DNA of 61,115 nucleotides, from positions 1-61,115 of the forward strand of contig JAZSFJ010000102.1 of NCBI GenBank assembly GCA_045532145.1, given 5' to 3'. The notes under the pieces were generated by a model, which worked only from the letters and a program-made list of their open reading frames with translations, was not told where the DNA came from and ran no database searches. A program made the translations under genes and the position numbers. The stretch is from Oscillospiraceae bacterium. GTDB taxonomy: Bacteria; Bacillota; Clostridia; Oscillospirales; Oscillospiraceae. The stretch's first letter is position 1. Each line of letters begins with the position of its first letter. Shown here one piece after another: positions 1 through 61,115 of the stretch.

Positions 1-107
1 TCATCCAGACTTGATTCCTCCTTTGTTTTCTTTGTGCGGTTGGCAGACCTCACTCTAGTATAACAAAGGAGGATATTTTTTCTATGCATAGCTAAAGCTT
101 TTTGGAA

Positions 108-130
108 CCACCGGCACTGCCGGTGGTTTT
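108..130 (+). terminator. Terminator-like hairpin (CCACCGG-cactg-CCGGTGG followed by TTTT)
   Basis: 7-bp GC-rich inverted repeat plus T-run. No recognisable + strand gene lies upstream of it inside the window. Confidence 0.35.
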
Positions 131-229
131 CTGTATACAACCAAAAAGAACCACGACATAAGTCGAGGCGTTTTTTAAATGCACTTATTACTGTGAGGAC
201 AAAACCTCTGAAGATGTGAGATTCTATAA

Positions 230-520
230 AAAAAGCAAACCATTGGGACACAAGGACTTTCCTTTGTATAGGACGCGTACTCCCTGGATTGGAAGGACTT
301 AAGCGCTGGGGAAATTACGGAGCGGGTGACAGACAAGGTGCAAAGCGGCAGCATAGTGCTCTTCCACAACGCAGCAAAACATACCCCGGAGGCCTTGCCC
401 GGAATAATTGAGCATCTGCTCAGCAATGGCTATAAGATAGTGCCTGTGTCGGAAATATTGCTGCAGGGCGAGTACGAAATGGACCACACGGGGAAAATGT
501 GTCCCGTGGGAGAGGCGTAA
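230..520 (+). pseudogene. Remnant of a NodB-type polysaccharide deacetylase (C-terminal part only, internal stop)
   Basis: The frame reads ..IGTQGLSFV*DAYSLDWKDLSAGEITERV..GSIVLFHNAAKHTPEALPGIIEHLLSNGYKIVPVSEIL. This matches the D-x-x-DW and (I/L)xxH motifs of the deacetylase C-terminus. An in-frame TAG at 269-271 sits where the family usually has Trp (TGG to TAG). Several stops lie further upstream, and no TFDDG, HxxxH or RPPYG motifs are present. Confidence 0.55.
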
Positions 521-527
521 AACAATA

Positions 528-563
528 GGCGTACCGTGAAATGACGGTACGCCAGTTGTTTTT
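528..563. terminator. Bidirectional rho-independent terminator
   Basis: Perfect 10-bp stem GGCGTACCGT-gaaatg-ACGGTACGCC followed by a T-rich tract. It lies between convergent ORF ends at 520 (+) and 562 (-). Confidence 0.7.
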
Positions 564-2739
564 ATAAGAGATCATGGCTGAAATCCGCGTCTAGACCAAA
601 GAGGTTCCAGAACTCGATGTTTTCTTCGTCACCGAGGAAGTAGCCGCCGTAGGAACCGAAAACGATGGTATCACAGGAGTCAGTGCCCTTGAAGACAACC
701 ATCTTTTCACCGTTGTCCATTTCAAGAGTAAGCTTTGCACCGTAGCCACAGGAGCCAACATAGCCGAACTGTGCGTTTTTGAGTATCTCTTCAAGGCGCT
801 CAAGCTTATCGCCGCTCAGAGTGATGGCCTCATTAAGCCAGCTGCATTCAAAGGTAGCGGATTTAAGGCTTCCTACATCCTCCGGGGTGGCAAACTTATA
901 TCCGCATTTTTCGATCGCCAGCTCCAAAGCGAGAGGGGGAACGCCCCTGTTTTCGTTGTAATACACTCTCTCATCGCCGTTTTTAAGGGTTGCAGAGAAT
1001 CCGTGGCCCGGTGTGAGCTCATGCAATTCTTCGGACTTAATAGCCTCAAACTCCTCGCTGCTGAGAGCTATGCGCTCCCATACCTCTCCGAAAAGCTCGG
1101 AGATATAATAAATTTCCAGATAAGGGCCATTGATTTCAATCAGAGAAATGCCTCTTTCTGCTGCGTCTGCTATATACTCTCTGCCGTTTGGGCTGTAGCA
1201 GTAGCGGCTGAATACGCCGCTGAGACTTATGCCTCCCATTGGCTCAATGAAAATAAGGTCATTGTCTTTTGAATAGTGAATGCGGCTTTTAGTGATTTGG
1301 TAGACATCCGTATCGGGAAGCTCTCCCAGAGTGAGTGCATGTTCAACGGCTTCGCTCTGCGCCTCAGTGTAGAGTATCTGTGCCCAGCCATCGGGAGCGC
1401 CCATCTCAACGCCCCACATATTCTCAAGGATGCTTTCACCCTCTTTTCCGACATAATGCCCAATAATGTAAGCCGTACTGCCGTCGCTGCTCTCTCTGGC
1501 CATTAGCTCATAATAATCCAATAGTTCCCCATATTCTGCGATAATTTCATTTTTCTTAGTGCCACCCATATCGACAAACTCTGCTCCGGGTGCAGCAAGC
1601 TCAAGAAAATATGCAAGATCCTGAATAGCGTCCGGTGAATTCATTACCGGTTTCTGGTTTATGGGCTGTTCAGGAATGGGGCCGGGCTTTTCAACATCCG
1701 AACCTTCGCTGAATTCTGCAAGAGTCTGGGGAGTTGAAATGGGAGGAGGGACAGATACATTATCTTCCACAGGTGTGGTGCACATTGTAAAGCAGAGTAC
1801 CGCTGCCAGCATAAGGGCTATCAAAGCGGCGCAGCGCACGGTGTGACCGTTTGCCAGTGTGCTTATGCGCTCTTTGAGAAGCTTTTTGCTGCCGCTCATG
1901 GTGGAGAGACAGACCATGCGTCCGGTATTGCCTCTTGGAACACGGGAGGCAAGGGAGATAAGAGCCAGGCCGTAGCTCATTCGCCTGTCATGGTCCATGT
2001 CACGGGTGGCAGCGGCGTCGCAGGCAGTCTCGCAATCTGCTCTGAACATTTCCGAGCAGAGCCAGACGAGGGGGTGAAACCAGAATAGAGCAAGCATTAT
2101 GCCACGGACTACGCCCCATATATGGTCGAGACGTTTATAGTGGGTGGTCTCGTGGAGAATGGTCATCTCCAAAACCTCGTCTGAAATGAGAGTCTGGGCG
2201 TTTATATATATTCTGGGTTTGATTACGCCTGCGAGACAGGGGCTGGGAAGAGCCCTCAGAAGATAAACCGGGAGTCCCCAACCGTCCCCAAGCTTTTCAG
2301 CATGGCGTTGGCTCGTTTTGTAAAACCGCATATTCTGATATATTATGATGCCTCCCGTCACAAGCGCACCCGCGAGCCATATCAATAGGAGAATGGTGGA
2401 AAGGCTGATTCCACTCTGGGGAGCGGCCGCAAAAGCATCGGGAGCGGCTTCAATACTAGGAATGTCGGAAGGGGTGAGGCCGATACCGCTGCCCAGCCAT
2501 GTGGGAGCTTCAAGAGGGCGGCTTACGGCTGCGGAAAGCTCCGAGGAAACGGGCTCAATGGGAGCCATTATGCTTACAGGACTGGGAATGCGGAAGGGAA
2601 AAAGTAGCCTCAAAGCGGGCAGAGCCCATAGGGCGCAGCGGGCTCGGGGGGACACAAAGCGCTTGAGCAGGGGACGCAGAGCTATAAGGGCCAACATTAG
2701 AGCCGTGGCCTGAATGAGGATGGTGAGAATATCGCTCAT
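562..2739 (-). CDS. BlaR1/MecR1-like M56 peptidase signal transducer with an unrecognised extracytoplasmic C-terminal domain
   Basis: ORF track 562..2814. Start moved to ATG 2739 (MSDILTIL), which has GGAGG upstream and a 1-nt TAATG overlap with the upstream regulator. Multi-TM N-terminus carries the zinc-peptidase motif HETTHYKRLDH (HExxH). A further TM segment follows, then about 390 aa with no domain I can name. Confidence 0.8.
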   Translation of the reverse strand: MSDILTILIQATALMLALIALRPLLKRFVSPRARCALWALPALRLLFPFRIPSPVSIMAPIEPVSSELSAAVSRPLEAPTWLGSGIGLTPSDIPSIEAAPDAFAAAPQSGISLSTILLLIWLAGALVTGGIIIYQNMRFYKTSQRHAEKLGDGWGLPVYLLRALPSPCLAGVIKPRIYINAQTLISDEVLEMTILHETTHYKRLDHIWGVVRGIMLALFWFHPLVWLCSEMFRADCETACDAAATRDMDHDRRMSYGLALISLASRVPRGNTGRMVCLSTMSGSKKLLKERISTLANGHTVRCAALIALMLAAVLCFTMCTTPVEDNVSVPPPISTPQTLAEFSEGSDVEKPGPIPEQPINQKPVMNSPDAIQDLAYFLELAAPGAEFVDMGGTKKNEIIAEYGELLDYYELMARESSDGSTAYIIGHYVGKEGESILENMWGVEMGAPDGWAQILYTEAQSEAVEHALTLGELPDTDVYQITKSRIHYSKDNDLIFIEPMGGISLSGVFSRYCYSPNGREYIADAAERGISLIEINGPYLEIYYISELFGEVWERIALSSEEFEAIKSEELHELTPGHGFSATLKNGDERVYYNENRGVPPLALELAIEKCGYKFATPEDVGSLKSATFECSWLNEAITLSGDKLERLEEILKNAQFGYVGSCGYGAKLTLEMDNGEKMVVFKGTDSCDTIVFGSYGGYFLGDEENIEFWNLFGLDADFSHDLL

Positions 2740-3113
2740 TATTTGCCTCCTCTCAGTATCGCGATAAGCTCCTCCCGTTCTTCGTCGCTGAGCGTGGCGG
2801 CATTCACCGCGCACTGTATCATAAGGAGCTTTTCACCGCCGTATACACGGCCAAGAAGGTCTTCGGTTTCTTTCTGTACCGCCTCGTTGCGGTCCATTGT
2901 GGCGGAATAGCGGATGGGACGGCCTTCGTGGATGCGTATGGCACCCTTGGCTTCCATACGCTTGAGAAAAGAAATAACGGAGTGGAGGCTCCAATCTTTT
3001 TCTCCTGCCAGATCATCCATTATCTCACGGACGCTCATAGGCTTATCGCTGCGCCATAGGCTCTGCATAAGACGCCATTCAACATCCGAAAGGCTGATTT
3101 TATTGTTTTTCAT
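2739..3113 (-). CDS. BlaI/MecI/CopY-family winged-helix transcriptional repressor
   Basis: ISLSDVEWRLMQSLWRSDKPMSVREIMDDL..WSLHSVISFLKRMEAKGAI is typical of the Penicillinase_R family. Start set at ATG 3113 (MKNNK) because AGAGGTG lies upstream; the track start at 3122 is a GTG inside that RBS. Confidence 0.85.
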   Translation of the reverse strand: MKNNKISLSDVEWRLMQSLWRSDKPMSVREIMDDLAGEKDWSLHSVISFLKRMEAKGAIRIHEGRPIRYSATMDRNEAVQKETEDLLGRVYGGEKLLMIQCAVNAATLSDEEREELIAILRGGK

Positions 3114-3152
3114 GTTGTTCACCTCTGAAATTTACCGGTGGATAGAGTAATG

Positions 3153-3168
3153 GTTAAGCAATTGCCTA
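3153..3168. promoter_or_regulatory. Operator-like palindrome TTAAGCA-AT-TGCCTAA
   Basis: 7+2+7 inverted repeat with 1 mismatch. It overlaps the predicted transcription start of the blaI-like gene. Confidence 0.4.
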
Positions 3169-3172
3169 ACTT

Positions 3173-3201
3173 GACAATAGCACAGTTTGATGTTACTGTC
3201 A
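3173..3201 (-). promoter_or_regulatory. SigA-type promoter for the blaI/blaR1-like operon (TTGACA-17-TATTGT)
   Basis: Minus-strand TTGACA at 3201..3196, 17-nt spacer, TATTGT at 3178..3173. It is embedded in a larger imperfect palindrome (TTGACA...TGTCAA, ACAGT...ACTGT). Confidence 0.45.
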
Positions 3202-3209
3202 ACAATTAT

Positions 3210-3225
3210 TTTAGGCAAATGCCTA
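3210..3225. promoter_or_regulatory. Operator-like perfect palindrome TTAGGCA-AA-TGCCTAA
   Basis: Perfect 7+2+7 inverted repeat just upstream of the -35 box and 57 bp from the related palindrome at 3153-3168. A third TTGCCTAA half-site is at 3394-3401. Confidence 0.4.
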
Positions 3226-3444
3226 ATAAAACGCAAAAAAAGTTATGCCCGTTGCGTGTGGTATTACTTTTTAAGCTCTATCTGAATTGTTTATGTGGTA
3301 GAGGGTGATTAACTACCAGTTATTATATTATTGAAAACAAGCTTTTTACAAATTGCGACATTGGAGGCTATACCAAACTCAACGCAGCGTTTGTTGCCTA
3401 ATAATAGTTTTTTTGTTATCATAAAGGTGGAAGGAGGGCCCGCT

Positions 3445-4197
3445 ATGGACAGTATAAAAACCGGTAATCTCATTGCAAAAACAAGAAAAGAGAAAGATAT
3501 GACTCAGCGCGCCCTTGCTGAGATGCTTCATATCAGTGACCGCACTGTGAGTAAATGGGAGCGAGGAGTGGGTTTTCCTGATGTGTCGATGCTGGAGCCT
3601 TTGGCAGATGTACTGGGCCTTACGGTAACGGAGTTGCTTCATGGTGAGTGTAATGAAATCCTGGGCGCTGACAACGAAGTGCGCTATGCGTTGAAGGTGA
3701 TAAGACAGTACCGAAGGGAGATGCTTAAAAGAAATATCCGTGATGTAGTGCTGGCAGTTTTGTGCATAGCTGTTCTTGGATTTTTCACCTTTGCCTTCGC
3801 TGAGCGGTGGGGCGCTTTCAGTGAGGATATTTATCTGGAGCTTGAAGCTGGAGTATATATAGACGGCCTACGCGTTGAGGACACGAAGGTAATCATTTAT
3901 GGTTCAAGGAACAAGCTCAGCAATGAGTTTAGCGGACGCCTCGCTATAGACTGGTTGGAAAAAACCTGCCGGGAGAAGACGAAGGCTCATATAGCTTGGA
4001 GCGAAAATGGCCAGAATATCGGCTATTATGGCTATGGGCAACTCGGCTTTGTGCCCCTCGACAACAATTGCTATTTCAGCTCCAATATGATGAGTTTTGC
4101 CATAGAAAACTCGGAGGAGGGCTGGGTTATTGCTACCGACGACTATCTGGCAGAGCTTATGGCGCTGGAGGGTTATTATCCCCTCATAGAACCGTGA
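3445..4197 (+). CDS. Membrane-anchored XRE-family (HTH_3) transcriptional regulator with an uncharacterised C-terminal domain
   Basis: MTQRALAEMLHISDRTVSKWERG helix-turn-helix, then one TM segment (VVLAVLCIAVLGFFTFAFA). Start at ATG 3445 with GGAAGGAGGG upstream; the track ORF starts at 3331. Confidence 0.8.
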   Translation: MDSIKTGNLIAKTRKEKDMTQRALAEMLHISDRTVSKWERGVGFPDVSMLEPLADVLGLTVTELLHGECNEILGADNEVRYALKVIRQYRREMLKRNIRDVVLAVLCIAVLGFFTFAFAERWGAFSEDIYLELEAGVYIDGLRVEDTKVIIYGSRNKLSNEFSGRLAIDWLEKTCREKTKAHIAWSENGQNIGYYGYGQLGFVPLDNNCYFSSNMMSFAIENSEEGWVIATDDYLAELMALEGYYPLIEP

Positions 4198-4226
4198 CAT
4201 CATTTTTATTAATAACAAGAAATAAT

Positions 4227-4259
4227 GGTCCGTGCCTGATAGTAGGCACGGACCGTTTT
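4227..4259. terminator. Bidirectional rho-independent terminator
   Basis: Perfect 11-bp stem GGTCCGTGCCT-gatagt-AGGCACGGACC followed by GTTTT, between convergent genes. Confidence 0.7.
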
Positions 4260-4267
4260 CGATGCTT

Positions 4268-5029
4268 TTATTCGTTTGTGCCGGTGGTTGTAATATCTCT
4301 GTAAAAAGCAGCAGTTGCGGCTTGGCTATAGGGCGTGAGGAAAACAAAGCCTGCAAGGGAAATAATGCAGAGGAATAAAAAGAACAATAGGCCAGCCGCG
4401 CTTGTCACAGTCTTTATGGGATATAAAGTTATAAGAAGGATAAAAGGAAGAGTGCAAAGTATTGTCCAGCCCAGAAAGCTGAAATGAAGACAAAACAGCC
4501 GCCATTTGTTGCCATGCATTATTCTCTTTGACTCGTTTATTGCATCGTGAACGCTGTAATCCCGGTGCTCTGCCAGAATGTAGGCCGTCATGGAATAGCT
4601 GTAGCTCTTTACTATACCGGGGATAACAAGAAGCAGAGACCAAAGGCTTGTGTAAAGCCATACCATGAATTGCATACCAAAGCCGCTCCAAAGACGGTCA
4701 AACTGGGAAAATACATCTGAAACAGAAACATCCTCGCCGTCCACAAGCTTCAGATTGAATTTGCAGTAGCCCAATGTGGCAGCGCCGCCCACAATAAAGG
4801 TGAAAACGGCGTAAAGTATGACGATTATCATGAGTACGGTCAAAAGCCTCAGCGCATTCTCGGGCAGGAAGCTAAAATCATAGTCGACTTCCTGAGAAGA
4901 AGAGGCGCCGGAGCTGAGACCGGCACCCAGAAGCGATGCCAAAAAGCCGCTGAGCAAGGCGGTTTTCCAGCGCCCTCTGAGAGCGTCCAGAGCATCGGTT
5001 TTAAAATCGGCAGATACTTTCATTGGCAT
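4268..5029 (-). CDS. DUF975-family integral membrane protein
   Basis: Multi-TM protein with IPGIVKSYSYSM...ESKRIMHGNKWRLFCLHFSFLGW. Clear paralog of the ORF at 60288-61052. Confidence 0.7.
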   Translation of the reverse strand: MPMKVSADFKTDALDALRGRWKTALLSGFLASLLGAGLSSGASSSQEVDYDFSFLPENALRLLTVLMIIVILYAVFTFIVGGAATLGYCKFNLKLVDGEDVSVSDVFSQFDRLWSGFGMQFMVWLYTSLWSLLLVIPGIVKSYSYSMTAYILAEHRDYSVHDAINESKRIMHGNKWRLFCLHFSFLGWTILCTLPFILLITLYPIKTVTSAAGLLFFLFLCIISLAGFVFLTPYSQAATAAFYRDITTTGTNE

Positions 5030-5227
5030 TACCCGTCCTTTCCTGTAATTTATAGTATTATATCATACAATGACGCCACTTGTCTATGTTGAGCTCAATC
5101 AAAATCTGTGCGCCTTTTTTTGACATGGAAGCAGCAAAGTTTTGATAAATTTTCCCTCGAATTGAATATAAAAATGGCCTTTGATATAATTTTTTAAATA
5201 TTTCCTATATGTTTAGGAGGCAAGAAA

Positions 5228-6115
5228 ATGAAAAGGGAAGAGATAAATATCCGCGACCCGTATGTGCTTTTGCACGGAGATACCTATTATCTCTACGGCA
5301 CCCGCAGCGAGAGCTGCTGGGGAGAGTGCGACGGCTTTGACTGCTATCATAGCTGCGACCTTGTTTCTTGGGAAGGACCGGTGGAGGTTTTCCACCGTCC
5401 TAAAGGCTTCTTTGCCGACAGGAACTACTGGGCCCCGGAGGTCTATTGCCATGATGGCAGCTTCTATATGCTCACCACCTTCGGCTGTGATGAGAGAAAA
5501 AAGGGAGTTTATCTTCTTCGTGCCAATAATCCTCTTGGCCCCTTTGAAGCCCTTGGTGACAAGCCTCTGACCCCTCCCGACTGGGCCTGCATAGACGGAA
5601 GTCTCTATTTCGACGGGGCGCAGGAGCCATGGCTCATTTTCTCCCATTCCTTTGAGGACGAGCCAAGGGGAGATATGTGTGCCGTGAGACTTAGTGCAGA
5701 CCTTTCAAAAGCCCTGTCAGAGCCCTGTTTGCTTTTCTCTGCTGCCGATGCTCCGTGGGCGCGGCCTGTGCCCTTTGCCAAGGCGGAGTTCGGTATGGAT
5801 GGCGATGTTTACTTCACCGACGGTCCCTGTATGCGAAAAATGGAGGACGGAAGCCTCATATGCCTTTGGGCCAGCTGGTCGGAGCGGGGCTACGCCGTAG
5901 GAGCTGCCCAGTCCAAAAGCGGCGACATCACCGGGCCTTGGAAGCATCTTCCCGAAAAGGTCTTCCCAGAAAACGGAGGCCACGGAATGCTCTTTGAGGA
6001 TAAGAGCGGCCAGCTTTTCTACACCCTCCATTATCCCAACGACAAATATATGGAGCGCCCCATTTTCCGCAGGGTGGAAATTAAAGATGATAGACTAATT
6101 CTTGCAGATAGATAA
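5228..6115 (+). CDS. Glycoside hydrolase family 43 (arabinofuranosidase/arabinanase-like)
   Basis: N-terminal IRDPYVL..GDTYYLYGT and NYWAPEV motifs typical of the GH43 five-bladed propeller. TAGGAGG RBS; first gene of the arabinose cluster. Confidence 0.75.
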   Translation: MKREEINIRDPYVLLHGDTYYLYGTRSESCWGECDGFDCYHSCDLVSWEGPVEVFHRPKGFFADRNYWAPEVYCHDGSFYMLTTFGCDERKKGVYLLRANNPLGPFEALGDKPLTPPDWACIDGSLYFDGAQEPWLIFSHSFEDEPRGDMCAVRLSADLSKALSEPCLLFSAADAPWARPVPFAKAEFGMDGDVYFTDGPCMRKMEDGSLICLWASWSERGYAVGAAQSKSGDITGPWKHLPEKVFPENGGHGMLFEDKSGQLFYTLHYPNDKYMERPIFRRVEIKDDRLILADR

Positions 6116-6132
6116 TTAAGGAGGCTTTTACT

Positions 6133-7596
6133 ATGTCCAAATATTCATTCTGGTTTGTTGTAGGCTCCCAGACCCTCTATGGTCCCGAGGTCCTTGATAT
6201 CGTGGCTCAGAGAGCTGCAGAAATGGCTGAGAAGCTCAGTGCAGTGCTGCCCTATCCCCTTGTGTACAAGGTAACCGCCAAGAGCAACGAGGAGATAAGT
6301 GCCATTGTCAAAGAGGCCAATTATGACGACAGCTGCTGCGGTATAGTGGCATGGTGCCACACCTTCAGCCCATCCAAGATGTGGGTAAACGGCCTCGCAG
6401 CATTGCAGAAGCCCTACTGCCATCTGGCCACCCAGTATAACCGCCTCATCCCCAATGAGGAAATCGATATGGACTTCATGAATCTAAATCAGGCTGCCCA
6501 CGGCGACCGTGAGCACGGCTTCATCGCCGCCAGACTGAGAATGCCCAGAAAGATAATTGCAGGCCATTGGGAAGACAAGGCAGTGCAGAAAAAGCTTGGG
6601 GACTGGATGAAGTCTGCTGTTGGCGCCGCTTTTTCCCGCTCTTTGAAGGTCATGCGCTTTGGCGACAATATGCGCGAAGTTGCCGTCACCGAGGGCGACA
6701 AGGTTGAGGCCCAGCTGAAGCTTGGCTGGCAGGTAAATACCTGGCCTGTGGGCACTCTGGCAGAGACAATGAATGCCATTACTGAGGGAGAAATAGACGC
6801 CCTCATGGCTGAATATACCGCCTCCTATGACATGGCAACAGAGGATATAGCCACTGTCCGCTATCAGGCCAGAGAGGAAATCGCCATCAAAAAGATGATG
6901 GATGCCGAAGGCTACAAGGCCTTCTCCAACACCTTCCAGGACCTTTACGGCATGGAACAGCTTCCCGGCCTTGCTTCACAGCACCTCATGAGTCTTGGCT
7001 ATGGCTACGGCGGCGAGGGTGACTGGAAGGTAGCAGCGCTCACCGCTGTCATGAAAGCCATGGGCGAGGGCGGAAACGGCGCATCCCTTTTCATGGAGGA
7101 CTATACTTACCATCTGGAAGAGGGCAATGAGTATTCTCTGGGTGCCCATATGCTTGAGGTATGCCCCTGCTGCGCTGCAAACAGACCCCGTATTGAAGTC
7201 CATCCCCTTGGCATTGGTGACAGACAGCCTCCCGCACGCCTTGTTTTTGAAGGCAAGGAGGGAGATGCCATCGTTGCTACCCTTGTGGATATGGGCGGCA
7301 GAATGCGCCTTATCGTTCAGGATATCCGCTGCGTGAAGCCCATTATGCCCATGCCCAATCTCCCTGTGGCCCGTGTTATGTGGAAGGCCATGCCCGACCT
7401 TGCCACAGGCATTGAATGCTGGGTAACAGCAGGCGGCGCACACCACTCTGTCTTGTCCTATGATGTCAGTGCCCAGCAGATGAAGGATTGGGCCAATATA
7501 ATGGGCATAGAGTTTGTGCATATCACCGCTGAAACCAAGCTTCAGGAGCTTGAAAAGGAACTCTTCCTCATGGATCTGGCATGGAAGCTCAGGTGA
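6133..7596 (+). CDS. araA: L-arabinose isomerase
   Basis: 487 aa. FWFVVGSQTLYGPEVL N-terminus and overall length are typical of AraA. AAGGAGG RBS. Confidence 0.92.
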   Translation: MSKYSFWFVVGSQTLYGPEVLDIVAQRAAEMAEKLSAVLPYPLVYKVTAKSNEEISAIVKEANYDDSCCGIVAWCHTFSPSKMWVNGLAALQKPYCHLATQYNRLIPNEEIDMDFMNLNQAAHGDREHGFIAARLRMPRKIIAGHWEDKAVQKKLGDWMKSAVGAAFSRSLKVMRFGDNMREVAVTEGDKVEAQLKLGWQVNTWPVGTLAETMNAITEGEIDALMAEYTASYDMATEDIATVRYQAREEIAIKKMMDAEGYKAFSNTFQDLYGMEQLPGLASQHLMSLGYGYGGEGDWKVAALTAVMKAMGEGGNGASLFMEDYTYHLEEGNEYSLGAHMLEVCPCCAANRPRIEVHPLGIGDRQPPARLVFEGKEGDAIVATLVDMGGRMRLIVQDIRCVKPIMPMPNLPVARVMWKAMPDLATGIECWVTAGGAHHSVLSYDVSAQQMKDWANIMGIEFVHITAETKLQELEKELFLMDLAWKLR

Positions 7597-7601
7597 AAAC
7601 T

Positions 7602-9134
7602 ATGAAAAAGGAACTTTTTCTCGGCATAGAGCTGGGCTCCACCCGCATAAAGGCCAGCCTTATCGACGATAAGCACATACCCGTCTCCTCCGGGGACTAT
7701 GTATGGAAAAGCAGCTGCGAAAATGGCGTCTGGACTTATGAGCTTGATGAAGCTTGGGTGGGCGTTAAGTCTGCCATTGCAGCACTTGATTTTGATGGGG
7801 AAATAAAATCTGCGGGAATTTCCGGCATGATGCACGGCTATCTGGCCTTTGATAAGGACTGGAAGCTGCTCACCCCCTTCAGAACATGGCAAAACACCAT
7901 GACCGCCGAAGCCGCCGCCAAGCTTACGGAGCTTTTCGGCTTCAATATTCCACAGCGCTGGAGCATTGCTCACCTTTATCAGGCCCTGCTGAATAAGGAA
8001 GAGCATATCAGCCGCGTGGCTCACATTACTACCCTTGCGGGCTACATACATTTCATGCTCACAGGGGAAAACGCCGTGGGCATTGGCGAGGCCTCGGGTA
8101 TCTTCCCGGTGGACAGCGCCGAATTGGGCTACGATAAGAAGATGCTTGCCAAATTCTTCTCCCTTGAGGAAGTGGCTGCCATGCCTTGGCGCATTGAGGA
8201 GCTTTTGCCCCGGCCTCTGATGGCAGGGAAGAGCGCCGGTAAACTGAGCTCTGAGGGCGCAGCAATCCTTGACGGCCTGCTCCCTGTGGGCCTGCCCTTT
8301 GCTCCTCCCGAGGGCGATGCCGGCACTGGCATGACCGCCACAAATGCCGTGGCTGCGGGCACGGGCAATGTGTCTGCCGGAACATCCATATTCTCCATGG
8401 TTGTGCTGGATAAGCCCCTCAGCAGGGTCTATGAGGAAATAGACATGGTGACCACCCCCACAGGCAGACCTGTGGCAATGGTCCACTGCAATAACTGCAC
8501 CAACGACTCCAACTGCTGGGCCTCTCTTCTGCGTGAGAGCGCAGAACTCTTTGGCGCTGAGCCTTCAAGCGCGGAGCTTTACACAAAGCTTTATGAAAAG
8601 TCTCTTGAAGGGGAGAAAGACTGCGGCGGCGTGCTTGTCTGCAACTATATGGCCGGAGAGGGCGTTACACATATGGACTCCGGGCGGCCTATGGTTATGA
8701 GAATGCCCAATAGCCGTCTTACTCTGGCTAACTTTATGCGCGCCCAGCTTTATTCCACCATGGCCACTCTGAAAATCGGTATGGATATTCTTGCCGAGGA
8801 GAATGTGGAGATAATATCCCTCACCGGCCACGGCGGACTTTTCAAAACTCCCCGTGTGGGACAGAGCTACCTTGCCGCCGCCTGCAATGCCCCTGTCCGC
8901 ACCATGGAAACAGCGGGAGAGGGCGGACCCTACGGTATGGCCCTGCTTGCTGAGTACATGGTGAAAAGGGAAGAGGGGGAGAGCCTGGAAGCCTGGCTTG
9001 ATAAAAAGGTCTTTGCAGATGTACCTTCCCTGAGTCTTGCGCCCGAGAATGAGGATGCCAAAGGTTTCGAAGCTTATATGAAGGCCTACCGCGCCCTCCT
9101 TGACGTGGAGCGGAGAGCCATAGAAGTGCTGTGA
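7602..9134 (+). CDS. FGGY-family carbohydrate kinase, probable L-ribulokinase (by context)
   Basis: ELFLGIELGSTRIKASLID ATPase N-terminus. It sits between araA and araD. Start at ATG 7602 (AGGTGA RBS); the track ORF starts at 7581 inside araA. Confidence 0.7.
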   Translation: MKKELFLGIELGSTRIKASLIDDKHIPVSSGDYVWKSSCENGVWTYELDEAWVGVKSAIAALDFDGEIKSAGISGMMHGYLAFDKDWKLLTPFRTWQNTMTAEAAAKLTELFGFNIPQRWSIAHLYQALLNKEEHISRVAHITTLAGYIHFMLTGENAVGIGEASGIFPVDSAELGYDKKMLAKFFSLEEVAAMPWRIEELLPRPLMAGKSAGKLSSEGAAILDGLLPVGLPFAPPEGDAGTGMTATNAVAAGTGNVSAGTSIFSMVVLDKPLSRVYEEIDMVTTPTGRPVAMVHCNNCTNDSNCWASLLRESAELFGAEPSSAELYTKLYEKSLEGEKDCGGVLVCNYMAGEGVTHMDSGRPMVMRMPNSRLTLANFMRAQLYSTMATLKIGMDILAEENVEIISLTGHGGLFKTPRVGQSYLAAACNAPVRTMETAGEGGPYGMALLAEYMVKREEGESLEAWLDKKVFADVPSLSLAPENEDAKGFEAYMKAYRALLDVERRAIEVL

Positions 9135-9145
9135 GGTGAAAGAAA

Positions 9146-9838
9146 ATGCTTGAAAAGCTGAAAGAGATCGTTTGGAAAGCCAACCTTGAGCTGCCCAAAC
9201 ACGGCCTTGTAACATTCACATGGGGCAATGTCTCCGGTGTGGACAGGGAGCAGGGACTGATGGTCATAAAGCCCTCTGGCATAGAATATGACAGCATGGG
9301 CCCTGAGGATATGGTTGTGGTCTCCCTTGCCACAGGCGAGGTTGTGGAGGGCAAGTGGAAGCCTTCCTCCGACAGCCCCACCCATGTTGCCCTATATAAT
9401 GCCTTTCCCAATATTGGCGGCGTGGTCCATACCCATTCGCGTTGGGCCACCTCTTTTGCTCAGGCGGGTAAAGGCATTGTCCCCTATGGCACCACCCACG
9501 CCGACTATTTCTACGGGGAAATACCCTGCACAAGGTACATGAGCCCCGCCGAGATAGGGGGGGAGTACGAAAAGGAAACCGGAAATGTTATCATTGAAAC
9601 TTTCCGAAGCCTTAGCCCTGACGACATTCCCGCTGTTCTGGTCCGCTCCCATGGTCCTTTCGCATGGGGTACAGACCCTATGAATGCGGTGCATAATGCC
9701 GTTGTCCTTGAGGAGCTGGCATTCATGGCCTTCCATAGTGCCGCTCTTGAGCCCAATATACAGCCCATGCAAGGTGAGCTTCTTGATAAGCACTACCTTC
9801 GCAAGCACGGCGCAAACGCCTATTACGGGCAGAAATAA
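9146..9838 (+). CDS. araD: L-ribulose-5-phosphate 4-epimerase
   Basis: 230 aa class II aldolase/adducin fold: [24 protein letters not shown] metal-binding region. Confidence 0.9.
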
Positions 9839-9904
9839 AGGGCGGCACACCATAGGGATTTATTCGCTGCAAAGCGGCCCTTTTCCAGCAATACTTCGCT
9901 AAAA

Positions 9905-9940
9905 AAGCGCGGTAGGCGTCAGCCTTGCCGCGCTTTTTTG
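9905..9940. terminator. Rho-independent terminator after araD
   Basis: AAGCGCGG(t)AGGC-gtca-GCCT(tg)CCGCGCTT flanked by A6 and T6 runs. Confidence 0.7.
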
Positions 9941-9984
9941 ACTTTATTGCAAATAATGACGGGTTTTTGAGTAAACTGTTGCAT

Positions 9985-10012
9985 TTGAAAATTAATGGCA
10001 TTATGGTATAAT
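9985..10012 (+). promoter_or_regulatory. SigA-type promoter of rhaBAD (TTGAAA-16-TGgTATAAT)
   Basis: TTGAAA at 9985-9990, consensus TATAAT at 10007-10012 with an extended -10 TG. Confidence 0.5.
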
Positions 10013-10038
10013 GCAGTATGGACAGGAGGGATGACAGG

Positions 10039-11334
10039 GTGCATTATCTCGCGATCGACATTGGTGCTTCCTCGGGCCGCCACATTGTGGGTTATATGGA
10101 CAATGGCAGTCTTAAAACGGAGGAAGTGTTCCGTTTCCCCAACGGAGTAAAAAAAGAAAATGGCCATCTTATCTGGGATATAGAGGCTCTTTTTGCCCAT
10201 GTAAAGGAGGGCATAAAAAAGGCCTTTGCCGCTTACCCCGAAATTAAAAGTCTCTCCATAGATACATGGGGCGTGGACTATGTGCTGATGAAGGGCGATG
10301 AGGAAGTTTTGCCCTGCTACGCCTACCGCGACAGCCGCACTGAGGCGATTATTCCGGAGCTTCACAGTAAAATATCCTTTTCTGAGCTCTATCGCCGCAC
10401 CGGCTGCCAGTTCCAAAGCTTTAACAGCATTTATCAGCTTTATGACGATATGAAAAGAGGCCGTCTTGAGGGCGTCACGGATGCGCTGATGATACCCGAA
10501 TATCTTATGTACAAGCTTTGCGGTGTAAAAGCAAGAGAATACACAAATGCCACCACCATGGGTATGGTCAATGCCGAAAGTGGAAAGTTTGATATGGACA
10601 TTGTCCGCACTCTCGGCCTTCCCGAAATACTTTTTCCATCTCTTTCTAAGCCCGGAAAGGTGTTGGGCAGATTTTTGCCGGAACCTACTAAAGAACTGGG
10701 CGGGGACTGCGACCTTGTTCTCTGTGCTACACATGACACCGGCTCTGCCGTTGAGGGCATTCCCATGGAGGGAAATGAGCTCTATATATCCTCCGGCACA
10801 TGGAGTCTTTTGGGCGTCAAGACAGCCAAGCCCATCACGGGAGAGGGCAGCGAAAAGGCCAATTATTCCAACGAGGGCGGCGTGGGCTACAATCGATATC
10901 AGAAAAATATCATGGGTATGTGGCTTATAAACGAGCTCAAGCGGGAAATTTGTCCGGATATCGAGTTTTCCGAAATTGTACGAATGGCAGAGGAAAGCAC
11001 CTTTGAGGGCCTTGTGAACGCCAATGCTCAGGAGTTTTTTGCCCCTGAGAGTATGAAAGCTGCCTTCGACGAGGCCTGCGAAAGCGCTCCCACAAACATC
11101 GGAGACTATTTCCGCTGCGCATACCGCTCCTTGGCTCTGGGATACAAGCAGGCTATTGAGGAGCTTGAAGCCAATACCGGCGTAAATTACGCTAAGCTCT
11201 ACATCGTGGGAGGAGGCGCGAAAAACGCCTATCTCAACGCCCTTACTGAGAAATTCACAGGAAAGAAAGTTATAGCCTTGCCTATAGAGGCAACGGCTCT
11301 TGGAAATCTGAAAATACAGATGGAGGTTAATTAA
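10039..11334 (+). CDS. rhaB: Rhamnulokinase
   Basis: FGGY kinase with YLAIDIGASSGR N-terminus, directly upstream of rhaA. Start at GTG 10039 (AGGAGGG 8 nt upstream); the track start at 10018 overlaps the RBS. Confidence 0.85.
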   Translation: MHYLAIDIGASSGRHIVGYMDNGSLKTEEVFRFPNGVKKENGHLIWDIEALFAHVKEGIKKAFAAYPEIKSLSIDTWGVDYVLMKGDEEVLPCYAYRDSRTEAIIPELHSKISFSELYRRTGCQFQSFNSIYQLYDDMKRGRLEGVTDALMIPEYLMYKLCGVKAREYTNATTMGMVNAESGKFDMDIVRTLGLPEILFPSLSKPGKVLGRFLPEPTKELGGDCDLVLCATHDTGSAVEGIPMEGNELYISSGTWSLLGVKTAKPITGEGSEKANYSNEGGVGYNRYQKNIMGMWLINELKREICPDIEFSEIVRMAEESTFEGLVNANAQEFFAPESMKAAFDEACESAPTNIGDYFRCAYRSLALGYKQAIEELEANTGVNYAKLYIVGGGAKNAYLNALTEKFTGKKVIALPIEATALGNLKIQMEVN

Positions 11335-11335
11335 C

Positions 11336-12592
11336 ATGAGCTATTTGGAAGCAAAGGCCCTTTACGCAGCTCTCGGCATAGATACCGACAAGGCAATAGA
11401 AACTCTTCGCAGTGTTCCCGTGGCTCTCCACTGCTGGCAGGGCGACGACGTCCGCGGCTTTGATACAGACCCTAATAAGCCCCTCACCGGAGGCATACAG
11501 ACCACCGGCAACTATCCCGGCAGAGCACGCAATCCCGAAGAGCTCATGGCTGACCTTGATATGGCTCTTAAGCTCTGCCCCGGCACAAAAAAGATGAACC
11601 TACACGCCTCCTATGCCATCTTTGATGAGACTAACGGTGGATGGGCGGATAGAGACGCTCTTGAGCCCAGGCATTTCAAAAAGTGGGTGGATTTCTGCAA
11701 GGAAAGAGGTATGGGCTGCGACTTTAACCCCACCTTCTTCTCCCACCCCAAGTGCGACCCCCTCACCCTTTCTTCTCCCAACGAGGAGACCAGACGCTTC
11801 TGGATTGACCACGGCAAGGCCTGCATTCGTATAAGCAGCTATCTGGCCGAAGAGCTGGGCCAGCCCTGCATCATGAATATCTGGACCGGCGACGGCTTCA
11901 AGGACATTCCCGCCGACCGAATGGGCCCCCGCCTCAGATATAAGGAGGCCATTGACGAGATTCTCTCTGAAGACTATGATTTCAATATGGTCAAGCCCTG
12001 CGTTGAGTCCAAGGTCTTTGGCATCGGTGTTGAAGCTTACACCGTTGGCAGCGCTGAGTTTGCCCTCAGCTACGCCGCAATGAATAAGGATAAATGCATT
12101 CCCCTGATGGACAACGGCCACTATCATCCCACGGAGCTTGTTTCCGACAAGATTCCGGCTCTGCTGGCCTTCTTCCCCGAGATAGCTCTCCACATTACCC
12201 GCCCCATTCGTTGGGACTCCGACCATGTGGTGCTGCTGGACGATGAAACCAGGGAGATATGCAAGGAAATAGTCCGCTGCGGCGGCCTTGATGGCAGAGT
12301 GAAGATGGCCCTTGATTATTTCGACGCCTCCATCAACCGCATTTCCGCCTGGGTTGTGGGGTTCCGCAATGTTCAGAAAGGCCTGCTCATGGCCCTGCTT
12401 ACTCCTGATTATACCCAGCTGCAGAACGAGAATAACTGGACAGAGCTCATGGTTATGCAGGAAGAGATGAAAACCCTGCCTTTCGGTGAGGTATGGAAAG
12501 AATATTGCCGGGTATGCGGCGCTCCCGTCGACGGGGAATGGTTCAAGGAAGTTAAAAAATATGAAGCCGAAGTGCTTTCCAAGAGAGGTTAA
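11336..12592 (+). CDS. rhaA: L-rhamnose isomerase
   Basis: 418 aa with the HCWQGDDV motif. Length and sequence are typical of RhaA. Confidence 0.92.
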   Translation: MSYLEAKALYAALGIDTDKAIETLRSVPVALHCWQGDDVRGFDTDPNKPLTGGIQTTGNYPGRARNPEELMADLDMALKLCPGTKKMNLHASYAIFDETNGGWADRDALEPRHFKKWVDFCKERGMGCDFNPTFFSHPKCDPLTLSSPNEETRRFWIDHGKACIRISSYLAEELGQPCIMNIWTGDGFKDIPADRMGPRLRYKEAIDEILSEDYDFNMVKPCVESKVFGIGVEAYTVGSAEFALSYAAMNKDKCIPLMDNGHYHPTELVSDKIPALLAFFPEIALHITRPIRWDSDHVVLLDDETREICKEIVRCGGLDGRVKMALDYFDASINRISAWVVGFRNVQKGLLMALLTPDYTQLQNENNWTELMVMQEEMKTLPFGEVWKEYCRVCGAPVDGEWFKEVKKYEAEVLSKRG

Positions 12593-12597
12593 AGATT

Positions 12598-13410
12598 ATG
12601 AAAGATATTATGACTGCACCCTTTTTGGTGGAAATGGTACGTACCACCACAAATATGTACGCTCACGGCTGGGACGAGCGCAACGGCGGCAATATAAGCC
12701 TTATGCTTGATGAAGCAGAAGTGGCTGAATATCTGGATGTAAACAGTATCATCCGCACTATTCCCACAGGCTTTGATGCACCCTCCCTGGCAGGCAAGTA
12801 TTTTCTTGTTACCGGCACCGGCAAGTATTTCAAGAACGTCCAGTATGATCCCGCCGCAAATCTGGGTATCATCCGCATCGCTGCCGATGGCTGCACCGCA
12901 GAGCTGCTCTGGGGCTACTCCGACGGCGGCAAGTTCACAAGCGAGCTTCCCGCCCACCTTATGAGCCATGTGGAGCGCCTGAAGGTGGACAGCGATAACC
13001 GGGTAGTAATGCACTGCCATCCCTCCAATCTCCTTGCCATGACCTATGTCCATGAGCTTGACGAGCGCAGCTTCACCCGCACCCTCTGGCAGATGTGCAC
13101 CGAGTGCGTTGTGGTTTTCCCCGACGGCGTGAATGTTCTGCCCTGGATGCTTTGCGGCACTAACGAAATAGGCGAAGCCACCGCTGAGAAGATGCGCACT
13201 GCCCGCCTGGTGGTCTGGGCCCAGCACGGTATTTACGGCGCAGGCAAGGACCTTGACGAGACCTTCGGCCTCATTGAGACCGCAGAAAAGGCTGCCGAGA
13301 TATACATGAAGATAGCCCATCTTCCAATACTCAACACCATCACCGATGCCCAGATGCATGAGCTTGAAGGCCGCTTTGGACTTAAAGCCCGGGAAGGTTA
13401 TCTGGATTGA
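12598..13410 (+). CDS. rhaD: Rhamnulose-1-phosphate aldolase
   Basis: 270 aa. GWDERNGGNISL matches the conserved RhaD N-terminal motif. Confidence 0.9.
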   Translation: MKDIMTAPFLVEMVRTTTNMYAHGWDERNGGNISLMLDEAEVAEYLDVNSIIRTIPTGFDAPSLAGKYFLVTGTGKYFKNVQYDPAANLGIIRIAADGCTAELLWGYSDGGKFTSELPAHLMSHVERLKVDSDNRVVMHCHPSNLLAMTYVHELDERSFTRTLWQMCTECVVVFPDGVNVLPWMLCGTNEIGEATAEKMRTARLVVWAQHGIYGAGKDLDETFGLIETAEKAAEIYMKIAHLPILNTITDAQMHELEGRFGLKAREGYLD

Positions 13411-13432
13411 GTTGAATATGACTGAACATAAA

Positions 13433-13469
13433 AACTCCCGAATCCGAAATCGGATTCAGGAGTTTTTTT
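13433..13469. terminator. Bidirectional rho-independent terminator
   Basis: 14-bp stem AACTCCCGAATCCG-aaat-CGGATTCAGGAGTT (1 mismatch) flanked by A- and T-runs, between convergent rhaD and the GH3 gene. Confidence 0.75.
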
Positions 13470-13484
13470 GATCTATAGGTTTGT

Positions 13485-15188
13485 TTACATGAAGCTTGCT
13501 CCCCAGGCTCCGCACCAGGGGTCAACGGGGCTTATGCCCTTGAAGCTGCTCTTGCCCGTGAGCTTATCCACCGCTGCCTCAACGCAGAAGCGGCTGGAGG
13601 AATAGCAGTTAATAAAGGTGCTTATGAAGGGCACATCTATCATGTGATAGGGGCTGCAGAAGCTTATGAACAATGTGGGGATATCTTTCATGTACCAGGG
13701 CTCATTGGCGGCCATGAGGGGTATCCAGTCCAGACGGCGGGATGTGTAGTTGGAGCCTGTTGCCACATTGGCGGCTACGATGGAAAGGTCAAATTTTTTC
13801 TTCATATCCTCTGCGCCGCAGAAGAATATTTCGCCTCTTTCCATGCTGGCGTAGTCATAAAGGCTCACCTCAAAGCCGGCCTTCTCAAGAGCCTCCTTCA
13901 AAGGCTCGGTGATATTCTCGCTCTCCCCAAAACCGCCGCTCTGGTTCTCGCCCAAAACTGTTAGGCGAACACGTCTGGTTTTTTCGGGGGAGATGGGAAG
14001 GAGGGCCTGATTATCCTTAACGAGGGTAATTGCCTTGTCGGCGCACTCCTCAGCCCAGCGGGTGTGTTCCTCGCAGCCAAGTTTTCCCAAAGCATCAGGG
14101 GAGGAGAGGGGACTGCGGTGGAGGCCAAGACTTGCCTTAAGAGCAAGCTGACGGCATACAGCCTCGTCAAGACGCTCAAGGCTTATTTCCCCGGACTCAA
14201 GGCCATCACGGACGGCAGCATAGTCCTCGTCAAGATTTTTGCAGAAGACTATCATATCCGCGCCCGCGCTTATGGCAGAGCGAATGGCATTGGCTCGGCT
14301 TTGGATGGCAGAGAAGCCCACCATGGGTGTGGCGTCTGTGGTAATAAGGCCGTTGAAGCCCAGTTTTTCACGGATTATGCCCTTAATAAGATTGCGGCTC
14401 TGGGAGGCGGGGAGCATATCTTCGTCCCGAATTTCGGGCTCAATAAGCCTCTCAAGGGCGGGCTGGAGAATGTGTCCGCACATAAGGGTCTGGGCGCCCT
14501 TATCAATAAGGGTCTTATATACTTTGCCAAAGGAACTCATCCACTCCTGGGCAGAGAGGGAGTTGACAGTGGGCATAAGATGGTGGTCACGCTCGTCGAC
14601 TCCGTCGCCGGGGAAGTGTTTTATGCATACGGCCATGGGTCTTTCGGCCCGGGCTACGCCGTCCATATAGGCGGATGCCATTTTCAAAACGGTATCCGGG
14701 TCGGAGCCAAAGGTGCGTACATTGGTAATGGGGTTGCGCCAGTTATAGTCAATGTCCACTATGGGAGCGTAGGCCAGGTTGCAGCCGACGGCTGTACCCT
14801 CGCTGGCACAAACATAGCCAAGACGCTCTGCCTGCTCAGTCTCGCCGGTGGCGGCCACCTGCAGAGGACGTCCAAAGAAAGTGCCCTCGGGAGAGATGCC
14901 GTTTCCGCCGCTTTCCAGATTGCAGGGGAAGAGCATGGGGATTTTGGCAACAGCATTCATAGCGGCGTAGGCCTTCTGAATATCGGCGCCATTGCCTGCG
15001 CGGTACATAAAGCCGCCGGGGCGATATTTGCTCACAAGAGCCTGCAGCTCGCCGCAATCGGTGGTGATGTCGGTGAGGCAGAAAAGCTGACCTATCTTGT
15101 CCTCGAGGCTCATGGAAGCAAGGCTCTCCCGAACCCACACAATGTCCTCGTCGGAGAGGTAAAAGGGTTTGGATTTGTAATCTAGCAT
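13485..15188 (-). CDS. Glycoside hydrolase family 3 (beta-glucosidase/beta-N-acetylhexosaminidase-like)
   Basis: LEDKIGQLF, KHFPGDGVDERDHH and GLITTDA motifs typical of GH3. Confidence 0.8.
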   Translation of the reverse strand: MLDYKSKPFYLSDEDIVWVRESLASMSLEDKIGQLFCLTDITTDCGELQALVSKYRPGGFMYRAGNGADIQKAYAAMNAVAKIPMLFPCNLESGGNGISPEGTFFGRPLQVAATGETEQAERLGYVCASEGTAVGCNLAYAPIVDIDYNWRNPITNVRTFGSDPDTVLKMASAYMDGVARAERPMAVCIKHFPGDGVDERDHHLMPTVNSLSAQEWMSSFGKVYKTLIDKGAQTLMCGHILQPALERLIEPEIRDEDMLPASQSRNLIKGIIREKLGFNGLITTDATPMVGFSAIQSRANAIRSAISAGADMIVFCKNLDEDYAAVRDGLESGEISLERLDEAVCRQLALKASLGLHRSPLSSPDALGKLGCEEHTRWAEECADKAITLVKDNQALLPISPEKTRRVRLTVLGENQSGGFGESENITEPLKEALEKAGFEVSLYDYASMERGEIFFCGAEDMKKKFDLSIVAANVATGSNYTSRRLDWIPLMAANEPWYMKDIPTLFISFCSPYHMIDVPFISTFINCYSSSRFCVEAAVDKLTGKSSFKGISPVDPWCGAWGASFM

Positions 15189-15206
15189 GGGGGTGTTCCT
15201 CCCGTG

Positions 15207-17618
15207 TTATATGGTTAGAGAAGCGCTGAGGCCGGTTTCCGTGCTGACGGAGATGGTGGCGGGGCCATCGGGGCTGATGATAGCAAGGGCGCGGCCTCTG
15301 AAAAGGCGGCAGACCTCCTCTGTATAGCAGTGGAGAGGCTTGGGATCGCCGCTGCCAAGGCCCAGGAGCTTACCGCTGCTGAGAGAGACGCTTATCTCGC
15401 AGTCGCCGGCGTCATAAACAAGGCCCTTTTCATCACGAAGAGTTATGTTTATATAGCGAATATCGCCCTCTGCTTCTTCCGCTTCAAGCGCTATGGAAGC
15501 TGCGGCGGAGGCAGTGGTGAGCTGATGGCGGCCTGTCTCAATGCCATTTTCATAGCTCACAGCTTCCAGAGTGCCGGGAGCGTACTCAGTTTCGAAGGTG
15601 GCAATAAAGCCTGTCTTTTCTCCGGCGGGCTTTTTGCCAAGAGAGATACCGTTCAAAATAAGCTCAACCTCGTCGCCGGGGGAGTAGACCTCCACCACTA
15701 TGCTCTTTCCTTCAAAGCCGGGATAAGTCCAGCCGCAGTGGCTGTCGCTGAGAACCCAGGGGGTCTTTATGAGCTTTTCGCCATAGTGGGCGGGATCCTG
15801 AACTGCAATGTAGGGAGCTTTTCTCAGACCGAAAACTATCTCTCTCATGTAGGAGAGGGGGCGGCGGAAGCCGCTGATATCAATATCGCCGCAGTAGGCA
15901 AGCTGGCAGGGGTACTGAGCCCCGAAGCCGCCTTCGCCAAAGCGGTAGGCGGGTATGCCAACGCCAGCCTCGCCAATGTAGTCCCAGCCGGTCCATGTGA
16001 AGTCGCCGATAACAGAAGGGAGCTTTTTTACAAGAGCCCAGTTGCGGGCGATGTGGGGAGGATAGGTCTCGCTGCCCATGATGACTCTGTCGGGATAAGT
16101 GACAGCATCAGGTTCGTAGCGGGAGGCCATGTAGTTATAGCCCACAAGGTCCATGCCCACGGATGCTGCATCAATGCGCTGGGAAACAAGGGGATGTTTT
16201 ACTATCTCGTCCATGTGGGTGTCCATGGCGGTCATAAAGTCGTTTACATTGCCCACATCTTCGCCGCGGGAGGCAGCGGCAGAAATAACATCGCTCATTA
16301 TCTGTGGAACATGGTCGCCTGCTGCGAAAACGCCGTTGATGGAAACCATGGCGTAGCGCTTGGGGTCAAGTGCCTTGATATAGCGGGCCATTTCACGGCC
16401 GAGAGCGGAGCCTTGAGCGGTGCCAACCTCAGGTATCTCGTTGCCAAGAGAATAAAACACCACTGAGGGGTGGTTGAAGTCGCTGAGCACCATGCTCTTA
16501 AGATCTTCATGCCACCATTTTTTCATAGAAAGGGCATAGTCATTGTCCTTTTTGGGACGGGTCCACATATCAAAGGCCTCGTCCATGACATACATACCAA
16601 GCCTGTCGCAGGCTGTGAGCAGGGCGGAGGAGGCGGGATTGTGGGCCATGCGTATAGCATTGAATCCGGCTTCCTTGAGTATGCGCACCCTTCTCATTTC
16701 AGCCTCAACGGGGCTCACAGCGCCTAAAAGTCCGTTGTCGTGGTGGATGCAGGCGCCGCGGAGCTTCACGGTCTTGCCGTTGACACGAAGACCCCGCCTT
16801 GTGTCAAGACTGAGAGTGCGAATGCCAAACTCTGCTTCGCAGCAGTCAATGTCCTCTCCGCCGGAAACCAGGCGGCATACACAGCGGTAAAGATTGGGGC
16901 TTTCGGCGCTCCAAAGCAGGGGAGAGGTCAGGTTCAGAGACTGTTCAATGCTCTCCTCACTGCCGCCGCCCATGGAAAGGGGCAGGGTGGAACGGGCGCA
17001 TATCTGGCCATCGGGAGCATAAATCTCGGTAATTATTTCAATGGACTGAGCACGGTAGTCCAGGTTTTTAAGGTCGAGACCAACATTAATGGAGGCATAG
17101 TCATCCTCGATACATGCGGTGGACACCTTCAAACCACAGTCGGGAATGTGCAGGGGAGAGGCCGATAGGAGCCAAACATCCCTTGTAATACCGCTGCCGG
17201 AATACCAGCGGCTGTTGGGGCCGATGTTCTTCACAAGAACACGAAGCTCATTTTCGCCGCCATAATTAAGATAGTCGTTCAAAGGGGCGTTGAAAGCGCT
17301 GTAGCCGTAGGGGCGCTGGGCGATAAGTTGGCCGTTGAGATACACAAGGGCGTTCATGTAAACTCCCTCGAACTTAAGCTGAATTATCTGGTCGCGCCAG
17401 CTTTGGGGAGCCTCAAAGAGCTTAACATAAACATAGCTTCCGCCATCTCTGTAGGCGGTGTCGCCGCCGTTGACTCCATGGGGTTCAGGGGAGCGCTCTA
17501 TCATAGCGTCGTGGGGGAGGTCTATATCACGGGCATTGTCGGGAATATTCCACACAAGAGAAAAAGCGTTCTTTTCCTCCCAGAATTTCCAGCCCTCGTT
17601 CCATTTTGTATAGCGCAT
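15207..17618 (-). CDS. Glycoside hydrolase family 2 (beta-galactosidase-like)
   Basis: 803 aa. WNEGWKF N-terminus and NHPSVVFYSLGNEIPE (acid/base Glu region) typical of GH2. Confidence 0.85.
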   Translation of the reverse strand: MRYTKWNEGWKFWEEKNAFSLVWNIPDNARDIDLPHDAMIERSPEPHGVNGGDTAYRDGGSYVYVKLFEAPQSWRDQIIQLKFEGVYMNALVYLNGQLIAQRPYGYSAFNAPLNDYLNYGGENELRVLVKNIGPNSRWYSGSGITRDVWLLSASPLHIPDCGLKVSTACIEDDYASINVGLDLKNLDYRAQSIEIITEIYAPDGQICARSTLPLSMGGGSEESIEQSLNLTSPLLWSAESPNLYRCVCRLVSGGEDIDCCEAEFGIRTLSLDTRRGLRVNGKTVKLRGACIHHDNGLLGAVSPVEAEMRRVRILKEAGFNAIRMAHNPASSALLTACDRLGMYVMDEAFDMWTRPKKDNDYALSMKKWWHEDLKSMVLSDFNHPSVVFYSLGNEIPEVGTAQGSALGREMARYIKALDPKRYAMVSINGVFAAGDHVPQIMSDVISAAASRGEDVGNVNDFMTAMDTHMDEIVKHPLVSQRIDAASVGMDLVGYNYMASRYEPDAVTYPDRVIMGSETYPPHIARNWALVKKLPSVIGDFTWTGWDYIGEAGVGIPAYRFGEGGFGAQYPCQLAYCGDIDISGFRRPLSYMREIVFGLRKAPYIAVQDPAHYGEKLIKTPWVLSDSHCGWTYPGFEGKSIVVEVYSPGDEVELILNGISLGKKPAGEKTGFIATFETEYAPGTLEAVSYENGIETGRHQLTTASAAASIALEAEEAEGDIRYINITLRDEKGLVYDAGDCEISVSLSSGKLLGLGSGDPKPLHCYTEEVCRLFRGRALAIISPDGPATISVSTETGLSASLTI

Positions 17619-17633
17619 GGTTTTACCTCACAA

Positions 17634-18479
17634 TCAAAGAGTTTTGCTTCCCCAAAGGGCCATAAGGTCCTCTTTCACCACAAAGAAGGATGCCTTGTTC
17701 CAGCGCACACGGCAGAGCTTGCCCTCGGGGTCGCCTGCCTCGGCGTATTTGTGGTTCAGCTTGTCCTCAATGGTGGCGTCGCCTTCGTATATATGCTCCA
17801 CAAGGCCTATGAAGTCATCCAGATAGGAGTGGGCGATGGGGGCGCCGTTATGAGCGGGGAGAATGGTGTTCCACTCACTCTTGCGCTCACGAAGCTTCAG
17901 CATGTTGGCGTAGTGGGCTCGAAGTTTTTTGTCAAGCACAAACTCATAGCCGGGAATGGCTTCGGTCTCATACATGAGCACCTGAGTGCTCTCAAGCTCG
18001 TCGCCTACGAAGAGATAGCCGCTGTTGTGGTCCAGAAATGCCAGAGAGCCATTGGAGTGGGAGGAAATGTCGATGAGTTCAATAACTCTGCCGCCCAGAT
18101 CTACGGTGTCGCCGTCGGAGACGAACACGCACTCATAACCGGGGTAGGGGAGCTTGCTTGCGTCGAAGGGCAGACGGTAGCAGGTGAAAATATCGGCTTT
18201 ACCGCCGGGGAGCATATAAACCTTTTCCCATTCTCCGTTGCCGCCGGAGTGGTCAAGATGGCCGTGGGTGTTGAATACTATCACCGGCTTGTCGGTGAGC
18301 TTTTCAACGTATGCGCGAAGATTGCCTGCGCCCCAGCCCGTATCTATAAGCAGGGCCTTTTCTTTGCCCTCGAGAAGATACATATTCTGAGAGCCGCCCA
18401 TAAAATTTATGACCCAGGTATCCTCGTTTATCTTCCAGTTCATATAAGAGCCGAAAATTTCAATAAGATTAGGTTCCAT
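17634..18479 (-). CDS. MBL-fold metallo-hydrolase
   Basis: THGHLDHSGGN (HxHxDH) motif. Start at ATG 18479 (MEPNLIEIF) with AAAGGAG upstream; the track start is 18506. Confidence 0.8.
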   Translation of the reverse strand: MEPNLIEIFGSYMNWKINEDTWVINFMGGSQNMYLLEGKEKALLIDTGWGAGNLRAYVEKLTDKPVIVFNTHGHLDHSGGNGEWEKVYMLPGGKADIFTCYRLPFDASKLPYPGYECVFVSDGDTVDLGGRVIELIDISSHSNGSLAFLDHNSGYLFVGDELESTQVLMYETEAIPGYEFVLDKKLRAHYANMLKLRERKSEWNTILPAHNGAPIAHSYLDDFIGLVEHIYEGDATIEDKLNHKYAEAGDPEGKLCRVRWNKASFFVVKEDLMALWGSKTL

Positions 18480-18562
18480 AACGGTGTATCTCCTTTCATA
18501 TATCAAAACCCCCGAGGCAAAGCCGCGGGGGTCGTATGGTGTTCGGAATTATTAAAATCGGA

Positions 18563-19588
18563 TTAGTGCTTCAGCGCGGCGAGAGCGGCAGACTTCTTGT
18601 CCTTCCATGCTCTGTGGAGGCCAAATTTGTAGCTGTTGGAGGTATAGACCAGGAAGAGCAGGACCACGAGACCGTCCATTACGCTCTTGAGGGAGCTGGA
18701 GCAGCCCAGCTTGACAAGACCGGCGGTGAGACAGGCCTGGCAGAATGCACCGATAACAGTACCGATGTTGCGGTCGGAATAGGGCGCAAGAGCCTGACCA
18801 ATAAACATGGGCAGGAAGGCGCTCATAAGGAAGGAAGAGCTGGAAAGTCCGGTTTCGGGAGCCACCATACCATTGTAGCTCAGGAAAACGACGCCGGCGC
18901 AGGCCATGAGAATGCCGGCAATAATGTAGCAGATAACAGAGTTTATATTTTCATTGACGCCCACTTCAACGGCGTTTTTCTGGCCGGTTTGGAGGGAGCG
19001 GCAGTTATAGCCAAATTTGGTGAAGTTCAAAAGGTAGATTAGAACAATGAGCACAGCGCCCATAAGCATAAAGCCATACTTGGGCTCGGCCCAGATGAGA
19101 AGATTGAAGCGTCCCAGGAGACGGATGCCGGAGTTGTTGATGGCAAAGCCAATTGCCTCGAAAATCATGGCGACGCCCAGAGAGGAAACCATGGGAGGCA
19201 GACGGAGGGTAATATAAATGATGCCGGATACAAGTCCGCAAAGAGCTCCGATGACTATAATAAGTCCAAGGAGCAGGAAAATGCTTGCGGGCACAGAAAG
19301 CTCTATGGCCTTCTCTATCTTCAGGAAGAGATTACCGCCGGCAATAATAGAGAGGAGGAGCACAGAACCCACGGAGAAGTCAAAGCGTCCGGAAGTGAGG
19401 TTGTAGCTCATGGCAAGGGCAATGAATCCCGAGTAAATGGTATTATAGAAAATAGTACGCAGGTCGGGACCAACGCCGAAGCCGGGGGCTCCAAACGCAT
19501 TTGTCAAAGCAAAGAACAGCAGATAAACCACCACGGGAACGCCGAGAGTGATCCCGATATTCTTCAAAATTCTTTTCGTTTTATTCAT
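18563..19588 (-). CDS. Sugar ABC transporter permease (CUT2/ribose-type)
   Basis: 341-aa multi-TM protein, paralogous to 20945-21901 and in an operon with the two-domain ATPase. Confidence 0.8.
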   Translation of the reverse strand: MNKTKRILKNIGITLGVPVVVYLLFFALTNAFGAPGFGVGPDLRTIFYNTIYSGFIALAMSYNLTSGRFDFSVGSVLLLSIIAGGNLFLKIEKAIELSVPASIFLLLGLIIVIGALCGLVSGIIYITLRLPPMVSSLGVAMIFEAIGFAINNSGIRLLGRFNLLIWAEPKYGFMLMGAVLIVLIYLLNFTKFGYNCRSLQTGQKNAVEVGVNENINSVICYIIAGILMACAGVVFLSYNGMVAPETGLSSSSFLMSAFLPMFIGQALAPYSDRNIGTVIGAFCQACLTAGLVKLGCSSSLKSVMDGLVVLLFLVYTSNSYKFGLHRAWKDKKSAALAALKH

Positions 19589-19676
19589 AGCGCACCTCGA
19601 TAATCAGATGCCGGAGCGGGCGGAAGCCCGCCCCGGCGCAGTGTTTGCCTGGAATAATTAAGAAATGTAAGAAAAC

Positions 19677-20903
19677 TTAGCGGCGAGCCTGGATGTCAGC
19701 AGCGTCAACAGCGGTGTAGAGAGCGCTCATGTCTTCCAGAGTCAGGTCGGGATTGTAAGCATAGAGAACGGACTGAATGTCTTCAATGTCGAATACCCAG
19801 CCGCCTTCATTGCTCTCAACACCGGAGAGGTAAGCAGCGTCTTCGATATTGGTGACAAGCCACCAGCTGGCATCGATCAGGGGAGCGGAGCCGTCGGGAT
19901 TGCGCTGCTGCTCAGCGTGACCGTCCATAGCGTTGATGATCATGGGGATAGCCATACCGAAGATGTCGGCGATCTCAGCGGAAACGCCAACATACATGCC
20001 GGCGCCGAACATATCAACAACAACGGGAGATACAACGTCAACGGCAGCGGTCTTGATCTGGCCAAACTTGCCTGCAGCCTGCATGGGCTGGATCCACATG
20101 AGAGCGGTGAGCATAGAGGCGAGACCGTCAGCATCGCTGTTGAGAGCCTCGGTCTGAGCAGCCTCGAAGGAACCGTCAGTGCCGGGGAAGCCGGGAACCT
20201 CAGCTACGACCTCGATGTCATAGCCGGCTTCCTGGTGAGCCTTAACAGCGTCCATAGCGCCGGTGTAACGGTCGATGAACATCTGAATGCCGAAGTTGAC
20301 ACCGCCGGAAGCGATGATGATCTTGTGGCAGCCTGCCTCAACAAGAGCGTCAACGCAGCCCTTGCCGTACTGATAGTCGGCGTTGCCAACATAGAAGGAG
20401 CCCAGATAGAGGGGGTTCATGCTGTGGTTAGCCTGGATAGCCTCGTTGAAGCCCTGGCCCCAGTAGTACATACCAAGGCTGGTGCAGAGGTCAACGGACT
20501 GATCGTTGGCCACGTTGTAGAATGCGATGATGGCATCGCAGCCGGCAGCGGCGGCCTGCTCGATGAAGGCCAGCTCCTGCTCAACGCTGCTGATGGACTC
20601 GGACCAGAGCATCTCAATGTTGAAAGCGGTCTGGAGATACTCGATGTAGGCCTTGGTGGTCAGATAGAGTTCGGCGGTGGTGTCGTAGTTCAGGAAGCCG
20701 ATCTTGATGGTTTCTGCGGGGTAGCGGCCGTCAGCGGAGAGCTGGGGGCCTTCTGCCTGGGGCTCGTCGGGAGTCTCGGGCTCAGCGGGAGCTGCAGGAG
20801 CTTCGGGCTCAGCGGGAGTCTCGGGAGCGGCGGGGGTGCCACCGCAGGCGGCCATGCTCAGAACCATTGCCAGAGCAAGCAGCAGAGCGAGAATCTTTTT
20901 CAT
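19677..20903 (-). CDS. Sugar ABC transporter substrate-binding lipoprotein (type I periplasmic-binding fold)
   Basis: Start at ATG 20903 (MKKILALLLALAMVLSMAACGG, lipobox) with AAGGAGG upstream, then a P/E/A-rich tether and a PBP-like domain. Confidence 0.8.
   Translation of the reverse strand: MKKILALLLALAMVLSMAACGGTPAAPETPAEPEAPAAPAEPETPDEPQAEGPQLSADGRYPAETIKIGFLNYDTTAELYLTTKAYIEYLQTAFNIEMLWSESISSVEQELAFIEQAAAAGCDAIIAFYNVANDQSVDLCTSLGMYYWGQGFNEAIQANHSMNPLYLGSFYVGNADYQYGKGCVDALVEAGCHKIIIASGGVNFGIQMFIDRYTGAMDAVKAHQEAGYDIEVVAEVPGFPGTDGSFEAAQTEALNSDADGLASMLTALMWIQPMQAAGKFGQIKTAAVDVVSPVVVDMFGAGMYVGVSAEIADIFGMAIPMIINAMDGHAEQQRNPDGSAPLIDASWWLVTNIEDAAYLSGVESNEGGWVFDIEDIQSVLYAYNPDLTLEDMSALYTAVDAADIQARR
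20771..20820. repeat. Imperfect 27-nt tandem repeat encoding the P/E/A-rich lipoprotein tether
   Basis: CGGGCTCAGCGGGAG occurs at 20777-20791 and 20804-20818. It encodes PAEPEAPAA / PAEPETPDE. Confidence 0.7.
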
Positions 20904-20944
20904 GTTTACTTTCCTCCTTGAATTTTGGAAATACATTTTATTAA

Positions 20945-21901
20945 TCATCTGGGCAGCAGCTTGGTGCGGTAGCTCATACTCGCAACATAGACAACAGCCA
21001 GGAAGATTACGGCACGGCAGATCTGGATAACTGCAAGATCCAGATTCATCATGGTGAGACCGGCGTTCAGCACGGTAATGGTAGCAGCACCAACAACACC
21101 GGCGCTGATGCGGCTTCTGGGGCCTCCGGTGAGGGGCATGCCGCCCAGAACAAGGGCGACCATAACGTCGGTACCCATTGTACCGGCGCTGGTTGAACCA
21201 ACGGCACGGGCGCGCATAAGAAGGACAAAGGCTGCAAGAGCAATGCCCACAGCGCCAATGATGAAGGCAAACATCTTGACCTTAACGGGGTTAAGTCCGG
21301 TCTGGCGGAAGGTGACAGGGTTGCCTCCCAACAGCTTTATCTCACGGCCCAGCCTTGTATAATTGAATATCACAAGGCAGAGAATGAAGTAAGCGGCAAG
21401 GCAGACCAGATTCAGCACGGTCAGCTGACTCTGGCTGAGATTTGGAATGGGCTTCACGGCGGCGGAGAGGTAGATGGTGGTCTCCTTGCCCATCATGAGA
21501 AGCACCAGAGCGGTGAGGACAGAGCCAAGGACGATGGTGACTATGAAAAGGGGAACTTCAACATAGGAAGCGAATATACCCTTGAGTATGTTCAGAACCA
21601 ACGCAGCACCCAGGCAGCCGAGAGCCATTACAACTATACTGCCGGAGGCAATGCCTGCGTAGCCGCCCACAACGGCAGCCATGCAGAGTGTGCCGCCCAT
21701 GGACATATCGAAGCAGCCGGAGCCGAAAATGAACACGGAGCCTATGCTCACAAGAGCGGTGAGCATAACCTGGTTAACAAGGCTCTGGATACTCTGAGAG
21801 GTGAGTATGGCGCCCTTGGTGGTAATGCTGAAAATTACGACCACCAGCACAAAGCCTACGATGGGGAAACTGTTTTTTATGACATCCCAGTATTTTTTCA
21901 T
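20945..21901 (-). CDS. Sugar ABC transporter permease (CUT2/ribose-type)
   Basis: 318-aa multi-TM protein, immediately downstream of the ATPase. Confidence 0.8.
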   Translation of the reverse strand: MKKYWDVIKNSFPIVGFVLVVVIFSITTKGAILTSQSIQSLVNQVMLTALVSIGSVFIFGSGCFDMSMGGTLCMAAVVGGYAGIASGSIVVMALGCLGAALVLNILKGIFASYVEVPLFIVTIVLGSVLTALVLLMMGKETTIYLSAAVKPIPNLSQSQLTVLNLVCLAAYFILCLVIFNYTRLGREIKLLGGNPVTFRQTGLNPVKVKMFAFIIGAVGIALAAFVLLMRARAVGSTSAGTMGTDVMVALVLGGMPLTGGPRSRISAGVVGAATITVLNAGLTMMNLDLAVIQICRAVIFLAVVYVASMSYRTKLLPR

Positions 21902-21916
21902 CTTGTTTCCCCTCCC

Positions 21917-23425
21917 TTATATCATGCAGTCGATGATCTGGCTGTCGGTCAGATCGGGGCTGCGCATAAACTCACCGGCGAGACCACCGTCTTTCAGGAT
22001 GAGGAGACGGTCTGCCATGCCTATGAGCTCGGTAAGCTCTTCGGATATCATGATAATGGTCTTTCCTGCGGCCTTCATATCCTCAATAAGCTGATACATT
22101 GCAGCCTTGACACCGATGTCAACACCGCGGGTGGGGCAGTCCAGAATGAGAATGTCGCAGTCTCGGCCGACCCATTTGCCGAAGACAACCTTCTGCTTGT
22201 TGCCGCCGGAGAGGAACTGAACATTCTGGCCGATGGAGGCACACTTGATGGAAAGACTCTCCACCTGCTTGTTCACGTAAGCTTTTTCGCTCTTGGGGAA
22301 AATGAAAGGACCGGAGTTTATTTTGTCAAGACCGGCGGAGGCAATGTTGTCTCTGATGGAAGCGGCCAGTACCAGAGCCTCCTTGTCGCGGTCCTTGGAA
22401 ACATATCCAAAGCCCAGCTTGGTGGCTTGTCCGGCGCTTGTGATTTTCTGGCCGGAGGGAACATGGGTGACGGAGCCGGTGAGAAGTTTTTCTTCGCCGA
22501 AAATTACCTTGCCCAGCTCATGCATTCCGCAGTGGGAAAGACCACCTATGCCCAGGATTTCGCCCTTATGTACCTGCATGGAGAAATTCATGAGAAGACC
22601 GGAGCCGGAGGTCACATTATCCACATCGATAATGATCTCATCGCTGATTTTGGCTTCAAAATCGCTGCGGTAGTATTTTTCGCCCATCTCGCGGCCAACC
22701 ATGTGCTTTTTGATAACATTGCCATCAAACTCGCTGCGGTCAAGGGCGGCGATATACTTTCCGTCTCTGAGAACCACCATGCGGTCGCATATCTCCATAA
22801 GCTCTTCAAGGTCGTGAGAGATAAAAATCACGCATTTATTCTCGTCGCGCATCCTGCGCATTATGTCATAGATGATGTCGCGGCCGCGCTGGGAGAGGGC
22901 AGTGGTGGTCTCGTCCACCACAAGGACATCAGGGTTATTTACCATAACTCGTGCAAGCTCAACAAGTTTTCTGTCCTGAATGTTCAGCCTGTCTATGACC
23001 CAGCTTGCGTCTATATCTCCGCAGCCTATATCGTCCAGAGCCTTCTGAGCGGCCTTGTTCATGGCGGAGCGGGAAAGACCTATGCCCTTGCGGAATCTGC
23101 CTTCCTCGCCCAGGAATATATTCTGAGCAATGGAAATGCCGTTAACATAGCCCTGCTCCTGCACTATCATGCCTATACCCTTGGCGGCGCCCTCTATCAT
23201 GGTGGAGACCTTGTGAAGCTCTCCCTTATAATATATTTCGCCGCTGGTGGCAGGCTGCATGCCGGCCAGAATGGAGGTTATGGTGGATTTGCCGGAGCCG
23301 TTTTCTCCGATAAGTCCCGTTATCTGCCCGCGGTAGATCTTCAAATCAACATGATTGAGCGCTATGGTGGGGCCGAAATTCTTGCAAAGGTCCCTGGTTT
23401 CTACGATGAGCTGCTTTTCGTTCAT
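21917..23425 (-). CDS. Sugar ABC transporter ATP-binding protein (two fused ABC domains)
   Basis: Walker A GENGSGKST. The C-terminal domain has the LSGGNKQK signature. 502 aa is typical of the CUT2 RbsA/MglA type. Confidence 0.9.
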   Translation of the reverse strand: MNEKQLIVETRDLCKNFGPTIALNHVDLKIYRGQITGLIGENGSGKSTITSILAGMQPATSGEIYYKGELHKVSTMIEGAAKGIGMIVQEQGYVNGISIAQNIFLGEEGRFRKGIGLSRSAMNKAAQKALDDIGCGDIDASWVIDRLNIQDRKLVELARVMVNNPDVLVVDETTTALSQRGRDIIYDIMRRMRDENKCVIFISHDLEELMEICDRMVVLRDGKYIAALDRSEFDGNVIKKHMVGREMGEKYYRSDFEAKISDEIIIDVDNVTSGSGLLMNFSMQVHKGEILGIGGLSHCGMHELGKVIFGEEKLLTGSVTHVPSGQKITSAGQATKLGFGYVSKDRDKEALVLAASIRDNIASAGLDKINSGPFIFPKSEKAYVNKQVESLSIKCASIGQNVQFLSGGNKQKVVFGKWVGRDCDILILDCPTRGVDIGVKAAMYQLIEDMKAAGKTIIMISEELTELIGMADRLLILKDGGLAGEFMRSPDLTDSQIIDCMI

Positions 23426-23565
23426 GGCATAGTCACCCCGTAAAATTAGTCACATTGACATCCTAAGATGAATTAATTAGCCTGATATATATTAAATATA
23501 ACAAAACTGCCACTGTCAGTACACCCACGATTTGGGCTGAAATCCGACTTTTTTTGATACAAACG

Positions 23566-23595
23566 TTGACAGCGTCGCCATGAAATGATTATACT
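23566..23595 (+). promoter_or_regulatory. SigA-type promoter of the AraC-type regulator (TTGACA-18-TATACT)
   Basis: TTGACA at 23566-23571 and TATACT at 23590-23595, about 28 nt upstream of the start codon. Confidence 0.45.
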
Positions 23596-23623
23596 GTATG
23601 AAATGGAAAGGAGGCGTTAAATT

Positions 23624-24760
23624 GTGAGCATTGACAAAAATTTCGCAACAATCGGGCAAGTCTATGATTTTCTGGTGAAAAAACACGGGGAAACAGGGCA
23701 GTCATTCTCTTTTCCCGAGGCATTGGATAGCCTCCGCTCAGCAGGAGAGCTTTCCCAAATTCCACCTCCTTTTCCGCTTTTTTGTTCCAATATGAGTACG
23801 GATGAATTTCTTGAATTCATGCGCGGACTTTGTATCAATGCAGACCCCATACTTCCCCAGGCCCACACATACATGAGCGACCCGACCATGGAAGAAAAAA
23901 ATCTCTTTCCTGATGGAAAGGATGTTTTCTGCCTTATGAATATGCCATACATGGTGGAGCTGCCCCATTTTCATAAATTCTTTGAGATAACCCATGTGCT
24001 CAAGGGAAAGTGTACCTTTGTCTTTGAAGGGGAGAAGGTCACCCTTTCCGAAGGTGAGCTTTGCATAGTTTCTCCAATGTCGGCACATTGTCTGCCCTTG
24101 GAACCCGGCTGCTTTGCCGTATCAATCGTTGTTCGCCGCAGTACCTTTGATAAGGTTTTCAGGAGCCTTCTGACTCAGAAGGACCTTATAAGCCTGTTTT
24201 TCCGCAGCAGCCTTTATGAGAACAGAAGAGCCAATTACATTCTCTTCAAAAACGGCAGCGACCCCCTTGTAAATCAAACTTTGAAGGAACTTGTTTATGA
24301 ATGCAAGGTTCCGGAGCAATATGCAAATGACTGCGCCGTAAGTCTTCTCAATCTCTACCTTGCCCGGGTGCTCAGAGCATCCAGCAACGCGGTTCAGCTA
24401 TATCGCCACGAGGGATATTCCGAGCGTGACTTCGACTTCTCTCTCGTGCTCAATTACATTCAGCAAAATTACCGTACCGTAACCCTCTCCTCTTTGGCTC
24501 AAACCTTCCATTTCAGCGAGAGCTATCTCAGCAAGCTTATCCATAAAAAGCTTAATAAGAGCTTTACCGAGATACTCAGGACGCTGAAGATGAATAACGC
24601 CCTTGAATATCTTATGAACACCCAAATGAAGATAAGTGAGATTGCGGACGCTGTTGGTTACGACAGCGTGGATCATTTCTCCCGCACCTTCCGCAAGGTC
24701 TACGGTGTGCCCCCGCAGGAATATAAAAAGAGCTATTCGGAGGAAAGCTTGTCCGAATGA
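23624..24760 (+). CDS. AraC-family transcriptional regulator (cupin sensor plus HTH_18) with an N-terminal extension of about 100 aa
   Basis: C-terminal ISEIADAVGYDSVDHFSRTFRKVYGVPPQEY AraC HTH. Cupin-like HFHKFFEITHVLKG. GTG start with AAAGGAGG upstream. Confidence 0.85.
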   Translation: MSIDKNFATIGQVYDFLVKKHGETGQSFSFPEALDSLRSAGELSQIPPPFPLFCSNMSTDEFLEFMRGLCINADPILPQAHTYMSDPTMEEKNLFPDGKDVFCLMNMPYMVELPHFHKFFEITHVLKGKCTFVFEGEKVTLSEGELCIVSPMSAHCLPLEPGCFAVSIVVRRSTFDKVFRSLLTQKDLISLFFRSSLYENRRANYILFKNGSDPLVNQTLKELVYECKVPEQYANDCAVSLLNLYLARVLRASSNAVQLYRHEGYSERDFDFSLVLNYIQQNYRTVTLSSLAQTFHFSESYLSKLIHKKLNKSFTEILRTLKMNNALEYLMNTQMKISEIADAVGYDSVDHFSRTFRKVYGVPPQEYKKSYSEESLSE

Positions 24761-24806
24761 AAAAACCAAGTCTCAGCCGATCGCTCGGCTGAGACTTGGT
24801 TTTTTC
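24761..24806. terminator. Bidirectional rho-independent terminator
   Basis: Perfect 15-bp stem CCAAGTCTCAGCCGA-tcgc-TCGGCTGAGACTTGG flanked by A5 and T6, between convergent genes. Confidence 0.85.
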
Positions 24807-24807
24807 A

Positions 24808-26100
24808 TTATACTTTGCCCTTTGCGGCAATGTGATTCTGGCGGCGGTTTTTCACTTCATCGCTCTTGGGTTTGATGTCACCGGCCTTGGTCAGAGCTAT
24901 CTTGGTCATCATGGGTCCGAAGAGCTCATAAACCAAAACGCCCATAAGTATTATATTGCGGACTACAGCGCCGTCTTCGCCCAGATGGGTGGCTGCGCTG
25001 AGGCTCATGCCCAGTGCTACACCGGCCTGAGGGAATAGGGTAATGCCAAGATATTTGGTAACATTGCTGTCACAGCCCATGGCGCGGGAGGAAAGACCAG
25101 CGCCGAAATACTTACCCACGCAGCGGGTGATAATATACACTACGCCGATAATTACCATGAGGTAGTTGGAGAAGACGTTCAGCTGGAGTTCAGCACCGCT
25201 GAGGACGAAGAAAAGGGTGAAAAGGGGAGCGGTCCAGCGGTCGGACTTTTCCATAAGCTCGTCGGAGAGAGGGCAGGTGTTGCAGAAGATAGTGCCCAGC
25301 ATCATGCAGACAAGCAAGGTGGAGAAGCCAACGGTAACATTTCCAATCTCGAACTTAACCATACTGAGAGCCACGGTGAGAACCACAAAGCCGATAATAA
25401 GGGTCATACGGTTGCGGTTGGAGTGGAAAATCCTCTCAATGGCGTTGAGCACATAACCCAGCACTGCGCCCAGAACAAGGGAGAGTACGATTTCAATAAG
25501 AGGCTCAACGAGGATGGAGATAACATCCACAGCGCCTACCAGCAGAGCACGGGCAATACCGAAGGCCACGGCGAAGCACACAAGACCCACGGCATCGTCA
25601 AGAGCCACAACGGGCAGCAGTATGTCCGTAACAGGGCCCTTGGCCTTATACTGGCGAACCACCATCAGCGTTGCTGCGGGAGCGGTGGCGCTGGCGATTG
25701 CACCCAGAGTAACGGCGGCGGGGAGGGAGAGAGTTTCGGGGAAAGCGAAGTGGAGACCAATCATGGCTGCCTCCACAAGAATAACGGCACAGACACCCTC
25801 GCATATAGCCACAACAACGGCCTGGCGACCGGTGCTTTTAAGCTTTTTGAGCGTGAACTCGTTGCCGATGGCAAAGGCGATGAAGCCCAGAGCCAGATTG
25901 CTTATCATGCTCAGAGAGTGGATGGACTCATAGTTTGTGAAGCCCAGCCCATCAATGCCGAGACGGCCCAGACAGAAGGGGCCTATAAGAATACCGGCGA
26001 TAAGATAGGCGGTAACGTCGGGCAGCTTAAAAATATTGACCACACGGGTCATCAGAAGTCCCGCAATGAGTGCAACTGCAATGGAAAAAAGAAAAGTCAT
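24808..26100 (-). CDS. Cation:proton antiporter (Na+/H+ exchanger family)
   Basis: 430-aa polytopic membrane protein. N-terminus FKLPDVTAYLIAGILIGP is typical of the Na_H_Exchanger/CPA family. Confidence 0.7.
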   Translation of the reverse strand: MTFLFSIAVALIAGLLMTRVVNIFKLPDVTAYLIAGILIGPFCLGRLGIDGLGFTNYESIHSLSMISNLALGFIAFAIGNEFTLKKLKSTGRQAVVVAICEGVCAVILVEAAMIGLHFAFPETLSLPAAVTLGAIASATAPAATLMVVRQYKAKGPVTDILLPVVALDDAVGLVCFAVAFGIARALLVGAVDVISILVEPLIEIVLSLVLGAVLGYVLNAIERIFHSNRNRMTLIIGFVVLTVALSMVKFEIGNVTVGFSTLLVCMMLGTIFCNTCPLSDELMEKSDRWTAPLFTLFFVLSGAELQLNVFSNYLMVIIGVVYIITRCVGKYFGAGLSSRAMGCDSNVTKYLGITLFPQAGVALGMSLSAATHLGEDGAVVRNIILMGVLVYELFGPMMTKIALTKAGDIKPKSDEVKNRRQNHIAAKGKV

Positions 26101-26258
26101 ATTATGTACCTTCTTATGTTATATATAATTCTGAATGTCCCCTAGAATATACAACTTTTTCATTCTCATTACAAGAAGAAAAATTCACCGAATATCAGGG
26201 CTTTCAAGGCCATTTTGCAGACGAAATACACATATTGTTTTAGCGGGAGGGATGTGCT

Positions 26259-27353
26259 ATGATGGAGAAAACAGCGAAAGGCGGTAAGGGACAAATGACC
26301 TACAGCGAATTTTTGAAAGCAGGGGACGAGCAGATAAGACTCATGCTCTTTGACAGTCTCTCCGCCGCTCCCGAGATAAGAAGAAAGCAGCTTATTGAAG
26401 CGGTCATAGCAAAAATATCCTTTACTCAGCAGCAGCTTGAGAATACCTCCCCGGGCAGCGAGCTGGTCTCCGCCAAGAGCCGCATTGGCATGATACTCTC
26501 AGGAGCCATGAAGTCCCGCTATATTCTTGAAGATGAGCTGGGCTATATGAGCCTGAACAGCGCGGAGATAAACTATGTGTCCAAATACCAGTGCCGGGAT
26601 TTTGTTGTCTCAGCTTTGGAGGGGGGCAAAAGCTATACAAAGCAGGAGCTTTTCCGCATGGCGGAGGAGCATTTCTGCAACTGTGAGCTCAGTCCCGAGG
26701 ATAAGGACCTTCAGCTTCGCTCCGTCCTTGGTCAGGTCATAGCGAGGCTTGAAGAGGAAGGCCATATCTGTCGCTGCAGCGATAAAATAAGCCTTATCAC
26801 TGACACTCGATATCCCAGCACCGAGCTTGGCTGCTATCTCCGAGAGGCTGCCTTGGGCGGCAGCGTTGAAAAATACTTCCTCAAGGCTGTTCACACCATG
26901 GGCGGTGAGTGGTTTGAGCTCTATGCCGTGGAGCTTATGGAGAAGTATTTCAAAAAAACCGGCAAGAGTATTATTTCTGCCTCTGTCTCCGGCGGCAGCA
27001 ACGATGGAGGCATAGACGGAATCATAAATACCAAGGACTGGCTGGGCTACCGGGAACTCATACTGATGCAGATGAAAAACCGCAACGCCATAGTCACCCC
27101 CAAGGACGTCCGGGAGTTTTACGGAGCGGTCTGCGCCGAGCAGGGAAGCCGCGGCCTCTATGTGACCATTTCCTCCTTTCACCCCGAGGCCCAGAAGCTC
27201 ATAGACAAGGTGGATAATCTTATCGGCATAGACGGTCACCGAATCTTTCTTATAGCAAAAAAAGTGCGCTACGGCCTTAAATTCCATAAGGGCAAGCTGC
27301 TGATTGACGAGGAGCTTTTCCTGAATCCTATAGGACAGGAGTGTGGAATGTGA
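26259..27353 (+). CDS. Mrr-like restriction endonuclease domain protein (N-terminal region of about 220 aa unassigned)
   Basis: The C-terminus matches the Mrr_cat pattern: GGSNDGGIDGII...ELILMQMKNRN..VTPKDVREFYGAV...GLYVTISSFHPEAQ...LIGIDG. GGGAGGG RBS. Confidence 0.7.
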   Translation: MMEKTAKGGKGQMTYSEFLKAGDEQIRLMLFDSLSAAPEIRRKQLIEAVIAKISFTQQQLENTSPGSELVSAKSRIGMILSGAMKSRYILEDELGYMSLNSAEINYVSKYQCRDFVVSALEGGKSYTKQELFRMAEEHFCNCELSPEDKDLQLRSVLGQVIARLEEEGHICRCSDKISLITDTRYPSTELGCYLREAALGGSVEKYFLKAVHTMGGEWFELYAVELMEKYFKKTGKSIISASVSGGSNDGGIDGIINTKDWLGYRELILMQMKNRNAIVTPKDVREFYGAVCAEQGSRGLYVTISSFHPEAQKLIDKVDNLIGIDGHRIFLIAKKVRYGLKFHKGKLLIDEELFLNPIGQECGM

Positions 27354-28018
27354 ACGGAAAACTATTTGTTCAGGCTATAAGCAAATTCCTGCTTGGCCTT
27401 GTGCTGGTTGGATTGCTGTTATTTCTGCCCGGTGGCTTACACTATCCTCTGGGCTGGCTCTTTATGACCATACTTTTTGCACCTATGTTTATAGCCGGTA
27501 TCGTAATGATGGCAAAGTCGCCCGAACTTCTCCGCAAGAGACTTTCCGCAAAGGAGAAGGAGGGAGAACAGCAGCTTGTAGTAAAGCTCAGCGGACTTAT
27601 GTTTGTTCTCGGCTTTGTGGCTGCAGGACTTGACCACCGTTTTGGCTGGCTGCCCATACCAACATGGATTAGTATTGCTGCGGCGGTGCTGTTCCTCCTG
27701 GCCTATATCCTCTATGCCGAGGTTCTGCGTGAAAATGCCTACCTCTCCCGCATAATCGAGGTGCAGGAAGGCCAGAAGGTTATCGACACGGGTCTTTATG
27801 GCATTGTACGCCATCCCATGTATATGGCGACCCTGCTGCTTTTTCTGAGCATACCTCTTGTTCTGGGCTCTGTGATCTCTCTGATATTCTTCCTTGCCTA
27901 CCCGGCCATTATCATTATGCGCCTGAAAAATGAGGAAGAAGTCCTTGAAGCTGGCCTTGAGGGCTATAGCAAATATAAAAAAAGAGTGAAATACAGACTT
28001 TTGCCTTTTATATGGTAA
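27350..28018 (+). CDS. ICMT/PEMT-like membrane methyltransferase family protein
   Basis: Multi-TM protein with TGLYGIVRHPMYMATLLLFLS...EEEVLEAGLEGYSKYKKRV, typical of the isoprenylcysteine carboxyl methyltransferase-like family. Start uncertain: GTG 27350 gives a GTGA overlap with the upstream stop and has GGAG 9 nt upstream; the track start is 27341. Confidence 0.7.
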   Translation: MNGKLFVQAISKFLLGLVLVGLLLFLPGGLHYPLGWLFMTILFAPMFIAGIVMMAKSPELLRKRLSAKEKEGEQQLVVKLSGLMFVLGFVAAGLDHRFGWLPIPTWISIAAAVLFLLAYILYAEVLRENAYLSRIIEVQEGQKVIDTGLYGIVRHPMYMATLLLFLSIPLVLGSVISLIFFLAYPAIIIMRLKNEEEVLEAGLEGYSKYKKRVKYRLLPFIW

Positions 28019-28031
28019 TATATATGGTGAT

Positions 28032-28068
28032 AAAAAAACCCCTTGAGCTTCTGCTCAAGGGGTTTTTT
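28032..28068. terminator. Bidirectional rho-independent terminator
   Basis: Perfect 10-bp stem CCCCTTGAGC-ttct-GCTCAAGGGG flanked by A7 and T6. Confidence 0.85.
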
Positions 28069-28121
28069 CTGACTGTCAAAAATAGTGGTTATGTCACATT
28101 TTTGACACTATAAAACTATTA

Positions 28122-29522
28122 TCAGAAGGTGAGGATGCCGAGGGCCTGCAGAAGAAGAATGAGAAGCAGGACGGGGGCAATTACCTTGACCATAACGGAG
28201 TAGAGACCGGCGCGGGCAAACTTGCGGCCGCCAAGGGTGACTTCGTCGATGATGGCCTTGGGCTTGAGCACCCAGCCGATGAGCAGGCAGGTAGCAATGG
28301 CCACAACAGGCATGAGGACGTAGTTGCTGACATAGTCCAGAACGTCAAGTACCTGGCCGACGCTGCCGTTGGGCAGAGCGAGCTCAAAGTAAAGAACATT
28401 GTAGCCAAGGCAAACGATGAGGCCAACAACCAGAGTGAAAATAGTGGCAACGATGGTGGCCTTCTTGCGCTCCCACTTGAACTTGTCCATGAGACTGGAA
28501 ACAATGGCCTCAAGAAGGGAGACGGAGGAGGTCAGAGCAGCGAAGGCAACGGTGACAAAGAAGATGATGCCAACGATGTCGCCTGCAAAGCCCATAGCCT
28601 CGAAAACCTTGGGCAGGGAGATGAACATGAGGCTGGGGCCTGCAGACATGCCCTCGGTGCCCATGAAGGTGTAAACGGCGGGAACGATCATGAGACCGGC
28701 CAGGAAAGCAACCAGAGTATCGAAGAACTCGATGCGGTTGACGCTCTGAACGAGGTTGGTCTCCTTCTTGACATAGGAGCCGTAGGTGATCATGATACCC
28801 ATGGCAACAGAGATGGAGTAGAAAAGCTGGCCCATGGCGTCGGTGAGGATGACCATGAACTTGTTGAAGGTGAGGCCCTCAAAGTTGGGAACGATGTAGA
28901 CCAGAAGACCCTGTATACCGGTGCGGGTAACGCCGCTTTCGTCGGTGTGGCTGAGGGTGAGGGAGAAGATAGAGATAGCGATGATCATCACCAGCAGTAT
29001 GGGCATGAGCACCTTGGAAAGACGCTCAACGCCGCTGTTAACGCCCTTGTAAACAACAATGGCGGTAGCTGCCAGATAGATGACAAACCAAATCATGGGA
29101 CCCCACTGGCTGGTTATAAAGCCGGTGAAATAGCCGTCTGCAACGGCGTCACTGCCGCTGAAGGTGATGTAGGTTGCAAGATACTTCAGGACCCAGCCGC
29201 CGATAGCGCTGTAGTAGGGAATAATCATCATGGGGATGATGCAGGCGATGATACCAAGCCAGCCCCAGTTCTTGTTAAGTACCTTGTAAGCGGTGAGAGG
29301 GCTCTGACCGGTCTTGCGTCCGATGGCGACCTCGGAGGTCAGCAGGGCGAAGCCGAAGGTGAGCACCAGCACAAGATAAACGACAAGGAAAAGACCGCCG
29401 CCGTCCTTGGCAGCCAGATAGGGGAAGCGCCAGATGTTGCCGAGACCGACAGCGCTTCCGGCTGCAGCAAGAACAAAGCCGATGGAGCCTGTAAACTTGC
29501 CTCTCGTAGATTTGTTTTCCAT
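28122..29522 (-). CDS. Sodium-dependent transporter, neurotransmitter:sodium symporter (NSS/SNF) family
   Basis: GLGNIWRFPYLAAKDGGG motif. Start at ATG 29522 (MENKSTRG) with GAGGAGG upstream. Confidence 0.88.
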   Translation of the reverse strand: MENKSTRGKFTGSIGFVLAAAGSAVGLGNIWRFPYLAAKDGGGLFLVVYLVLVLTFGFALLTSEVAIGRKTGQSPLTAYKVLNKNWGWLGIIACIIPMMIIPYYSAIGGWVLKYLATYITFSGSDAVADGYFTGFITSQWGPMIWFVIYLAATAIVVYKGVNSGVERLSKVLMPILLVMIIAISIFSLTLSHTDESGVTRTGIQGLLVYIVPNFEGLTFNKFMVILTDAMGQLFYSISVAMGIMITYGSYVKKETNLVQSVNRIEFFDTLVAFLAGLMIVPAVYTFMGTEGMSAGPSLMFISLPKVFEAMGFAGDIVGIIFFVTVAFAALTSSVSLLEAIVSSLMDKFKWERKKATIVATIFTLVVGLIVCLGYNVLYFELALPNGSVGQVLDVLDYVSNYVLMPVVAIATCLLIGWVLKPKAIIDEVTLGGRKFARAGLYSVMVKVIAPVLLLILLLQALGILTF

Positions 29523-29646
29523 AATATCCTCCTCTTTCAATATTAAACGAACTTTATCGCTTTAATATGATATTTTATAAGTATAAACCCTTGACTCCTC
29601 AAAGGCAAGAAAAAACTACCTGTTAATTATCAGATTATTAAAAAAA

Positions 29647-29687
29647 AGCCGCCCAAATGCAGCAAATGCAACAAAGGCGGCTTTTTA
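29647..29687 (-). terminator. Terminator-like hairpin after the YczE-like gene
   Basis: AGCCGCC / GGCGGCT stem with a 22-nt loop, flanked by A7 and T5. The large loop lowers confidence. Confidence 0.4.
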
Positions 29688-29697
29688 TAATCAAATA

Positions 29698-30342
29698 TTA
29701 CTTTTTCTTCTCTATGACCAGCGGCTCCATGTTAAGACCGGGGAAATGCTTGTTGAATATACCTATGCATCTGCCCACAAATATGGCGGTGCAGACGGTG
29801 CCGAGACCCACGGAGTGGAGAGTGCCGGTGCAGCTCAGGTCTATGATGACGCTGGTGGTGACCCAGATAATGTCGCCGCAGGTTTTGACCCGGGAGAGTG
29901 GGAGCTTATACACGGCGCTGATTGTGCGCATGAATGCGTCAGGTGCCGGGAGCATAAGGTCCGCGCCCACAATGAGCACAACGCCCAAAGCGGAGACAAT
30001 GATACCGGGCACCAGCAGCACTATGCGCAGCCAAAGCGCACTTACAGTGAAGTCGATGAGGAGCATGCACAGGTCTATAAGGTATCCGAAAGCAATCGCA
30101 AGAGGCAGGGTCAGGATTATCCTTACAGTTGGACGACGGTTCACTACTATCTGGCCAATGACGCAGAGAACGTGAAAGGCTATAGTGACGTTGCCAAGAG
30201 TGAAGGGAGTTACCGTGCTGATGGCGTCGGGGACGGAGCTGATGGGGGAGATGCCCATGTTCAGACGTTTGATAAAGACGAGGCCAACAGCCATCAATAC
30301 AAGGCCCAGAATATACTGGGGTATTCTGCGTTTGAGATTCAT
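29698..30342 (-). CDS. YczE-like small integral membrane protein
   Basis: 214 aa, about 6 TM. N-terminus RIPQYILGLVLMAVGLVFIKRLNMGISPISSVP resembles the YczE/YitT-N family. GGTGGA RBS. Confidence 0.5.
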   Translation of the reverse strand: MNLKRRIPQYILGLVLMAVGLVFIKRLNMGISPISSVPDAISTVTPFTLGNVTIAFHVLCVIGQIVVNRRPTVRIILTLPLAIAFGYLIDLCMLLIDFTVSALWLRIVLLVPGIIVSALGVVLIVGADLMLPAPDAFMRTISAVYKLPLSRVKTCGDIIWVTTSVIIDLSCTGTLHSVGLGTVCTAIFVGRCIGIFNKHFPGLNMEPLVIEKKK

Positions 30343-30411
30343 AATTCCACCGTTTCTTCTTTGATGGAATCATATTACTATATTTTCTCCAAAAATACAA
30401 GAAAAGTGCTC

Positions 30412-30663
30412 TTATTTTCCCTTGTATTTTACTCTGGTGGCCTCTCCGCCCCGTAGATGACGCTCTGCCTTGTTCTGCTCCAGGACGGCTCTTGCCTGTA
30501 TGTAAAGGGCTTTGTTCAATATTTTGAGCCTCTCGGTGAGGTCCTTGTGTACAGTGGATTTGCTCACGCCGAACTTTTTAGCCGCGGAACGGACCGTGGC
30601 TCCGTTTTCCACAATGTACTGGGCCAGCAGCACGCAGCGCTGCTCTATGTCGGTATTCACATT
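30412..30663 (-). CDS. spoIIID: Stage III sporulation transcriptional regulator SpoIIID
   Basis: FGVSKSTVHKDLTERL and HLRGGEATR motifs are nearly identical to B. subtilis SpoIIID. Start probably at GTG 30663 (GGAG 8 nt upstream, alignment with B. subtilis); the track start is 30669. Confidence 0.92.
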   Translation of the reverse strand, partial: NVNTDIEQRCVLLAQYIVENGATVRSAAKKFGVSKSTVHKDLTERLKILNKALYIQARAVLEQNKAERHLRGGEATRVKYKGK

Positions 30664-30690
30664 GACCACTCCAAACTGTTTTGCTAATGG

Positions 30691-30719
30691 AGTATATGCG
30701 AATAGCCCTTAAACTATGA
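30691..30719 (-). promoter_or_regulatory. SigE-like promoter candidate for spoIIID (TCATAGT-N14-CATATACT)
   Basis: Compared by eye with the B. subtilis SigE consensus as I recall it (-35 xxATAxx, 14-nt spacer, -10 CATACAxT). The -10 matches 7 of 8 positions. Confidence 0.4.
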
Positions 30720-30720
30720 A

Positions 30721-30770
30721 AGACACAAGCATCGCCCTCCCTTAGGAAAGAGAGGGCGATCTTTGTGTCT
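30721..30770 (-). terminator. Terminator hairpin after the paaK-ACT operon
   Basis: AGACACAAGCATCGCCCTC / GAGGGCGATCTTTGTGTCT, 9+8 bp with a 2-nt internal mismatch, starting right after the ACT gene stop codon. Confidence 0.6.
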
Positions 30771-30771
30771 T

Positions 30772-31206
30772 TTACAAAGCTTCTATATCTTCCTGATCAA
30801 GGATGCTGATACCCTTAGCAGCCAGAATGGCGGCGGCTTTGGGTGCGTCGGCGGTTTTCAGGATCATGTAAGCGTGATCAGCTTCAGGACCGCCCAGGAA
30901 TGCGTACATGTAATCAACATTCATTCCTGCTTCTCCCAGAATTGAGAGAACCTGACCAAGTCCGCCGGGATTATCGGGGATGGCGGCGGCTACCACAGGG
31001 GTGACAGTACAGACAAAACCAGCATCTTTCAGGGCGTGTGTGGCATCATATAGCTTATCAACGATAATCCTTGCAATTCCGAAGTCGCTGGCCTCAGCCA
31101 GGGACAGGGCGCGCATATCAATGTGGCCTGCGGATAAAACTTCGCACATGGATTTGAGGGCGTTGGGCTGATTCTCAAGAAAAACGGAGATCTGTTTTAT
31201 ACTCAT
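30772..31206 (-). CDS. ACT domain-containing protein
   Basis: 144 aa. ISVFLENQPNAL...GIARIIV pattern, tandem ACT. This is the usual partner downstream of anaerobic phenylacetate-CoA ligase genes. Confidence 0.8.
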   Translation of the reverse strand: MSIKQISVFLENQPNALKSMCEVLSAGHIDMRALSLAEASDFGIARIIVDKLYDATHALKDAGFVCTVTPVVAAAIPDNPGGLGQVLSILGEAGMNVDYMYAFLGGPEADHAYMILKTADAPKAAAILAAKGISILDQEDIEAL

Positions 31207-31220
31207 TTTCCCTACCTCCT

Positions 31221-32522
31221 TTATATTTTGCGCTTGTCGATAACGCGGACAGCCTTGCCTTCGCTGCGGGTGATGCTCTTGGGGGCAACAAGGCTTATCT
31301 TTGCGCCTATGCCCAGCATACTGCGCAGGTCGGAGACCAGCTCGTTCTGCATACGGGAAATCTTGCCCATATCGTCGGTGAACATCTCAGGAGTCATTTC
31401 CACCTTGATGTCGAAGGTGTCAACGTTCTTCACGCGGTCAACGATAATCTGATAGTTGGGGCTGTAGCCGCGGTTAAGCAGCACGGTCTCTATCTGGCTG
31501 GGGAATACGTTTACGCCGCGGATGATGAGCATATCGTCGCTGCGGCCCATAGGCTTTGCCATACGCACATGGGTGCGGCCGCAGGAGCAGGGCTCGTAGT
31601 TCAGCTGGCAAATGTCACGGGTGCGGTAGCGGAGCAGGGGGAAGGCCTCCTTGGTTAGGGAGGTGAAAACAAGCTCGCCCTTGCTTCCCTCGGGAAGGAC
31701 CTCTCCGGTGTTGGGGTCGATAATTTCGGCGTAGAAATGGTCCCCGTTTATGTGCATGCCGCTCTGGGCGGAACACTCGAAGCTGACGCCGGGGCCGCTA
31801 AGCTCGGTGAGACCGTAAATGTCATAAGCCTTGATGCCCATGGTGTTCTGAATTTCCTGACGCATTTCTTCGCTCCATGCCTCAGCGCCGAAGATACCGG
31901 CTTTCAGAGGAATGTCATCGGGGCCCAGACCCATTTTCTTCATAGTCTCGGCCAGATATGCGGCGTAGGAGGGAGTGCAGCAGATGATGCTGGCCTGCAG
32001 GTCCTGAATGAACATTATCTGGCGCTCGGTGTTGCCGGAGGAGGCGGGAATGGTGAGACAGCCAACCTTGTGACTGCCGCCGTCAAGGCCAGCGCCGCCG
32101 GTGAAAAGACCGTAGCCGTAAGCCACCTGAACCACATCGTCCTTTGTGCCGCCGGCGGCGGTTATGGCGCGGGCGCAGCAATCGTACCAGAGGTCTATAT
32201 CGTGCTGGGTGTAGAATGCCACAACTCTCTTGCCGGTGGTGCCGGAGGTGGAGTGGATGCGCACGCACTCGCTGAGGGGCTTGCCCATGAGGCCATAGGG
32301 ATATGCTTCGCGCAAATCCGCCTTGGTTATAAAGGGCAGCTTGTGCAAATCGGCAATGCCCTTGATGTCATCGGGAGTAAGGCCCTTTTCTTCCATCTTT
32401 TTGCGGTAGTAGGGCACATTGTCCCAAACGTGCTTCACTTGCTTTACGAGGCGCTCATCCTGCATGGCGCGAATTTCCTCACGGGAGGCGCACTCGATTT
32501 CCGGCTGATAGTAGCGTTCCAT
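31221..32522 (-). CDS. paaK: Phenylacetate-CoA ligase family (aryl-acetate--CoA ligase)
   Basis: 433 aa. MERYYQPEIE..REEI..Q..RL N-terminus and STSGTTGKRVV AMP-binding motif. Confidence 0.88.
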   Translation of the reverse strand: MERYYQPEIECASREEIRAMQDERLVKQVKHVWDNVPYYRKKMEEKGLTPDDIKGIADLHKLPFITKADLREAYPYGLMGKPLSECVRIHSTSGTTGKRVVAFYTQHDIDLWYDCCARAITAAGGTKDDVVQVAYGYGLFTGGAGLDGGSHKVGCLTIPASSGNTERQIMFIQDLQASIICCTPSYAAYLAETMKKMGLGPDDIPLKAGIFGAEAWSEEMRQEIQNTMGIKAYDIYGLTELSGPGVSFECSAQSGMHINGDHFYAEIIDPNTGEVLPEGSKGELVFTSLTKEAFPLLRYRTRDICQLNYEPCSCGRTHVRMAKPMGRSDDMLIIRGVNVFPSQIETVLLNRGYSPNYQIIVDRVKNVDTFDIKVEMTPEMFTDDMGKISRMQNELVSDLRSMLGIGAKISLVAPKSITRSEGKAVRVIDKRKI

Positions 32523-32616
32523 ATGTATCTTTGTCCCTTCTGTCTGCGGATTTCCTAATGACTTACCAAAAGAAGTTGTGCTTATTATAGGATATTAAAT
32601 CAGGAATTGCAAATAT

Positions 32617-32633
32617 ATTATTTCCATGATAAT
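32617..32633. promoter_or_regulatory. Candidate LysR-type (T-N11-A-like) dyad ATTAT-N7-ATAAT
   Basis: Inverted repeat in the 146-bp divergent paaK/lysR intergenic region. Confidence 0.25.
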
Positions 32634-32668
32634 ATAAGAAAAACTTATGTTATCGGGGGCGTCGAGCC

Positions 32669-33562
32669 ATGAATCTGAATCAGCTTCGATATTTTGTCAC
32701 CTTGGCGGAAACGGAGAGCTTTACAAAGGCTGCCGTTGCCCATTATATATCTCAAACGGCCATCACTCAGCAGATACGCACTTTAGAGGAAGCGGTGGGG
32801 GCGAAACTTGTGAACAGGGAGAGCCGTCCTGTGTCCCTGACTCCGGCGGGAAGAGTGTTTCTCAAAGAGGCCCGTGAAATTCTGGAACGTATGGACACCG
32901 CCCTCTGGCGAACACGCGAGGCCTCAACAGGACTTGAGGGCAGCTTGCGTATTGGCTACACAAAGGGCTATGAACACAGCGACCTTTCAAGCTACCTGAG
33001 AGTATTCCACAGGCAGTATCCCAATGTGCTCCTGTCCTGTTATCGCAGGGACACGGACGCCCTGGCGGCTGGCCTTGTCAACGGTGAATACGATATTATC
33101 TTCACATGGGACAGTACCAACATCCGTCAGGAAGAAAATCTGCAGCTGCGGGTCTTTGAACATGTTCCACTGAGGGTAGCTCTTTATCCAAACCACCGCC
33201 TTGCCCGGAGAAAGGAACTGAGCCGCCGTGACCTGAAGCAGGAAAATATTCTTTTCATGTCTCCCTCCGGTACAGGCGACTCCTTCGGCGACGCTTACTA
33301 TATCCAGCTCTATCAGCAGGCAGGCTATCAGCCCAAGATTCTGCTGCGCTCCAGCGATATGGAGAGCATACTGATGATGGTGGCTGCAGAGGAGGGTATC
33401 TCCATCGTGCCGGAATACTCCCATCCCTGGGAGATAGGCACGGACAATGTTATCTTCGTCCCCCTTGTTGGCGAGGGGGAAACGGAAGAAATACTGGTGG
33501 CCTGGAGAAAGAACGACGATAACCCGGCTTTGGAGCATTTTATAGATAAATTGGGTGAATAA
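32669..33562 (+). CDS. LysR-family transcriptional regulator
   Basis: MNLNQLRYFVTLAETESFTKAA HTH_1 N-terminus. 297 aa. Confidence 0.9.
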   Translation: MNLNQLRYFVTLAETESFTKAAVAHYISQTAITQQIRTLEEAVGAKLVNRESRPVSLTPAGRVFLKEAREILERMDTALWRTREASTGLEGSLRIGYTKGYEHSDLSSYLRVFHRQYPNVLLSCYRRDTDALAAGLVNGEYDIIFTWDSTNIRQEENLQLRVFEHVPLRVALYPNHRLARRKELSRRDLKQENILFMSPSGTGDSFGDAYYIQLYQQAGYQPKILLRSSDMESILMMVAAEEGISIVPEYSHPWEIGTDNVIFVPLVGEGETEEILVAWRKNDDNPALEHFIDKLGE

Positions 33563-33579
33563 ATAATGTTTCAGGATTT

Positions 33580-33860
33580 GTAGGTAACGGCGTCCTCGAC
33601 GGTCCGGCGGTGCTGGCAATAAGTAAATGCAAGTCCTGGGCGAATGCGCTTGTGTTTGGTTATATGGCCGTAGGGGCGACCATCGGTCGTCCGGCGGCAG
33701 GCATTGGAAGATTATTTGCGTCCTTGGCGAATTCGTGGCTGCTTATCGGACGAGCGATGCTTGCCCCTACGGTTGGGTCCGGGAAAAAGTGTGTTCGGCG
33801 GGATTGCTGAGGGTACTTGATGTCTGCATGCGTCCGACGAGGACGCGGTCCCTATGGACG
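33580..33860. repeat. Cluster of four GC-rich hairpin repeat units in nested inverted orientation (A 33580-33610, B 33668-33697, C 33747-33772, D 33831-33860)
   Basis: B (CCGTAGGGGCGACCATCGGTCGTCCG) matches the reverse complement of C at 23/26 positions. A and the reverse complement of D share the core CGTCCTCG(A/T)CGG. Each unit is itself an imperfect hairpin. Related units occur at 50.4-50.6 kb. Confidence 0.7.
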
Positions 33861-33887
33861 ATTTGTTATGAGCTTCATTAAAACCTT

Positions 33888-33922
33888 AAAAAAGGGGCAG
33901 ACCTATGGTCTGCCCCTTTTTT
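33888..33922. terminator. Bidirectional rho-independent terminator
   Basis: Perfect 10-bp stem GGGGCAGACC-tat-GGTCTGCCCC flanked by A6 and T6, 2 nt from the iorB stop. Confidence 0.85.
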
Positions 33923-33924
33923 GT

Positions 33925-34497
33925 TTATGCCTTCCTGCCCATAGCAAAGGCTTTTTTGTTCAGTTCAAGGAATTTTGCGGGCACAACGGCTTCGAGAGCG
34001 CGGAGCCATGCTTCCTCGGGGAGGTCAAAATAGGTGGAGAGACGACCCATGAGGACTATGTTAACGGCCTTCACGCTGCCCGCTTCCTGAGCCAGAGCGA
34101 GACAGTCCAGAGCGTCCACCTTTACGCCCAGAGCGGACATTTTTTCTACAAGCTCTGTGGGGTACTGTGCGGCTCCGGTGATTACGGGCATGGGCTCTAT
34201 CTTCTGGGTGTTGGTGACAATCTGACCATCGGGAGCGAGAAAGCTCAGCCATCTGGCGGCCTCAAGAAGCTCAAAGGAGACTATGTAGTCCGCCTCGCCC
34301 TCGTCGATAACGGGGGAGGCCACGCAGTCGCCGTAACGAACGTATGTAACAACGCTGCCGCCGCGCTGGCTCATGCCGTGGACCTCGCTGACCTTCACGT
34401 CATAGCCTTCCTGAATAAGGAGCTGGCCAAGAAGCTTGCTGGCAAGCAAACTGCCCTGTCCGCCAACGCCCACTATCATTATATTTTTGGTTTTCAT
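33925..34497 (-). CDS. iorB: Indolepyruvate ferredoxin oxidoreductase subunit beta
   Basis: 190 aa. NIMIVGVGGQGSLLASKLLG N-terminus. Follows iorA. Confidence 0.88.
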   Translation of the reverse strand: MKTKNIMIVGVGGQGSLLASKLLGQLLIQEGYDVKVSEVHGMSQRGGSVVTYVRYGDCVASPVIDEGEADYIVSFELLEAARWLSFLAPDGQIVTNTQKIEPMPVITGAAQYPTELVEKMSALGVKVDALDCLALAQEAGSVKAVNIVLMGRLSTYFDLPEEAWLRALEAVVPAKFLELNKKAFAMGRKA

Positions 34498-34503
34498 TGG
34501 CTC

Positions 34504-36237
34504 TTACTCCTTTCCCTGAAATGCGTCAAAGGCGCAAAGCTGAGCGCACACGCCGCAGCCAACGCACTGGGTGGGGTCGATAGAGGCCTTGCCATCACGG
34601 AAGGATATGGCGGGGCAGCCTATCTTCATGCACATCTTGCAGCCCTTGCACTTGTCGGGAGCTATGCTCAGGGCGGGGGAGTGCTTAACATATTTCAGCA
34701 GAGCGCAGGGGCTGCGGCTTATGATAACGGAGGGTTCATTGGCTGCAAGCTCCTCCTTTATGGCCTTGTCGCAAGCGGCCAGGTCATAGGGATCCACAAC
34801 GCGGACACGGTTAATGCCCAGAGCATGACAAAGAGCCTCAAGGTCTATTTTTGTGGCGGGGTCGCCCTTGAGATTATAGCCGGTGGTGGGGTTTTGCTGA
34901 TGACCGGTCATGCCGGTAATGGAGTTATCCAGAATGATGACGGTGGAGGCGGAGCCGTTATATGCTATGTTGGCAAGACCGGTCATGCCGGAGTGCATGA
35001 AGGTGCTGTCGCCGATGACTGCAACGGTCTTTTTCTCGCCCTCCTCGCCCAGAGCCTTGTTGAAGCCGTGAATGGAGGAAACGGAGGCACCCATGCAGAG
35101 GGTCATTTCCATGGCGTTCAGGGGTGCAACGGCTCCCAGAGTGTAGCAGCCAATGTCACCAAGAACGGTGCACTTATTGCGGACGAGGCTGTAGAAAAGT
35201 CCGCGATGGGGGCAGCCTGCGCACATAATGGGAGGACGGGCAGGAATGGCCTCGTCCAGGGCGGGCCCGGCAGCAATTTCCTTGCCCATGGCTTTTGCAA
35301 CGAGATTCTGGGAAAACTCGCCCTCAATGGGGAAAATGTCCTTGCCCTTGACCTTGAGTCCCAGACGGAGGCAGTGTTCCTCGATAACGGGGTCCAGCTC
35401 CTCGCAGACTATGAGCTCGTCCACTTTGGAGGCAAAGTCCATAATAAGCTTGGTGGGCAGGGGATTGACCATGCCGATTTTAAGAAGAGAGACGCTGTCG
35501 CCAAAAACTTCCTTCACATACTGATAAGCGGTGGAGGAGCAGATAATGCCAAGCTTTGCGCCGCCCATTTCCACGCGGTTTATGCCGCTTGTTTCCGACC
35601 ACTGTGCCATATCCAGCATACGCTTTTCCACAATGGGATGGCGGCGCTTGGCGTTGCCGGGCATCATAACATATTTGGCTATGTTCTTTTCATAGGGAAC
35701 AGCCTCGGGTACAACTCTTTCTCCAACTTCCACAGGAGACTGGGAGTGGGAAATGCGGGTGCACATACGCAGCAGCACCGGGGTATCGAACTGCTCGCTG
35801 AGCTCAAAGGCCAGACGGGTGTATTCAAGTGCCTCGGCAGAGTCGGCGGGGTCCAGCATGGGAAGCTTGGAGGAAATGGCATGGCGGCGGGAATCCTGCT
35901 CGTTCTGGCTGGAGTGCATACCGGGGTCATCGGCAACGCCGATGACAAGGCCGGCGTTTATACCGGTGTAGCTCATAGTGAAAAGGGGGTCGCAGGCCAC
36001 GTTGAGTCCAACGTGCTTCATGCCGCAAAAGGCTCTCTTTCCGGCCAAAGCGGCACCAAAGGCAACTTCCATGGCAACCTTTTCGTTGGGGGCCCACTCG
36101 CAGTATATCTCGGGATACTTGGCGGCTTCCTCGCTTATCTCCGTGCTGGGAGTGCCGGGGTAGCTGGAAAGTATTCCGCAGCCGGCCTCATAAAGTCCAC
36201 GGGCAACGGCAGCGTTGCCCAGCATAAGTTCTTTCAT
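34504..36237 (-). CDS. iorA: Indolepyruvate ferredoxin oxidoreductase subunit alpha
   Basis: Start at ATG 36237 (MKELMLGNAAVARG) with AAGGAGGG upstream. TPP motif GDSTFMHSG. Two 4Fe-4S motifs: CKGCKMCMKIGCP and CVGCGVCAQLC. Confidence 0.9.
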   Translation of the reverse strand: MKELMLGNAAVARGLYEAGCGILSSYPGTPSTEISEEAAKYPEIYCEWAPNEKVAMEVAFGAALAGKRAFCGMKHVGLNVACDPLFTMSYTGINAGLVIGVADDPGMHSSQNEQDSRRHAISSKLPMLDPADSAEALEYTRLAFELSEQFDTPVLLRMCTRISHSQSPVEVGERVVPEAVPYEKNIAKYVMMPGNAKRRHPIVEKRMLDMAQWSETSGINRVEMGGAKLGIICSSTAYQYVKEVFGDSVSLLKIGMVNPLPTKLIMDFASKVDELIVCEELDPVIEEHCLRLGLKVKGKDIFPIEGEFSQNLVAKAMGKEIAAGPALDEAIPARPPIMCAGCPHRGLFYSLVRNKCTVLGDIGCYTLGAVAPLNAMEMTLCMGASVSSIHGFNKALGEEGEKKTVAVIGDSTFMHSGMTGLANIAYNGSASTVIILDNSITGMTGHQQNPTTGYNLKGDPATKIDLEALCHALGINRVRVVDPYDLAACDKAIKEELAANEPSVIISRSPCALLKYVKHSPALSIAPDKCKGCKMCMKIGCPAISFRDGKASIDPTQCVGCGVCAQLCAFDAFQGKE

Positions 36238-36277
36238 AGTCTCTTTACCCTCCTTGGGTGAAAAATTATGATAAATA

Positions 36278-36306
36278 ATAATACACCGATAATTTATCAA
36301 TGTAAA
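36278..36306 (-). promoter_or_regulatory. SigA-type promoter candidate for iorAB (TTTACA-17-TATTAT)
   Basis: Hexamers on the minus strand at 36306..36301 and 36283..36278. Confidence 0.4.
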
Positions 36307-36332
36307 GTGAAAGATTGAAAAATTAAAATAAA

Positions 36333-36361
36333 AGAGGCTTTATTTGTCGAATAAAGCCTCT
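36333..36361 (-). terminator. Rho-independent terminator after the ABC exporter pair
   Basis: Perfect 12-bp stem AGAGGCTTTATT-cgaca-AATAAAGCCTCT followed by a T-rich run on the minus strand. Confidence 0.8.
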
Positions 36362-36371
36362 TTCTTGTTTA

Positions 36372-38294
36372 TCATTCAAGCACGTGCTGGCCGGTATAGA
36401 GCATATAATATCTGCCCTTTTCCTCCAGAAGTTCCTCGTGGCCGCCCTTTTCCTGAATCTGGCCGCCCTCAATAACAACTATGCAGTTGGAGTTGCGGAC
36501 GGTGGAAAGGCGGTGGGCAATTACAAATACGGTGCGTCCTTCCATGAGCATATCCATACCCTGCTGGATGTGCTGCTCCGTGCGGGTGTCGATGGAGCTG
36601 GTTGCCTCGTCGAGAACCATGACGGGAGGATCCTTGACAGCGGCACGGGCTATGGCCAGAAGCTGGCGCTGGCCCTGGCTGAGGTTTGCGCCGTCACCGG
36701 TGACCATGGTGTTGTAGCCGTCAGGCAGGCGGCGGATGAAGGAGTGGGCGTTTGCGGCTTTTGCGGCGGCTATGCACTCTTCGTCCGTAGCGTCAAGATT
36801 GCCGTAGCGGATATTGTCCATAACAGTGCCGGTGAAAAGGTGGGTGTCCTGCAGCACCGCGCCAAGGCTGCGGCGGAGGGAATCCTTCTTTATGCGGCGA
36901 ACATCGATGCCGTCATAGGTGATGGTGCCGGAATCAATTTCGTAGAAGCGGTTTATAAGGTTGGTGATGGTGGTCTTGCCTGCGCCGGTGGAGCCAACAA
37001 AGGCTATCTTCTGGCCGGGCTTGGCGTAAACATTCACCTTTTTGAGGACCTTTTTACCTTCAACATAGCTGAAGTCCACGTCCTTGAGCACCACATCGCC
37101 CTTAAGGGGGACAAGCTCAAAGCTGCCATCGGCCTTGGGGCACTTCCATGCCCAGCTGCGGGCGTGTCCTTCGGTCTGCTCCTGCATTTCGCCGTTTTCG
37201 TTTACGGTGACGGGAATGAGCTCAACATCGCCCTCGTCCACCTCGGGAGGAGTGTCCATTACCTCAAATATACGCTCGGCACCGGCAAGGGCGGAGAGTA
37301 TGGCGGTGAGCTGCTGGCTCACCTGATTGACGGGACCGCCTATCTGGCGGGAGAAGGTGAGATAAGTGGCGTAGCCGCCGATATCAAAGCCCATGACGAG
37401 AGCCAGGAAGCCGCCCACTATGGCGGTGACTGCGTAGCCCACATTCATGAGGTTGCCGCTCAGGGGCATGATTGCTCCGGCGAAGAAGTTGGCGTCGGTG
37501 GCGGCGTCGCGATACTCGTTGTTCAGACGGGCAAATTCTTCTTTGGCGATGTCCTCATGGGTGAAAGCCTTTACTACTTTCAGACCTTCTATTATCTCCT
37601 GAATCTCGCCGTTAACTTTGCCGAGAGCTGCCTGCTGACGGCGGTAATAATTCCGGGAGCGTCCGCCCATAACCTTGAAGACCATGAGGGAGAGGAAGAG
37701 GATAACTATGGTGACAAGGAAGAGGATGGGGCTTGTGTATATCATCATAACAACAAGACCCACGAAGCTGAGAACGCTGGATACCATGTTAACTATGGTC
37801 TGTTCCATGGCAAAGGCAACGTTGTCAGCATCATTTGTAAAGCGGCTCATGAGCTCGCCATGGGGGTGTCTGTCGAAATAGCTTATGGGCATGCTCTCAA
37901 GAGCGTCGAAAAGGTCACGGCGGAGCTTGTTGGCGGCTTTCTGAGCCAAAACGGCCATGGTGGCGGACTGAATATAGGTGCAGATAACGCCTACGATGAA
38001 AATGCCGAAAAGCACAAGAATGCTGACTCCGAGAGAGCTGAGCTTTTCGCTTACGCTTCCGCTGCCGGCCAGGTTATTGATGATGGGACGCATGATATAT
38101 GTGCCTGCAAGGGAGCTGAGAGTGCTGATTATCAGGCAGAGGAAAACCACTACGAGAGGCCACTTTTTCCGCGTGAGATAGGCCATGAGCCGCAGAAGGG
38201 TCTTTTTAACGTTCTTGGGCTTTTGGAACATACCCTTTTCAAGGAGCTTTTTCTCCTCCTCGGCATGCTTTTTGTTCTTTTTGACTTCGGCCAT
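36372..38294 (-). CDS. ABC exporter fused permease/ATPase, heterodimer subunit with consensus Walker B and H-loop but a variant signature
   Basis: 640 aa. Walker A GSTGAGKTT, Walker B VMVLDEATS, H-loop IAHRLST, signature LSQGQRQ. TAATG overlap with the upstream partner. Confidence 0.88.
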   Translation of the reverse strand: MAEVKKNKKHAEEEKKLLEKGMFQKPKNVKKTLLRLMAYLTRKKWPLVVVFLCLIISTLSSLAGTYIMRPIINNLAGSGSVSEKLSSLGVSILVLFGIFIVGVICTYIQSATMAVLAQKAANKLRRDLFDALESMPISYFDRHPHGELMSRFTNDADNVAFAMEQTIVNMVSSVLSFVGLVVMMIYTSPILFLVTIVILFLSLMVFKVMGGRSRNYYRRQQAALGKVNGEIQEIIEGLKVVKAFTHEDIAKEEFARLNNEYRDAATDANFFAGAIMPLSGNLMNVGYAVTAIVGGFLALVMGFDIGGYATYLTFSRQIGGPVNQVSQQLTAILSALAGAERIFEVMDTPPEVDEGDVELIPVTVNENGEMQEQTEGHARSWAWKCPKADGSFELVPLKGDVVLKDVDFSYVEGKKVLKKVNVYAKPGQKIAFVGSTGAGKTTITNLINRFYEIDSGTITYDGIDVRRIKKDSLRRSLGAVLQDTHLFTGTVMDNIRYGNLDATDEECIAAAKAANAHSFIRRLPDGYNTMVTGDGANLSQGQRQLLAIARAAVKDPPVMVLDEATSSIDTRTEQHIQQGMDMLMEGRTVFVIAHRLSTVRNSNCIVVIEGGQIQEKGGHEELLEEKGRYYMLYTGQHVLE

Positions 38295-40036
38295 TATTCC
38301 CCAACTCCTTCCTGCTGAGAATAATAGATCTCCTGATACACGGCATTATTTGCCATGAGCTCATCGTGGGTGCCCAAACCCACGATGTGGTCGTCGTCAA
38401 GGACCACAATCTTATCCGCATAGCGGACGGAGGAGATACGCTGGGCTATGATGATAACGGTGGTATCCTTCAGATTTTCGCTGAAGGACTGTCTTATGGC
38501 GGCCTCGGTGGCGCTGTCCACGGCAGAGGTGGAGTCGTCCAAAATGAGTATGCCGGGCTTGCGAAGCATGGCTCGGGCAATGCAAAGACGCTGCTTCTGG
38601 CCGCCGGATACGTTGACGCCGCCCTGCTCGATATAGGTGTCGAAGCCGTCGGGGAAGCTCATAATAAAGTCATATGCCTGAGCGTTTTTGGCGGCGGTGA
38701 TGATGTCCTCCTCGCTGGCATTGGGGTCGCCCCAGAGAAGGTTTTCACGGATGGTGCCGGAGAAGAGAACATTGTTCTGCAATACCATGCCTATGCGCTC
38801 TCGCAGCTTGGCAATGGGATAATCCCGAACATCCATGCCGTCTACCAGTACCTGTCCGCCGGTGACGTCATAAAAACGGGGGATAAGGTTAACAAGGGAG
38901 CTCTTGCCGGTGCCGGTGCCGCCTACAATGGCCACAAACTCGCCGGGCTGGATTTCGAGGTCAATATGGCTGAGCACATCGTCGCCGGTGCCGGTGGCTA
39001 TGTACTTAAAGCTCACATCCTTAAACTCAACGCTGCCCACGGCTTCGGGCAGAGTGCGGGAATGGGCATCCTCGCTGTCGCGGATGTCGGGCACTGTATC
39101 CAGCACTTCGTTTATACGCTCGGCGCAGGCTCTGGCTCTTGTGAGCTGCAGGAGAGTGAAGGCCATCATCATAACGCTTATGAGGATGTTGAAAATATAG
39201 GTGATGAAGGCGTAAAGGTCGCCGTAAATCATGCCGCCGTCTATGACCATTTTACCGCCCACCCAGAGGGAGAGGACTATGGCCAGATTGAAGGCTATCA
39301 TCATGATGGGGTTCATAAAGACAACCTTGGTTACGGCAGATATAAAGGAACGGGTGAGCTCGTCGTTGGCCTTCTGGAACTTGGTCTTTTCGTAGCCCTC
39401 GCGGACAAAGGCCTTTACCACACGGATGGCAATGAGATTTTCCTGAATGGAGTCGTTGAGACCGTCTATCTTCTTCTGGCAGATGCCAAAGAGCTTGTGG
39501 CAGGTGTGCATGAGGAGGCCAACGGCCAGCGCCATGCAGGGTACTATACCAACCAGGATAAGGGTGAGCTTGGCGTTGAGACGGAAGCAGATAATAAGGG
39601 CTGCTGCCAGCATAACGGGGGCACGCACCACCATTCTCAGACCCATGTTAACCAGCATCTGAATATTATTTACGTCGTTGGTCATACGGGTAATAAGGGA
39701 GGCGGAGGAAAAGCGGTCTATGTCCGCAAAGGAAAAGTCCTGCACCTTGTCGAACATGGCTTTGCGGAGATTGGCTCCGAAGCCCTGGCTGCCTGAGCTG
39801 GCGAAGCGAGCGCTTCCAACGCCGGCGGCCATTGCTATGAGGCAGATGACCACCATCTGGGCACCTATGCGGAGGATGTAGGATATTCCACCATCGCCTT
39901 CTATGCCTGTATTGATAATGTCTGCCATGAGAGTGGGCAGCATGAGCTCTCCCAAAACTTCCACAATAACCAGCAGCGGGGCCAGCAGAGCGGCCTTCTC
40001 ATAGCCACGGATATGTTTCATGAGTTTTCGTAACAT
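38294..40036 (-). CDS. ABC exporter fused permease/ATPase, heterodimer subunit with a degenerate catalytic site
   Basis: 580 aa. Walker A GGTGTGKSS, signature VSGGQKQ, Walker B ILILDDSTS (Asp replaces the catalytic Glu), H-loop position IAQRISS (Gln replaces His). Confidence 0.88.
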   Translation of the reverse strand: MLRKLMKHIRGYEKAALLAPLLVIVEVLGELMLPTLMADIINTGIEGDGGISYILRIGAQMVVICLIAMAAGVGSARFASSGSQGFGANLRKAMFDKVQDFSFADIDRFSSASLITRMTNDVNNIQMLVNMGLRMVVRAPVMLAAALIICFRLNAKLTLILVGIVPCMALAVGLLMHTCHKLFGICQKKIDGLNDSIQENLIAIRVVKAFVREGYEKTKFQKANDELTRSFISAVTKVVFMNPIMMIAFNLAIVLSLWVGGKMVIDGGMIYGDLYAFITYIFNILISVMMMAFTLLQLTRARACAERINEVLDTVPDIRDSEDAHSRTLPEAVGSVEFKDVSFKYIATGTGDDVLSHIDLEIQPGEFVAIVGGTGTGKSSLVNLIPRFYDVTGGQVLVDGMDVRDYPIAKLRERIGMVLQNNVLFSGTIRENLLWGDPNASEEDIITAAKNAQAYDFIMSFPDGFDTYIEQGGVNVSGGQKQRLCIARAMLRKPGILILDDSTSAVDSATEAAIRQSFSENLKDTTVIIIAQRISSVRYADKIVVLDDDHIVGLGTHDELMANNAVYQEIYYSQQEGVGE

Positions 40037-40113
40037 TGAAGCTTATCTCCTGTCAAATAGATATCGAATGTACCTATTTTACTTATTCAAATAATTATGT
40101 CAAGAAAATGGTG

Positions 40114-40142
40114 GAATAATTTCAAGAAAATTCACATTATCT
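40114..40142 (+). promoter_or_regulatory. Weak SigE-like promoter candidate upstream of spoIIIAA (GAATAAT-N14-CATTATCT)
   Basis: The -35 and the spacing fit the recalled SigE consensus. The -10 matches only 5 of 8 positions. Confidence 0.25.
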
Positions 40143-40164
40143 TCCTGTGAAAGGCGGTGAGGAC

Positions 40165-41022
40165 ATGCTTCGTGTTCAGGAAAGGCTGCATCAGCTGCTG
40201 CCTCGTGATATGCTTGTATCTGCGCTGGGGAGAGGACTGGAGCGGGCTGAGGAAATAAGGCTAAGAATGGGTTACCCTGCCTCTTTGCTTGTTGAGGGCA
40301 GGGAAGAGAGCCTGGGCGGCAAAGAGGTGGATGAGCAGGATATAGCCTTTGTGCTTGACAGGGCCAGCCGCTCTTCTCTCCACTCCGTACAGTCACAACT
40401 GGGACAGGGTTTCATCCAGGCCGGTTTCGGCATAAGGCTTGGTGTATGCGGCTGCTTTGGTGAAACCGGCATAGGCTCTCTGCGGGATGTATCCTCTCTT
40501 GCTGTCCGTCTGCCTCATGAACTCAGAGGAATAGGAGCCGGGGCTATGGAGCGGCTGAAGCCCTTTGATTGCTCCGTGCTTATCATATCCCCGCCGGGGG
40601 GAGGAAAGACCAGCTTTCTCAGGGAACTCATTCGATGCGCATCCCTCTCCGGCCAGAGGGTAAGCCTCTGCGACGAGAGGGGAGAGGTGGCTGCCATGTG
40701 GCAGGGACGAAGCTCCTTTGACCTGGGGCCAATGACCGATGTTTTAAGTGGTACGGAAAAGAGAAAGGGGATAATGATGCTTCTCAGGGCCATGAATCCA
40801 CGGATAATAGCTCTCGATGAAATAAGCGCTGAGGCCGATGGCCCTGCCCTTGAACAGGCCATATGCTGCGGAGCGCATATTTTTGCCACGGCCCACGGAG
40901 CGGGTGTGGAGGAGATAAAAAGGCGGCGGCACTATAGAAGACTTATCGATGATGGCCTTTTCCAAAAGGCGGTTATTATTTCGGGAAGGGATAAAAGACA
41001 TTATCAGGTGGTGGATATATGA
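40165..41022 (+). CDS. spoIIIAA: Stage III sporulation protein AA (secretion-type ATPase)
   Basis: Walker A ISPPGGGKTSFLRE, Walker B-like IIALDEIS. Start at ATG 40165 (GGTGAGG RBS). Followed by spoIIIAB with an ATGA overlap. Confidence 0.85.
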   Translation: MLRVQERLHQLLPRDMLVSALGRGLERAEEIRLRMGYPASLLVEGREESLGGKEVDEQDIAFVLDRASRSSLHSVQSQLGQGFIQAGFGIRLGVCGCFGETGIGSLRDVSSLAVRLPHELRGIGAGAMERLKPFDCSVLIISPPGGGKTSFLRELIRCASLSGQRVSLCDERGEVAAMWQGRSSFDLGPMTDVLSGTEKRKGIMMLLRAMNPRIIALDEISAEADGPALEQAICCGAHIFATAHGAGVEEIKRRRHYRRLIDDGLFQKAVIISGRDKRHYQVVDI

Positions 41023-41510
41023 TGGTGAAGATAATAGGGGCTGCTCTCCTTGTGGCCTGCGGAGGGGCTCTTGGACTTGGGCGGCTTCATGCGGCGGGAG
41101 GGAGGATAGCTCTTTTGAATATGCTGGACAGGGCTCTTTCCATGATAGAAGCGGAAATTAGCCTATGCTCCCGTCCTCTGCCAGATGTTTTTGAGCAGTT
41201 GAGGAGAGAGACAGATTGTGAATTATTTGCCGCCCTTTCCGAAAGCTGCGCCTATTTGAGCGCCGGGGATGCCTGGCGGCTTTGGGCCGAAGGACTTGAG
41301 CTGCCCCCGGAGGGGAAAGTGGTTATTGGCTCACTTGGAGAGGTGCTGGGCCGCTACGACGCCTCCCGTCAGTCCGGAGAGATAAGGGCAGTCAGAGAGA
41401 GGCTTAAAGGGATGCAGGAAAATCTGCAAAGGGAAAAGGAAACAAAGCAGCGCCATTACCCCGTTCTGGGAGCCTGTCTTGCGGGTATTGCGGCAATGCT
41501 GATGATATGA
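41019..41510 (+). CDS. spoIIIAB: Stage III sporulation protein AB
   Basis: 163 aa with N- and C-terminal TM segments. Position and size are typical of SpoIIIAB. Confidence 0.75.
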   Translation: MMVKIIGAALLVACGGALGLGRLHAAGGRIALLNMLDRALSMIEAEISLCSRPLPDVFEQLRRETDCELFAALSESCAYLSAGDAWRLWAEGLELPPEGKVVIGSLGEVLGRYDASRQSGEIRAVRERLKGMQENLQREKETKQRHYPVLGACLAGIAAMLMI

Positions 41511-41518
41511 TGAAAAAA

Positions 41519-41543
41519 CCACGGTATCACTTTGATACCGTGG
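41519..41543. terminator. Hairpin terminator between spoIIIAB and the convergent GT2::GtrA gene
   Basis: Perfect 10-bp stem CCACGGTATC-acttt-GATACCGTGG. It has a T6 run on the minus-strand side and an AT-rich tail on the plus-strand side. Confidence 0.7.
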
Positions 41544-41552
41544 TCGATTATT

Positions 41553-42665
41553 TTATTTATCCCGGAACACCCATTTTTTCTGGATGCGGTAGGATATGAA
41601 GAAAAGGCAGGTGTCCACAATTGCCTTCATCACAGTAAGCACCCAGGATGCGCTGGCGGTAAAGAGTATTCCCAGAAGCCAGACAAGGCCGGCGGAAACA
41701 CAAAGCTGCAAAACGCAGAGTATGTAATATCTGAGCATTGTGCCGCCATATTTTCCGGTGGAGCCAAATACAACGCTTTTGTTCAGGTTGAAATTAACAA
41801 AGCTGGAAATGGCTCTGGCCAGTGCGGTGCACACCACTATGGCCGCATTTCCAAGGAGGCCGCCAAGGAGCATATGCAGCAGCCAGAATGCCAGCAGATC
41901 AATTCCTGCAGAGGCGCAGGAGGAAATAACATACTTGATAAAACGGAAAAGCCGTTTGAAAACATGGGCCAGTATGAGCTTGTAGATACGTGCGGAGTCT
42001 CTGACAGGGCGGAAATGTGAGCCGGAATTGTTGTCCTCGTAGACAGTCTCTATCTCCACCTCGGTGTAGGCTATCTTTGCGGAATGAAACTCCAAAAGCA
42101 TATTGGTCTCGTACTCATAGCGCTCACCGCTTATCTCCAGAAGTCTTTCAAAGTGATTGCGGGTGGCAGCTCTCAGTCCCGTCTGGGTGTCGCAGAGAAC
42201 TATGCCGCAGAGAATGCGGAAAACGCCGGAGGTGATTTTGTTGCCGCTTCTGCTTTTGGGCGGTATATCGGGAAGGTTGAAGTTACGGCAGCCCAGCACC
42301 AGAGTGTCGGGGTGGGCATGGGAGGCTTCGGCACAAGCGAGGATGTCTTTGGCCAGATGCTGTCCGTCTCCGTCTGCGGTGACTGCGCCTTCAATGTCAG
42401 GGCGGTTTTCCAGAAGATAGGCAAAGGCGGTTTTCAGGCCCGCTCCCTTGCCTTTGTTGACTTCGTGGCGCAGCAGAGTTACCTGGGGCAGAGCAGAAAC
42501 CTTATGAAAGGGCTCCTGATACTCCGCACCGCTGCCGTCGTCAACAAGGATGATGCTGCCAAAACCTGCATCCACAAGACCCTCCACAACGCTGCAGAGC
42601 TTGTCAGTGGGGTTCAGGGAGGGCAGTATCACTGCGTATTTTTCAATGTCAAAGCTTTTGATCAT
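41553..42665 (-). CDS. Glycosyltransferase family 2 fused to a GtrA-like membrane domain
   Basis: AVILPSLNP...IILVDDGSG and TADGDGQH GT2 motifs. The C-terminal approx. 130 aa has 4 TM segments of GtrA type (FIKYVISSCASAGIDLLAFWLL). Confidence 0.8.
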   Translation of the reverse strand: MIKSFDIEKYAVILPSLNPTDKLCSVVEGLVDAGFGSIILVDDGSGAEYQEPFHKVSALPQVTLLRHEVNKGKGAGLKTAFAYLLENRPDIEGAVTADGDGQHLAKDILACAEASHAHPDTLVLGCRNFNLPDIPPKSRSGNKITSGVFRILCGIVLCDTQTGLRAATRNHFERLLEISGERYEYETNMLLEFHSAKIAYTEVEIETVYEDNNSGSHFRPVRDSARIYKLILAHVFKRLFRFIKYVISSCASAGIDLLAFWLLHMLLGGLLGNAAIVVCTALARAISSFVNFNLNKSVVFGSTGKYGGTMLRYYILCVLQLCVSAGLVWLLGILFTASASWVLTVMKAIVDTCLFFISYRIQKKWVFRDK

Positions 42666-42684
42666 AATAATGCCTCATATGGTT

Positions 42685-43989
42685 TTACTGGAGTGCGGCG
42701 CTCATGGCAGCAACCCGGTAGCGGCCGTCGTGCTTTTCTACCAGTATAAGATTGCCGTCTTTAACTTCGAGCTCATCGGGACCCAGGGTGTAGCTTATGT
42801 CATAGGCGATGGAGCAGATATATCTTTCATCGCCCAGGGGGATAAGGTCAAAGTAGGAAATGCTGTTGTACTCAAGACCGCTTGTGGTGGCCCAGGCGAT
42901 ATTTTCAATGGTGTTTGCAATAAGGGTATAAAGCTCACTGCCGGGAAGGAGATAGTTGGAGAGAGCGGCGAAGTTGCCTTCGGCGTTGTGATCCTTGTTG
43001 GCGGAGAAGTTTACATATGCATAGATGAAGCCCTCAAGGAACTCAGAGAGATTGCCTTCAATTTCCTCGCTTGCTCCGGGAATATAGCAGTATCCAACAG
43101 GCAGCTCTATGGCCTCCACGAGCTCCTCGTCCTGAACTACCCGGATATCGGGCTCGCCGAAAAGACCCTGGCACTCATAGCGCAAAATAGAGCTTTCGCC
43201 CTCAAGACCCAGATCAAGGGGAGAGCAGTAATTTCCTGTTATCTCCTGACCGTTAACATAGACCTCTGCGCCCTCAAGGGCCAGGAAGGAAAACTCCTGA
43301 GTAGGCTCGGGAAGAAATTCCACATGGTTTGCGGAAACGCTGGCGGCCTCAAGCTCATTGCCATCGGCGTCGAAGGCCTTTATATCTGCAGGGCCCATCA
43401 TGCCTTTGATTTCGTATATCTCTGCTGCGGGAGGAATATCGAAATCGTGCTCAAGGCTGAGACTGATGCTGCCCACGTCGGTGATGTAGTCTGCGCTTAC
43501 GGCCACGCCGTTTATCTCGGCAGTGCAGCCGGTGGGTACGGAGAGACGGATGTCAGCTCCACCGGGCATGGTGAATTCCCAGTCGGATACAACCCAGCTT
43601 TTAAGGCCGAAGCCCACATTGTTGCTGCTGCGGAGGAGCAGTGTGCATATCTTGGAAGAGCCGAGGCGCACATCGTAGCTCTGCTCGGTTTTGCTGTCGC
43701 TTGCATTGGAGCGCCAGCTGATCTCGGCGTTCTCATCAATGCCGAAGTCGGAGAGCATGGCTCCGGGGAGGGTGAACTCGTTGAAGCCGGCGTCTATAAG
43801 TTCCTGAAGTCCATCCAGCCAGAAGTCGTGGTCACGGGAGGCCATAAATTCCTCCACGGTGTTGTCAGGACGGGAGGCTTCGTAGGACTTGAGGAAGGAG
43901 CGCAGAACCAGAAGGCCCGCTCCGATGATAAGAATAAGAATAAGGCAGTAAATAAGGAAGGCGCGGAGGAAGATATTTTTCTTTTTCAT
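42685..43989 (-). CDS. Uncharacterised single-pass membrane protein (434 aa, acidic extracytoplasmic region)
   Basis: N-terminal signal anchor IFLRAFLIYCLILILIIGAGLLVL. I recognise no family motif. Its start overlaps the upstream stop (TAATG). Confidence 0.6.
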   Translation of the reverse strand: MKKKNIFLRAFLIYCLILILIIGAGLLVLRSFLKSYEASRPDNTVEEFMASRDHDFWLDGLQELIDAGFNEFTLPGAMLSDFGIDENAEISWRSNASDSKTEQSYDVRLGSSKICTLLLRSSNNVGFGLKSWVVSDWEFTMPGGADIRLSVPTGCTAEINGVAVSADYITDVGSISLSLEHDFDIPPAAEIYEIKGMMGPADIKAFDADGNELEAASVSANHVEFLPEPTQEFSFLALEGAEVYVNGQEITGNYCSPLDLGLEGESSILRYECQGLFGEPDIRVVQDEELVEAIELPVGYCYIPGASEEIEGNLSEFLEGFIYAYVNFSANKDHNAEGNFAALSNYLLPGSELYTLIANTIENIAWATTSGLEYNSISYFDLIPLGDERYICSIAYDISYTLGPDELEVKDGNLILVEKHDGRYRVAAMSAALQ

Positions 43990-45200
43990 TATTCTGCCTC
44001 CTTATCAAGAACTACAATGCCCGTGGGCAGGGGACGCTGGCCCACAAGGGAGGAGCTGATGTTCAGAAATTCGCCATTATAAAGCATGGAGGAGGAGCTG
44101 CCGCCGTCCAGATTAAGGGCGTTCACAGCGCCGTAGGAGAGCATAACATCGGCCACATCCTCATAGGTGGCACCCATGGAGCCCACCTGTCTGCCGTTGA
44201 TAACAAGAAGGAGTATGGCGCCGTCGCTTCTCTGGCCGATAGCGGTGCGGGGGTTGAGACCGCTGCTGAGACCGTCGCACTTTTCGCCGTTGACAACGAG
44301 AACAGGACCGAAGGAAACGGCCCACTCGGCATTAAGAGCCATAGCCTCGTTGCCGGTCATATTGCCCACATGGAGAATACCGTCATAGTCAATTACAGCG
44401 GTGGCTGCTCTGGTGTTGGCTCCGTAAAGCAGCTTGCCCTCGTGGATAACTACGCCCAGGGGGATGCCGCCGTTTCCGGTGCCGTTGGGGTCGTCAAAGC
44501 CGCCGGCGTTGGTGCCGCCAACGCCTCCGTAGGAATCAATCATGTCAGGAAGAAGCTGTCCCGCGGCGCCAAGCTGATTGGATACGCCTACAATGACACG
44601 CTCAGGGTCGGAAACAATCATCAGCTTGCCCTTGAAAGTGGCTCCGGAGACATCCAGTATCTCAAGCTCCGCGGTCTCGCCGTCCTCACCGCTGCCCTCT
44701 TCGTCGGACTTGGAGGCAATGGTGATGAGGCTTGTGTCCACATTTTCAAGAATGTCGTCAGGCTTGTTGGCTTCTTCAATAAGGGCAATTTCCTCTTCGC
44801 TGAGGAATATGCCGGCTACAAAGCCTGCGGCGCTGGTCTCGCGGAGGGAGAGAACGAAAAGGTCTCTTGCGCTCTCGCTGGGACCTTTGCTCATTATGTA
44901 AACCACACCCAAAGCTCCGGCAAGAATGATTATAACGGTCGCAAGCACAAAGCTGAGCACACGGGCGATAATGCCGAAAACACCCACTTTTTTGCGCTTT
45001 TTTGGCGCCTCAGTCTCTTCAACAGGGAAAACCTCGGGCTCTTCATGGGGCTGGGGAGCATATTCATAGTGGACGGGCTCGGCTGTGGTGGGGAACTGGG
45101 CCTCGGCGGCACGTTCTATCTCCGCCAACTCCTCGGGGGAGAGGATGCCGGAGAGGTCTATATCCTCCCGATCCAGAAGGGAAATATCGTTTTTATCCAT
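43989..45200 (-). CDS. Phosphodiester glycosidase (NAGPA/DUF2233-like) family membrane protein
   Basis: TM anchor VGVFGIIARVLSFVLATVIIILAG. C-terminal GAVNALNLDGGSSSSMLYNGEF and PRTAIGQRSDG motifs are typical of the family. Confidence 0.7.
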   Translation of the reverse strand: MDKNDISLLDREDIDLSGILSPEELAEIERAAEAQFPTTAEPVHYEYAPQPHEEPEVFPVEETEAPKKRKKVGVFGIIARVLSFVLATVIIILAGALGVVYIMSKGPSESARDLFVLSLRETSAAGFVAGIFLSEEEIALIEEANKPDDILENVDTSLITIASKSDEEGSGEDGETAELEILDVSGATFKGKLMIVSDPERVIVGVSNQLGAAGQLLPDMIDSYGGVGGTNAGGFDDPNGTGNGGIPLGVVIHEGKLLYGANTRAATAVIDYDGILHVGNMTGNEAMALNAEWAVSFGPVLVVNGEKCDGLSSGLNPRTAIGQRSDGAILLLVINGRQVGSMGATYEDVADVMLSYGAVNALNLDGGSSSSMLYNGEFLNISSSLVGQRPLPTGIVVLDKEAE

Positions 45201-45280
45201 ATATTTTTTTACTCATTTCATCTGATATTTTCTGACAGAGTGTGTGGGCATACTACCCCAGTTTCTCTATCGCACCCTAC

Positions 45281-45289
45281 ATTATAACA
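45281..45289 (-). promoter_or_regulatory. Extended -10 promoter candidate (TGTTATAAT) for the minus-strand cassette
   Basis: Consensus TATAAT with an upstream TG on the minus strand, about 80 nt upstream of ATG 45200. Confidence 0.35.
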
Positions 45290-45409
45290 TAGTATTTCAA
45301 AATTACCAGATTAAATTGAGCAAAGCGTCGAAGTATTTTGGAAAAGGGAGGACATAAAAGCCACTGCAGGCGAATAGATATTGCCAAGGCCAACAAAGGA
45401 GAGTTAATT

Positions 45410-45604
45410 ATGGACGTTGAACTTATTTTCAAAATAGCAGCTGTGGGCATAATGGTGGCGGTGCTGAATATCCTGCTTTCCCGCTCGGGAAGGGACGAGC
45501 AGGCATTAATGGTGACTATTGCGGGGCTTGTCTGTGTGCTTGTGATAGTGGTGCAGGAGATAAGCGCCCTTTTCTCCCTGATCAAGGACCTATTCTCACT
45601 CTGA
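45410..45604 (+). CDS. spoIIIAC: Stage III sporulation protein AC
   Basis: 64 aa, two TM. IFKIAAVGIMVAVLNILLSRSGRDEQ resembles B. subtilis SpoIIIAC. Start at ATG 45410 (AAAGGAGAG RBS). Confidence 0.85.
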   Translation: MDVELIFKIAAVGIMVAVLNILLSRSGRDEQALMVTIAGLVCVLVIVVQEISALFSLIKDLFSL

Positions 45605-45605
45605 A

Positions 45606-45992
45606 ATGGAGATACTACTGAAAACTGCGGCGGCTGCAATAATGGCCTGCGCCGTGTGTCTGCTGCTGAAAAAGAACAGCCCGGAGATGGGACTGCCTGT
45701 CTCTATTCTCGTCTGCGTCGGGGGACTTGCCCTTGGCGCCGGCTTGCTGAGTCCCATAATGGAGCTTCTTAGCTCCGCAAGGAAGCTTAGCGGACTTTCA
45801 GACGCGCTGTTTTATCCCGTGGTCAAAAGCCTTGGTATAGGAGTCTGCGCAAAGCTTTCCGCAGACATATGCCGGGACAGCGGACAGGCTGCCATTGGGG
45901 GAACTCTTGAAACACTGGGCGCAGTCTGCGCTTTGTATGCCTCTCTGCCTCTCATGGAAACTCTTCTGGACATGCTGGAGGAGCTTTTATGA
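45606..45992 (+). CDS. spoIIIAD: Stage III sporulation protein AD
   Basis: 128 aa. CRDSGQAAIGGTLETLG matches the conserved (K/R)D(A/S)GQ.AI motif of SpoIIIAD. Confidence 0.85.
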   Translation: MEILLKTAAAAIMACAVCLLLKKNSPEMGLPVSILVCVGGLALGAGLLSPIMELLSSARKLSGLSDALFYPVVKSLGIGVCAKLSADICRDSGQAAIGGTLETLGAVCALYASLPLMETLLDMLEELL

Positions 45993-47050
45993 GAAAACTA
46001 TTCCTAATTCTCTTTTTTACTGTGGCTCTGAGCATCCCTGTTAATGCTGCCTATGGAAGTGATGAGGTGGAAAGCTCGCTGACTGGCTCGGCATCTGAGA
46101 TAATGGGAGATCTCAGCCTTGATACATTCACAGCCGAGGGTCTCATGGACAGACTCTGGAACTACATAGCCTCTCATATCCGATCCGAGCTTCGGGCGGT
46201 GCTGCGGCCTGTGACTGCGGTGGTGGCGGCGTCTGTGCTGTGCTCTGTGGGAGACGGTTTGCAATTGAAAAAGGAAATAGATTATGTTAACCTCGCCGGA
46301 TGTCTAGCCATTGCTGTTGCGGCGCTGGGGGATGTGAACTCTGTGGCCTCCATGGGAAGACAGGCCCTTGAGGATATACAGGAATTTTCCCGTGTGCTGC
46401 TGCCGGTGCTGGCTTCAGCTTCCGCCGGGGCGGGGGCTGTGGGCTCCTCCGCTGCAAAATACGCAGCAACGGCTCTTTTTATGGATGTGCTTATAGCCCT
46501 TGCAGGAAATGTTTTGCTGCCAATGCTTGGGGCCTATACTGCTGCCCTTACCGCCTCCGCTGCCACGGGAGACGGTCGCCTCAAGGGGGCGGTGAAGCTG
46601 ATGAAGTGGCTGAGTAAAATAAGCCTCACGGCCCTTGTGTCCCTGTTCACATTTTATCTTGGTATCTCGGGAATAGCGGCCTCGGGGGCTGACGCTGCTG
46701 CGTCCAAAGCTGCCAAGGCCATAATTAGCTCCTTTGTTCCCGTGGTGGGTAAGATGGTGGCCGGGACCTCGGATACCCTTGCCGCCGGGGCCATGCTGAT
46801 AAGAAACTCAGTTGGAGTCTTCGGACTGGGTGCGGTTCTGGCACTGTGCGCCGCGCCTTTTCTGGCCATCGGCCTGCGCTACCTTCTTTTCAAAGCTGCG
46901 GCAGCGGTGGTGTGCCTTGTTTCCGGGGACAGAATAGGCTCTTTTGTGGAGGGGCTGGGCAGCGTTTATGGAATGCTGCTGGGCCTTGTAGGTACGGGAG
47001 CGGTTTTCATGTTTATTTCTATTCTCTCTTTGATAAGGACGGTGGTTTAG
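45989..47050 (+). CDS. spoIIIAE: Stage III sporulation protein AE
   Basis: 353 aa with a signal peptide and a polytopic Ala/Gly-rich membrane domain. ATGA overlap with spoIIIAD. Confidence 0.85.
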   Translation: MRKLFLILFFTVALSIPVNAAYGSDEVESSLTGSASEIMGDLSLDTFTAEGLMDRLWNYIASHIRSELRAVLRPVTAVVAASVLCSVGDGLQLKKEIDYVNLAGCLAIAVAALGDVNSVASMGRQALEDIQEFSRVLLPVLASASAGAGAVGSSAAKYAATALFMDVLIALAGNVLLPMLGAYTAALTASAATGDGRLKGAVKLMKWLSKISLTALVSLFTFYLGISGIAASGADAAASKAAKAIISSFVPVVGKMVAGTSDTLAAGAMLIRNSVGVFGLGAVLALCAAPFLAIGLRYLLFKAAAAVVCLVSGDRIGSFVEGLGSVYGMLLGLVGTGAVFMFISILSLIRTVV

Positions 47051-47052
47051 AT

Positions 47053-47538
47053 TTGACAGAAATTCTGGGTAAATGGGTGCTGGGCCTTTCCGGAGCCGCA
47101 GTTTTTTGCGCTGCAATGCTTGAACTGTGTCCCAAAGGTCCTGTTAAAAATGTGGTAAAAACCCTCTGCGGTATGGTCATGGCTGTGGCTCTTGTGTCTC
47201 CTCTTGTGTATTCGGAAATGCCATCATATTCAATGAATCTGGCCAAATACCGAGCCATAGGGGAGAAGGCTGCCTCCGCGGGACTGGAGGAAACGAACTC
47301 CCTTTCAAGGACAATCATAGAAGAGGAATGCCGCGCATATATATTGGACAAAGGGAAGGCCCTTGAAGCGGATATTACTGATGCTGCAGTAGGGCTGAAG
47401 TGGAGCGGGGAGGGCTTCTGGTATCCCGTTGAATGTGAGATAGAAGGAAAATACCACTCCGGCCTTGCCGCCGCTATAAGCGGGGAGCTTGGCATAGGTG
47501 AGGAGAAGCAGAAATGGACGGAATATGAAGGTGCATGA
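47053..47538 (+). CDS. spoIIIAF: Stage III sporulation protein AF
   Basis: Position between AE and AG, with an N-terminal double TM. The start is uncertain: TTG 47053 lies 2 nt after the AE stop, and the track ORF 46846.. runs into AE. Confidence 0.65.
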   Translation: MTEILGKWVLGLSGAAVFCAAMLELCPKGPVKNVVKTLCGMVMAVALVSPLVYSEMPSYSMNLAKYRAIGEKAASAGLEETNSLSRTIIEEECRAYILDKGKALEADITDAAVGLKWSGEGFWYPVECEIEGKYHSGLAAAISGELGIGEEKQKWTEYEGA

Positions 47539-47896
47539 TCTCAGCGGCCTTTGGAAGGCTCTGGCAAAAAACAAATATGTGCTGATGGTTGTGGCTTTGG
47601 CTCTGGTGCTTATGCTGCTGCCATCGGGCTCTTCGAAGGGACTTGCTGCCTCGGCGGGGCAGGGAGCGGAGCTTGAATCCTCGGGAATAGCGCTGGACAC
47701 GGAGTGTGCAAGAATAGGAGAATTCCTCAGCCAGATAGAGGGGGTGGGGGAGGCCAGGGTGCTCCTCAGCGCCGAGGGCGCAGTTATAGTTTGTCAGGGA
47801 GCTGATACAAGCTCCGTGCGCCTTTGTGTGACAAACGCAGTCTCGGCCTACACGGGCCTTGGCAGCGACAAGATACGCGTAATCAAAATGAAATGA
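47525..47896 (+). CDS. spoIIIAG: Stage III sporulation protein AG
   Basis: N-terminal TM, then IEGVGEARVLLS..GAVIVCQGAD, typical of the SpoIIIAG ring-building motif region. Start at ATG 47525. Confidence 0.8.
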   Translation: MKVHDLSGLWKALAKNKYVLMVVALALVLMLLPSGSSKGLAASAGQGAELESSGIALDTECARIGEFLSQIEGVGEARVLLSAEGAVIVCQGADTSSVRLCVTNAVSAYTGLGSDKIRVIKMK

Positions 47897-47912
47897 TATT
47901 CAGGAGGCGTTT

Positions 47913-48482
47913 TTGAAAGTGAAGAAGAATCTCAAGAGGAACATAGTAATGTGCGCGGTGCTGCTTTTTGTCTGCGCATCGGTTTATCTGAACTGGAGCT
48001 ACAATAACCGCTGGGGCAAGGCCAACGAGGCTATGGTGGAGGCGGAGGATGAGGCAATGGAGCAGGCGGATGAGCTTTATGAGCAGGCCCTGGCCGAGGA
48101 GGAAGCGAAGAGCGAGACTGTAAGCTCCTATTTTGCCTCCGCCCGTCTCACCCGCCAGCAGTCCCGTGACGAGGCCCTGAGCCTTCTGGAGTCTGCCGCA
48201 AGTTCGGAGTCTGCCAGTCAGGAAACCATAGACTCGGCTATGGAGTCCATAGCCGCCATGGCCACATGGAGCATGCAGGAGACCCAGATAGAAAACCTCC
48301 TTCTGGCCCGCGACTTTGATGACTGCGTGGTTTATATGAGCGCCGAGGGTGTCACCGTTGCCGTGCCTGCACCGGAAGAGGGCCTCAGCGAGGCCACCGT
48401 AGCCCGCATTACGGACACCATTACAAGCGAGACTGACTTCGCCGCCAGCCAGCTGAAAATTATCGAAGTGAAAGATAATTGA
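47913..48482 (+). CDS. spoIIIAH: Stage III sporulation protein AH
   Basis: N-terminal TM, an acidic linker, and a C-terminal YscJ/FliF-like region ETQIENLLLARDFDDCVVYMSAEGVTVAV. AGGAGG RBS; TTG or GTG start. Confidence 0.8.
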   Translation: MKVKKNLKRNIVMCAVLLFVCASVYLNWSYNNRWGKANEAMVEAEDEAMEQADELYEQALAEEEAKSETVSSYFASARLTRQQSRDEALSLLESAASSESASQETIDSAMESIAAMATWSMQETQIENLLLARDFDDCVVYMSAEGVTVAVPAPEEGLSEATVARITDTITSETDFAASQLKIIEVKDN

Positions 48483-48495
48483 ATAGTCATAAAGA

Positions 48496-48530
48496 AAGCG
48501 CCGATTGGTTTTGTGTACCAATCGGCGCTT
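48496..48530. terminator. Bidirectional rho-independent terminator
   Basis: Perfect 14-bp stem AAGCGCCGATTGGT-tttgtgt-ACCAATCGGCGCTT between convergent spoIIIAH and the DUF2812 gene. Confidence 0.8.
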
Positions 48531-48561
48531 AATTTCGTGTCCTCCGTAGTGCGCGACACCC

Positions 48562-49995
48562 TTAGGTGCCCAATTTTCCCGCGATGACGGCGATCTGCTC
48601 CTCGGTGGGGGGCTCCTTCAAGTTCAACACAACTATTCGGTCACCCCAGCGGATGAGGTAGTTATCCATTGGCTGTTTACTTCCTCCCATGTAGTCTGTT
48701 CCGAATTCCTGATATACCTCATCGGCCTTCCAAAGTCCGGCGTCGACAGGCCGGTATTCGTATCTTCCATCGAAAATCGCGTAGTCTTTTTCGTCAAGGG
48801 CATCCTGAAAAATACGTTCAGTCAAAAAACAGAGCTTCACATCAATGATGCTGTAATATAGATCGGGCAGATCACTGCCCACAATGTTCCGCCGAAGGGT
48901 CGCATGGCATCGGTCAAAGCTCATAGCTATAGATTCCTGATGCTCCCTGTAGTTGGAATATAAAGGTCCATTGAACCCTATATCTGTGTCGTAAATATCC
49001 TCGGCATAAAGGGGGAGGGCGTGATGATAAAAGGTGTAGTTGAAATTCTCATATTCATACTCTTCCTCGGGGGCAAGAACAAAGTTTTCTGCCTTAGCCT
49101 CGAAAAAGTCCGCTTCATGAAGTTTGCTTACAGTCCATGTGAGGATGCCTATCATAGCAAAGGAAAGGATAACGCAGAAAATAATGGTGACGGTGACATT
49201 GGTGCCCGCGTCCACCTTCTTACGCTTCATAAGGGCGCTTATCCCGTGGACAAGTATCACTATGGCGAAGTAATATCCCATGCATATCAGGAGTGCCGCG
49301 GAGATGAAACTGTTTCTCTCGGCGAGGATAAAGAGCAAAAATGCTGCGATGAGCAAATAGAGCAGTATAAACATCAAAACTCTGTTGCCACGGGTGGGGA
49401 TGAAGCTGCCGTCCCGACGGGCCGCTTTCAGAGCCCTTGACCGCCAGATAAAATAGCTTCCGAGCTCCGCTGCTCCTATGATAAATACAATGACAGCGCC
49501 GAAAATGGCAAAGAGACTCAGGTTGGTTTTGTAAAAGGCGAGTGGGTTTTTGATGAGGTCATAAATGCGGGGAAGGCCGTTGAGCAGCGCCGCAACGAGA
49601 AAAAGAATATAGCAGGGAAGCTGCTGTTTTTTCATGCCCTTATGTATGCTCTCTATCTCGAGAAGGGCGTCCGTTTCTATGGGGATAGGATTCTCGGCCT
49701 CGTTATAGAATATCTGCATTTGGGCGGCCTCGGCGCAGAACTTCCAGCCGCTGTGCTCGCAAAATTCGCGAAAATGCAGCAGAGACTCGGGAGCCTGCGG
49801 CTCAAAGGAGCTGGTCTTTGAGAAGTAGCTAACGGCAAAGTGTATTCGTCGGGGCTCTACGGGTCGAAAGTGCCAGAAAAATTTCGTGATTTTGTCCAGC
49901 ATCCAGCCCCTGAGGGCCATTTTTTCAAGATAACAGCTTATGCCAGTGCGGTCATGGAAAGTGAACTGGGCAATGACACGTTTATGCTTCCTCAT
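48562..49995 (-). CDS. DUF2812 domain-containing membrane protein
   Basis: N-terminus FHDRTGISCYLEKMALRGWMLDKI is typical of DUF2812, followed by multiple TM segments. Its start overlaps the padR stop (1 nt). Confidence 0.7.
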   Translation of the reverse strand: MRKHKRVIAQFTFHDRTGISCYLEKMALRGWMLDKITKFFWHFRPVEPRRIHFAVSYFSKTSSFEPQAPESLLHFREFCEHSGWKFCAEAAQMQIFYNEAENPIPIETDALLEIESIHKGMKKQQLPCYILFLVAALLNGLPRIYDLIKNPLAFYKTNLSLFAIFGAVIVFIIGAAELGSYFIWRSRALKAARRDGSFIPTRGNRVLMFILLYLLIAAFLLFILAERNSFISAALLICMGYYFAIVILVHGISALMKRKKVDAGTNVTVTIIFCVILSFAMIGILTWTVSKLHEADFFEAKAENFVLAPEEEYEYENFNYTFYHHALPLYAEDIYDTDIGFNGPLYSNYREHQESIAMSFDRCHATLRRNIVGSDLPDLYYSIIDVKLCFLTERIFQDALDEKDYAIFDGRYEYRPVDAGLWKADEVYQEFGTDYMGGSKQPMDNYLIRWGDRIVVLNLKEPPTEEQIAVIAGKLGT

Positions 49996-50315
49996 TATTT
50001 ATCCTCCTTTCCTATAACTTTCATGTAGTCATTAGCCTGTTTTTGGAGGCGTTCATATTCCTTTTTGAGAGCCTCCCGGCCAAGGTCTGTGATAATGTAG
50101 CTGCGTTTGCGGCCAACTGAGCTTGTTTCCCGAATCATGCCACAGGAAACAAACTGCTCCAGAAGGTTATAGAGTGTGCCGGGGCCTACGCTTACCCGGC
50201 CTTCGGTCATAAGGGGAACCCGGTCCATAATGTCCATACCACAGCACTCGCTGCATAGACAGAGAAGGATATAGAACATCTGCTCTGTAAGGGTATGAAA
50301 CTTCGCTCTCGGCAT
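49995..50315 (-). CDS. PadR-family transcriptional regulator
   Basis: 106 aa winged helix: FYILLCLCSECCGMDIMDRV...GTLYNLLEQFVSCGMI...RKRSYIITDLGREAL. Confidence 0.85.
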   Translation of the reverse strand: MPRAKFHTLTEQMFYILLCLCSECCGMDIMDRVPLMTEGRVSVGPGTLYNLLEQFVSCGMIRETSSVGRKRSYIITDLGREALKKEYERLQKQANDYMKVIGKEDK

Positions 50316-50356
50316 ATCCTACCTCCTTATATCGAATATCGTTAATGTCAAGTTTA

Positions 50357-50385
50357 GTATATTATCGATGTTCGATAATGTCAAG
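50357..50385 (-). promoter_or_regulatory. Near-consensus SigA promoter of padR-DUF2812 (TTGACA-17-TATACT) with a palindromic spacer
   Basis: Minus-strand TTGACA at 50385..50380 and TATACT at 50362..50357. The spacer is the palindrome TTATCGA-aca-TCGATAA. A second CTTGACATTA(A/T)CGA copy lies at approx. 50339-50353. Confidence 0.55.
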
Positions 50386-50404
50386 AATAATCGCTGTTTT
50401 ATAT

Positions 50405-50631
50405 CGGCGGGCTGAGGGCAGGGCGCCCTACGGATACAAATTTTAAGCCCCATTCAACGCACCAATTGTCGTGTGTGAGCCCGTGGCCATCGGTTGCACC
50501 AGCGGCACATACCTGGTCAAGCACTAAGCCGGGCGAAGAGTGGGCGTGCTTTACTCCTGGTGTAGGGGCGGACCACTGTGTCCGCCCGAAACTACCACCG
50601 ACTCAATGAGGCTGCGATGCGCCCTGCGGAT
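50405..50631. repeat. Noncoding repeat island with units related to the 33.6-kb cluster plus a direct repeat
   Basis: Direct repeat ..TGAGG..GCGCCCT(A/G)CGGAT at 50405-50435 and 50607-50631. Unit CCGTGGCCATCGGTTGCACCAGCGG at 50481-50505 resembles unit B. Hairpin GTAGGGGCGGAC-cactgt-GTCCGCCCG at 50562-50588 has a perfect 8-bp stem. Confidence 0.65.
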
Positions 50632-50798
50632 GCAGCAGGGGCTTTTATAACGGAATAATTTCAACCCGGATGGCCCTTGCCTCTCCGGCAATACCGGCGG
50701 ATTTTTTCTGCCGACCCAAGAAAAATTGAAATTACTATTTATTTTTTTCCATATCTGTGTTAACATAGCTTAGTTACTAATATACGGAGGTAATTTCA

Positions 50799-51158
50799 AT
50801 GCCCGATAATTACATCAGCATTTCCGCCGAAAAGGGAAGCATCAATGTTTCCGAGGAGGTTATCGCCATAATCGCAGGCTCTGCCATTTCCGAGACCGAG
50901 GGAGTTGCCGGCCTTTCCAACACCGTTGGCAGCGAGATTTATGACTTCATCGGCAGAAAGTCTGTTACCAAAGGAATAAAGGTCTCTTTTGAGGAGAGCA
51001 CCATTGTTATTGAGGCCACCATTATGGTACGCTTCGGCACCACCATCGCCACCATCGCAGAGAAGGTGCAGTCCGCCGTTGCCGGTGCCGTTGAGTCTAT
51101 GACCGGCATTAGCCCCGTGGTCAATGTCCGCGTGGCAGGCATTTCTTTTGACAAGTAA
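50799..51158 (+). CDS. Asp23/Gls24-family envelope stress (alkaline shock) protein
   Basis: GSINVSEEVIAIIAGSAISETEGVAGL...GIKV...V.VRV.GI pattern. Same position as B. subtilis yqhY, downstream of spoIIIA. Confidence 0.85.
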   Translation: MPDNYISISAEKGSINVSEEVIAIIAGSAISETEGVAGLSNTVGSEIYDFIGRKSVTKGIKVSFEESTIVIEATIMVRFGTTIATIAEKVQSAVAGAVESMTGISPVVNVRVAGISFDK

Positions 51159-51178
51159 GTTTTTCGGAGGGTGAAAAG

Positions 51179-51637
51179 ATGACCAGAACAACAGCCAGAG
51201 AGATAGCGGTTCAGCTGGGCTTCTCCCTTGTGATGACCGAGCAGTTTGCAGATGAGCTCCTGGACGAATTTTTCGACCATGAGCATTATGACAGTCTCGG
51301 CAAGGAAAATCCCCTCTATGCCGAGTATCCCGAGCGCAAGCAGATGGATTATATCCGCGCTCTTGTGCAGCTGATATTTGAGCACCGCGTGGAGCTGGAT
51401 GTCTATATAGAGAAGTACGCAAAGGGCTGGAAGGTTGGCCGCATCAGCAAGACCGCCGCAGCCATCATGCGCTGCGCCATGTGCGAGATTCTCTATATGC
51501 CCGATATCCCCAATGCTGCCGCCATCAACGAGGCGGTTGAGCTTGCCAAGGGCTATGAGGACGAGGACGTTGTGGCCTTCATTAACGGAGTGCTGGGCGG
51601 CTTCATTCGCGGCGAAGTGGAAGCACAGGAAGAATAA
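51179..51637 (+). CDS. nusB: Transcription antitermination factor NusB
   Basis: MTRTTAREIAVQLGF...W...RISKTAAAIMRCAMCEILYM.DIP..AAINEAVELAK. Confidence 0.9.
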   Translation: MTRTTAREIAVQLGFSLVMTEQFADELLDEFFDHEHYDSLGKENPLYAEYPERKQMDYIRALVQLIFEHRVELDVYIEKYAKGWKVGRISKTAAAIMRCAMCEILYMPDIPNAAAINEAVELAKGYEDEDVVAFINGVLGGFIRGEVEAQEE

Positions 51638-51650
51638 ACCAAAATTCAAA

Positions 51651-51671
51651 GGGCGCACTTTTGGTGCGCCC
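51651..51671 (+). terminator. Short hairpin between nusB and xseA (possible weak terminator or attenuator)
   Basis: GGGCGCAC-ttttg-GTGCGCCC, 8-bp perfect stem. The tail ATATTTATA is only moderately T-rich. Confidence 0.35.
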
Positions 51672-51684
51672 ATATTTATAACTG

Positions 51685-52899
51685 ATGGAACAGAAGATTT
51701 TTTCGGTATCAGACCTTAATAACAGAATAAAGGGACTTTTGGACTCAGACCCTCTTTTGCAGAATGTCTGCGTTAAGGGCGAGCTTTCAAACTATAAGAT
51801 ATACCCCTCCGGCCACCATTATTTCACCTTGAAGGACGCTGACAGCTCTGTCCGCTGCGTTATGTTCAAGGGCAGTGCCATGAGGCTGCGTTTTCGCCCT
51901 GAAAACGGTATGGGCGTTCTGATTATAGGCCGTATAAGCGTTTATCCCAGAGACGGGGCTTATCAGCTCTACTGCTCCGATATGCGTATGGACGGACTTG
52001 GGGATCTCTATGTGGCCTTTGAGCAGCTTAAAGCAAAGCTCATGGCCGAGGGTCTTTTCGACAAGAGCCACAAAAAGCCCATTCCCCGCTTCCCGGAGCG
52101 CATAGCTTTGATAACCAGCGGAGCAGGCGCTGCAGTCCGGGATATGATAAGAGTCTCGGGCAAGCGCTGGCCCATGGCGAAAATAATCGTGATGCCCGTC
52201 CGCGTGCAGGGAGTGGAGGCTCCGGCCGAGATAAGGGGAGCCATAGCCTACGCCAACCGCCATCATGTGGCGGACCTTATTATTACGGGCCGTGGCGGCG
52301 GCAGCATAGAGGATCTGTGGGCCTTTAACGACGAGCGTGTGGCGAGGGCCATATATGAAAGCGAGATACCCGTTATCTCCGCTGTTGGCCATGAGCCTGA
52401 CGTTACCATTGCGGACTTCGTTGCTGACCTGAGAGCCGCCACACCCTCCAACGGAGCGGAGCTCGCCGTGCCCGACTCCGGCGAAATGAGCCAGTATCTG
52501 GACTCCCTTGAGATACGCTCCCGCCAGGCTCTTCGGAAGAAGCTGGAAGTATACAGACGCCGCCTTGAGGAGTTGTCCTCCAGACCTGTCATGAAAAGCC
52601 CCACCGGCTATATTGAGCTCAAGCGCATGGAGGCGGAAATGCTGCGAAACCGTCTGCTCTCGGCTCAGGAGGCACGTCTGGGCACTTTGCGCCGCAGCTA
52701 TATCGGCTATGCCGCCTCGCTGGACGCTCTCAGTCCGCTCAAGGTGCTTTCCAGAGGCTACGCCGTACCCAGTACAGAGGATGGCCGGGTGCTTAGAAGG
52801 GCAGAGGAAGCGGAGATTGGCCAGAGGATAGACCTCACCCTCTCCGACGGCGTGTTGCGTTGCCGGGTGGAGGATAAAGCGAAAGGAGACAATAAATGA
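51685..52899 (+). CDS. xseA: Exodeoxyribonuclease VII large subunit
   Basis: FSVSDLNNRIKGLLDSDPLLQNVCVKGELSNYK OB-fold N-terminus. 404 aa. Followed by xseB. Confidence 0.9.
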   Translation: MEQKIFSVSDLNNRIKGLLDSDPLLQNVCVKGELSNYKIYPSGHHYFTLKDADSSVRCVMFKGSAMRLRFRPENGMGVLIIGRISVYPRDGAYQLYCSDMRMDGLGDLYVAFEQLKAKLMAEGLFDKSHKKPIPRFPERIALITSGAGAAVRDMIRVSGKRWPMAKIIVMPVRVQGVEAPAEIRGAIAYANRHHVADLIITGRGGGSIEDLWAFNDERVARAIYESEIPVISAVGHEPDVTIADFVADLRAATPSNGAELAVPDSGEMSQYLDSLEIRSRQALRKKLEVYRRRLEELSSRPVMKSPTGYIELKRMEAEMLRNRLLSAQEARLGTLRRSYIGYAASLDALSPLKVLSRGYAVPSTEDGRVLRRAEEAEIGQRIDLTLSDGVLRCRVEDKAKGDNK

Positions 52900-53114
52900 T
52901 GAATTTTGAACAGTCCCTGAAACGACTTGACGAAATAGTGAAAAGCCTTGAAAAGGGAGATGTTTCCCTCTCCGAGTCCATGAACCTTTTTGAGGAGGGT
53001 ACAACTCTTATTAAAAACTGCGGAAAGCTGCTTGACGAGGCGGAGCAGAAGGTTGTCATGCTGAAAAAGGGAGCGGACGGAGAGCCTGTTGAGCTTCCCT
53101 TTGATGCCGAGTAA
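52896..53114 (+). CDS. xseB: Exodeoxyribonuclease VII small subunit
   Basis: 72 aa. FEQSLKRLDEIVKSLEKGDVSLSESMNLFEEG is typical of XseB. ATGA overlap with xseA. Confidence 0.9.
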   Translation: MMNFEQSLKRLDEIVKSLEKGDVSLSESMNLFEEGTTLIKNCGKLLDEAEQKVVMLKKGADGEPVELPFDAE

Positions 53115-53169
53115 GCGCATACTTTTCATGAATATTCACGAAATTGATTGAATATTTTCGTTATCAAAA

Positions 53170-53204
53170 ATGCCTGTGAATTGTTGTATTCACAGGCATT
53201 TTTT
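53170..53204. terminator. Rho-independent terminator after xseB
   Basis: Perfect 12-bp stem ATGCCTGTGAAT-tgttgt-ATTCACAGGCAT flanked by A5 and T5. Confidence 0.8.
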
Positions 53205-53253
53205 GATATTATAATATAATAAGCCCAATATGTATATTCATCGAGGTAATACG

Positions 53254-55110
53254 ATGTATAATATTTTGAATAAAATTCACTCCTCCGCCGATGTTCAGGC
53301 TCTCACAACGGAGGAACTTGAGGCCCTTTGCATAGAGCTGCGGGGGGCTATAATGGAAAACGTGTCAAAAACCGGCGGACACTTGGCCTCCAATCTGGGA
53401 GCCGTGGAGCTCACCGCTGCCATACACAGAGTTTATGACACGAGGCGGGACCGTCTTGTTTTCGATGTGGGCCACCAGTGCTATGCCCATAAGATGCTCA
53501 GCGGCAGACTGGATAAATTCGGCTCGCTTCGTAAGTTCGAGGGCATATCCGGCTTCCCCAGACCTTGGGAATCCCCGGATGACGCCTGCGTGGCCGGCCA
53601 CGCTTCCACCTCTATATCCAACGCTCTTGGAATGGCCAGAGCCCGTACCATACTTGGGGAGGACTACGATGTTGTGGCCGTCATTGGTGACGGCGCTCTC
53701 ACCGGCGGTCTTGCCTACGAGGGCCTTGCCGACTGCGGAGAGAGTGGGGAGCCTATAGTCATCATTCTTAACGACAATGAGATGAGCATAGACCGCAATG
53801 TGGGAGGTATGGCCCGCCTCCTTGCCAGACAGAGGGTGAGGGGCAGCTATATCGCTTTTAAGAAGCTTTACCGCCGAATAGTCGCCCGCTGCGGTCCCCT
53901 TTACAGGCTGCTGCATCACTTCAAGGAGTGGGTTAAGGATATTTTTCTGCCTGACAATATGTTCGAGAATATGGGATTTTACTATCTTGGCCCCATTGAC
54001 GGCCACGATATGAAAACCCTCGTCCGAACCCTTCGCTATGCCCGGGAGCTTAGAGTTCCCACCATTGTCCATGTGCTGACGGTGAAGGGGAAGGGCTATG
54101 AGATGGCGGAGTCAGCCCCCGAAAAATATCACGGCGTAGGCTCCTTCGACCCCGTCTGCGGCATAGAGGGGGAGAATAAGCCATGCTTCTCTACTGTTTT
54201 TGGCTCGGCAATCTCCGAAATGGCGGAAAAGGACGAGAGTATAGTGGGCATAACCGCGGCTATGGTCAGCGGCACTGGAATGGACGGCTTTGCCCGCCGT
54301 TTTCCAAAGCGTTTTTATGATGTTGGCATAGCCGAGGGCCATGCTGTCAGTATGGCCGCAGGTATGGCGAAGCAGGGGCTGAAGCCCGTCTTTGCAGTTT
54401 ATTCCACCTTTTTGCAGCGCTCTTACGATATGCTTATCCATGATGTGGGTCTGGACGGACTCCACGTGGTGCTGGGAGTGGACAGAAGCGGAATTGTTGG
54501 AGCGGACGGAGAGACCCATCAGGGTGTGTTCGGCACCGGCTATCTCTGCCAGATACCCGGCATGGCAGTTTTTGCCCCCGCCAGCTATGCTGAGCTTCGC
54601 AGTATGCTTGCCGAGGCCATGGCTCTGGATGGTCCCGCTGCACTTTGCTACCCCAGAGGCGCGGAAGGGGAATATAGGGCCGATAATTCCGGGGCCGATG
54701 AATGCATCCTCCGGGAGGGCGGGGACGCCACTATAGTCACTTACGGCATAATGGTCAACGAGGCCCTTGCTGCCGCTGCTATATTGGCAGAGAGAGGCAT
54801 AGAGGCGGAGGTAATTAAGCTCTCCCGTCTTGACAAAGCCGATTACCCCCAGATTTATAAATCTGCGGAGAAGACGGGAAAAATTGTCATTGCCGAGGAA
54901 TCCGCCCGCAGGGGCAGTGTGGGCACAAGGATAATGGCCGGACTTCTTCGGGCAGGCGTGACTGTCAATAATGCCCGTGGGCTTGACCTTGGCAGCGGCA
55001 TAGTTGAACACGGCAGCGTACCCGAGCTGCGGAAAAAATACGGCATTGATGCCGAAAGCATTGCGGAACTGATTATGGAGTGGATAAAAAATGAAAAAAG
55101 TAAGGCTTGA
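53254..55110 (+). CDS. dxs: 1-deoxy-D-xylulose-5-phosphate synthase
   Basis: GGHLASNLGAVELT, GDGALTGG (TPP motif) and FDVGIAEGHAV. Start at ATG 53254 (MYNILNKI, GAGGT RBS). Confidence 0.92.
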   Translation: MYNILNKIHSSADVQALTTEELEALCIELRGAIMENVSKTGGHLASNLGAVELTAAIHRVYDTRRDRLVFDVGHQCYAHKMLSGRLDKFGSLRKFEGISGFPRPWESPDDACVAGHASTSISNALGMARARTILGEDYDVVAVIGDGALTGGLAYEGLADCGESGEPIVIILNDNEMSIDRNVGGMARLLARQRVRGSYIAFKKLYRRIVARCGPLYRLLHHFKEWVKDIFLPDNMFENMGFYYLGPIDGHDMKTLVRTLRYARELRVPTIVHVLTVKGKGYEMAESAPEKYHGVGSFDPVCGIEGENKPCFSTVFGSAISEMAEKDESIVGITAAMVSGTGMDGFARRFPKRFYDVGIAEGHAVSMAAGMAKQGLKPVFAVYSTFLQRSYDMLIHDVGLDGLHVVLGVDRSGIVGADGETHQGVFGTGYLCQIPGMAVFAPASYAELRSMLAEAMALDGPAALCYPRGAEGEYRADNSGADECILREGGDATIVTYGIMVNEALAAAAILAERGIEAEVIKLSRLDKADYPQIYKSAEKTGKIVIAEESARRGSVGTRIMAGLLRAGVTVNNARGLDLGSGIVEHGSVPELRKKYGIDAESIAELIMEWIKNEKSKA

Positions 55111-55900
55111 TCAGCTGATTTTTGATATGGGCTTCGTGCCCAGCAGGGAGCGTGCAAAAACCACCATTATGGCGGGAAATGTCTTTGTGGACGGCCAGAG
55201 GGTGGATAAGCCCGGCACCGCAGTTGACCCGGAAAAGAAGATTGAGGTGAGAGGAGAGGCTCTTCCCTATGTGTCCCGTGGAGGACTGAAGCTTGAGAAA
55301 GCTTTGAAGGTTTTCCCTGTGGATCCCACCGGCTGCGTCTGCATAGACTGCGGCGCATCCACCGGCGGCTTCACCGATGTTCTTTTGCAAAACGGGGCAA
55401 GTAAGGTTTATGCCGTTGACGTTGGCTACGGCCAGCTTGCATGGAAGCTTCGCAGCGATGAGAGAGTCATCAACATGGAGCGTACAAATGTGCGCTATAT
55501 CACCGATGAACAGATTCCCGAAAAGCTGGATCTTGCGGTTATGGACCTTGCATTCATCTCCATTGAGCTGGTCATCCCCGCTGTAAGGGAGCTTTTGCGG
55601 GAAAACGGCGATATTCTCTGCCTCATAAAGCCACAGTTTGAGGCGGGCAGGGAAAAAGTGGGCAAAAAGGGCGTTGTCCGTGAGCCCTCCGTTCATCTGG
55701 AGGTGCTGCAGCGCTTCATGGCCTTTGTGCCTGAGGCCGGCTTCACCCTCATGGGCCTGAGCTTTTCTCCCATCCGCGGACCCGAGGGTAATATTGAGTA
55801 TCTGGGCTGGCTGAAAAAAGGTGAGCATGAGGCTCCGGTAATTGACCCTGCCCCCATCGTAGAGGCTTCCCACAGCTCTTTCAAGGAGGGGAAGGCATGA
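55091..55900 (+). CDS. tlyA: TlyA-family rRNA (cytidine-2'-O)-methyltransferase
   Basis: S4 domain (RLDQLI...SRERAKTTIMAGNVFVDG) plus FtsJ-like GCVCIDCGASTGGFTD. 20-nt overlap with dxs. Confidence 0.85.
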   Translation: MKKVRLDQLIFDMGFVPSRERAKTTIMAGNVFVDGQRVDKPGTAVDPEKKIEVRGEALPYVSRGGLKLEKALKVFPVDPTGCVCIDCGASTGGFTDVLLQNGASKVYAVDVGYGQLAWKLRSDERVINMERTNVRYITDEQIPEKLDLAVMDLAFISIELVIPAVRELLRENGDILCLIKPQFEAGREKVGKKGVVREPSVHLEVLQRFMAFVPEAGFTLMGLSFSPIRGPEGNIEYLGWLKKGEHEAPVIDPAPIVEASHSSFKEGKA

Positions 55901-56754
55901 AAAGAAAGGTTGTCCTCTGCCCCAATCCCTATAAGGACAGAGAGCTTGAAGTCACCCTTGAGGCCCGCCAGCTTTTGCTGCAGGCGGGAGTGGAGGTTGA
56001 TATAAGTCCCGAGTTTTTGGGTGACGAGGGTATAAGCCTGCCCGACGGACTTGTCTATAAGGAACTGGACGAGGCCCTTGAGGGGGCAGTGCTTGTGGTT
56101 TCTCTGGGGGGCGACGGTACCATTATGCACACAGCCCGGCGCATGGTGGGCCACAGAGTGCCCATAATCGGCGTTAATCTTGGCAGTGTGGGATTCCTTT
56201 CCGAGCTTGACAGAAGCGACATTGGCCGTCTTGTGACCGCGGCTCAGGGCAACTTCATACCAAGTCCCCGTATGATGCTCAAGGTGGAGCTTGTGAGAAG
56301 GGGAGAGGTGGTATATTCCAGCTACGCCCTCAACGATGCCACTGTCCACGGCGTTATGCAGATTATCCACGTTGTTGCCTGCGGTGACGGCAGACGCATA
56401 CTTGAATTCAACGGCGACGGTATAGTTGTGTCTTCTCCCACTGGTTCTTCTGCCTACTCCATGTCCGCCGGCGGACCCCTTGTTGAGCCCACGGTGGAGA
56501 ATATAATCCTGACCCCCATTTGCCCCCATGCACTTCTGGCCCGCAGCTGTGTTCTGGCTCCCGACAGGGTAGTGACCATAGAGCTCAGCCGCCTGAGAGG
56601 CAGAGCAATGCTCTCCGTTGACGGCGTTGACCTGAATATAGAGGAGGGGGACACCGTGAGGGTGAAAAAATCCGGCTACCAGACCATGCTCGCGCACGTT
56701 GGCTCGAAGAGCTTTTACGATATAGTATTTGAGAAGTTGGGTGATACGAAATGA
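55897..56754 (+). CDS. nadK: NAD+ kinase
   Basis: GGDGTIMH motif and SSPTGSSAYSMSAGGP. Confidence 0.9.
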   Translation: MKRKVVLCPNPYKDRELEVTLEARQLLLQAGVEVDISPEFLGDEGISLPDGLVYKELDEALEGAVLVVSLGGDGTIMHTARRMVGHRVPIIGVNLGSVGFLSELDRSDIGRLVTAAQGNFIPSPRMMLKVELVRRGEVVYSSYALNDATVHGVMQIIHVVACGDGRRILEFNGDGIVVSSPTGSSAYSMSAGGPLVEPTVENIILTPICPHALLARSCVLAPDRVVTIELSRLRGRAMLSVDGVDLNIEEGDTVRVKKSGYQTMLAHVGSKSFYDIVFEKLGDTK

Positions 56755-57200
56755 AGTCATTGAGGCAGCAAAAAATAGTAGAGATCATCAGCAAAAGAAA
56801 TATCGAGACCCAGAACCAGCTTATGACAGCACTTTTGGCGGAGGGCATAAAGAGCACTCAGGCCACCCTTTCCCGTGATATCCGGGACCTCCATCTTGTA
56901 AAGGAGCTTACCGGTGATGGCAGCTATCGCTATGTTCTGGGCTCCCGGGACGGCGTTTCCGACTTTGACCAGAGACTCAAAAAAATATTCCGGGAAAGCG
57001 TTGTGGACTACGCTGTGGCCCAGAATATTATCGTCATAAAGACCCTTCCCGGCCTTGCCAACGCCGCCTGCTCCGCTCTGGATAACATGGAGATATATAA
57101 TCTGGTTGGCTCCATTGCCGGAGACGACACTGCCTTTCTGGCCATGAAGGACAATGCCTCTGCGGAGCTTTTCTCCAAGGAGATAGAAAGCCTGCTTTAA
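56751..57200 (+). CDS. argR: Arginine repressor
   Basis: RQQKIVEIISKRNIETQNQLMTALLAEGIKSTQATLSRDIRDL; C-terminal GSIAGDDT. Confidence 0.9.
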   Translation: MKSLRQQKIVEIISKRNIETQNQLMTALLAEGIKSTQATLSRDIRDLHLVKELTGDGSYRYVLGSRDGVSDFDQRLKKIFRESVVDYAVAQNIIVIKTLPGLANAACSALDNMEIYNLVGSIAGDDTAFLAMKDNASAELFSKEIESLL

Positions 57201-57215
57201 TACGGGGAGTAGAAT

Positions 57216-58898
57216 ATGCTTAGCAGTCTTCATATTGAAAATATTGCAGTTATAGAGCGGGCCGATGTTGAATTCGGCTCCGGCTTCAACGTCCTCACCG
57301 GCGAGACCGGCGCGGGCAAAAGTATGATAATAGACTCTCTGGACGCCGTTTTGGGCGGCAGGGCAAGCAGGGAAATAGTGCGCCACGGAGCTGACAAAGC
57401 CCTTGTCAGCGCTGTGTTCACCTGCCCCGAAGCAGATGCCTGGCTTGAGGACAATGATATTGACACCGGGGAGGAGATAATCATCCAGCGGCGCATATCC
57501 GCCGAGGGTAAAAGCTCCTGCCGGGTAAACGGAATGCCCGTTACCGTGCAGCAGCTGCGCTCTCTGGGCTCTCTGCTTTTGGACATCCACGGCCAGAATG
57601 ACGGACGCCAGCTCCTGGACGAGGCCAGGCATCTTTCCTATCTGGATTCCTTCGGCGGCCTCTCCCAACTGAAAGCCGACTACTCTGAGAGCTACAGAGC
57701 ATGGCGTGAGGTGCACAAGGAGATGGAGCGCCTTTCCATGGATGAGCTTGAAAAGGCCCGCCTTACTGAAAATCTCCGCTACCAGATAGACGAGATAGAA
57801 GCTGCGGACCTTCGCGTTGGCGAGGAGGACGAGCTCACCGAGCGCCGGAATCTTATGAAAAATTCGGGCAAGCTCACCGAGGCTCTGGACGCTGCATACG
57901 AGGCCCTCTATAGCGGCTGTGAGAGCGCAATATCCCTGGCCTCCGATGCGGAGGACTGTGTCAGCCATGCTTCCGGCTACGCTTCGGAGCTTGGAGATAC
58001 ATTGAAAATAATATCCGACGCCCGCTTTATGCTGGAAGATGCCGCAGAGCGCATATCCGATATGCGGGGTGCGCTGGACTTCTCCCCGGAGGAATATGAC
58101 GCCATAGAGTCCCGTCTCTCTCTCCTGCGCCGCCTTGAGAGAAAGTACGGCATCGATGAGGCAGCCATTCTGGCCCATCTGGAGTCATGCCGCAGCCGCC
58201 TTGAGGAAATCGAGTTCGCGGGGGATATGCTTCTCCGTCTTGAAAAAGACAGCGAAAAGTTGGTGAAGGAGATACTGAAAAAGGGCGCTGCCCTCACAAA
58301 GGCACGTAAAGAGGCTGCCGCAAGGCTTTCTCAGCGGGTGGAAAGCGAGCTTAAATATCTCAGTATGCCCTCTGTACGTTTTGTGGCAAAGGTTGAGCCC
58401 ATTGGCGAGAGCCGTGGTTTTGGCAGCACCGGCTGTGACGATGTTAAATTCTATATGTCCGCCAATGCCGGGGAGGAGCCGGGACGCATTTCCCGCATTG
58501 CCTCCGGCGGTGAGCTCAGCCGCATCATGCTGGCCATGAAGGGCGTTCTGGCTGAGGGAGACAAGGTTGAGAGCCTTGTTTTCGACGAGATAGACACCGG
58601 CGTTTCCGGTATAGCCGCCCAGCGTGTTGGTGAAAAAATAGGCCAGATGAGCGGCACCAAGCAGGTCATCTGCATAACCCATCTGCCCCAGATAGCCGCC
58701 ATGGCTGACACTCATTTCAGCATCCGCAAGGATGAAAAGGAAGGACGCACCTATACAAGCGTCACCGAACTTGACCGTCAGGGCAGACTTCATGAGCTTG
58801 CCCGCCTTTACGGAGGCGACATTATAACTGAGCTGACCCTGCAAAGCGCAGAGGAGCAGCTGAAAGCCGCAGAAGAATTCAAGACAAAGCAAAGGTGA
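57216..58898 (+). CDS. recN: DNA repair protein RecN
   Basis: LHIENIAVIERADVEFGSGFNVLTGETGAGKSMIIDSL N-terminus. C-terminal SGGELSRIMLA signature. 560 aa. Confidence 0.93.
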   Translation: MLSSLHIENIAVIERADVEFGSGFNVLTGETGAGKSMIIDSLDAVLGGRASREIVRHGADKALVSAVFTCPEADAWLEDNDIDTGEEIIIQRRISAEGKSSCRVNGMPVTVQQLRSLGSLLLDIHGQNDGRQLLDEARHLSYLDSFGGLSQLKADYSESYRAWREVHKEMERLSMDELEKARLTENLRYQIDEIEAADLRVGEEDELTERRNLMKNSGKLTEALDAAYEALYSGCESAISLASDAEDCVSHASGYASELGDTLKIISDARFMLEDAAERISDMRGALDFSPEEYDAIESRLSLLRRLERKYGIDEAAILAHLESCRSRLEEIEFAGDMLLRLEKDSEKLVKEILKKGAALTKARKEAAARLSQRVESELKYLSMPSVRFVAKVEPIGESRGFGSTGCDDVKFYMSANAGEEPGRISRIASGGELSRIMLAMKGVLAEGDKVESLVFDEIDTGVSGIAAQRVGEKIGQMSGTKQVICITHLPQIAAMADTHFSIRKDEKEGRTYTSVTELDRQGRLHELARLYGGDIITELTLQSAEEQLKAAEEFKTKQR

Positions 58899-58905
58899 AG
58901 CAGTT

Positions 58906-60285
58906 TTGACCAAGACCAAAACATGGGGTACGGATTTTACCAGCGGGCCAATAATGCCCATGCTTCTGAGATTCTTTCTGCCCTTTCTTCTGGCAAATGC
59001 CCTCAATAATCTCTATAACACCGTTGATACAATTATCATAGGCCATTTCCTTGGCAGCTATGGCATTGTGGCTGTGAGTATGGGCGGCAAGATGCTTAAC
59101 CTCTACACCATAATCAGCACATCCCTTGCCGCTGCCGGACAGGTGCTCATTTCCCAGCACATCGGTGCCGGGGAGCGCCATGAGCTCAATCCCACCATAG
59201 GCAATCTTTTTACAGAGCTTTTCGGTCTCTCGGTGATTTTCGCTGTGCTTACCTTCATCTTCGGCGAAGAGCTGCTTAGACTTATCAATACTCCGGAGGA
59301 ATCCCTTGCTCCGGCTTTGAGCTATCTCAGGATAACCAGCGTAGGATTGCCCCTCATTTTCGGCTATAACGCAGTGAGCTCTGTGCTCCGCGCCATGGGC
59401 GACAGCAAAAGCCCTCTTATGTTCATAGCCATAGCCACCGTGCTGAACACTGTTCTGGACATCCTTTTCATCGTAGTCTTTGACATGGGCGTTGCGGGCA
59501 CAGCACTTGCAACCATCATAGGTCAGGGCCTTTCCCTTGTGTTTTCACTTAGTTTGCTCTATCGACGCCGGGAGCATTTCGGCTTTGATTTCCGTCTCAG
59601 CTCTTTTAAGATACAGTGGCGTAGACTGGGACTGCTGTTGAAACTGGGGCTGCCTCTTTCCATGCGAGGCGTGTTCATTATCGGTACCCAGTTCTATATG
59701 CTCAGCTTTATTAATTCCTACGGCGTGGCTGCGGCCGCTGCCTATAATGTCAGCGACAAGATATATCATCTTGCCAATATATTTTCCATTTCCGTACGTG
59801 AGGCCTCGGGCACCATCGTTGCTCAGAATATAGGCGCAGAGCGGCTGGACCGGGTAAAGGAAACCGTGAGAAGTGTTGCCATAGTGTCTTTCTCTGCGGC
59901 AACGGTTATGGCCCTTGCATCTGTGCTGTTCCCGAATTTTATCTTCTCCCTCTTTACCTCTGACCCGGAGGTTCTCTCTCAGGCGCGGGTGTTTATGCTT
60001 ATCTGCTGCATAATTTATTTCCTCTCCGCCGCCATTGCCCCTTATGAGGGCGTGGTTTCCGGCACAGGCAATGCCAAGCTGGGCTTCTTGGGAGGAATGC
60101 TGGACGGCGTTGTGTTCCGTGTGGGCTTTTGTATGCTCTTTGGTCTCGCTCTTGGTATGGGGGCAAAGGGTTTCTTTTTGGGCGATGCCCTTGCCAGAAC
60201 GGGTATAGTGCTGGTGGAAGCGATTTATTATCACTCCGGCAAATGGAAAAGCTACAGAATTCTGCCTAAAGCAAAAGGAGTATAA
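58906..60285 (+). CDS. MATE-family efflux transporter
   Basis: GPIMPMLLRFFLPFLLANALNNLYNTVDTIIIGHF N-terminus, 12 TM. TTG start with AAGGTGA upstream. Confidence 0.85.
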   Translation: MTKTKTWGTDFTSGPIMPMLLRFFLPFLLANALNNLYNTVDTIIIGHFLGSYGIVAVSMGGKMLNLYTIISTSLAAAGQVLISQHIGAGERHELNPTIGNLFTELFGLSVIFAVLTFIFGEELLRLINTPEESLAPALSYLRITSVGLPLIFGYNAVSSVLRAMGDSKSPLMFIAIATVLNTVLDILFIVVFDMGVAGTALATIIGQGLSLVFSLSLLYRRREHFGFDFRLSSFKIQWRRLGLLLKLGLPLSMRGVFIIGTQFYMLSFINSYGVAAAAAYNVSDKIYHLANIFSISVREASGTIVAQNIGAERLDRVKETVRSVAIVSFSAATVMALASVLFPNFIFSLFTSDPEVLSQARVFMLICCIIYFLSAAIAPYEGVVSGTGNAKLGFLGGMLDGVVFRVGFCMLFGLALGMGAKGFFLGDALARTGIVLVEAIYYHSGKWKSYRILPKAKGV

Positions 60286-60287
60286 AT

Positions 60288-61052
60288 ATGTTTTCTGTTA
60301 TGGAAGTAAAACGGGACGCAAGAGGCGCCATCCGCGCTGCTATCGGATCCGTTATTTTGGTCAGCTTTGTCTATGTGCTCATTACCGAGCTGCTTGCTTA
60401 CCTTAGCGCCAAAGTTTTATACGGCGATTTTGATATGATGGGCGCTATAGAACTTATGCTAAAAGGTGAGATTGTTGAGCTTCCCCAAGCGAGCGCTTAT
60501 GGAGAACTCCTTGACATGGCGATGACGGTCATGAATTATGTGATCGCAGTGGGATTTGCCTATGTTGCTCTCCTCATTAGCCGCCGCCAAAAGGCAGGCG
60601 TTGGGGAATTGTTCGATGTTTTCACGATTTTCCTGAGAGCCCTCTGCCTTGTAGTGCTGCAGAATATATTTATCGCTCTTTGGTCCATGCTCTTTATTAT
60701 CCCCGGTATCATTGCCGCCTACCGTTACTCCATGGCTGTGTTTATAATGCTGGAGAGACCGGAGCTGAGCATTATGGATTGCTTAAGAGAGAGTAAGGAA
60801 ATGACCAGAGGCTTTAAGGGAAAGCTGTTCCTTCTGGATCTGAGCTTCATCCTTTGGCAGCTGGCAAACATTGCGGTGGGATATATTTTTATGGGTAATC
60901 CTATTGTTACCTATGTATGCAGCGGACTTATCAGTGTGGTATATATGCCCTACTACCATGTCAGTCTTGCCAATGTGTACAATATCCTCTCCTGCTGGAA
61001 GCCTCAGCCCGAAGCTGAGCCCATTCAGGACCGCGACGAGCCGATTGAGTAA
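60288..61052 (+). CDS. DUF975-family integral membrane protein (second copy)
   Basis: IPGIIAAYRYSM...ESKEMTRGFKGKLFLLDLSFILW. Paralog of 4268-5029. Confidence 0.7.
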   Translation: MFSVMEVKRDARGAIRAAIGSVILVSFVYVLITELLAYLSAKVLYGDFDMMGAIELMLKGEIVELPQASAYGELLDMAMTVMNYVIAVGFAYVALLISRRQKAGVGELFDVFTIFLRALCLVVLQNIFIALWSMLFIIPGIIAAYRYSMAVFIMLERPELSIMDCLRESKEMTRGFKGKLFLLDLSFILWQLANIAVGYIFMGNPIVTYVCSGLISVVYMPYYHVSLANVYNILSCWKPQPEAEPIQDRDEPIE

Positions 61053-61058
61053 ATTAGA

Positions 61059-61080
61059 ACGACTATATAACGACTATATA
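61059..61080. repeat. Perfect 11-bp tandem duplication ACGACTATATA x2
   Basis: Followed by the related CAGTATATACAG. Lies immediately after the DUF975 stop, at the window edge. Confidence 0.6.
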
Positions 61081-61115
61081 CAGTATATACAGAAAAATCC
61101 CGATTCAACTTTATC

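Follow-up and report, generated by a model that had tools for sequence, protein, structure and literature searches.

The spoIIIA operon has been described as contiguous in Bacillus subtilis and Clostridioides difficile, and comparative surveys assume this arrangement (PMC3789822; PMC7924749; bioRxiv 10.1101/2022.02.25.481979); our literature search found no report of a split operon. In the 61,115-nucleotide Oscillospiraceae contig analysed here (the window), the genes lie on the plus strand in two parts, spoIIIAA-AB at 40165-41510 and spoIIIAC-AH from 45410, with three minus-strand genes (41553-45200, 3.7 kb) between the halves. This raises the questions of whether the order is genuine, how the separated genes would be transcribed and whether the intervening cassette has any functional connection with sporulation.

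A spoIIIA operon in two parts

The split had been proposed in a preliminary description of this DNA, and is confirmed both by profile matches and by recurrence of the same order in other assemblies. The HMM searches also bear out the identity proposed for the two upstream genes.

40165-41022, plus strand: spoIIIAA, ATPase (PF19568, 1.2e-53; TIGR02858, 1.8e-51)
41019-41510, plus strand: spoIIIAB (PF09548, 5.1e-24)
45410-45604, plus strand: spoIIIAC (TIGR02848, 81.3 bits, above cutoff; PF06686)
45606-45992, plus strand: spoIIIAD (PF06686, 7.5e-19; TIGR02849, weak)
45989-47050, plus strand: spoIIIAE (PF09546, 1.4e-46)
47053-47538, plus strand: spoIIIAF, TTG start (TIGR02896 only, weak at 8e-4; assigned mainly by position and size)
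47525-47896, plus strand: spoIIIAG, short at 123 residues (TIGR02830, weak at 9e-6, C-terminal part only; assigned mainly by position and size)
47913-48482, plus strand: spoIIIAH (PF12685, 3.6e-36)
41517-41545, both strands: terminator hairpin, 13-pair stem, T-run on the minus strand

The first two genes overlap by 4 nt, and a 161-residue gene is kept between spoIIIAE and spoIIIAG in all loci compared. The hairpin is predicted to be a bidirectional terminator serving both spoIIIAB and the glycosyltransferase gene, which converge on it. A strong hairpin occurs at this same place in every split locus, the sequences being non-homologous. The split of spoIIIA is a real but modest variant of gene order.

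Distribution and origin of the split

Genomic context was examined for 10 of the approximately 36 family clusters with at least 46% identity. The same split is found in nine distinct lineages from independent assemblies, with homologues of the 434-residue middle cassette protein throughout; the split order is seen in L001, L009/L010, L011/L012, L016, L019, L020, L021 and L022. In the nearest outgroup, L023, where SpoIIIAA is 51% identical, spoIIIA is contiguous with a gap of only 17 nt between spoIIIAB and spoIIIAC. Its flanks are nevertheless those of the split loci, MarR-ABC-ABC on the left and Asp23-NusB-XseA on the right, and we read it as the empty site. Since L023 combines the same flanks with a contiguous operon, we infer that the cassette entered spoIIIA in a single ancestral insertion, restricted to one lineage. 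The operon is likewise contiguous in L024 and L002.

The unusual gene order, and nothing else, might suggest that the contig was chimerically assembled, or that it alone carries a mobile island gained recently by horizontal transfer. This is scarcely credible when the order recurs in independent NCBI, JGI, ENA and Logan assemblies. Furthermore, the G+C content of the cassette (0.47-0.58) equals that of its flanks, a search for terminal repeats, integrases or transposases found none, and divergence of the cassette proteins runs in step with that of the SpoIIIA proteins. The comparative data refute both versions of this idea.

The module is also found away from spoIIIA, in L008, L013 and L014. 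In the first two it consists of a PIG-L gene beside the pair encoding the NAGPA and 434-residue proteins; in L014 it adjoins a CotH gene.

Candidate promoters of the divided operon

Candidate promoters were assessed with a sigma-E matrix derived from C. difficile promoters whose start sites have been mapped; the sigma matrices come from this species, a member of another family with an AT-rich genome, and may not fit the present host. The best sigma-E match in the window precedes spoIIID (TIGR02844, 114 bits) by 22 nt and the second best, scoring 12.1, is the internal spoIIIAG promoter; because these two rank first and second, we regard the matrix as validated in this genome.

40114-40142, plus strand: P1, candidate sigma-E-type promoter of spoIIIAA-AB (GAATAAT-N14-CACATTATCT)
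45352-45381, plus strand: P_AC, candidate sigma-E-type promoter of spoIIIAC-AH (ACATAAA at 45352-45358, N14, AATAGATAT at 45373-45381)
47315-47343, plus strand: P2, internal sigma-E-type promoter inside spoIIIAF (TCATAGA-N13-GCATATATA)

The preliminary description had reasoned that spoIIIAC-AH need their own promoter, with which we agree, but had seen no convincing SigE-type match in 45201-45409. There is in fact a conserved element of fixed spacing, P_AC, at 45352-45381, present in split loci and missing from the contiguous outgroups L023, L024 and L002 (sigma-E scores of 3.9 or less). It lies 29 nt before the spoIIIAC ATG and follows the pattern kmATAww-N14-AATAGAnAT, the -35 ATA and -10 AATA being invariant and the spacing constant in seven aligned loci. 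Its sigma-E score of 8.6 ranks 28th of 122,170 window positions, a chance expectation for matches as strong of about 0.05 per 209 nt (28 per 122,170). At the orthologous site it is the best sigma-E match in eight of nine split loci, with scores of 8.0-11.3; the element is degenerate in L022, and in L019 an insertion of about 270 nt separates it from spoIIIAC. The -10 resembles that of the C. difficile spoIIIAA promoter, AAATAGAAT, although in the window's subgroup its first base is A rather than the canonical C.

Could P_AC instead be a forespore promoter (sigma-F/sigma-G) or a regulator site, with spoIIIAC-AH expressed in the other compartment or from another start? The -35 GCATA is also compatible with the sigma-F/G GnATA, the sigma-G matrix outscores sigma-E in L019 (11.7 versus 9.3) and the four matrices score alike in L021. 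However, in seven of nine loci no matrix scores above sigma-E, and the L016 and L009 elements (TCATATT and TTATATT, respectively, followed by N15-CATAGAAT) reach 11.3 and 10.3 with sigma-E but less than 6 with sigma-F/G. The agreement of the -10 with that of C. difficile spoIIIAA, a mapped sigma-E promoter, and the production of SpoIIIA proteins in the mother cell in all species studied (PMC3789822), also make a forespore promoter or regulator site quite improbable.

P1 is a candidate promoter of spoIIIAA-AB. It scores only 6.1 in the window, but the orthologous sites of L020, L009 and L019, which lie 21-33 nt before the ATG, score 8.8-13.4, and the block GGAATAATTT...CAnAATATA is kept in seven loci. 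P2, 181 nt upstream of spoIIIAG, is found in all nine split loci and also in L023 and L024, the outgroups in which the operon is contiguous, and its position agrees with that of the spoIIIAG promoter known from B. subtilis and from C. difficile (PMC3789822). We infer the sigma factor for each motif, and the timing of each unit's expression, from sequence.

The cassette and its promoter

45281-45309, minus strand: sigma-A-type cassette promoter (CTGGTA at 45309-45304, 17-nt spacer, TG-T-TATAAT at 45289-45281)
45245-45260, minus strand: leader motif TGGGCATACTACCCCA, possible operator, at about +20 to +36 of the cassette leader
43989-45200, minus strand: cassette gene 1, membrane-anchored NAGPA/DUF2233 phosphodiester glycosidase (PF09992, 2.3e-37)
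42685-43989, minus strand: cassette gene 2, 434-residue single-pass membrane protein with NTF2-like, beta-sandwich and NTF2-like domains
41553-42665, minus strand: cassette gene 3, GT2 fused to a GtrA-like membrane domain (PF00535 and PF04138)

All three inserted genes had been supposed to serve the envelope glycan. This holds for two of them but not for the middle protein, which is membrane-anchored, has two NTF2-like domains and is of no known activity. Genes 1 and 2 overlap by 1 nt at stop and start, and the product of gene 1 matches in sequence NAGPA and DUF2233 proteins of solved structure (6pku, 3ohg). For gene 3, a candidate synthase of the polyprenyl-phosphate sugar type, the top NCBIfam matches, AglJ (59 bits) and PpgS (51 bits), both fall below cutoff; it shows 67-86% identity across split loci. 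The 434-residue protein, 46-87% identical to the window's copy in the split lineages, has no Pfam or NCBIfam match in profile searches. Its AlphaFold2 model (mean pLDDT 89.6) finds as best PDB matches TcpC (3ub1; Foldseek E = 5e-5), the RsgI9 NTF2 domain, the PBP5 N-terminal domain and the VirB8-like PrgL (E = 4e-3), and distant relatives match the TcaA NTF2-like domain (PF22819).

The opposite-strand extended -10 reported earlier is confirmed and does not vary (TGTTATAAT, 45289-45281 on the minus strand). Across the aligned or scanned loci, TGyTATAAT and CTGG/ATGG/GTGG change little or not at all; among these loci are L008 and L013, in which the same sigma-A-type promoter stands upstream of the pair encoding the NAGPA and 434-residue proteins outside spoIIIA. 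The cassette's promoter is thus predicted to be older than its move into spoIIIA. The PIG-L gene has a conserved promoter of its own, TTTACA-N17-TGnTAAAAT. On the cassette strand, a matrix scan gave no match of sigma-E, K, F or G type at a position shared across loci. The leader motif is kept in six loci and is specific to the window's subgroup; no covariation in favour of an RNA hairpin and no Rfam match were found for it.

Tolerated insertion or recruitment

Taken together, the data make it probable that a housekeeping envelope-glycan operon inserted here and was tolerated, its effect offset by a new sigma-E-type promoter. In the ancestor of this clade, made up of uncultured Oscillospiraceae from gut and rumen, an envelope-glycan module complete in itself would have entered exactly between spoIIIAB and spoIIIAC, bringing the NAGPA gene, the translationally coupled two-NTF2-domain gene and the GT2-GtrA gene, at first with a divergent PIG-L-family deacetylase gene, and retaining the sigma-A-type extended -10 promoter with which it came. 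The sigma-E operon would thereby have been broken into separate transcription units: P1 would drive spoIIIAA-AB as far as the bidirectional terminator common to the convergent cassette, the newly arisen P_AC would drive spoIIIAC-AH, and the ancestral P2 would still boost spoIIIAG-AH. The cassette would most likely be expressed as a housekeeping operon modifying a cell-wall or teichoic-acid-type glycan, a presumed biochemical role, and be held in the locus by vertical descent with no functional tie to the feeding tube.

That the cassette has stayed in place across substantial divergence we count against this explanation.

The cassette might, on the other hand, have been recruited to sporulation. 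Its products would then act on a glycan in the envelope of the forespore, in the cortex or on the spore surface, perhaps taking off or attaching phosphodiester-linked GlcNAc; selection would keep the cassette in place, and the 209-bp divergent region common to both units would serve for co-regulation. Its presence between spoIIIAB and spoIIIAC in nine of nine lineages examined, the purifying selection on its proteins, the mere 60 bp or so between P_AC and the cassette promoter, the conserved operator-like leader motif of the window's subgroup and the CotH neighbour in L014 would all suit such a role. Yet the flanking genes are syntenic to the same degree, so linkage is at background level and retention of the cassette alone is not a sign of a functional link. 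Moreover, the cassette and PIG-L promoters are of sigma-A type and are conserved in relatives whose module lies away from spoIIIA; such unlinked modules occur in L008, L013 and L014. The cassette strand has no conserved sporulation-type site. Recruitment is therefore unlikely, although the sigma-A-type promoter may be compatible with expression or a role of the cassette during sporulation.

Between the neutral and recruited readings offered by the preliminary description, the evidence, namely an older sigma-A-type promoter and equally syntenic flanks, thus favours neutral insertion and lends no support to a sporulation role. That description had held that a sporadic, vegetatively expressed insertion together with an independent SigE promoter for spoIIIAC-AH would remove any functional link; at the sequence level, the picture is largely of this kind, with an insertion in one lineage, a housekeeping-type promoter and a conserved SigE-type promoter before spoIIIAC-AH.

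Comparison with known systems

Glycosylation by GtrB/CsbB/PpgS with GtrA/GtcA, acting on O-antigen, teichoic acids or arabinogalactan, is known as a three-component, extracytoplasmic process. The third cassette protein resembles these systems in its N-terminal GT2 and GtrA-like four-helix membrane domain, but fuses both functions in one protein of 370 residues; the cassette lacks a GT-C type transferase (GtrC/YfhO-like), and family scores are all below curated cutoffs. The C-terminal 170 residues of the first protein match PF09992, as in the NAGPA 'uncovering enzyme' and bacterial DUF2233 proteins, from which it differs in its membrane anchor, its N-terminal extension of about 220 residues and its translational coupling to the 434-residue partner. 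That partner is laid out like TcpC of pCW3 conjugation, PrgL and Staphylococcus aureus TcaA, with NTF2-like domains outside the cytoplasm after a membrane helix at the N terminus. However, whole-chain TM-scores are low (about 0.2), the match being confined to the NTF2 modules, the beta-sandwich middle and the NAGPA pairing have no described counterpart, and its gene has no conjugation context.

The divided operon itself departs from the B. subtilis and C. difficile spoIIIAA-AH, which belong to the SpoIIIA-SpoIIQ 'feeding tube', in the 3.7 kb of opposite-strand genes between spoIIIAB and spoIIIAC, in the stop of spoIIIAA-AB at a terminator and in the extra sigma-E-type promoter on spoIIIAC-AH, which is not found in contiguous relatives. 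It nevertheless has the same eight genes in equal relative order. Where those species have sigma-E promoters before spoIIIAA and spoIIIAG, it has a sigma-E-type motif before spoIIIAA and a strongly conserved one inside spoIIIAF ahead of spoIIIAG, and the downstream asp23-nusB-xseA synteny is kept.

The interrupted spoIIIA locus

Profile searches recover homologues of all eight spoIIIA genes, AA to AH, in the canonical order, the weak matches to AF and AG being placed by position. They do not form a contiguous co-directional operon, since 3.7 kb of minus-strand genes and a putative terminator separate AB from AC. This layout of spoIIIA genes around an opposite-strand cassette, proposed in the preliminary description, is borne out by the ORF map and the profile searches.

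Features of the spoIIIA locus and the cassette within it
40165-41022, plus strand: spoIIIAA (PF19568, 1.2e-53)
41019-41510, plus strand: spoIIIAB (PF09548, 5e-24), with a 4-nt overlap with spoIIIAA
41517-41545, T-run on the minus strand: hairpin of 13 pairs between the convergent spoIIIAB and glycosyltransferase (GT) genes
41553-42665, minus strand: GT2 glycosyltransferase fused to a GtrA-type membrane domain (PF00535, 2.9e-7; PF04138, 6.1e-9)
42685-43989, minus strand: ORF of 434 aa, no family match
43989-45200, minus strand: NAGPA/DUF2233 phosphodiester glycosidase (PF09992, 2.3e-37, 129 bits against a cutoff of 25)
45410-45604, plus strand: spoIIIAC (TIGR02848, above cutoff)
45606-45992, plus strand: spoIIIAD (clear Pfam or NCBIfam match)
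45989-47050, plus strand: spoIIIAE (clear Pfam or NCBIfam match)
47053-47538, plus strand: spoIIIAF (TTG start; TIGR02896 at only 8e-4; position conserved)
47525-47896, plus strand: spoIIIAG (9e-6, C-terminus only; position conserved)
47913-48482, plus strand: spoIIIAH (PF12685, 3.6e-36)

SpoIIIAG is 123 aa long in the window and in all relatives, with only the last 40 positions of the SpoIIIAG model matched, which suggests that it lacks a large share of the protein known from B. subtilis. Profile searches of the PDB with SpoIIIAF and SpoIIIAG gave no significant match to a SpoIIIAF or SpoIIIAG structure.

The hairpin at 41517-41545 is probably a bidirectional terminator. A strong hairpin is found between AB and the GT gene in every locus (-21 to -33 kcal/mol in the simple cases) despite unrelated sequences, which argues that termination at this point is selected for. 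In L001, an Oscillospiraceae MAG from buffalo colon, a 256-nt insert (1106-1361) lies between spoIIIAB and the glycosyltransferase gene, bordered by a duplicated terminator hairpin and containing many further hairpins.

Distribution and origin of the split

A search with the 434-aa protein retrieved only about 40 clusters from 5.8 billion proteins. Every homologue of at least 46% identity with readable context lies in the same arrangement, with the NAGPA, 434-aa and GT2-GtrA genes running in that order towards AB, between AA-AB and AC-AH. These split loci (L001, L009/L010, L011/L012, L016, L019, L020, L021 and L022) represent, with the window, nine lineages, and come from independent assemblies (NCBI, JGI, ENA and Logan). 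Their flanks are syntenic, with asp23-nusB-xseA downstream of AH and, divergent from AA, a pair of ABC-transporter genes that may or may not be accompanied by MarR.

The closest SpoIIIAA beyond the split clade is P0080, 51% identical, encoded in locus L023. There the MarR-ABC-ABC genes on the left and asp23-nusB-xseA on the right are as in the split loci, AA-AH are uninterrupted and the gap between AB and AC is 17 nt; spoIIIA is contiguous in two further outgroups, L024 and L002, as well. Among the 13 contexts compared, the shared flanks and intact outgroup operons therefore indicate that the split is probably derived, through a single insertion between AB and AC.

In two split loci, L016 and L009, an additional PIG-L-family gene (432-444 aa) stands between NAGPA and AC in the same direction as spoIIIAC. 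Homologues of at most 43% identity (L008, L013 and L014) belong to a module away from spoIIIA in which PIG-L diverges from NAGPA and the 434-aa gene; neither spoIIIA genes nor GT2-GtrA are found in these neighbourhoods. No PIG-L homologue or remnant was detected in the window or in the other loci lacking the gene. PIG-L was probably lost later from its place between NAGPA and AC in the subgroup of the window.

Across the split loci, identities are 67-86% for GT, 66-88% for NAGPA, 46-82% for the 434-aa protein, 54-71% for AA and 37-59% for AB. The cassette proteins seem to have diverged in step with the SpoIIIA proteins, and the pattern over nine lineages fits vertical descent. A mobile genomic island was considered and rejected on this pattern and three other grounds: the ORF map and profile searches contain no integrase or transposase genes, a search for terminal repeats flanking the cassette gave chance-level matches only, and the G+C content of the cassette (0.47-0.58) equals that of its flanks. 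Two further scans added little. That of a genome collection with SpoIIIAA yielded two useful loci, the remaining five being distant Dehalococcoidia ATPases, and that of metagenomes with the 434-aa family alignment yielded two short contigs only, which were left out of the analysis.

Two other observations concern the locus and its edges. The 9-mer GAATGGGAC, found by the spoIIIAB stop codon of L023 (9377-9393), recurs right after the -10 element CATAGAAT of the candidate spoIIIAC promoter in L016 (about 4000-4030) and in L009. Its recurrence hints that this -10 may have evolved from the old AB-AC junction; a target-site duplication based on the same 9-mer is suggestive only, and we do not claim one. 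Secondly, a PadR regulator and DUF2812 membrane-protein pair (48562-50315, minus strand) lies between spoIIIAH and asp23 (50799-51158) in the window. The pair is also present in L021, is absent from L011, L016, L019, L020 and L022, and is probably a second, younger insertion near spoIIIA.

Candidate sigma-E promoters

Promoters were scored with two-block position weight matrices, one each for sigma-E, sigma-K, sigma-F and sigma-G, trained on C. difficile promoters whose transcription start sites have been mapped (Saujet et al. 2013; PMC3789822, Tables S6 and S7). The top sigma-E match in the 61-kb window (12.3) falls 22 nt upstream of spoIIID and looks like a textbook sigma-E promoter of this organism. 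The second best (12.1), termed P2, is at 47315-47343 within spoIIIAF, 181 nt before spoIIIAG, and is essentially identical in the nine split loci, L023 and L024. It coincides in position with the internal sigma-E promoter known to precede spoIIIAG, a correspondence at the level of sequence. With these two sites ranking first and second, the C. difficile-derived matrix appears to transfer to this genome.

Promoter elements and associated gene
30412-30669, minus strand: spoIIID, 85 aa (TIGR02844, 114 bits)
30691-30719, minus strand: sigma-E match of spoIIID, TCATAGT-N13-GCATATACT
45352-45358 and 45373-45381, plus strand: P_AC, candidate promoter of spoIIIAC-AH, ACATAAA-N14-AATAGATAT, 29 nt before the spoIIIAC ATG
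45289-45281, minus strand: candidate sigma-A extended -10 of the cassette, TGTTATAAT, with CTGGTA 17 nt upstream

Upstream of spoIIIAA, a conserved GAATAAT-N14-CAnAATAT found 21-33 nt before the ATG is a candidate promoter, P1, recognised from sequence alone. Its sigma-E score, 6.1 in the window, is 8.8-13.4 in L020, L009 and L019. The divergent ABC genes have their promoter, TTGACA-16-TAAAAT, next to it.

The region upstream of spoIIIAC has a mean column identity of 38% in a seven-locus alignment and contains three conserved blocks: P_AC, the cassette promoter and a motif in the cassette leader. The same alignment gives P_AC the consensus kmATAww-N14-AATAGAnAT at constant spacing. This agrees with what is expected of a sigma-E promoter: a kmATAww -35, a CATAnAnT-like -10 and 13-15 nt between them, at a suitable distance from the gene. 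The -10 is close to that of the mapped sigma-E promoter of C. difficile spoIIIAA (AAATAGAAT), and its first base, A, also occurs in several mapped C. difficile sigma-E promoters. With the C. difficile-trained matrix P_AC scores 8.6, ranking 28 of 122,170 window positions; matches as strong are expected by chance about 0.05 times in 209 nt. The orthologous site is the best sigma-E match in eight of the nine split loci (8.0-11.3). It takes the near-consensus form TCATATT/TTATATT-N15-CATAGAAT between PIG-L and AC in L016 and L009, and is degenerate in L022. Nothing comparable is present upstream of AC in the contiguous outgroups L023, L024 and L002, where sigma-E scores do not exceed 3.9. The preliminary description had seen no convincing SigE-type match before spoIIIAC, and in this respect it has to be revised. 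P_AC co-occurs with the split, as expected if it were a compensatory gain.

Candidates picked by eye at 45221-45257 (GATATT...CATACTAC) were discarded: the spacing is wrong at 19 nt, and CATAC is part of a motif in the cassette leader. Another sigma-E match (10.7; GCATAAT-N12-TGAATATCCT, 45447-45474, plus strand) is inside the spoIIIAC coding sequence, downstream of its start. In L019 an insertion of about 270 nt (5287-5560) separates P_AC from spoIIIAC. It has hairpins and a 78%-identical copy at an unrelated position in L021 (88-344); an Rfam search with it gave no credible match, and the repeat is probably a small MITE-like element.

Promoter and leader of the cassette

Read on the plus strand, the cassette extended -10, TGTTATAATG, appears as its reverse complement, CATTATAACA, at 45280-45289. 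This -10 and the CTGG are kept throughout the loci compared, also in L008 and L013, whose module lies outside spoIIIA. On the strand of the cassette, no match to the sigma-E, K, F or G matrix recurs at the same place from locus to locus; a sigma-G match at 45319-45290 (score 10.3) was rejected, its -10 not being conserved in other loci. PIG-L has its own conserved promoter, TTTACA-N17-TGnTAAAAT. In four of the loci with PIG-L, its promoter and the divergent NAGPA promoter overlap (L016 5480-5666, L009 5524-5714, L008 5816-5945 and L013 2906-3035), with that of PIG-L inside the NAGPA leader and coinciding with a conserved inverted repeat, GCCGTCTTT...AAAGACGGC.

The leader also carries the motif TGGGCATACTACCCCA (45245-45260), which is kept in the window, L001, L019, L021, L011 and L020, is not found in the loci retaining PIG-L, and may be an operator or other regulator binding site. 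An RNA hairpin in the leader was considered and set aside: its four pairs are invariant and show no covariation. An Rfam search of 39900-48700 found nothing credible, the SNORD44 match (E = 0.17) being due to chance.

Proteins of the cassette

The NAGPA gene stop overlaps the start of the 434-aa gene by 1 nt. The product of the NAGPA gene is anchored in the membrane; in sequence, its C-terminal domain matches NAGPA and DUF2233 proteins of solved structure. A profile search places the 434-aa protein in a large family without a name, with 1301 representatives at E <= 1e-3 and 112 at <= 1e-30; a few members match the NTF2-like domain of TcaA. The AlphaFold2 model of the 434-aa protein is confident (mean pLDDT 89.6): a membrane helix at the N-terminus is followed by an NTF2-like domain, beta-sandwich domains and, at the C-terminus, a second NTF2-like domain. 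The top PDB matches were TcpC, the RsgI9 NTF2 domain, the PBP5 N-terminal domain and the VirB8-like PrgL, at whole-chain TM-scores of only about 0.2.

In the fusion protein the GtrA domain (PF04138) is C-terminal to the GT2 domain. The fusion is most similar to the polyprenyl-phosphate sugar synthases AglJ and PpgS, both with scores under cutoff, and no solved structure is related to it by sequence. By comparison with the three-component GtrA/GtrB/GtrC system, the GT2 and GtrA components are present here but the GtrC-type component is not alongside: no GT-C fold transferase (GtrC/YfhO-like) occurs in the cassette or flanks of any locus, and one could be encoded elsewhere in the genome. Judged by its domain content, the cassette looks like an extracytoplasmic glycan-modification module for the cell wall or a teichoic-acid-type polymer.

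Origin and role of the cassette

The account with the best support runs as follows. A housekeeping envelope-glycan operon would have entered spoIIIA in one ancestral insertion. The present transcription units would be AA-AB, read from P1 to the terminator, and AC to AH, read from P_AC, and the ancient P2 would remain in place ahead of AG. The cassette would be transcribed the other way, from a sigma-A-type promoter of its own to the shared terminator. Finally, its linkage to spoIIIA would be explained by descent, since its neighbours are no less syntenic than the cassette itself.

That synteny also bears on the suggestion that the cassette has a sporulation role. Transcription from sigma-A promoters can occur in sporulating cells, and the cassette has long been retained inside spoIIIA, but descent is enough to account for the linkage and no feature found calls for such a role, which we consider unlikely. 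A more elaborate version, likewise unlikely, would make NAGPA, the double-NTF2 protein and GT2-GtrA, with or without PIG-L, a new sporulation glycan-editing system. Its substrates would be GlcNAc-phosphodiester-linked polymers round the forespore, in the septal or intermembrane space; the system would be fixed in spoIIIA by co-function with the SpoIIIA-SpoIIQ channel and would use the double-NTF2 protein as a VirB8/TcpC-like channel scaffold. Literature searches for bacterial NAGPA in sporulation returned only mentions of domain architecture.

On the favoured account of an inserted housekeeping operon, the split clade suggests that transcription of the ATPase/AB module can be uncoupled from that of the AC-AH membrane module, and that an essential developmental operon can tolerate an unrelated operon within it. 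The break would have been repaired by a new sigma-E-type promoter, making the split loci and their empty-site relatives a clean natural example of promoter birth. The clade also provides a defined set of genomes for asking whether AA/AB dosage must match that of AC-AH, and the cassette draws attention to an uncharacterised pair of NAGPA and NTF2 proteins in Firmicutes.

Comparison with known spoIIIA operons

Orthologue calling and the prediction of spore formers have made use of spoIIIA contiguity as a criterion (PMC7924749). These Oscillospiraceae would be mis-scored by annotation pipelines, and by scans for sporulation signatures, that use spoIIIA synteny. The split is thus of practical relevance to synteny-based annotation, as well as of moderate interest to sporulation specialists. 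Our literature searches found no report of a split spoIIIA, and two comparative studies of sporulation genes, neither of which mentions one, treat the locus as a single conserved operon. The arrangement is a new organisational variant, in uncultured Oscillospiraceae, of a well-known locus and not a new kind of system: whereas spoIIIA of C. difficile and B. subtilis is unbroken, the operon in the window is interrupted between AB and AC.
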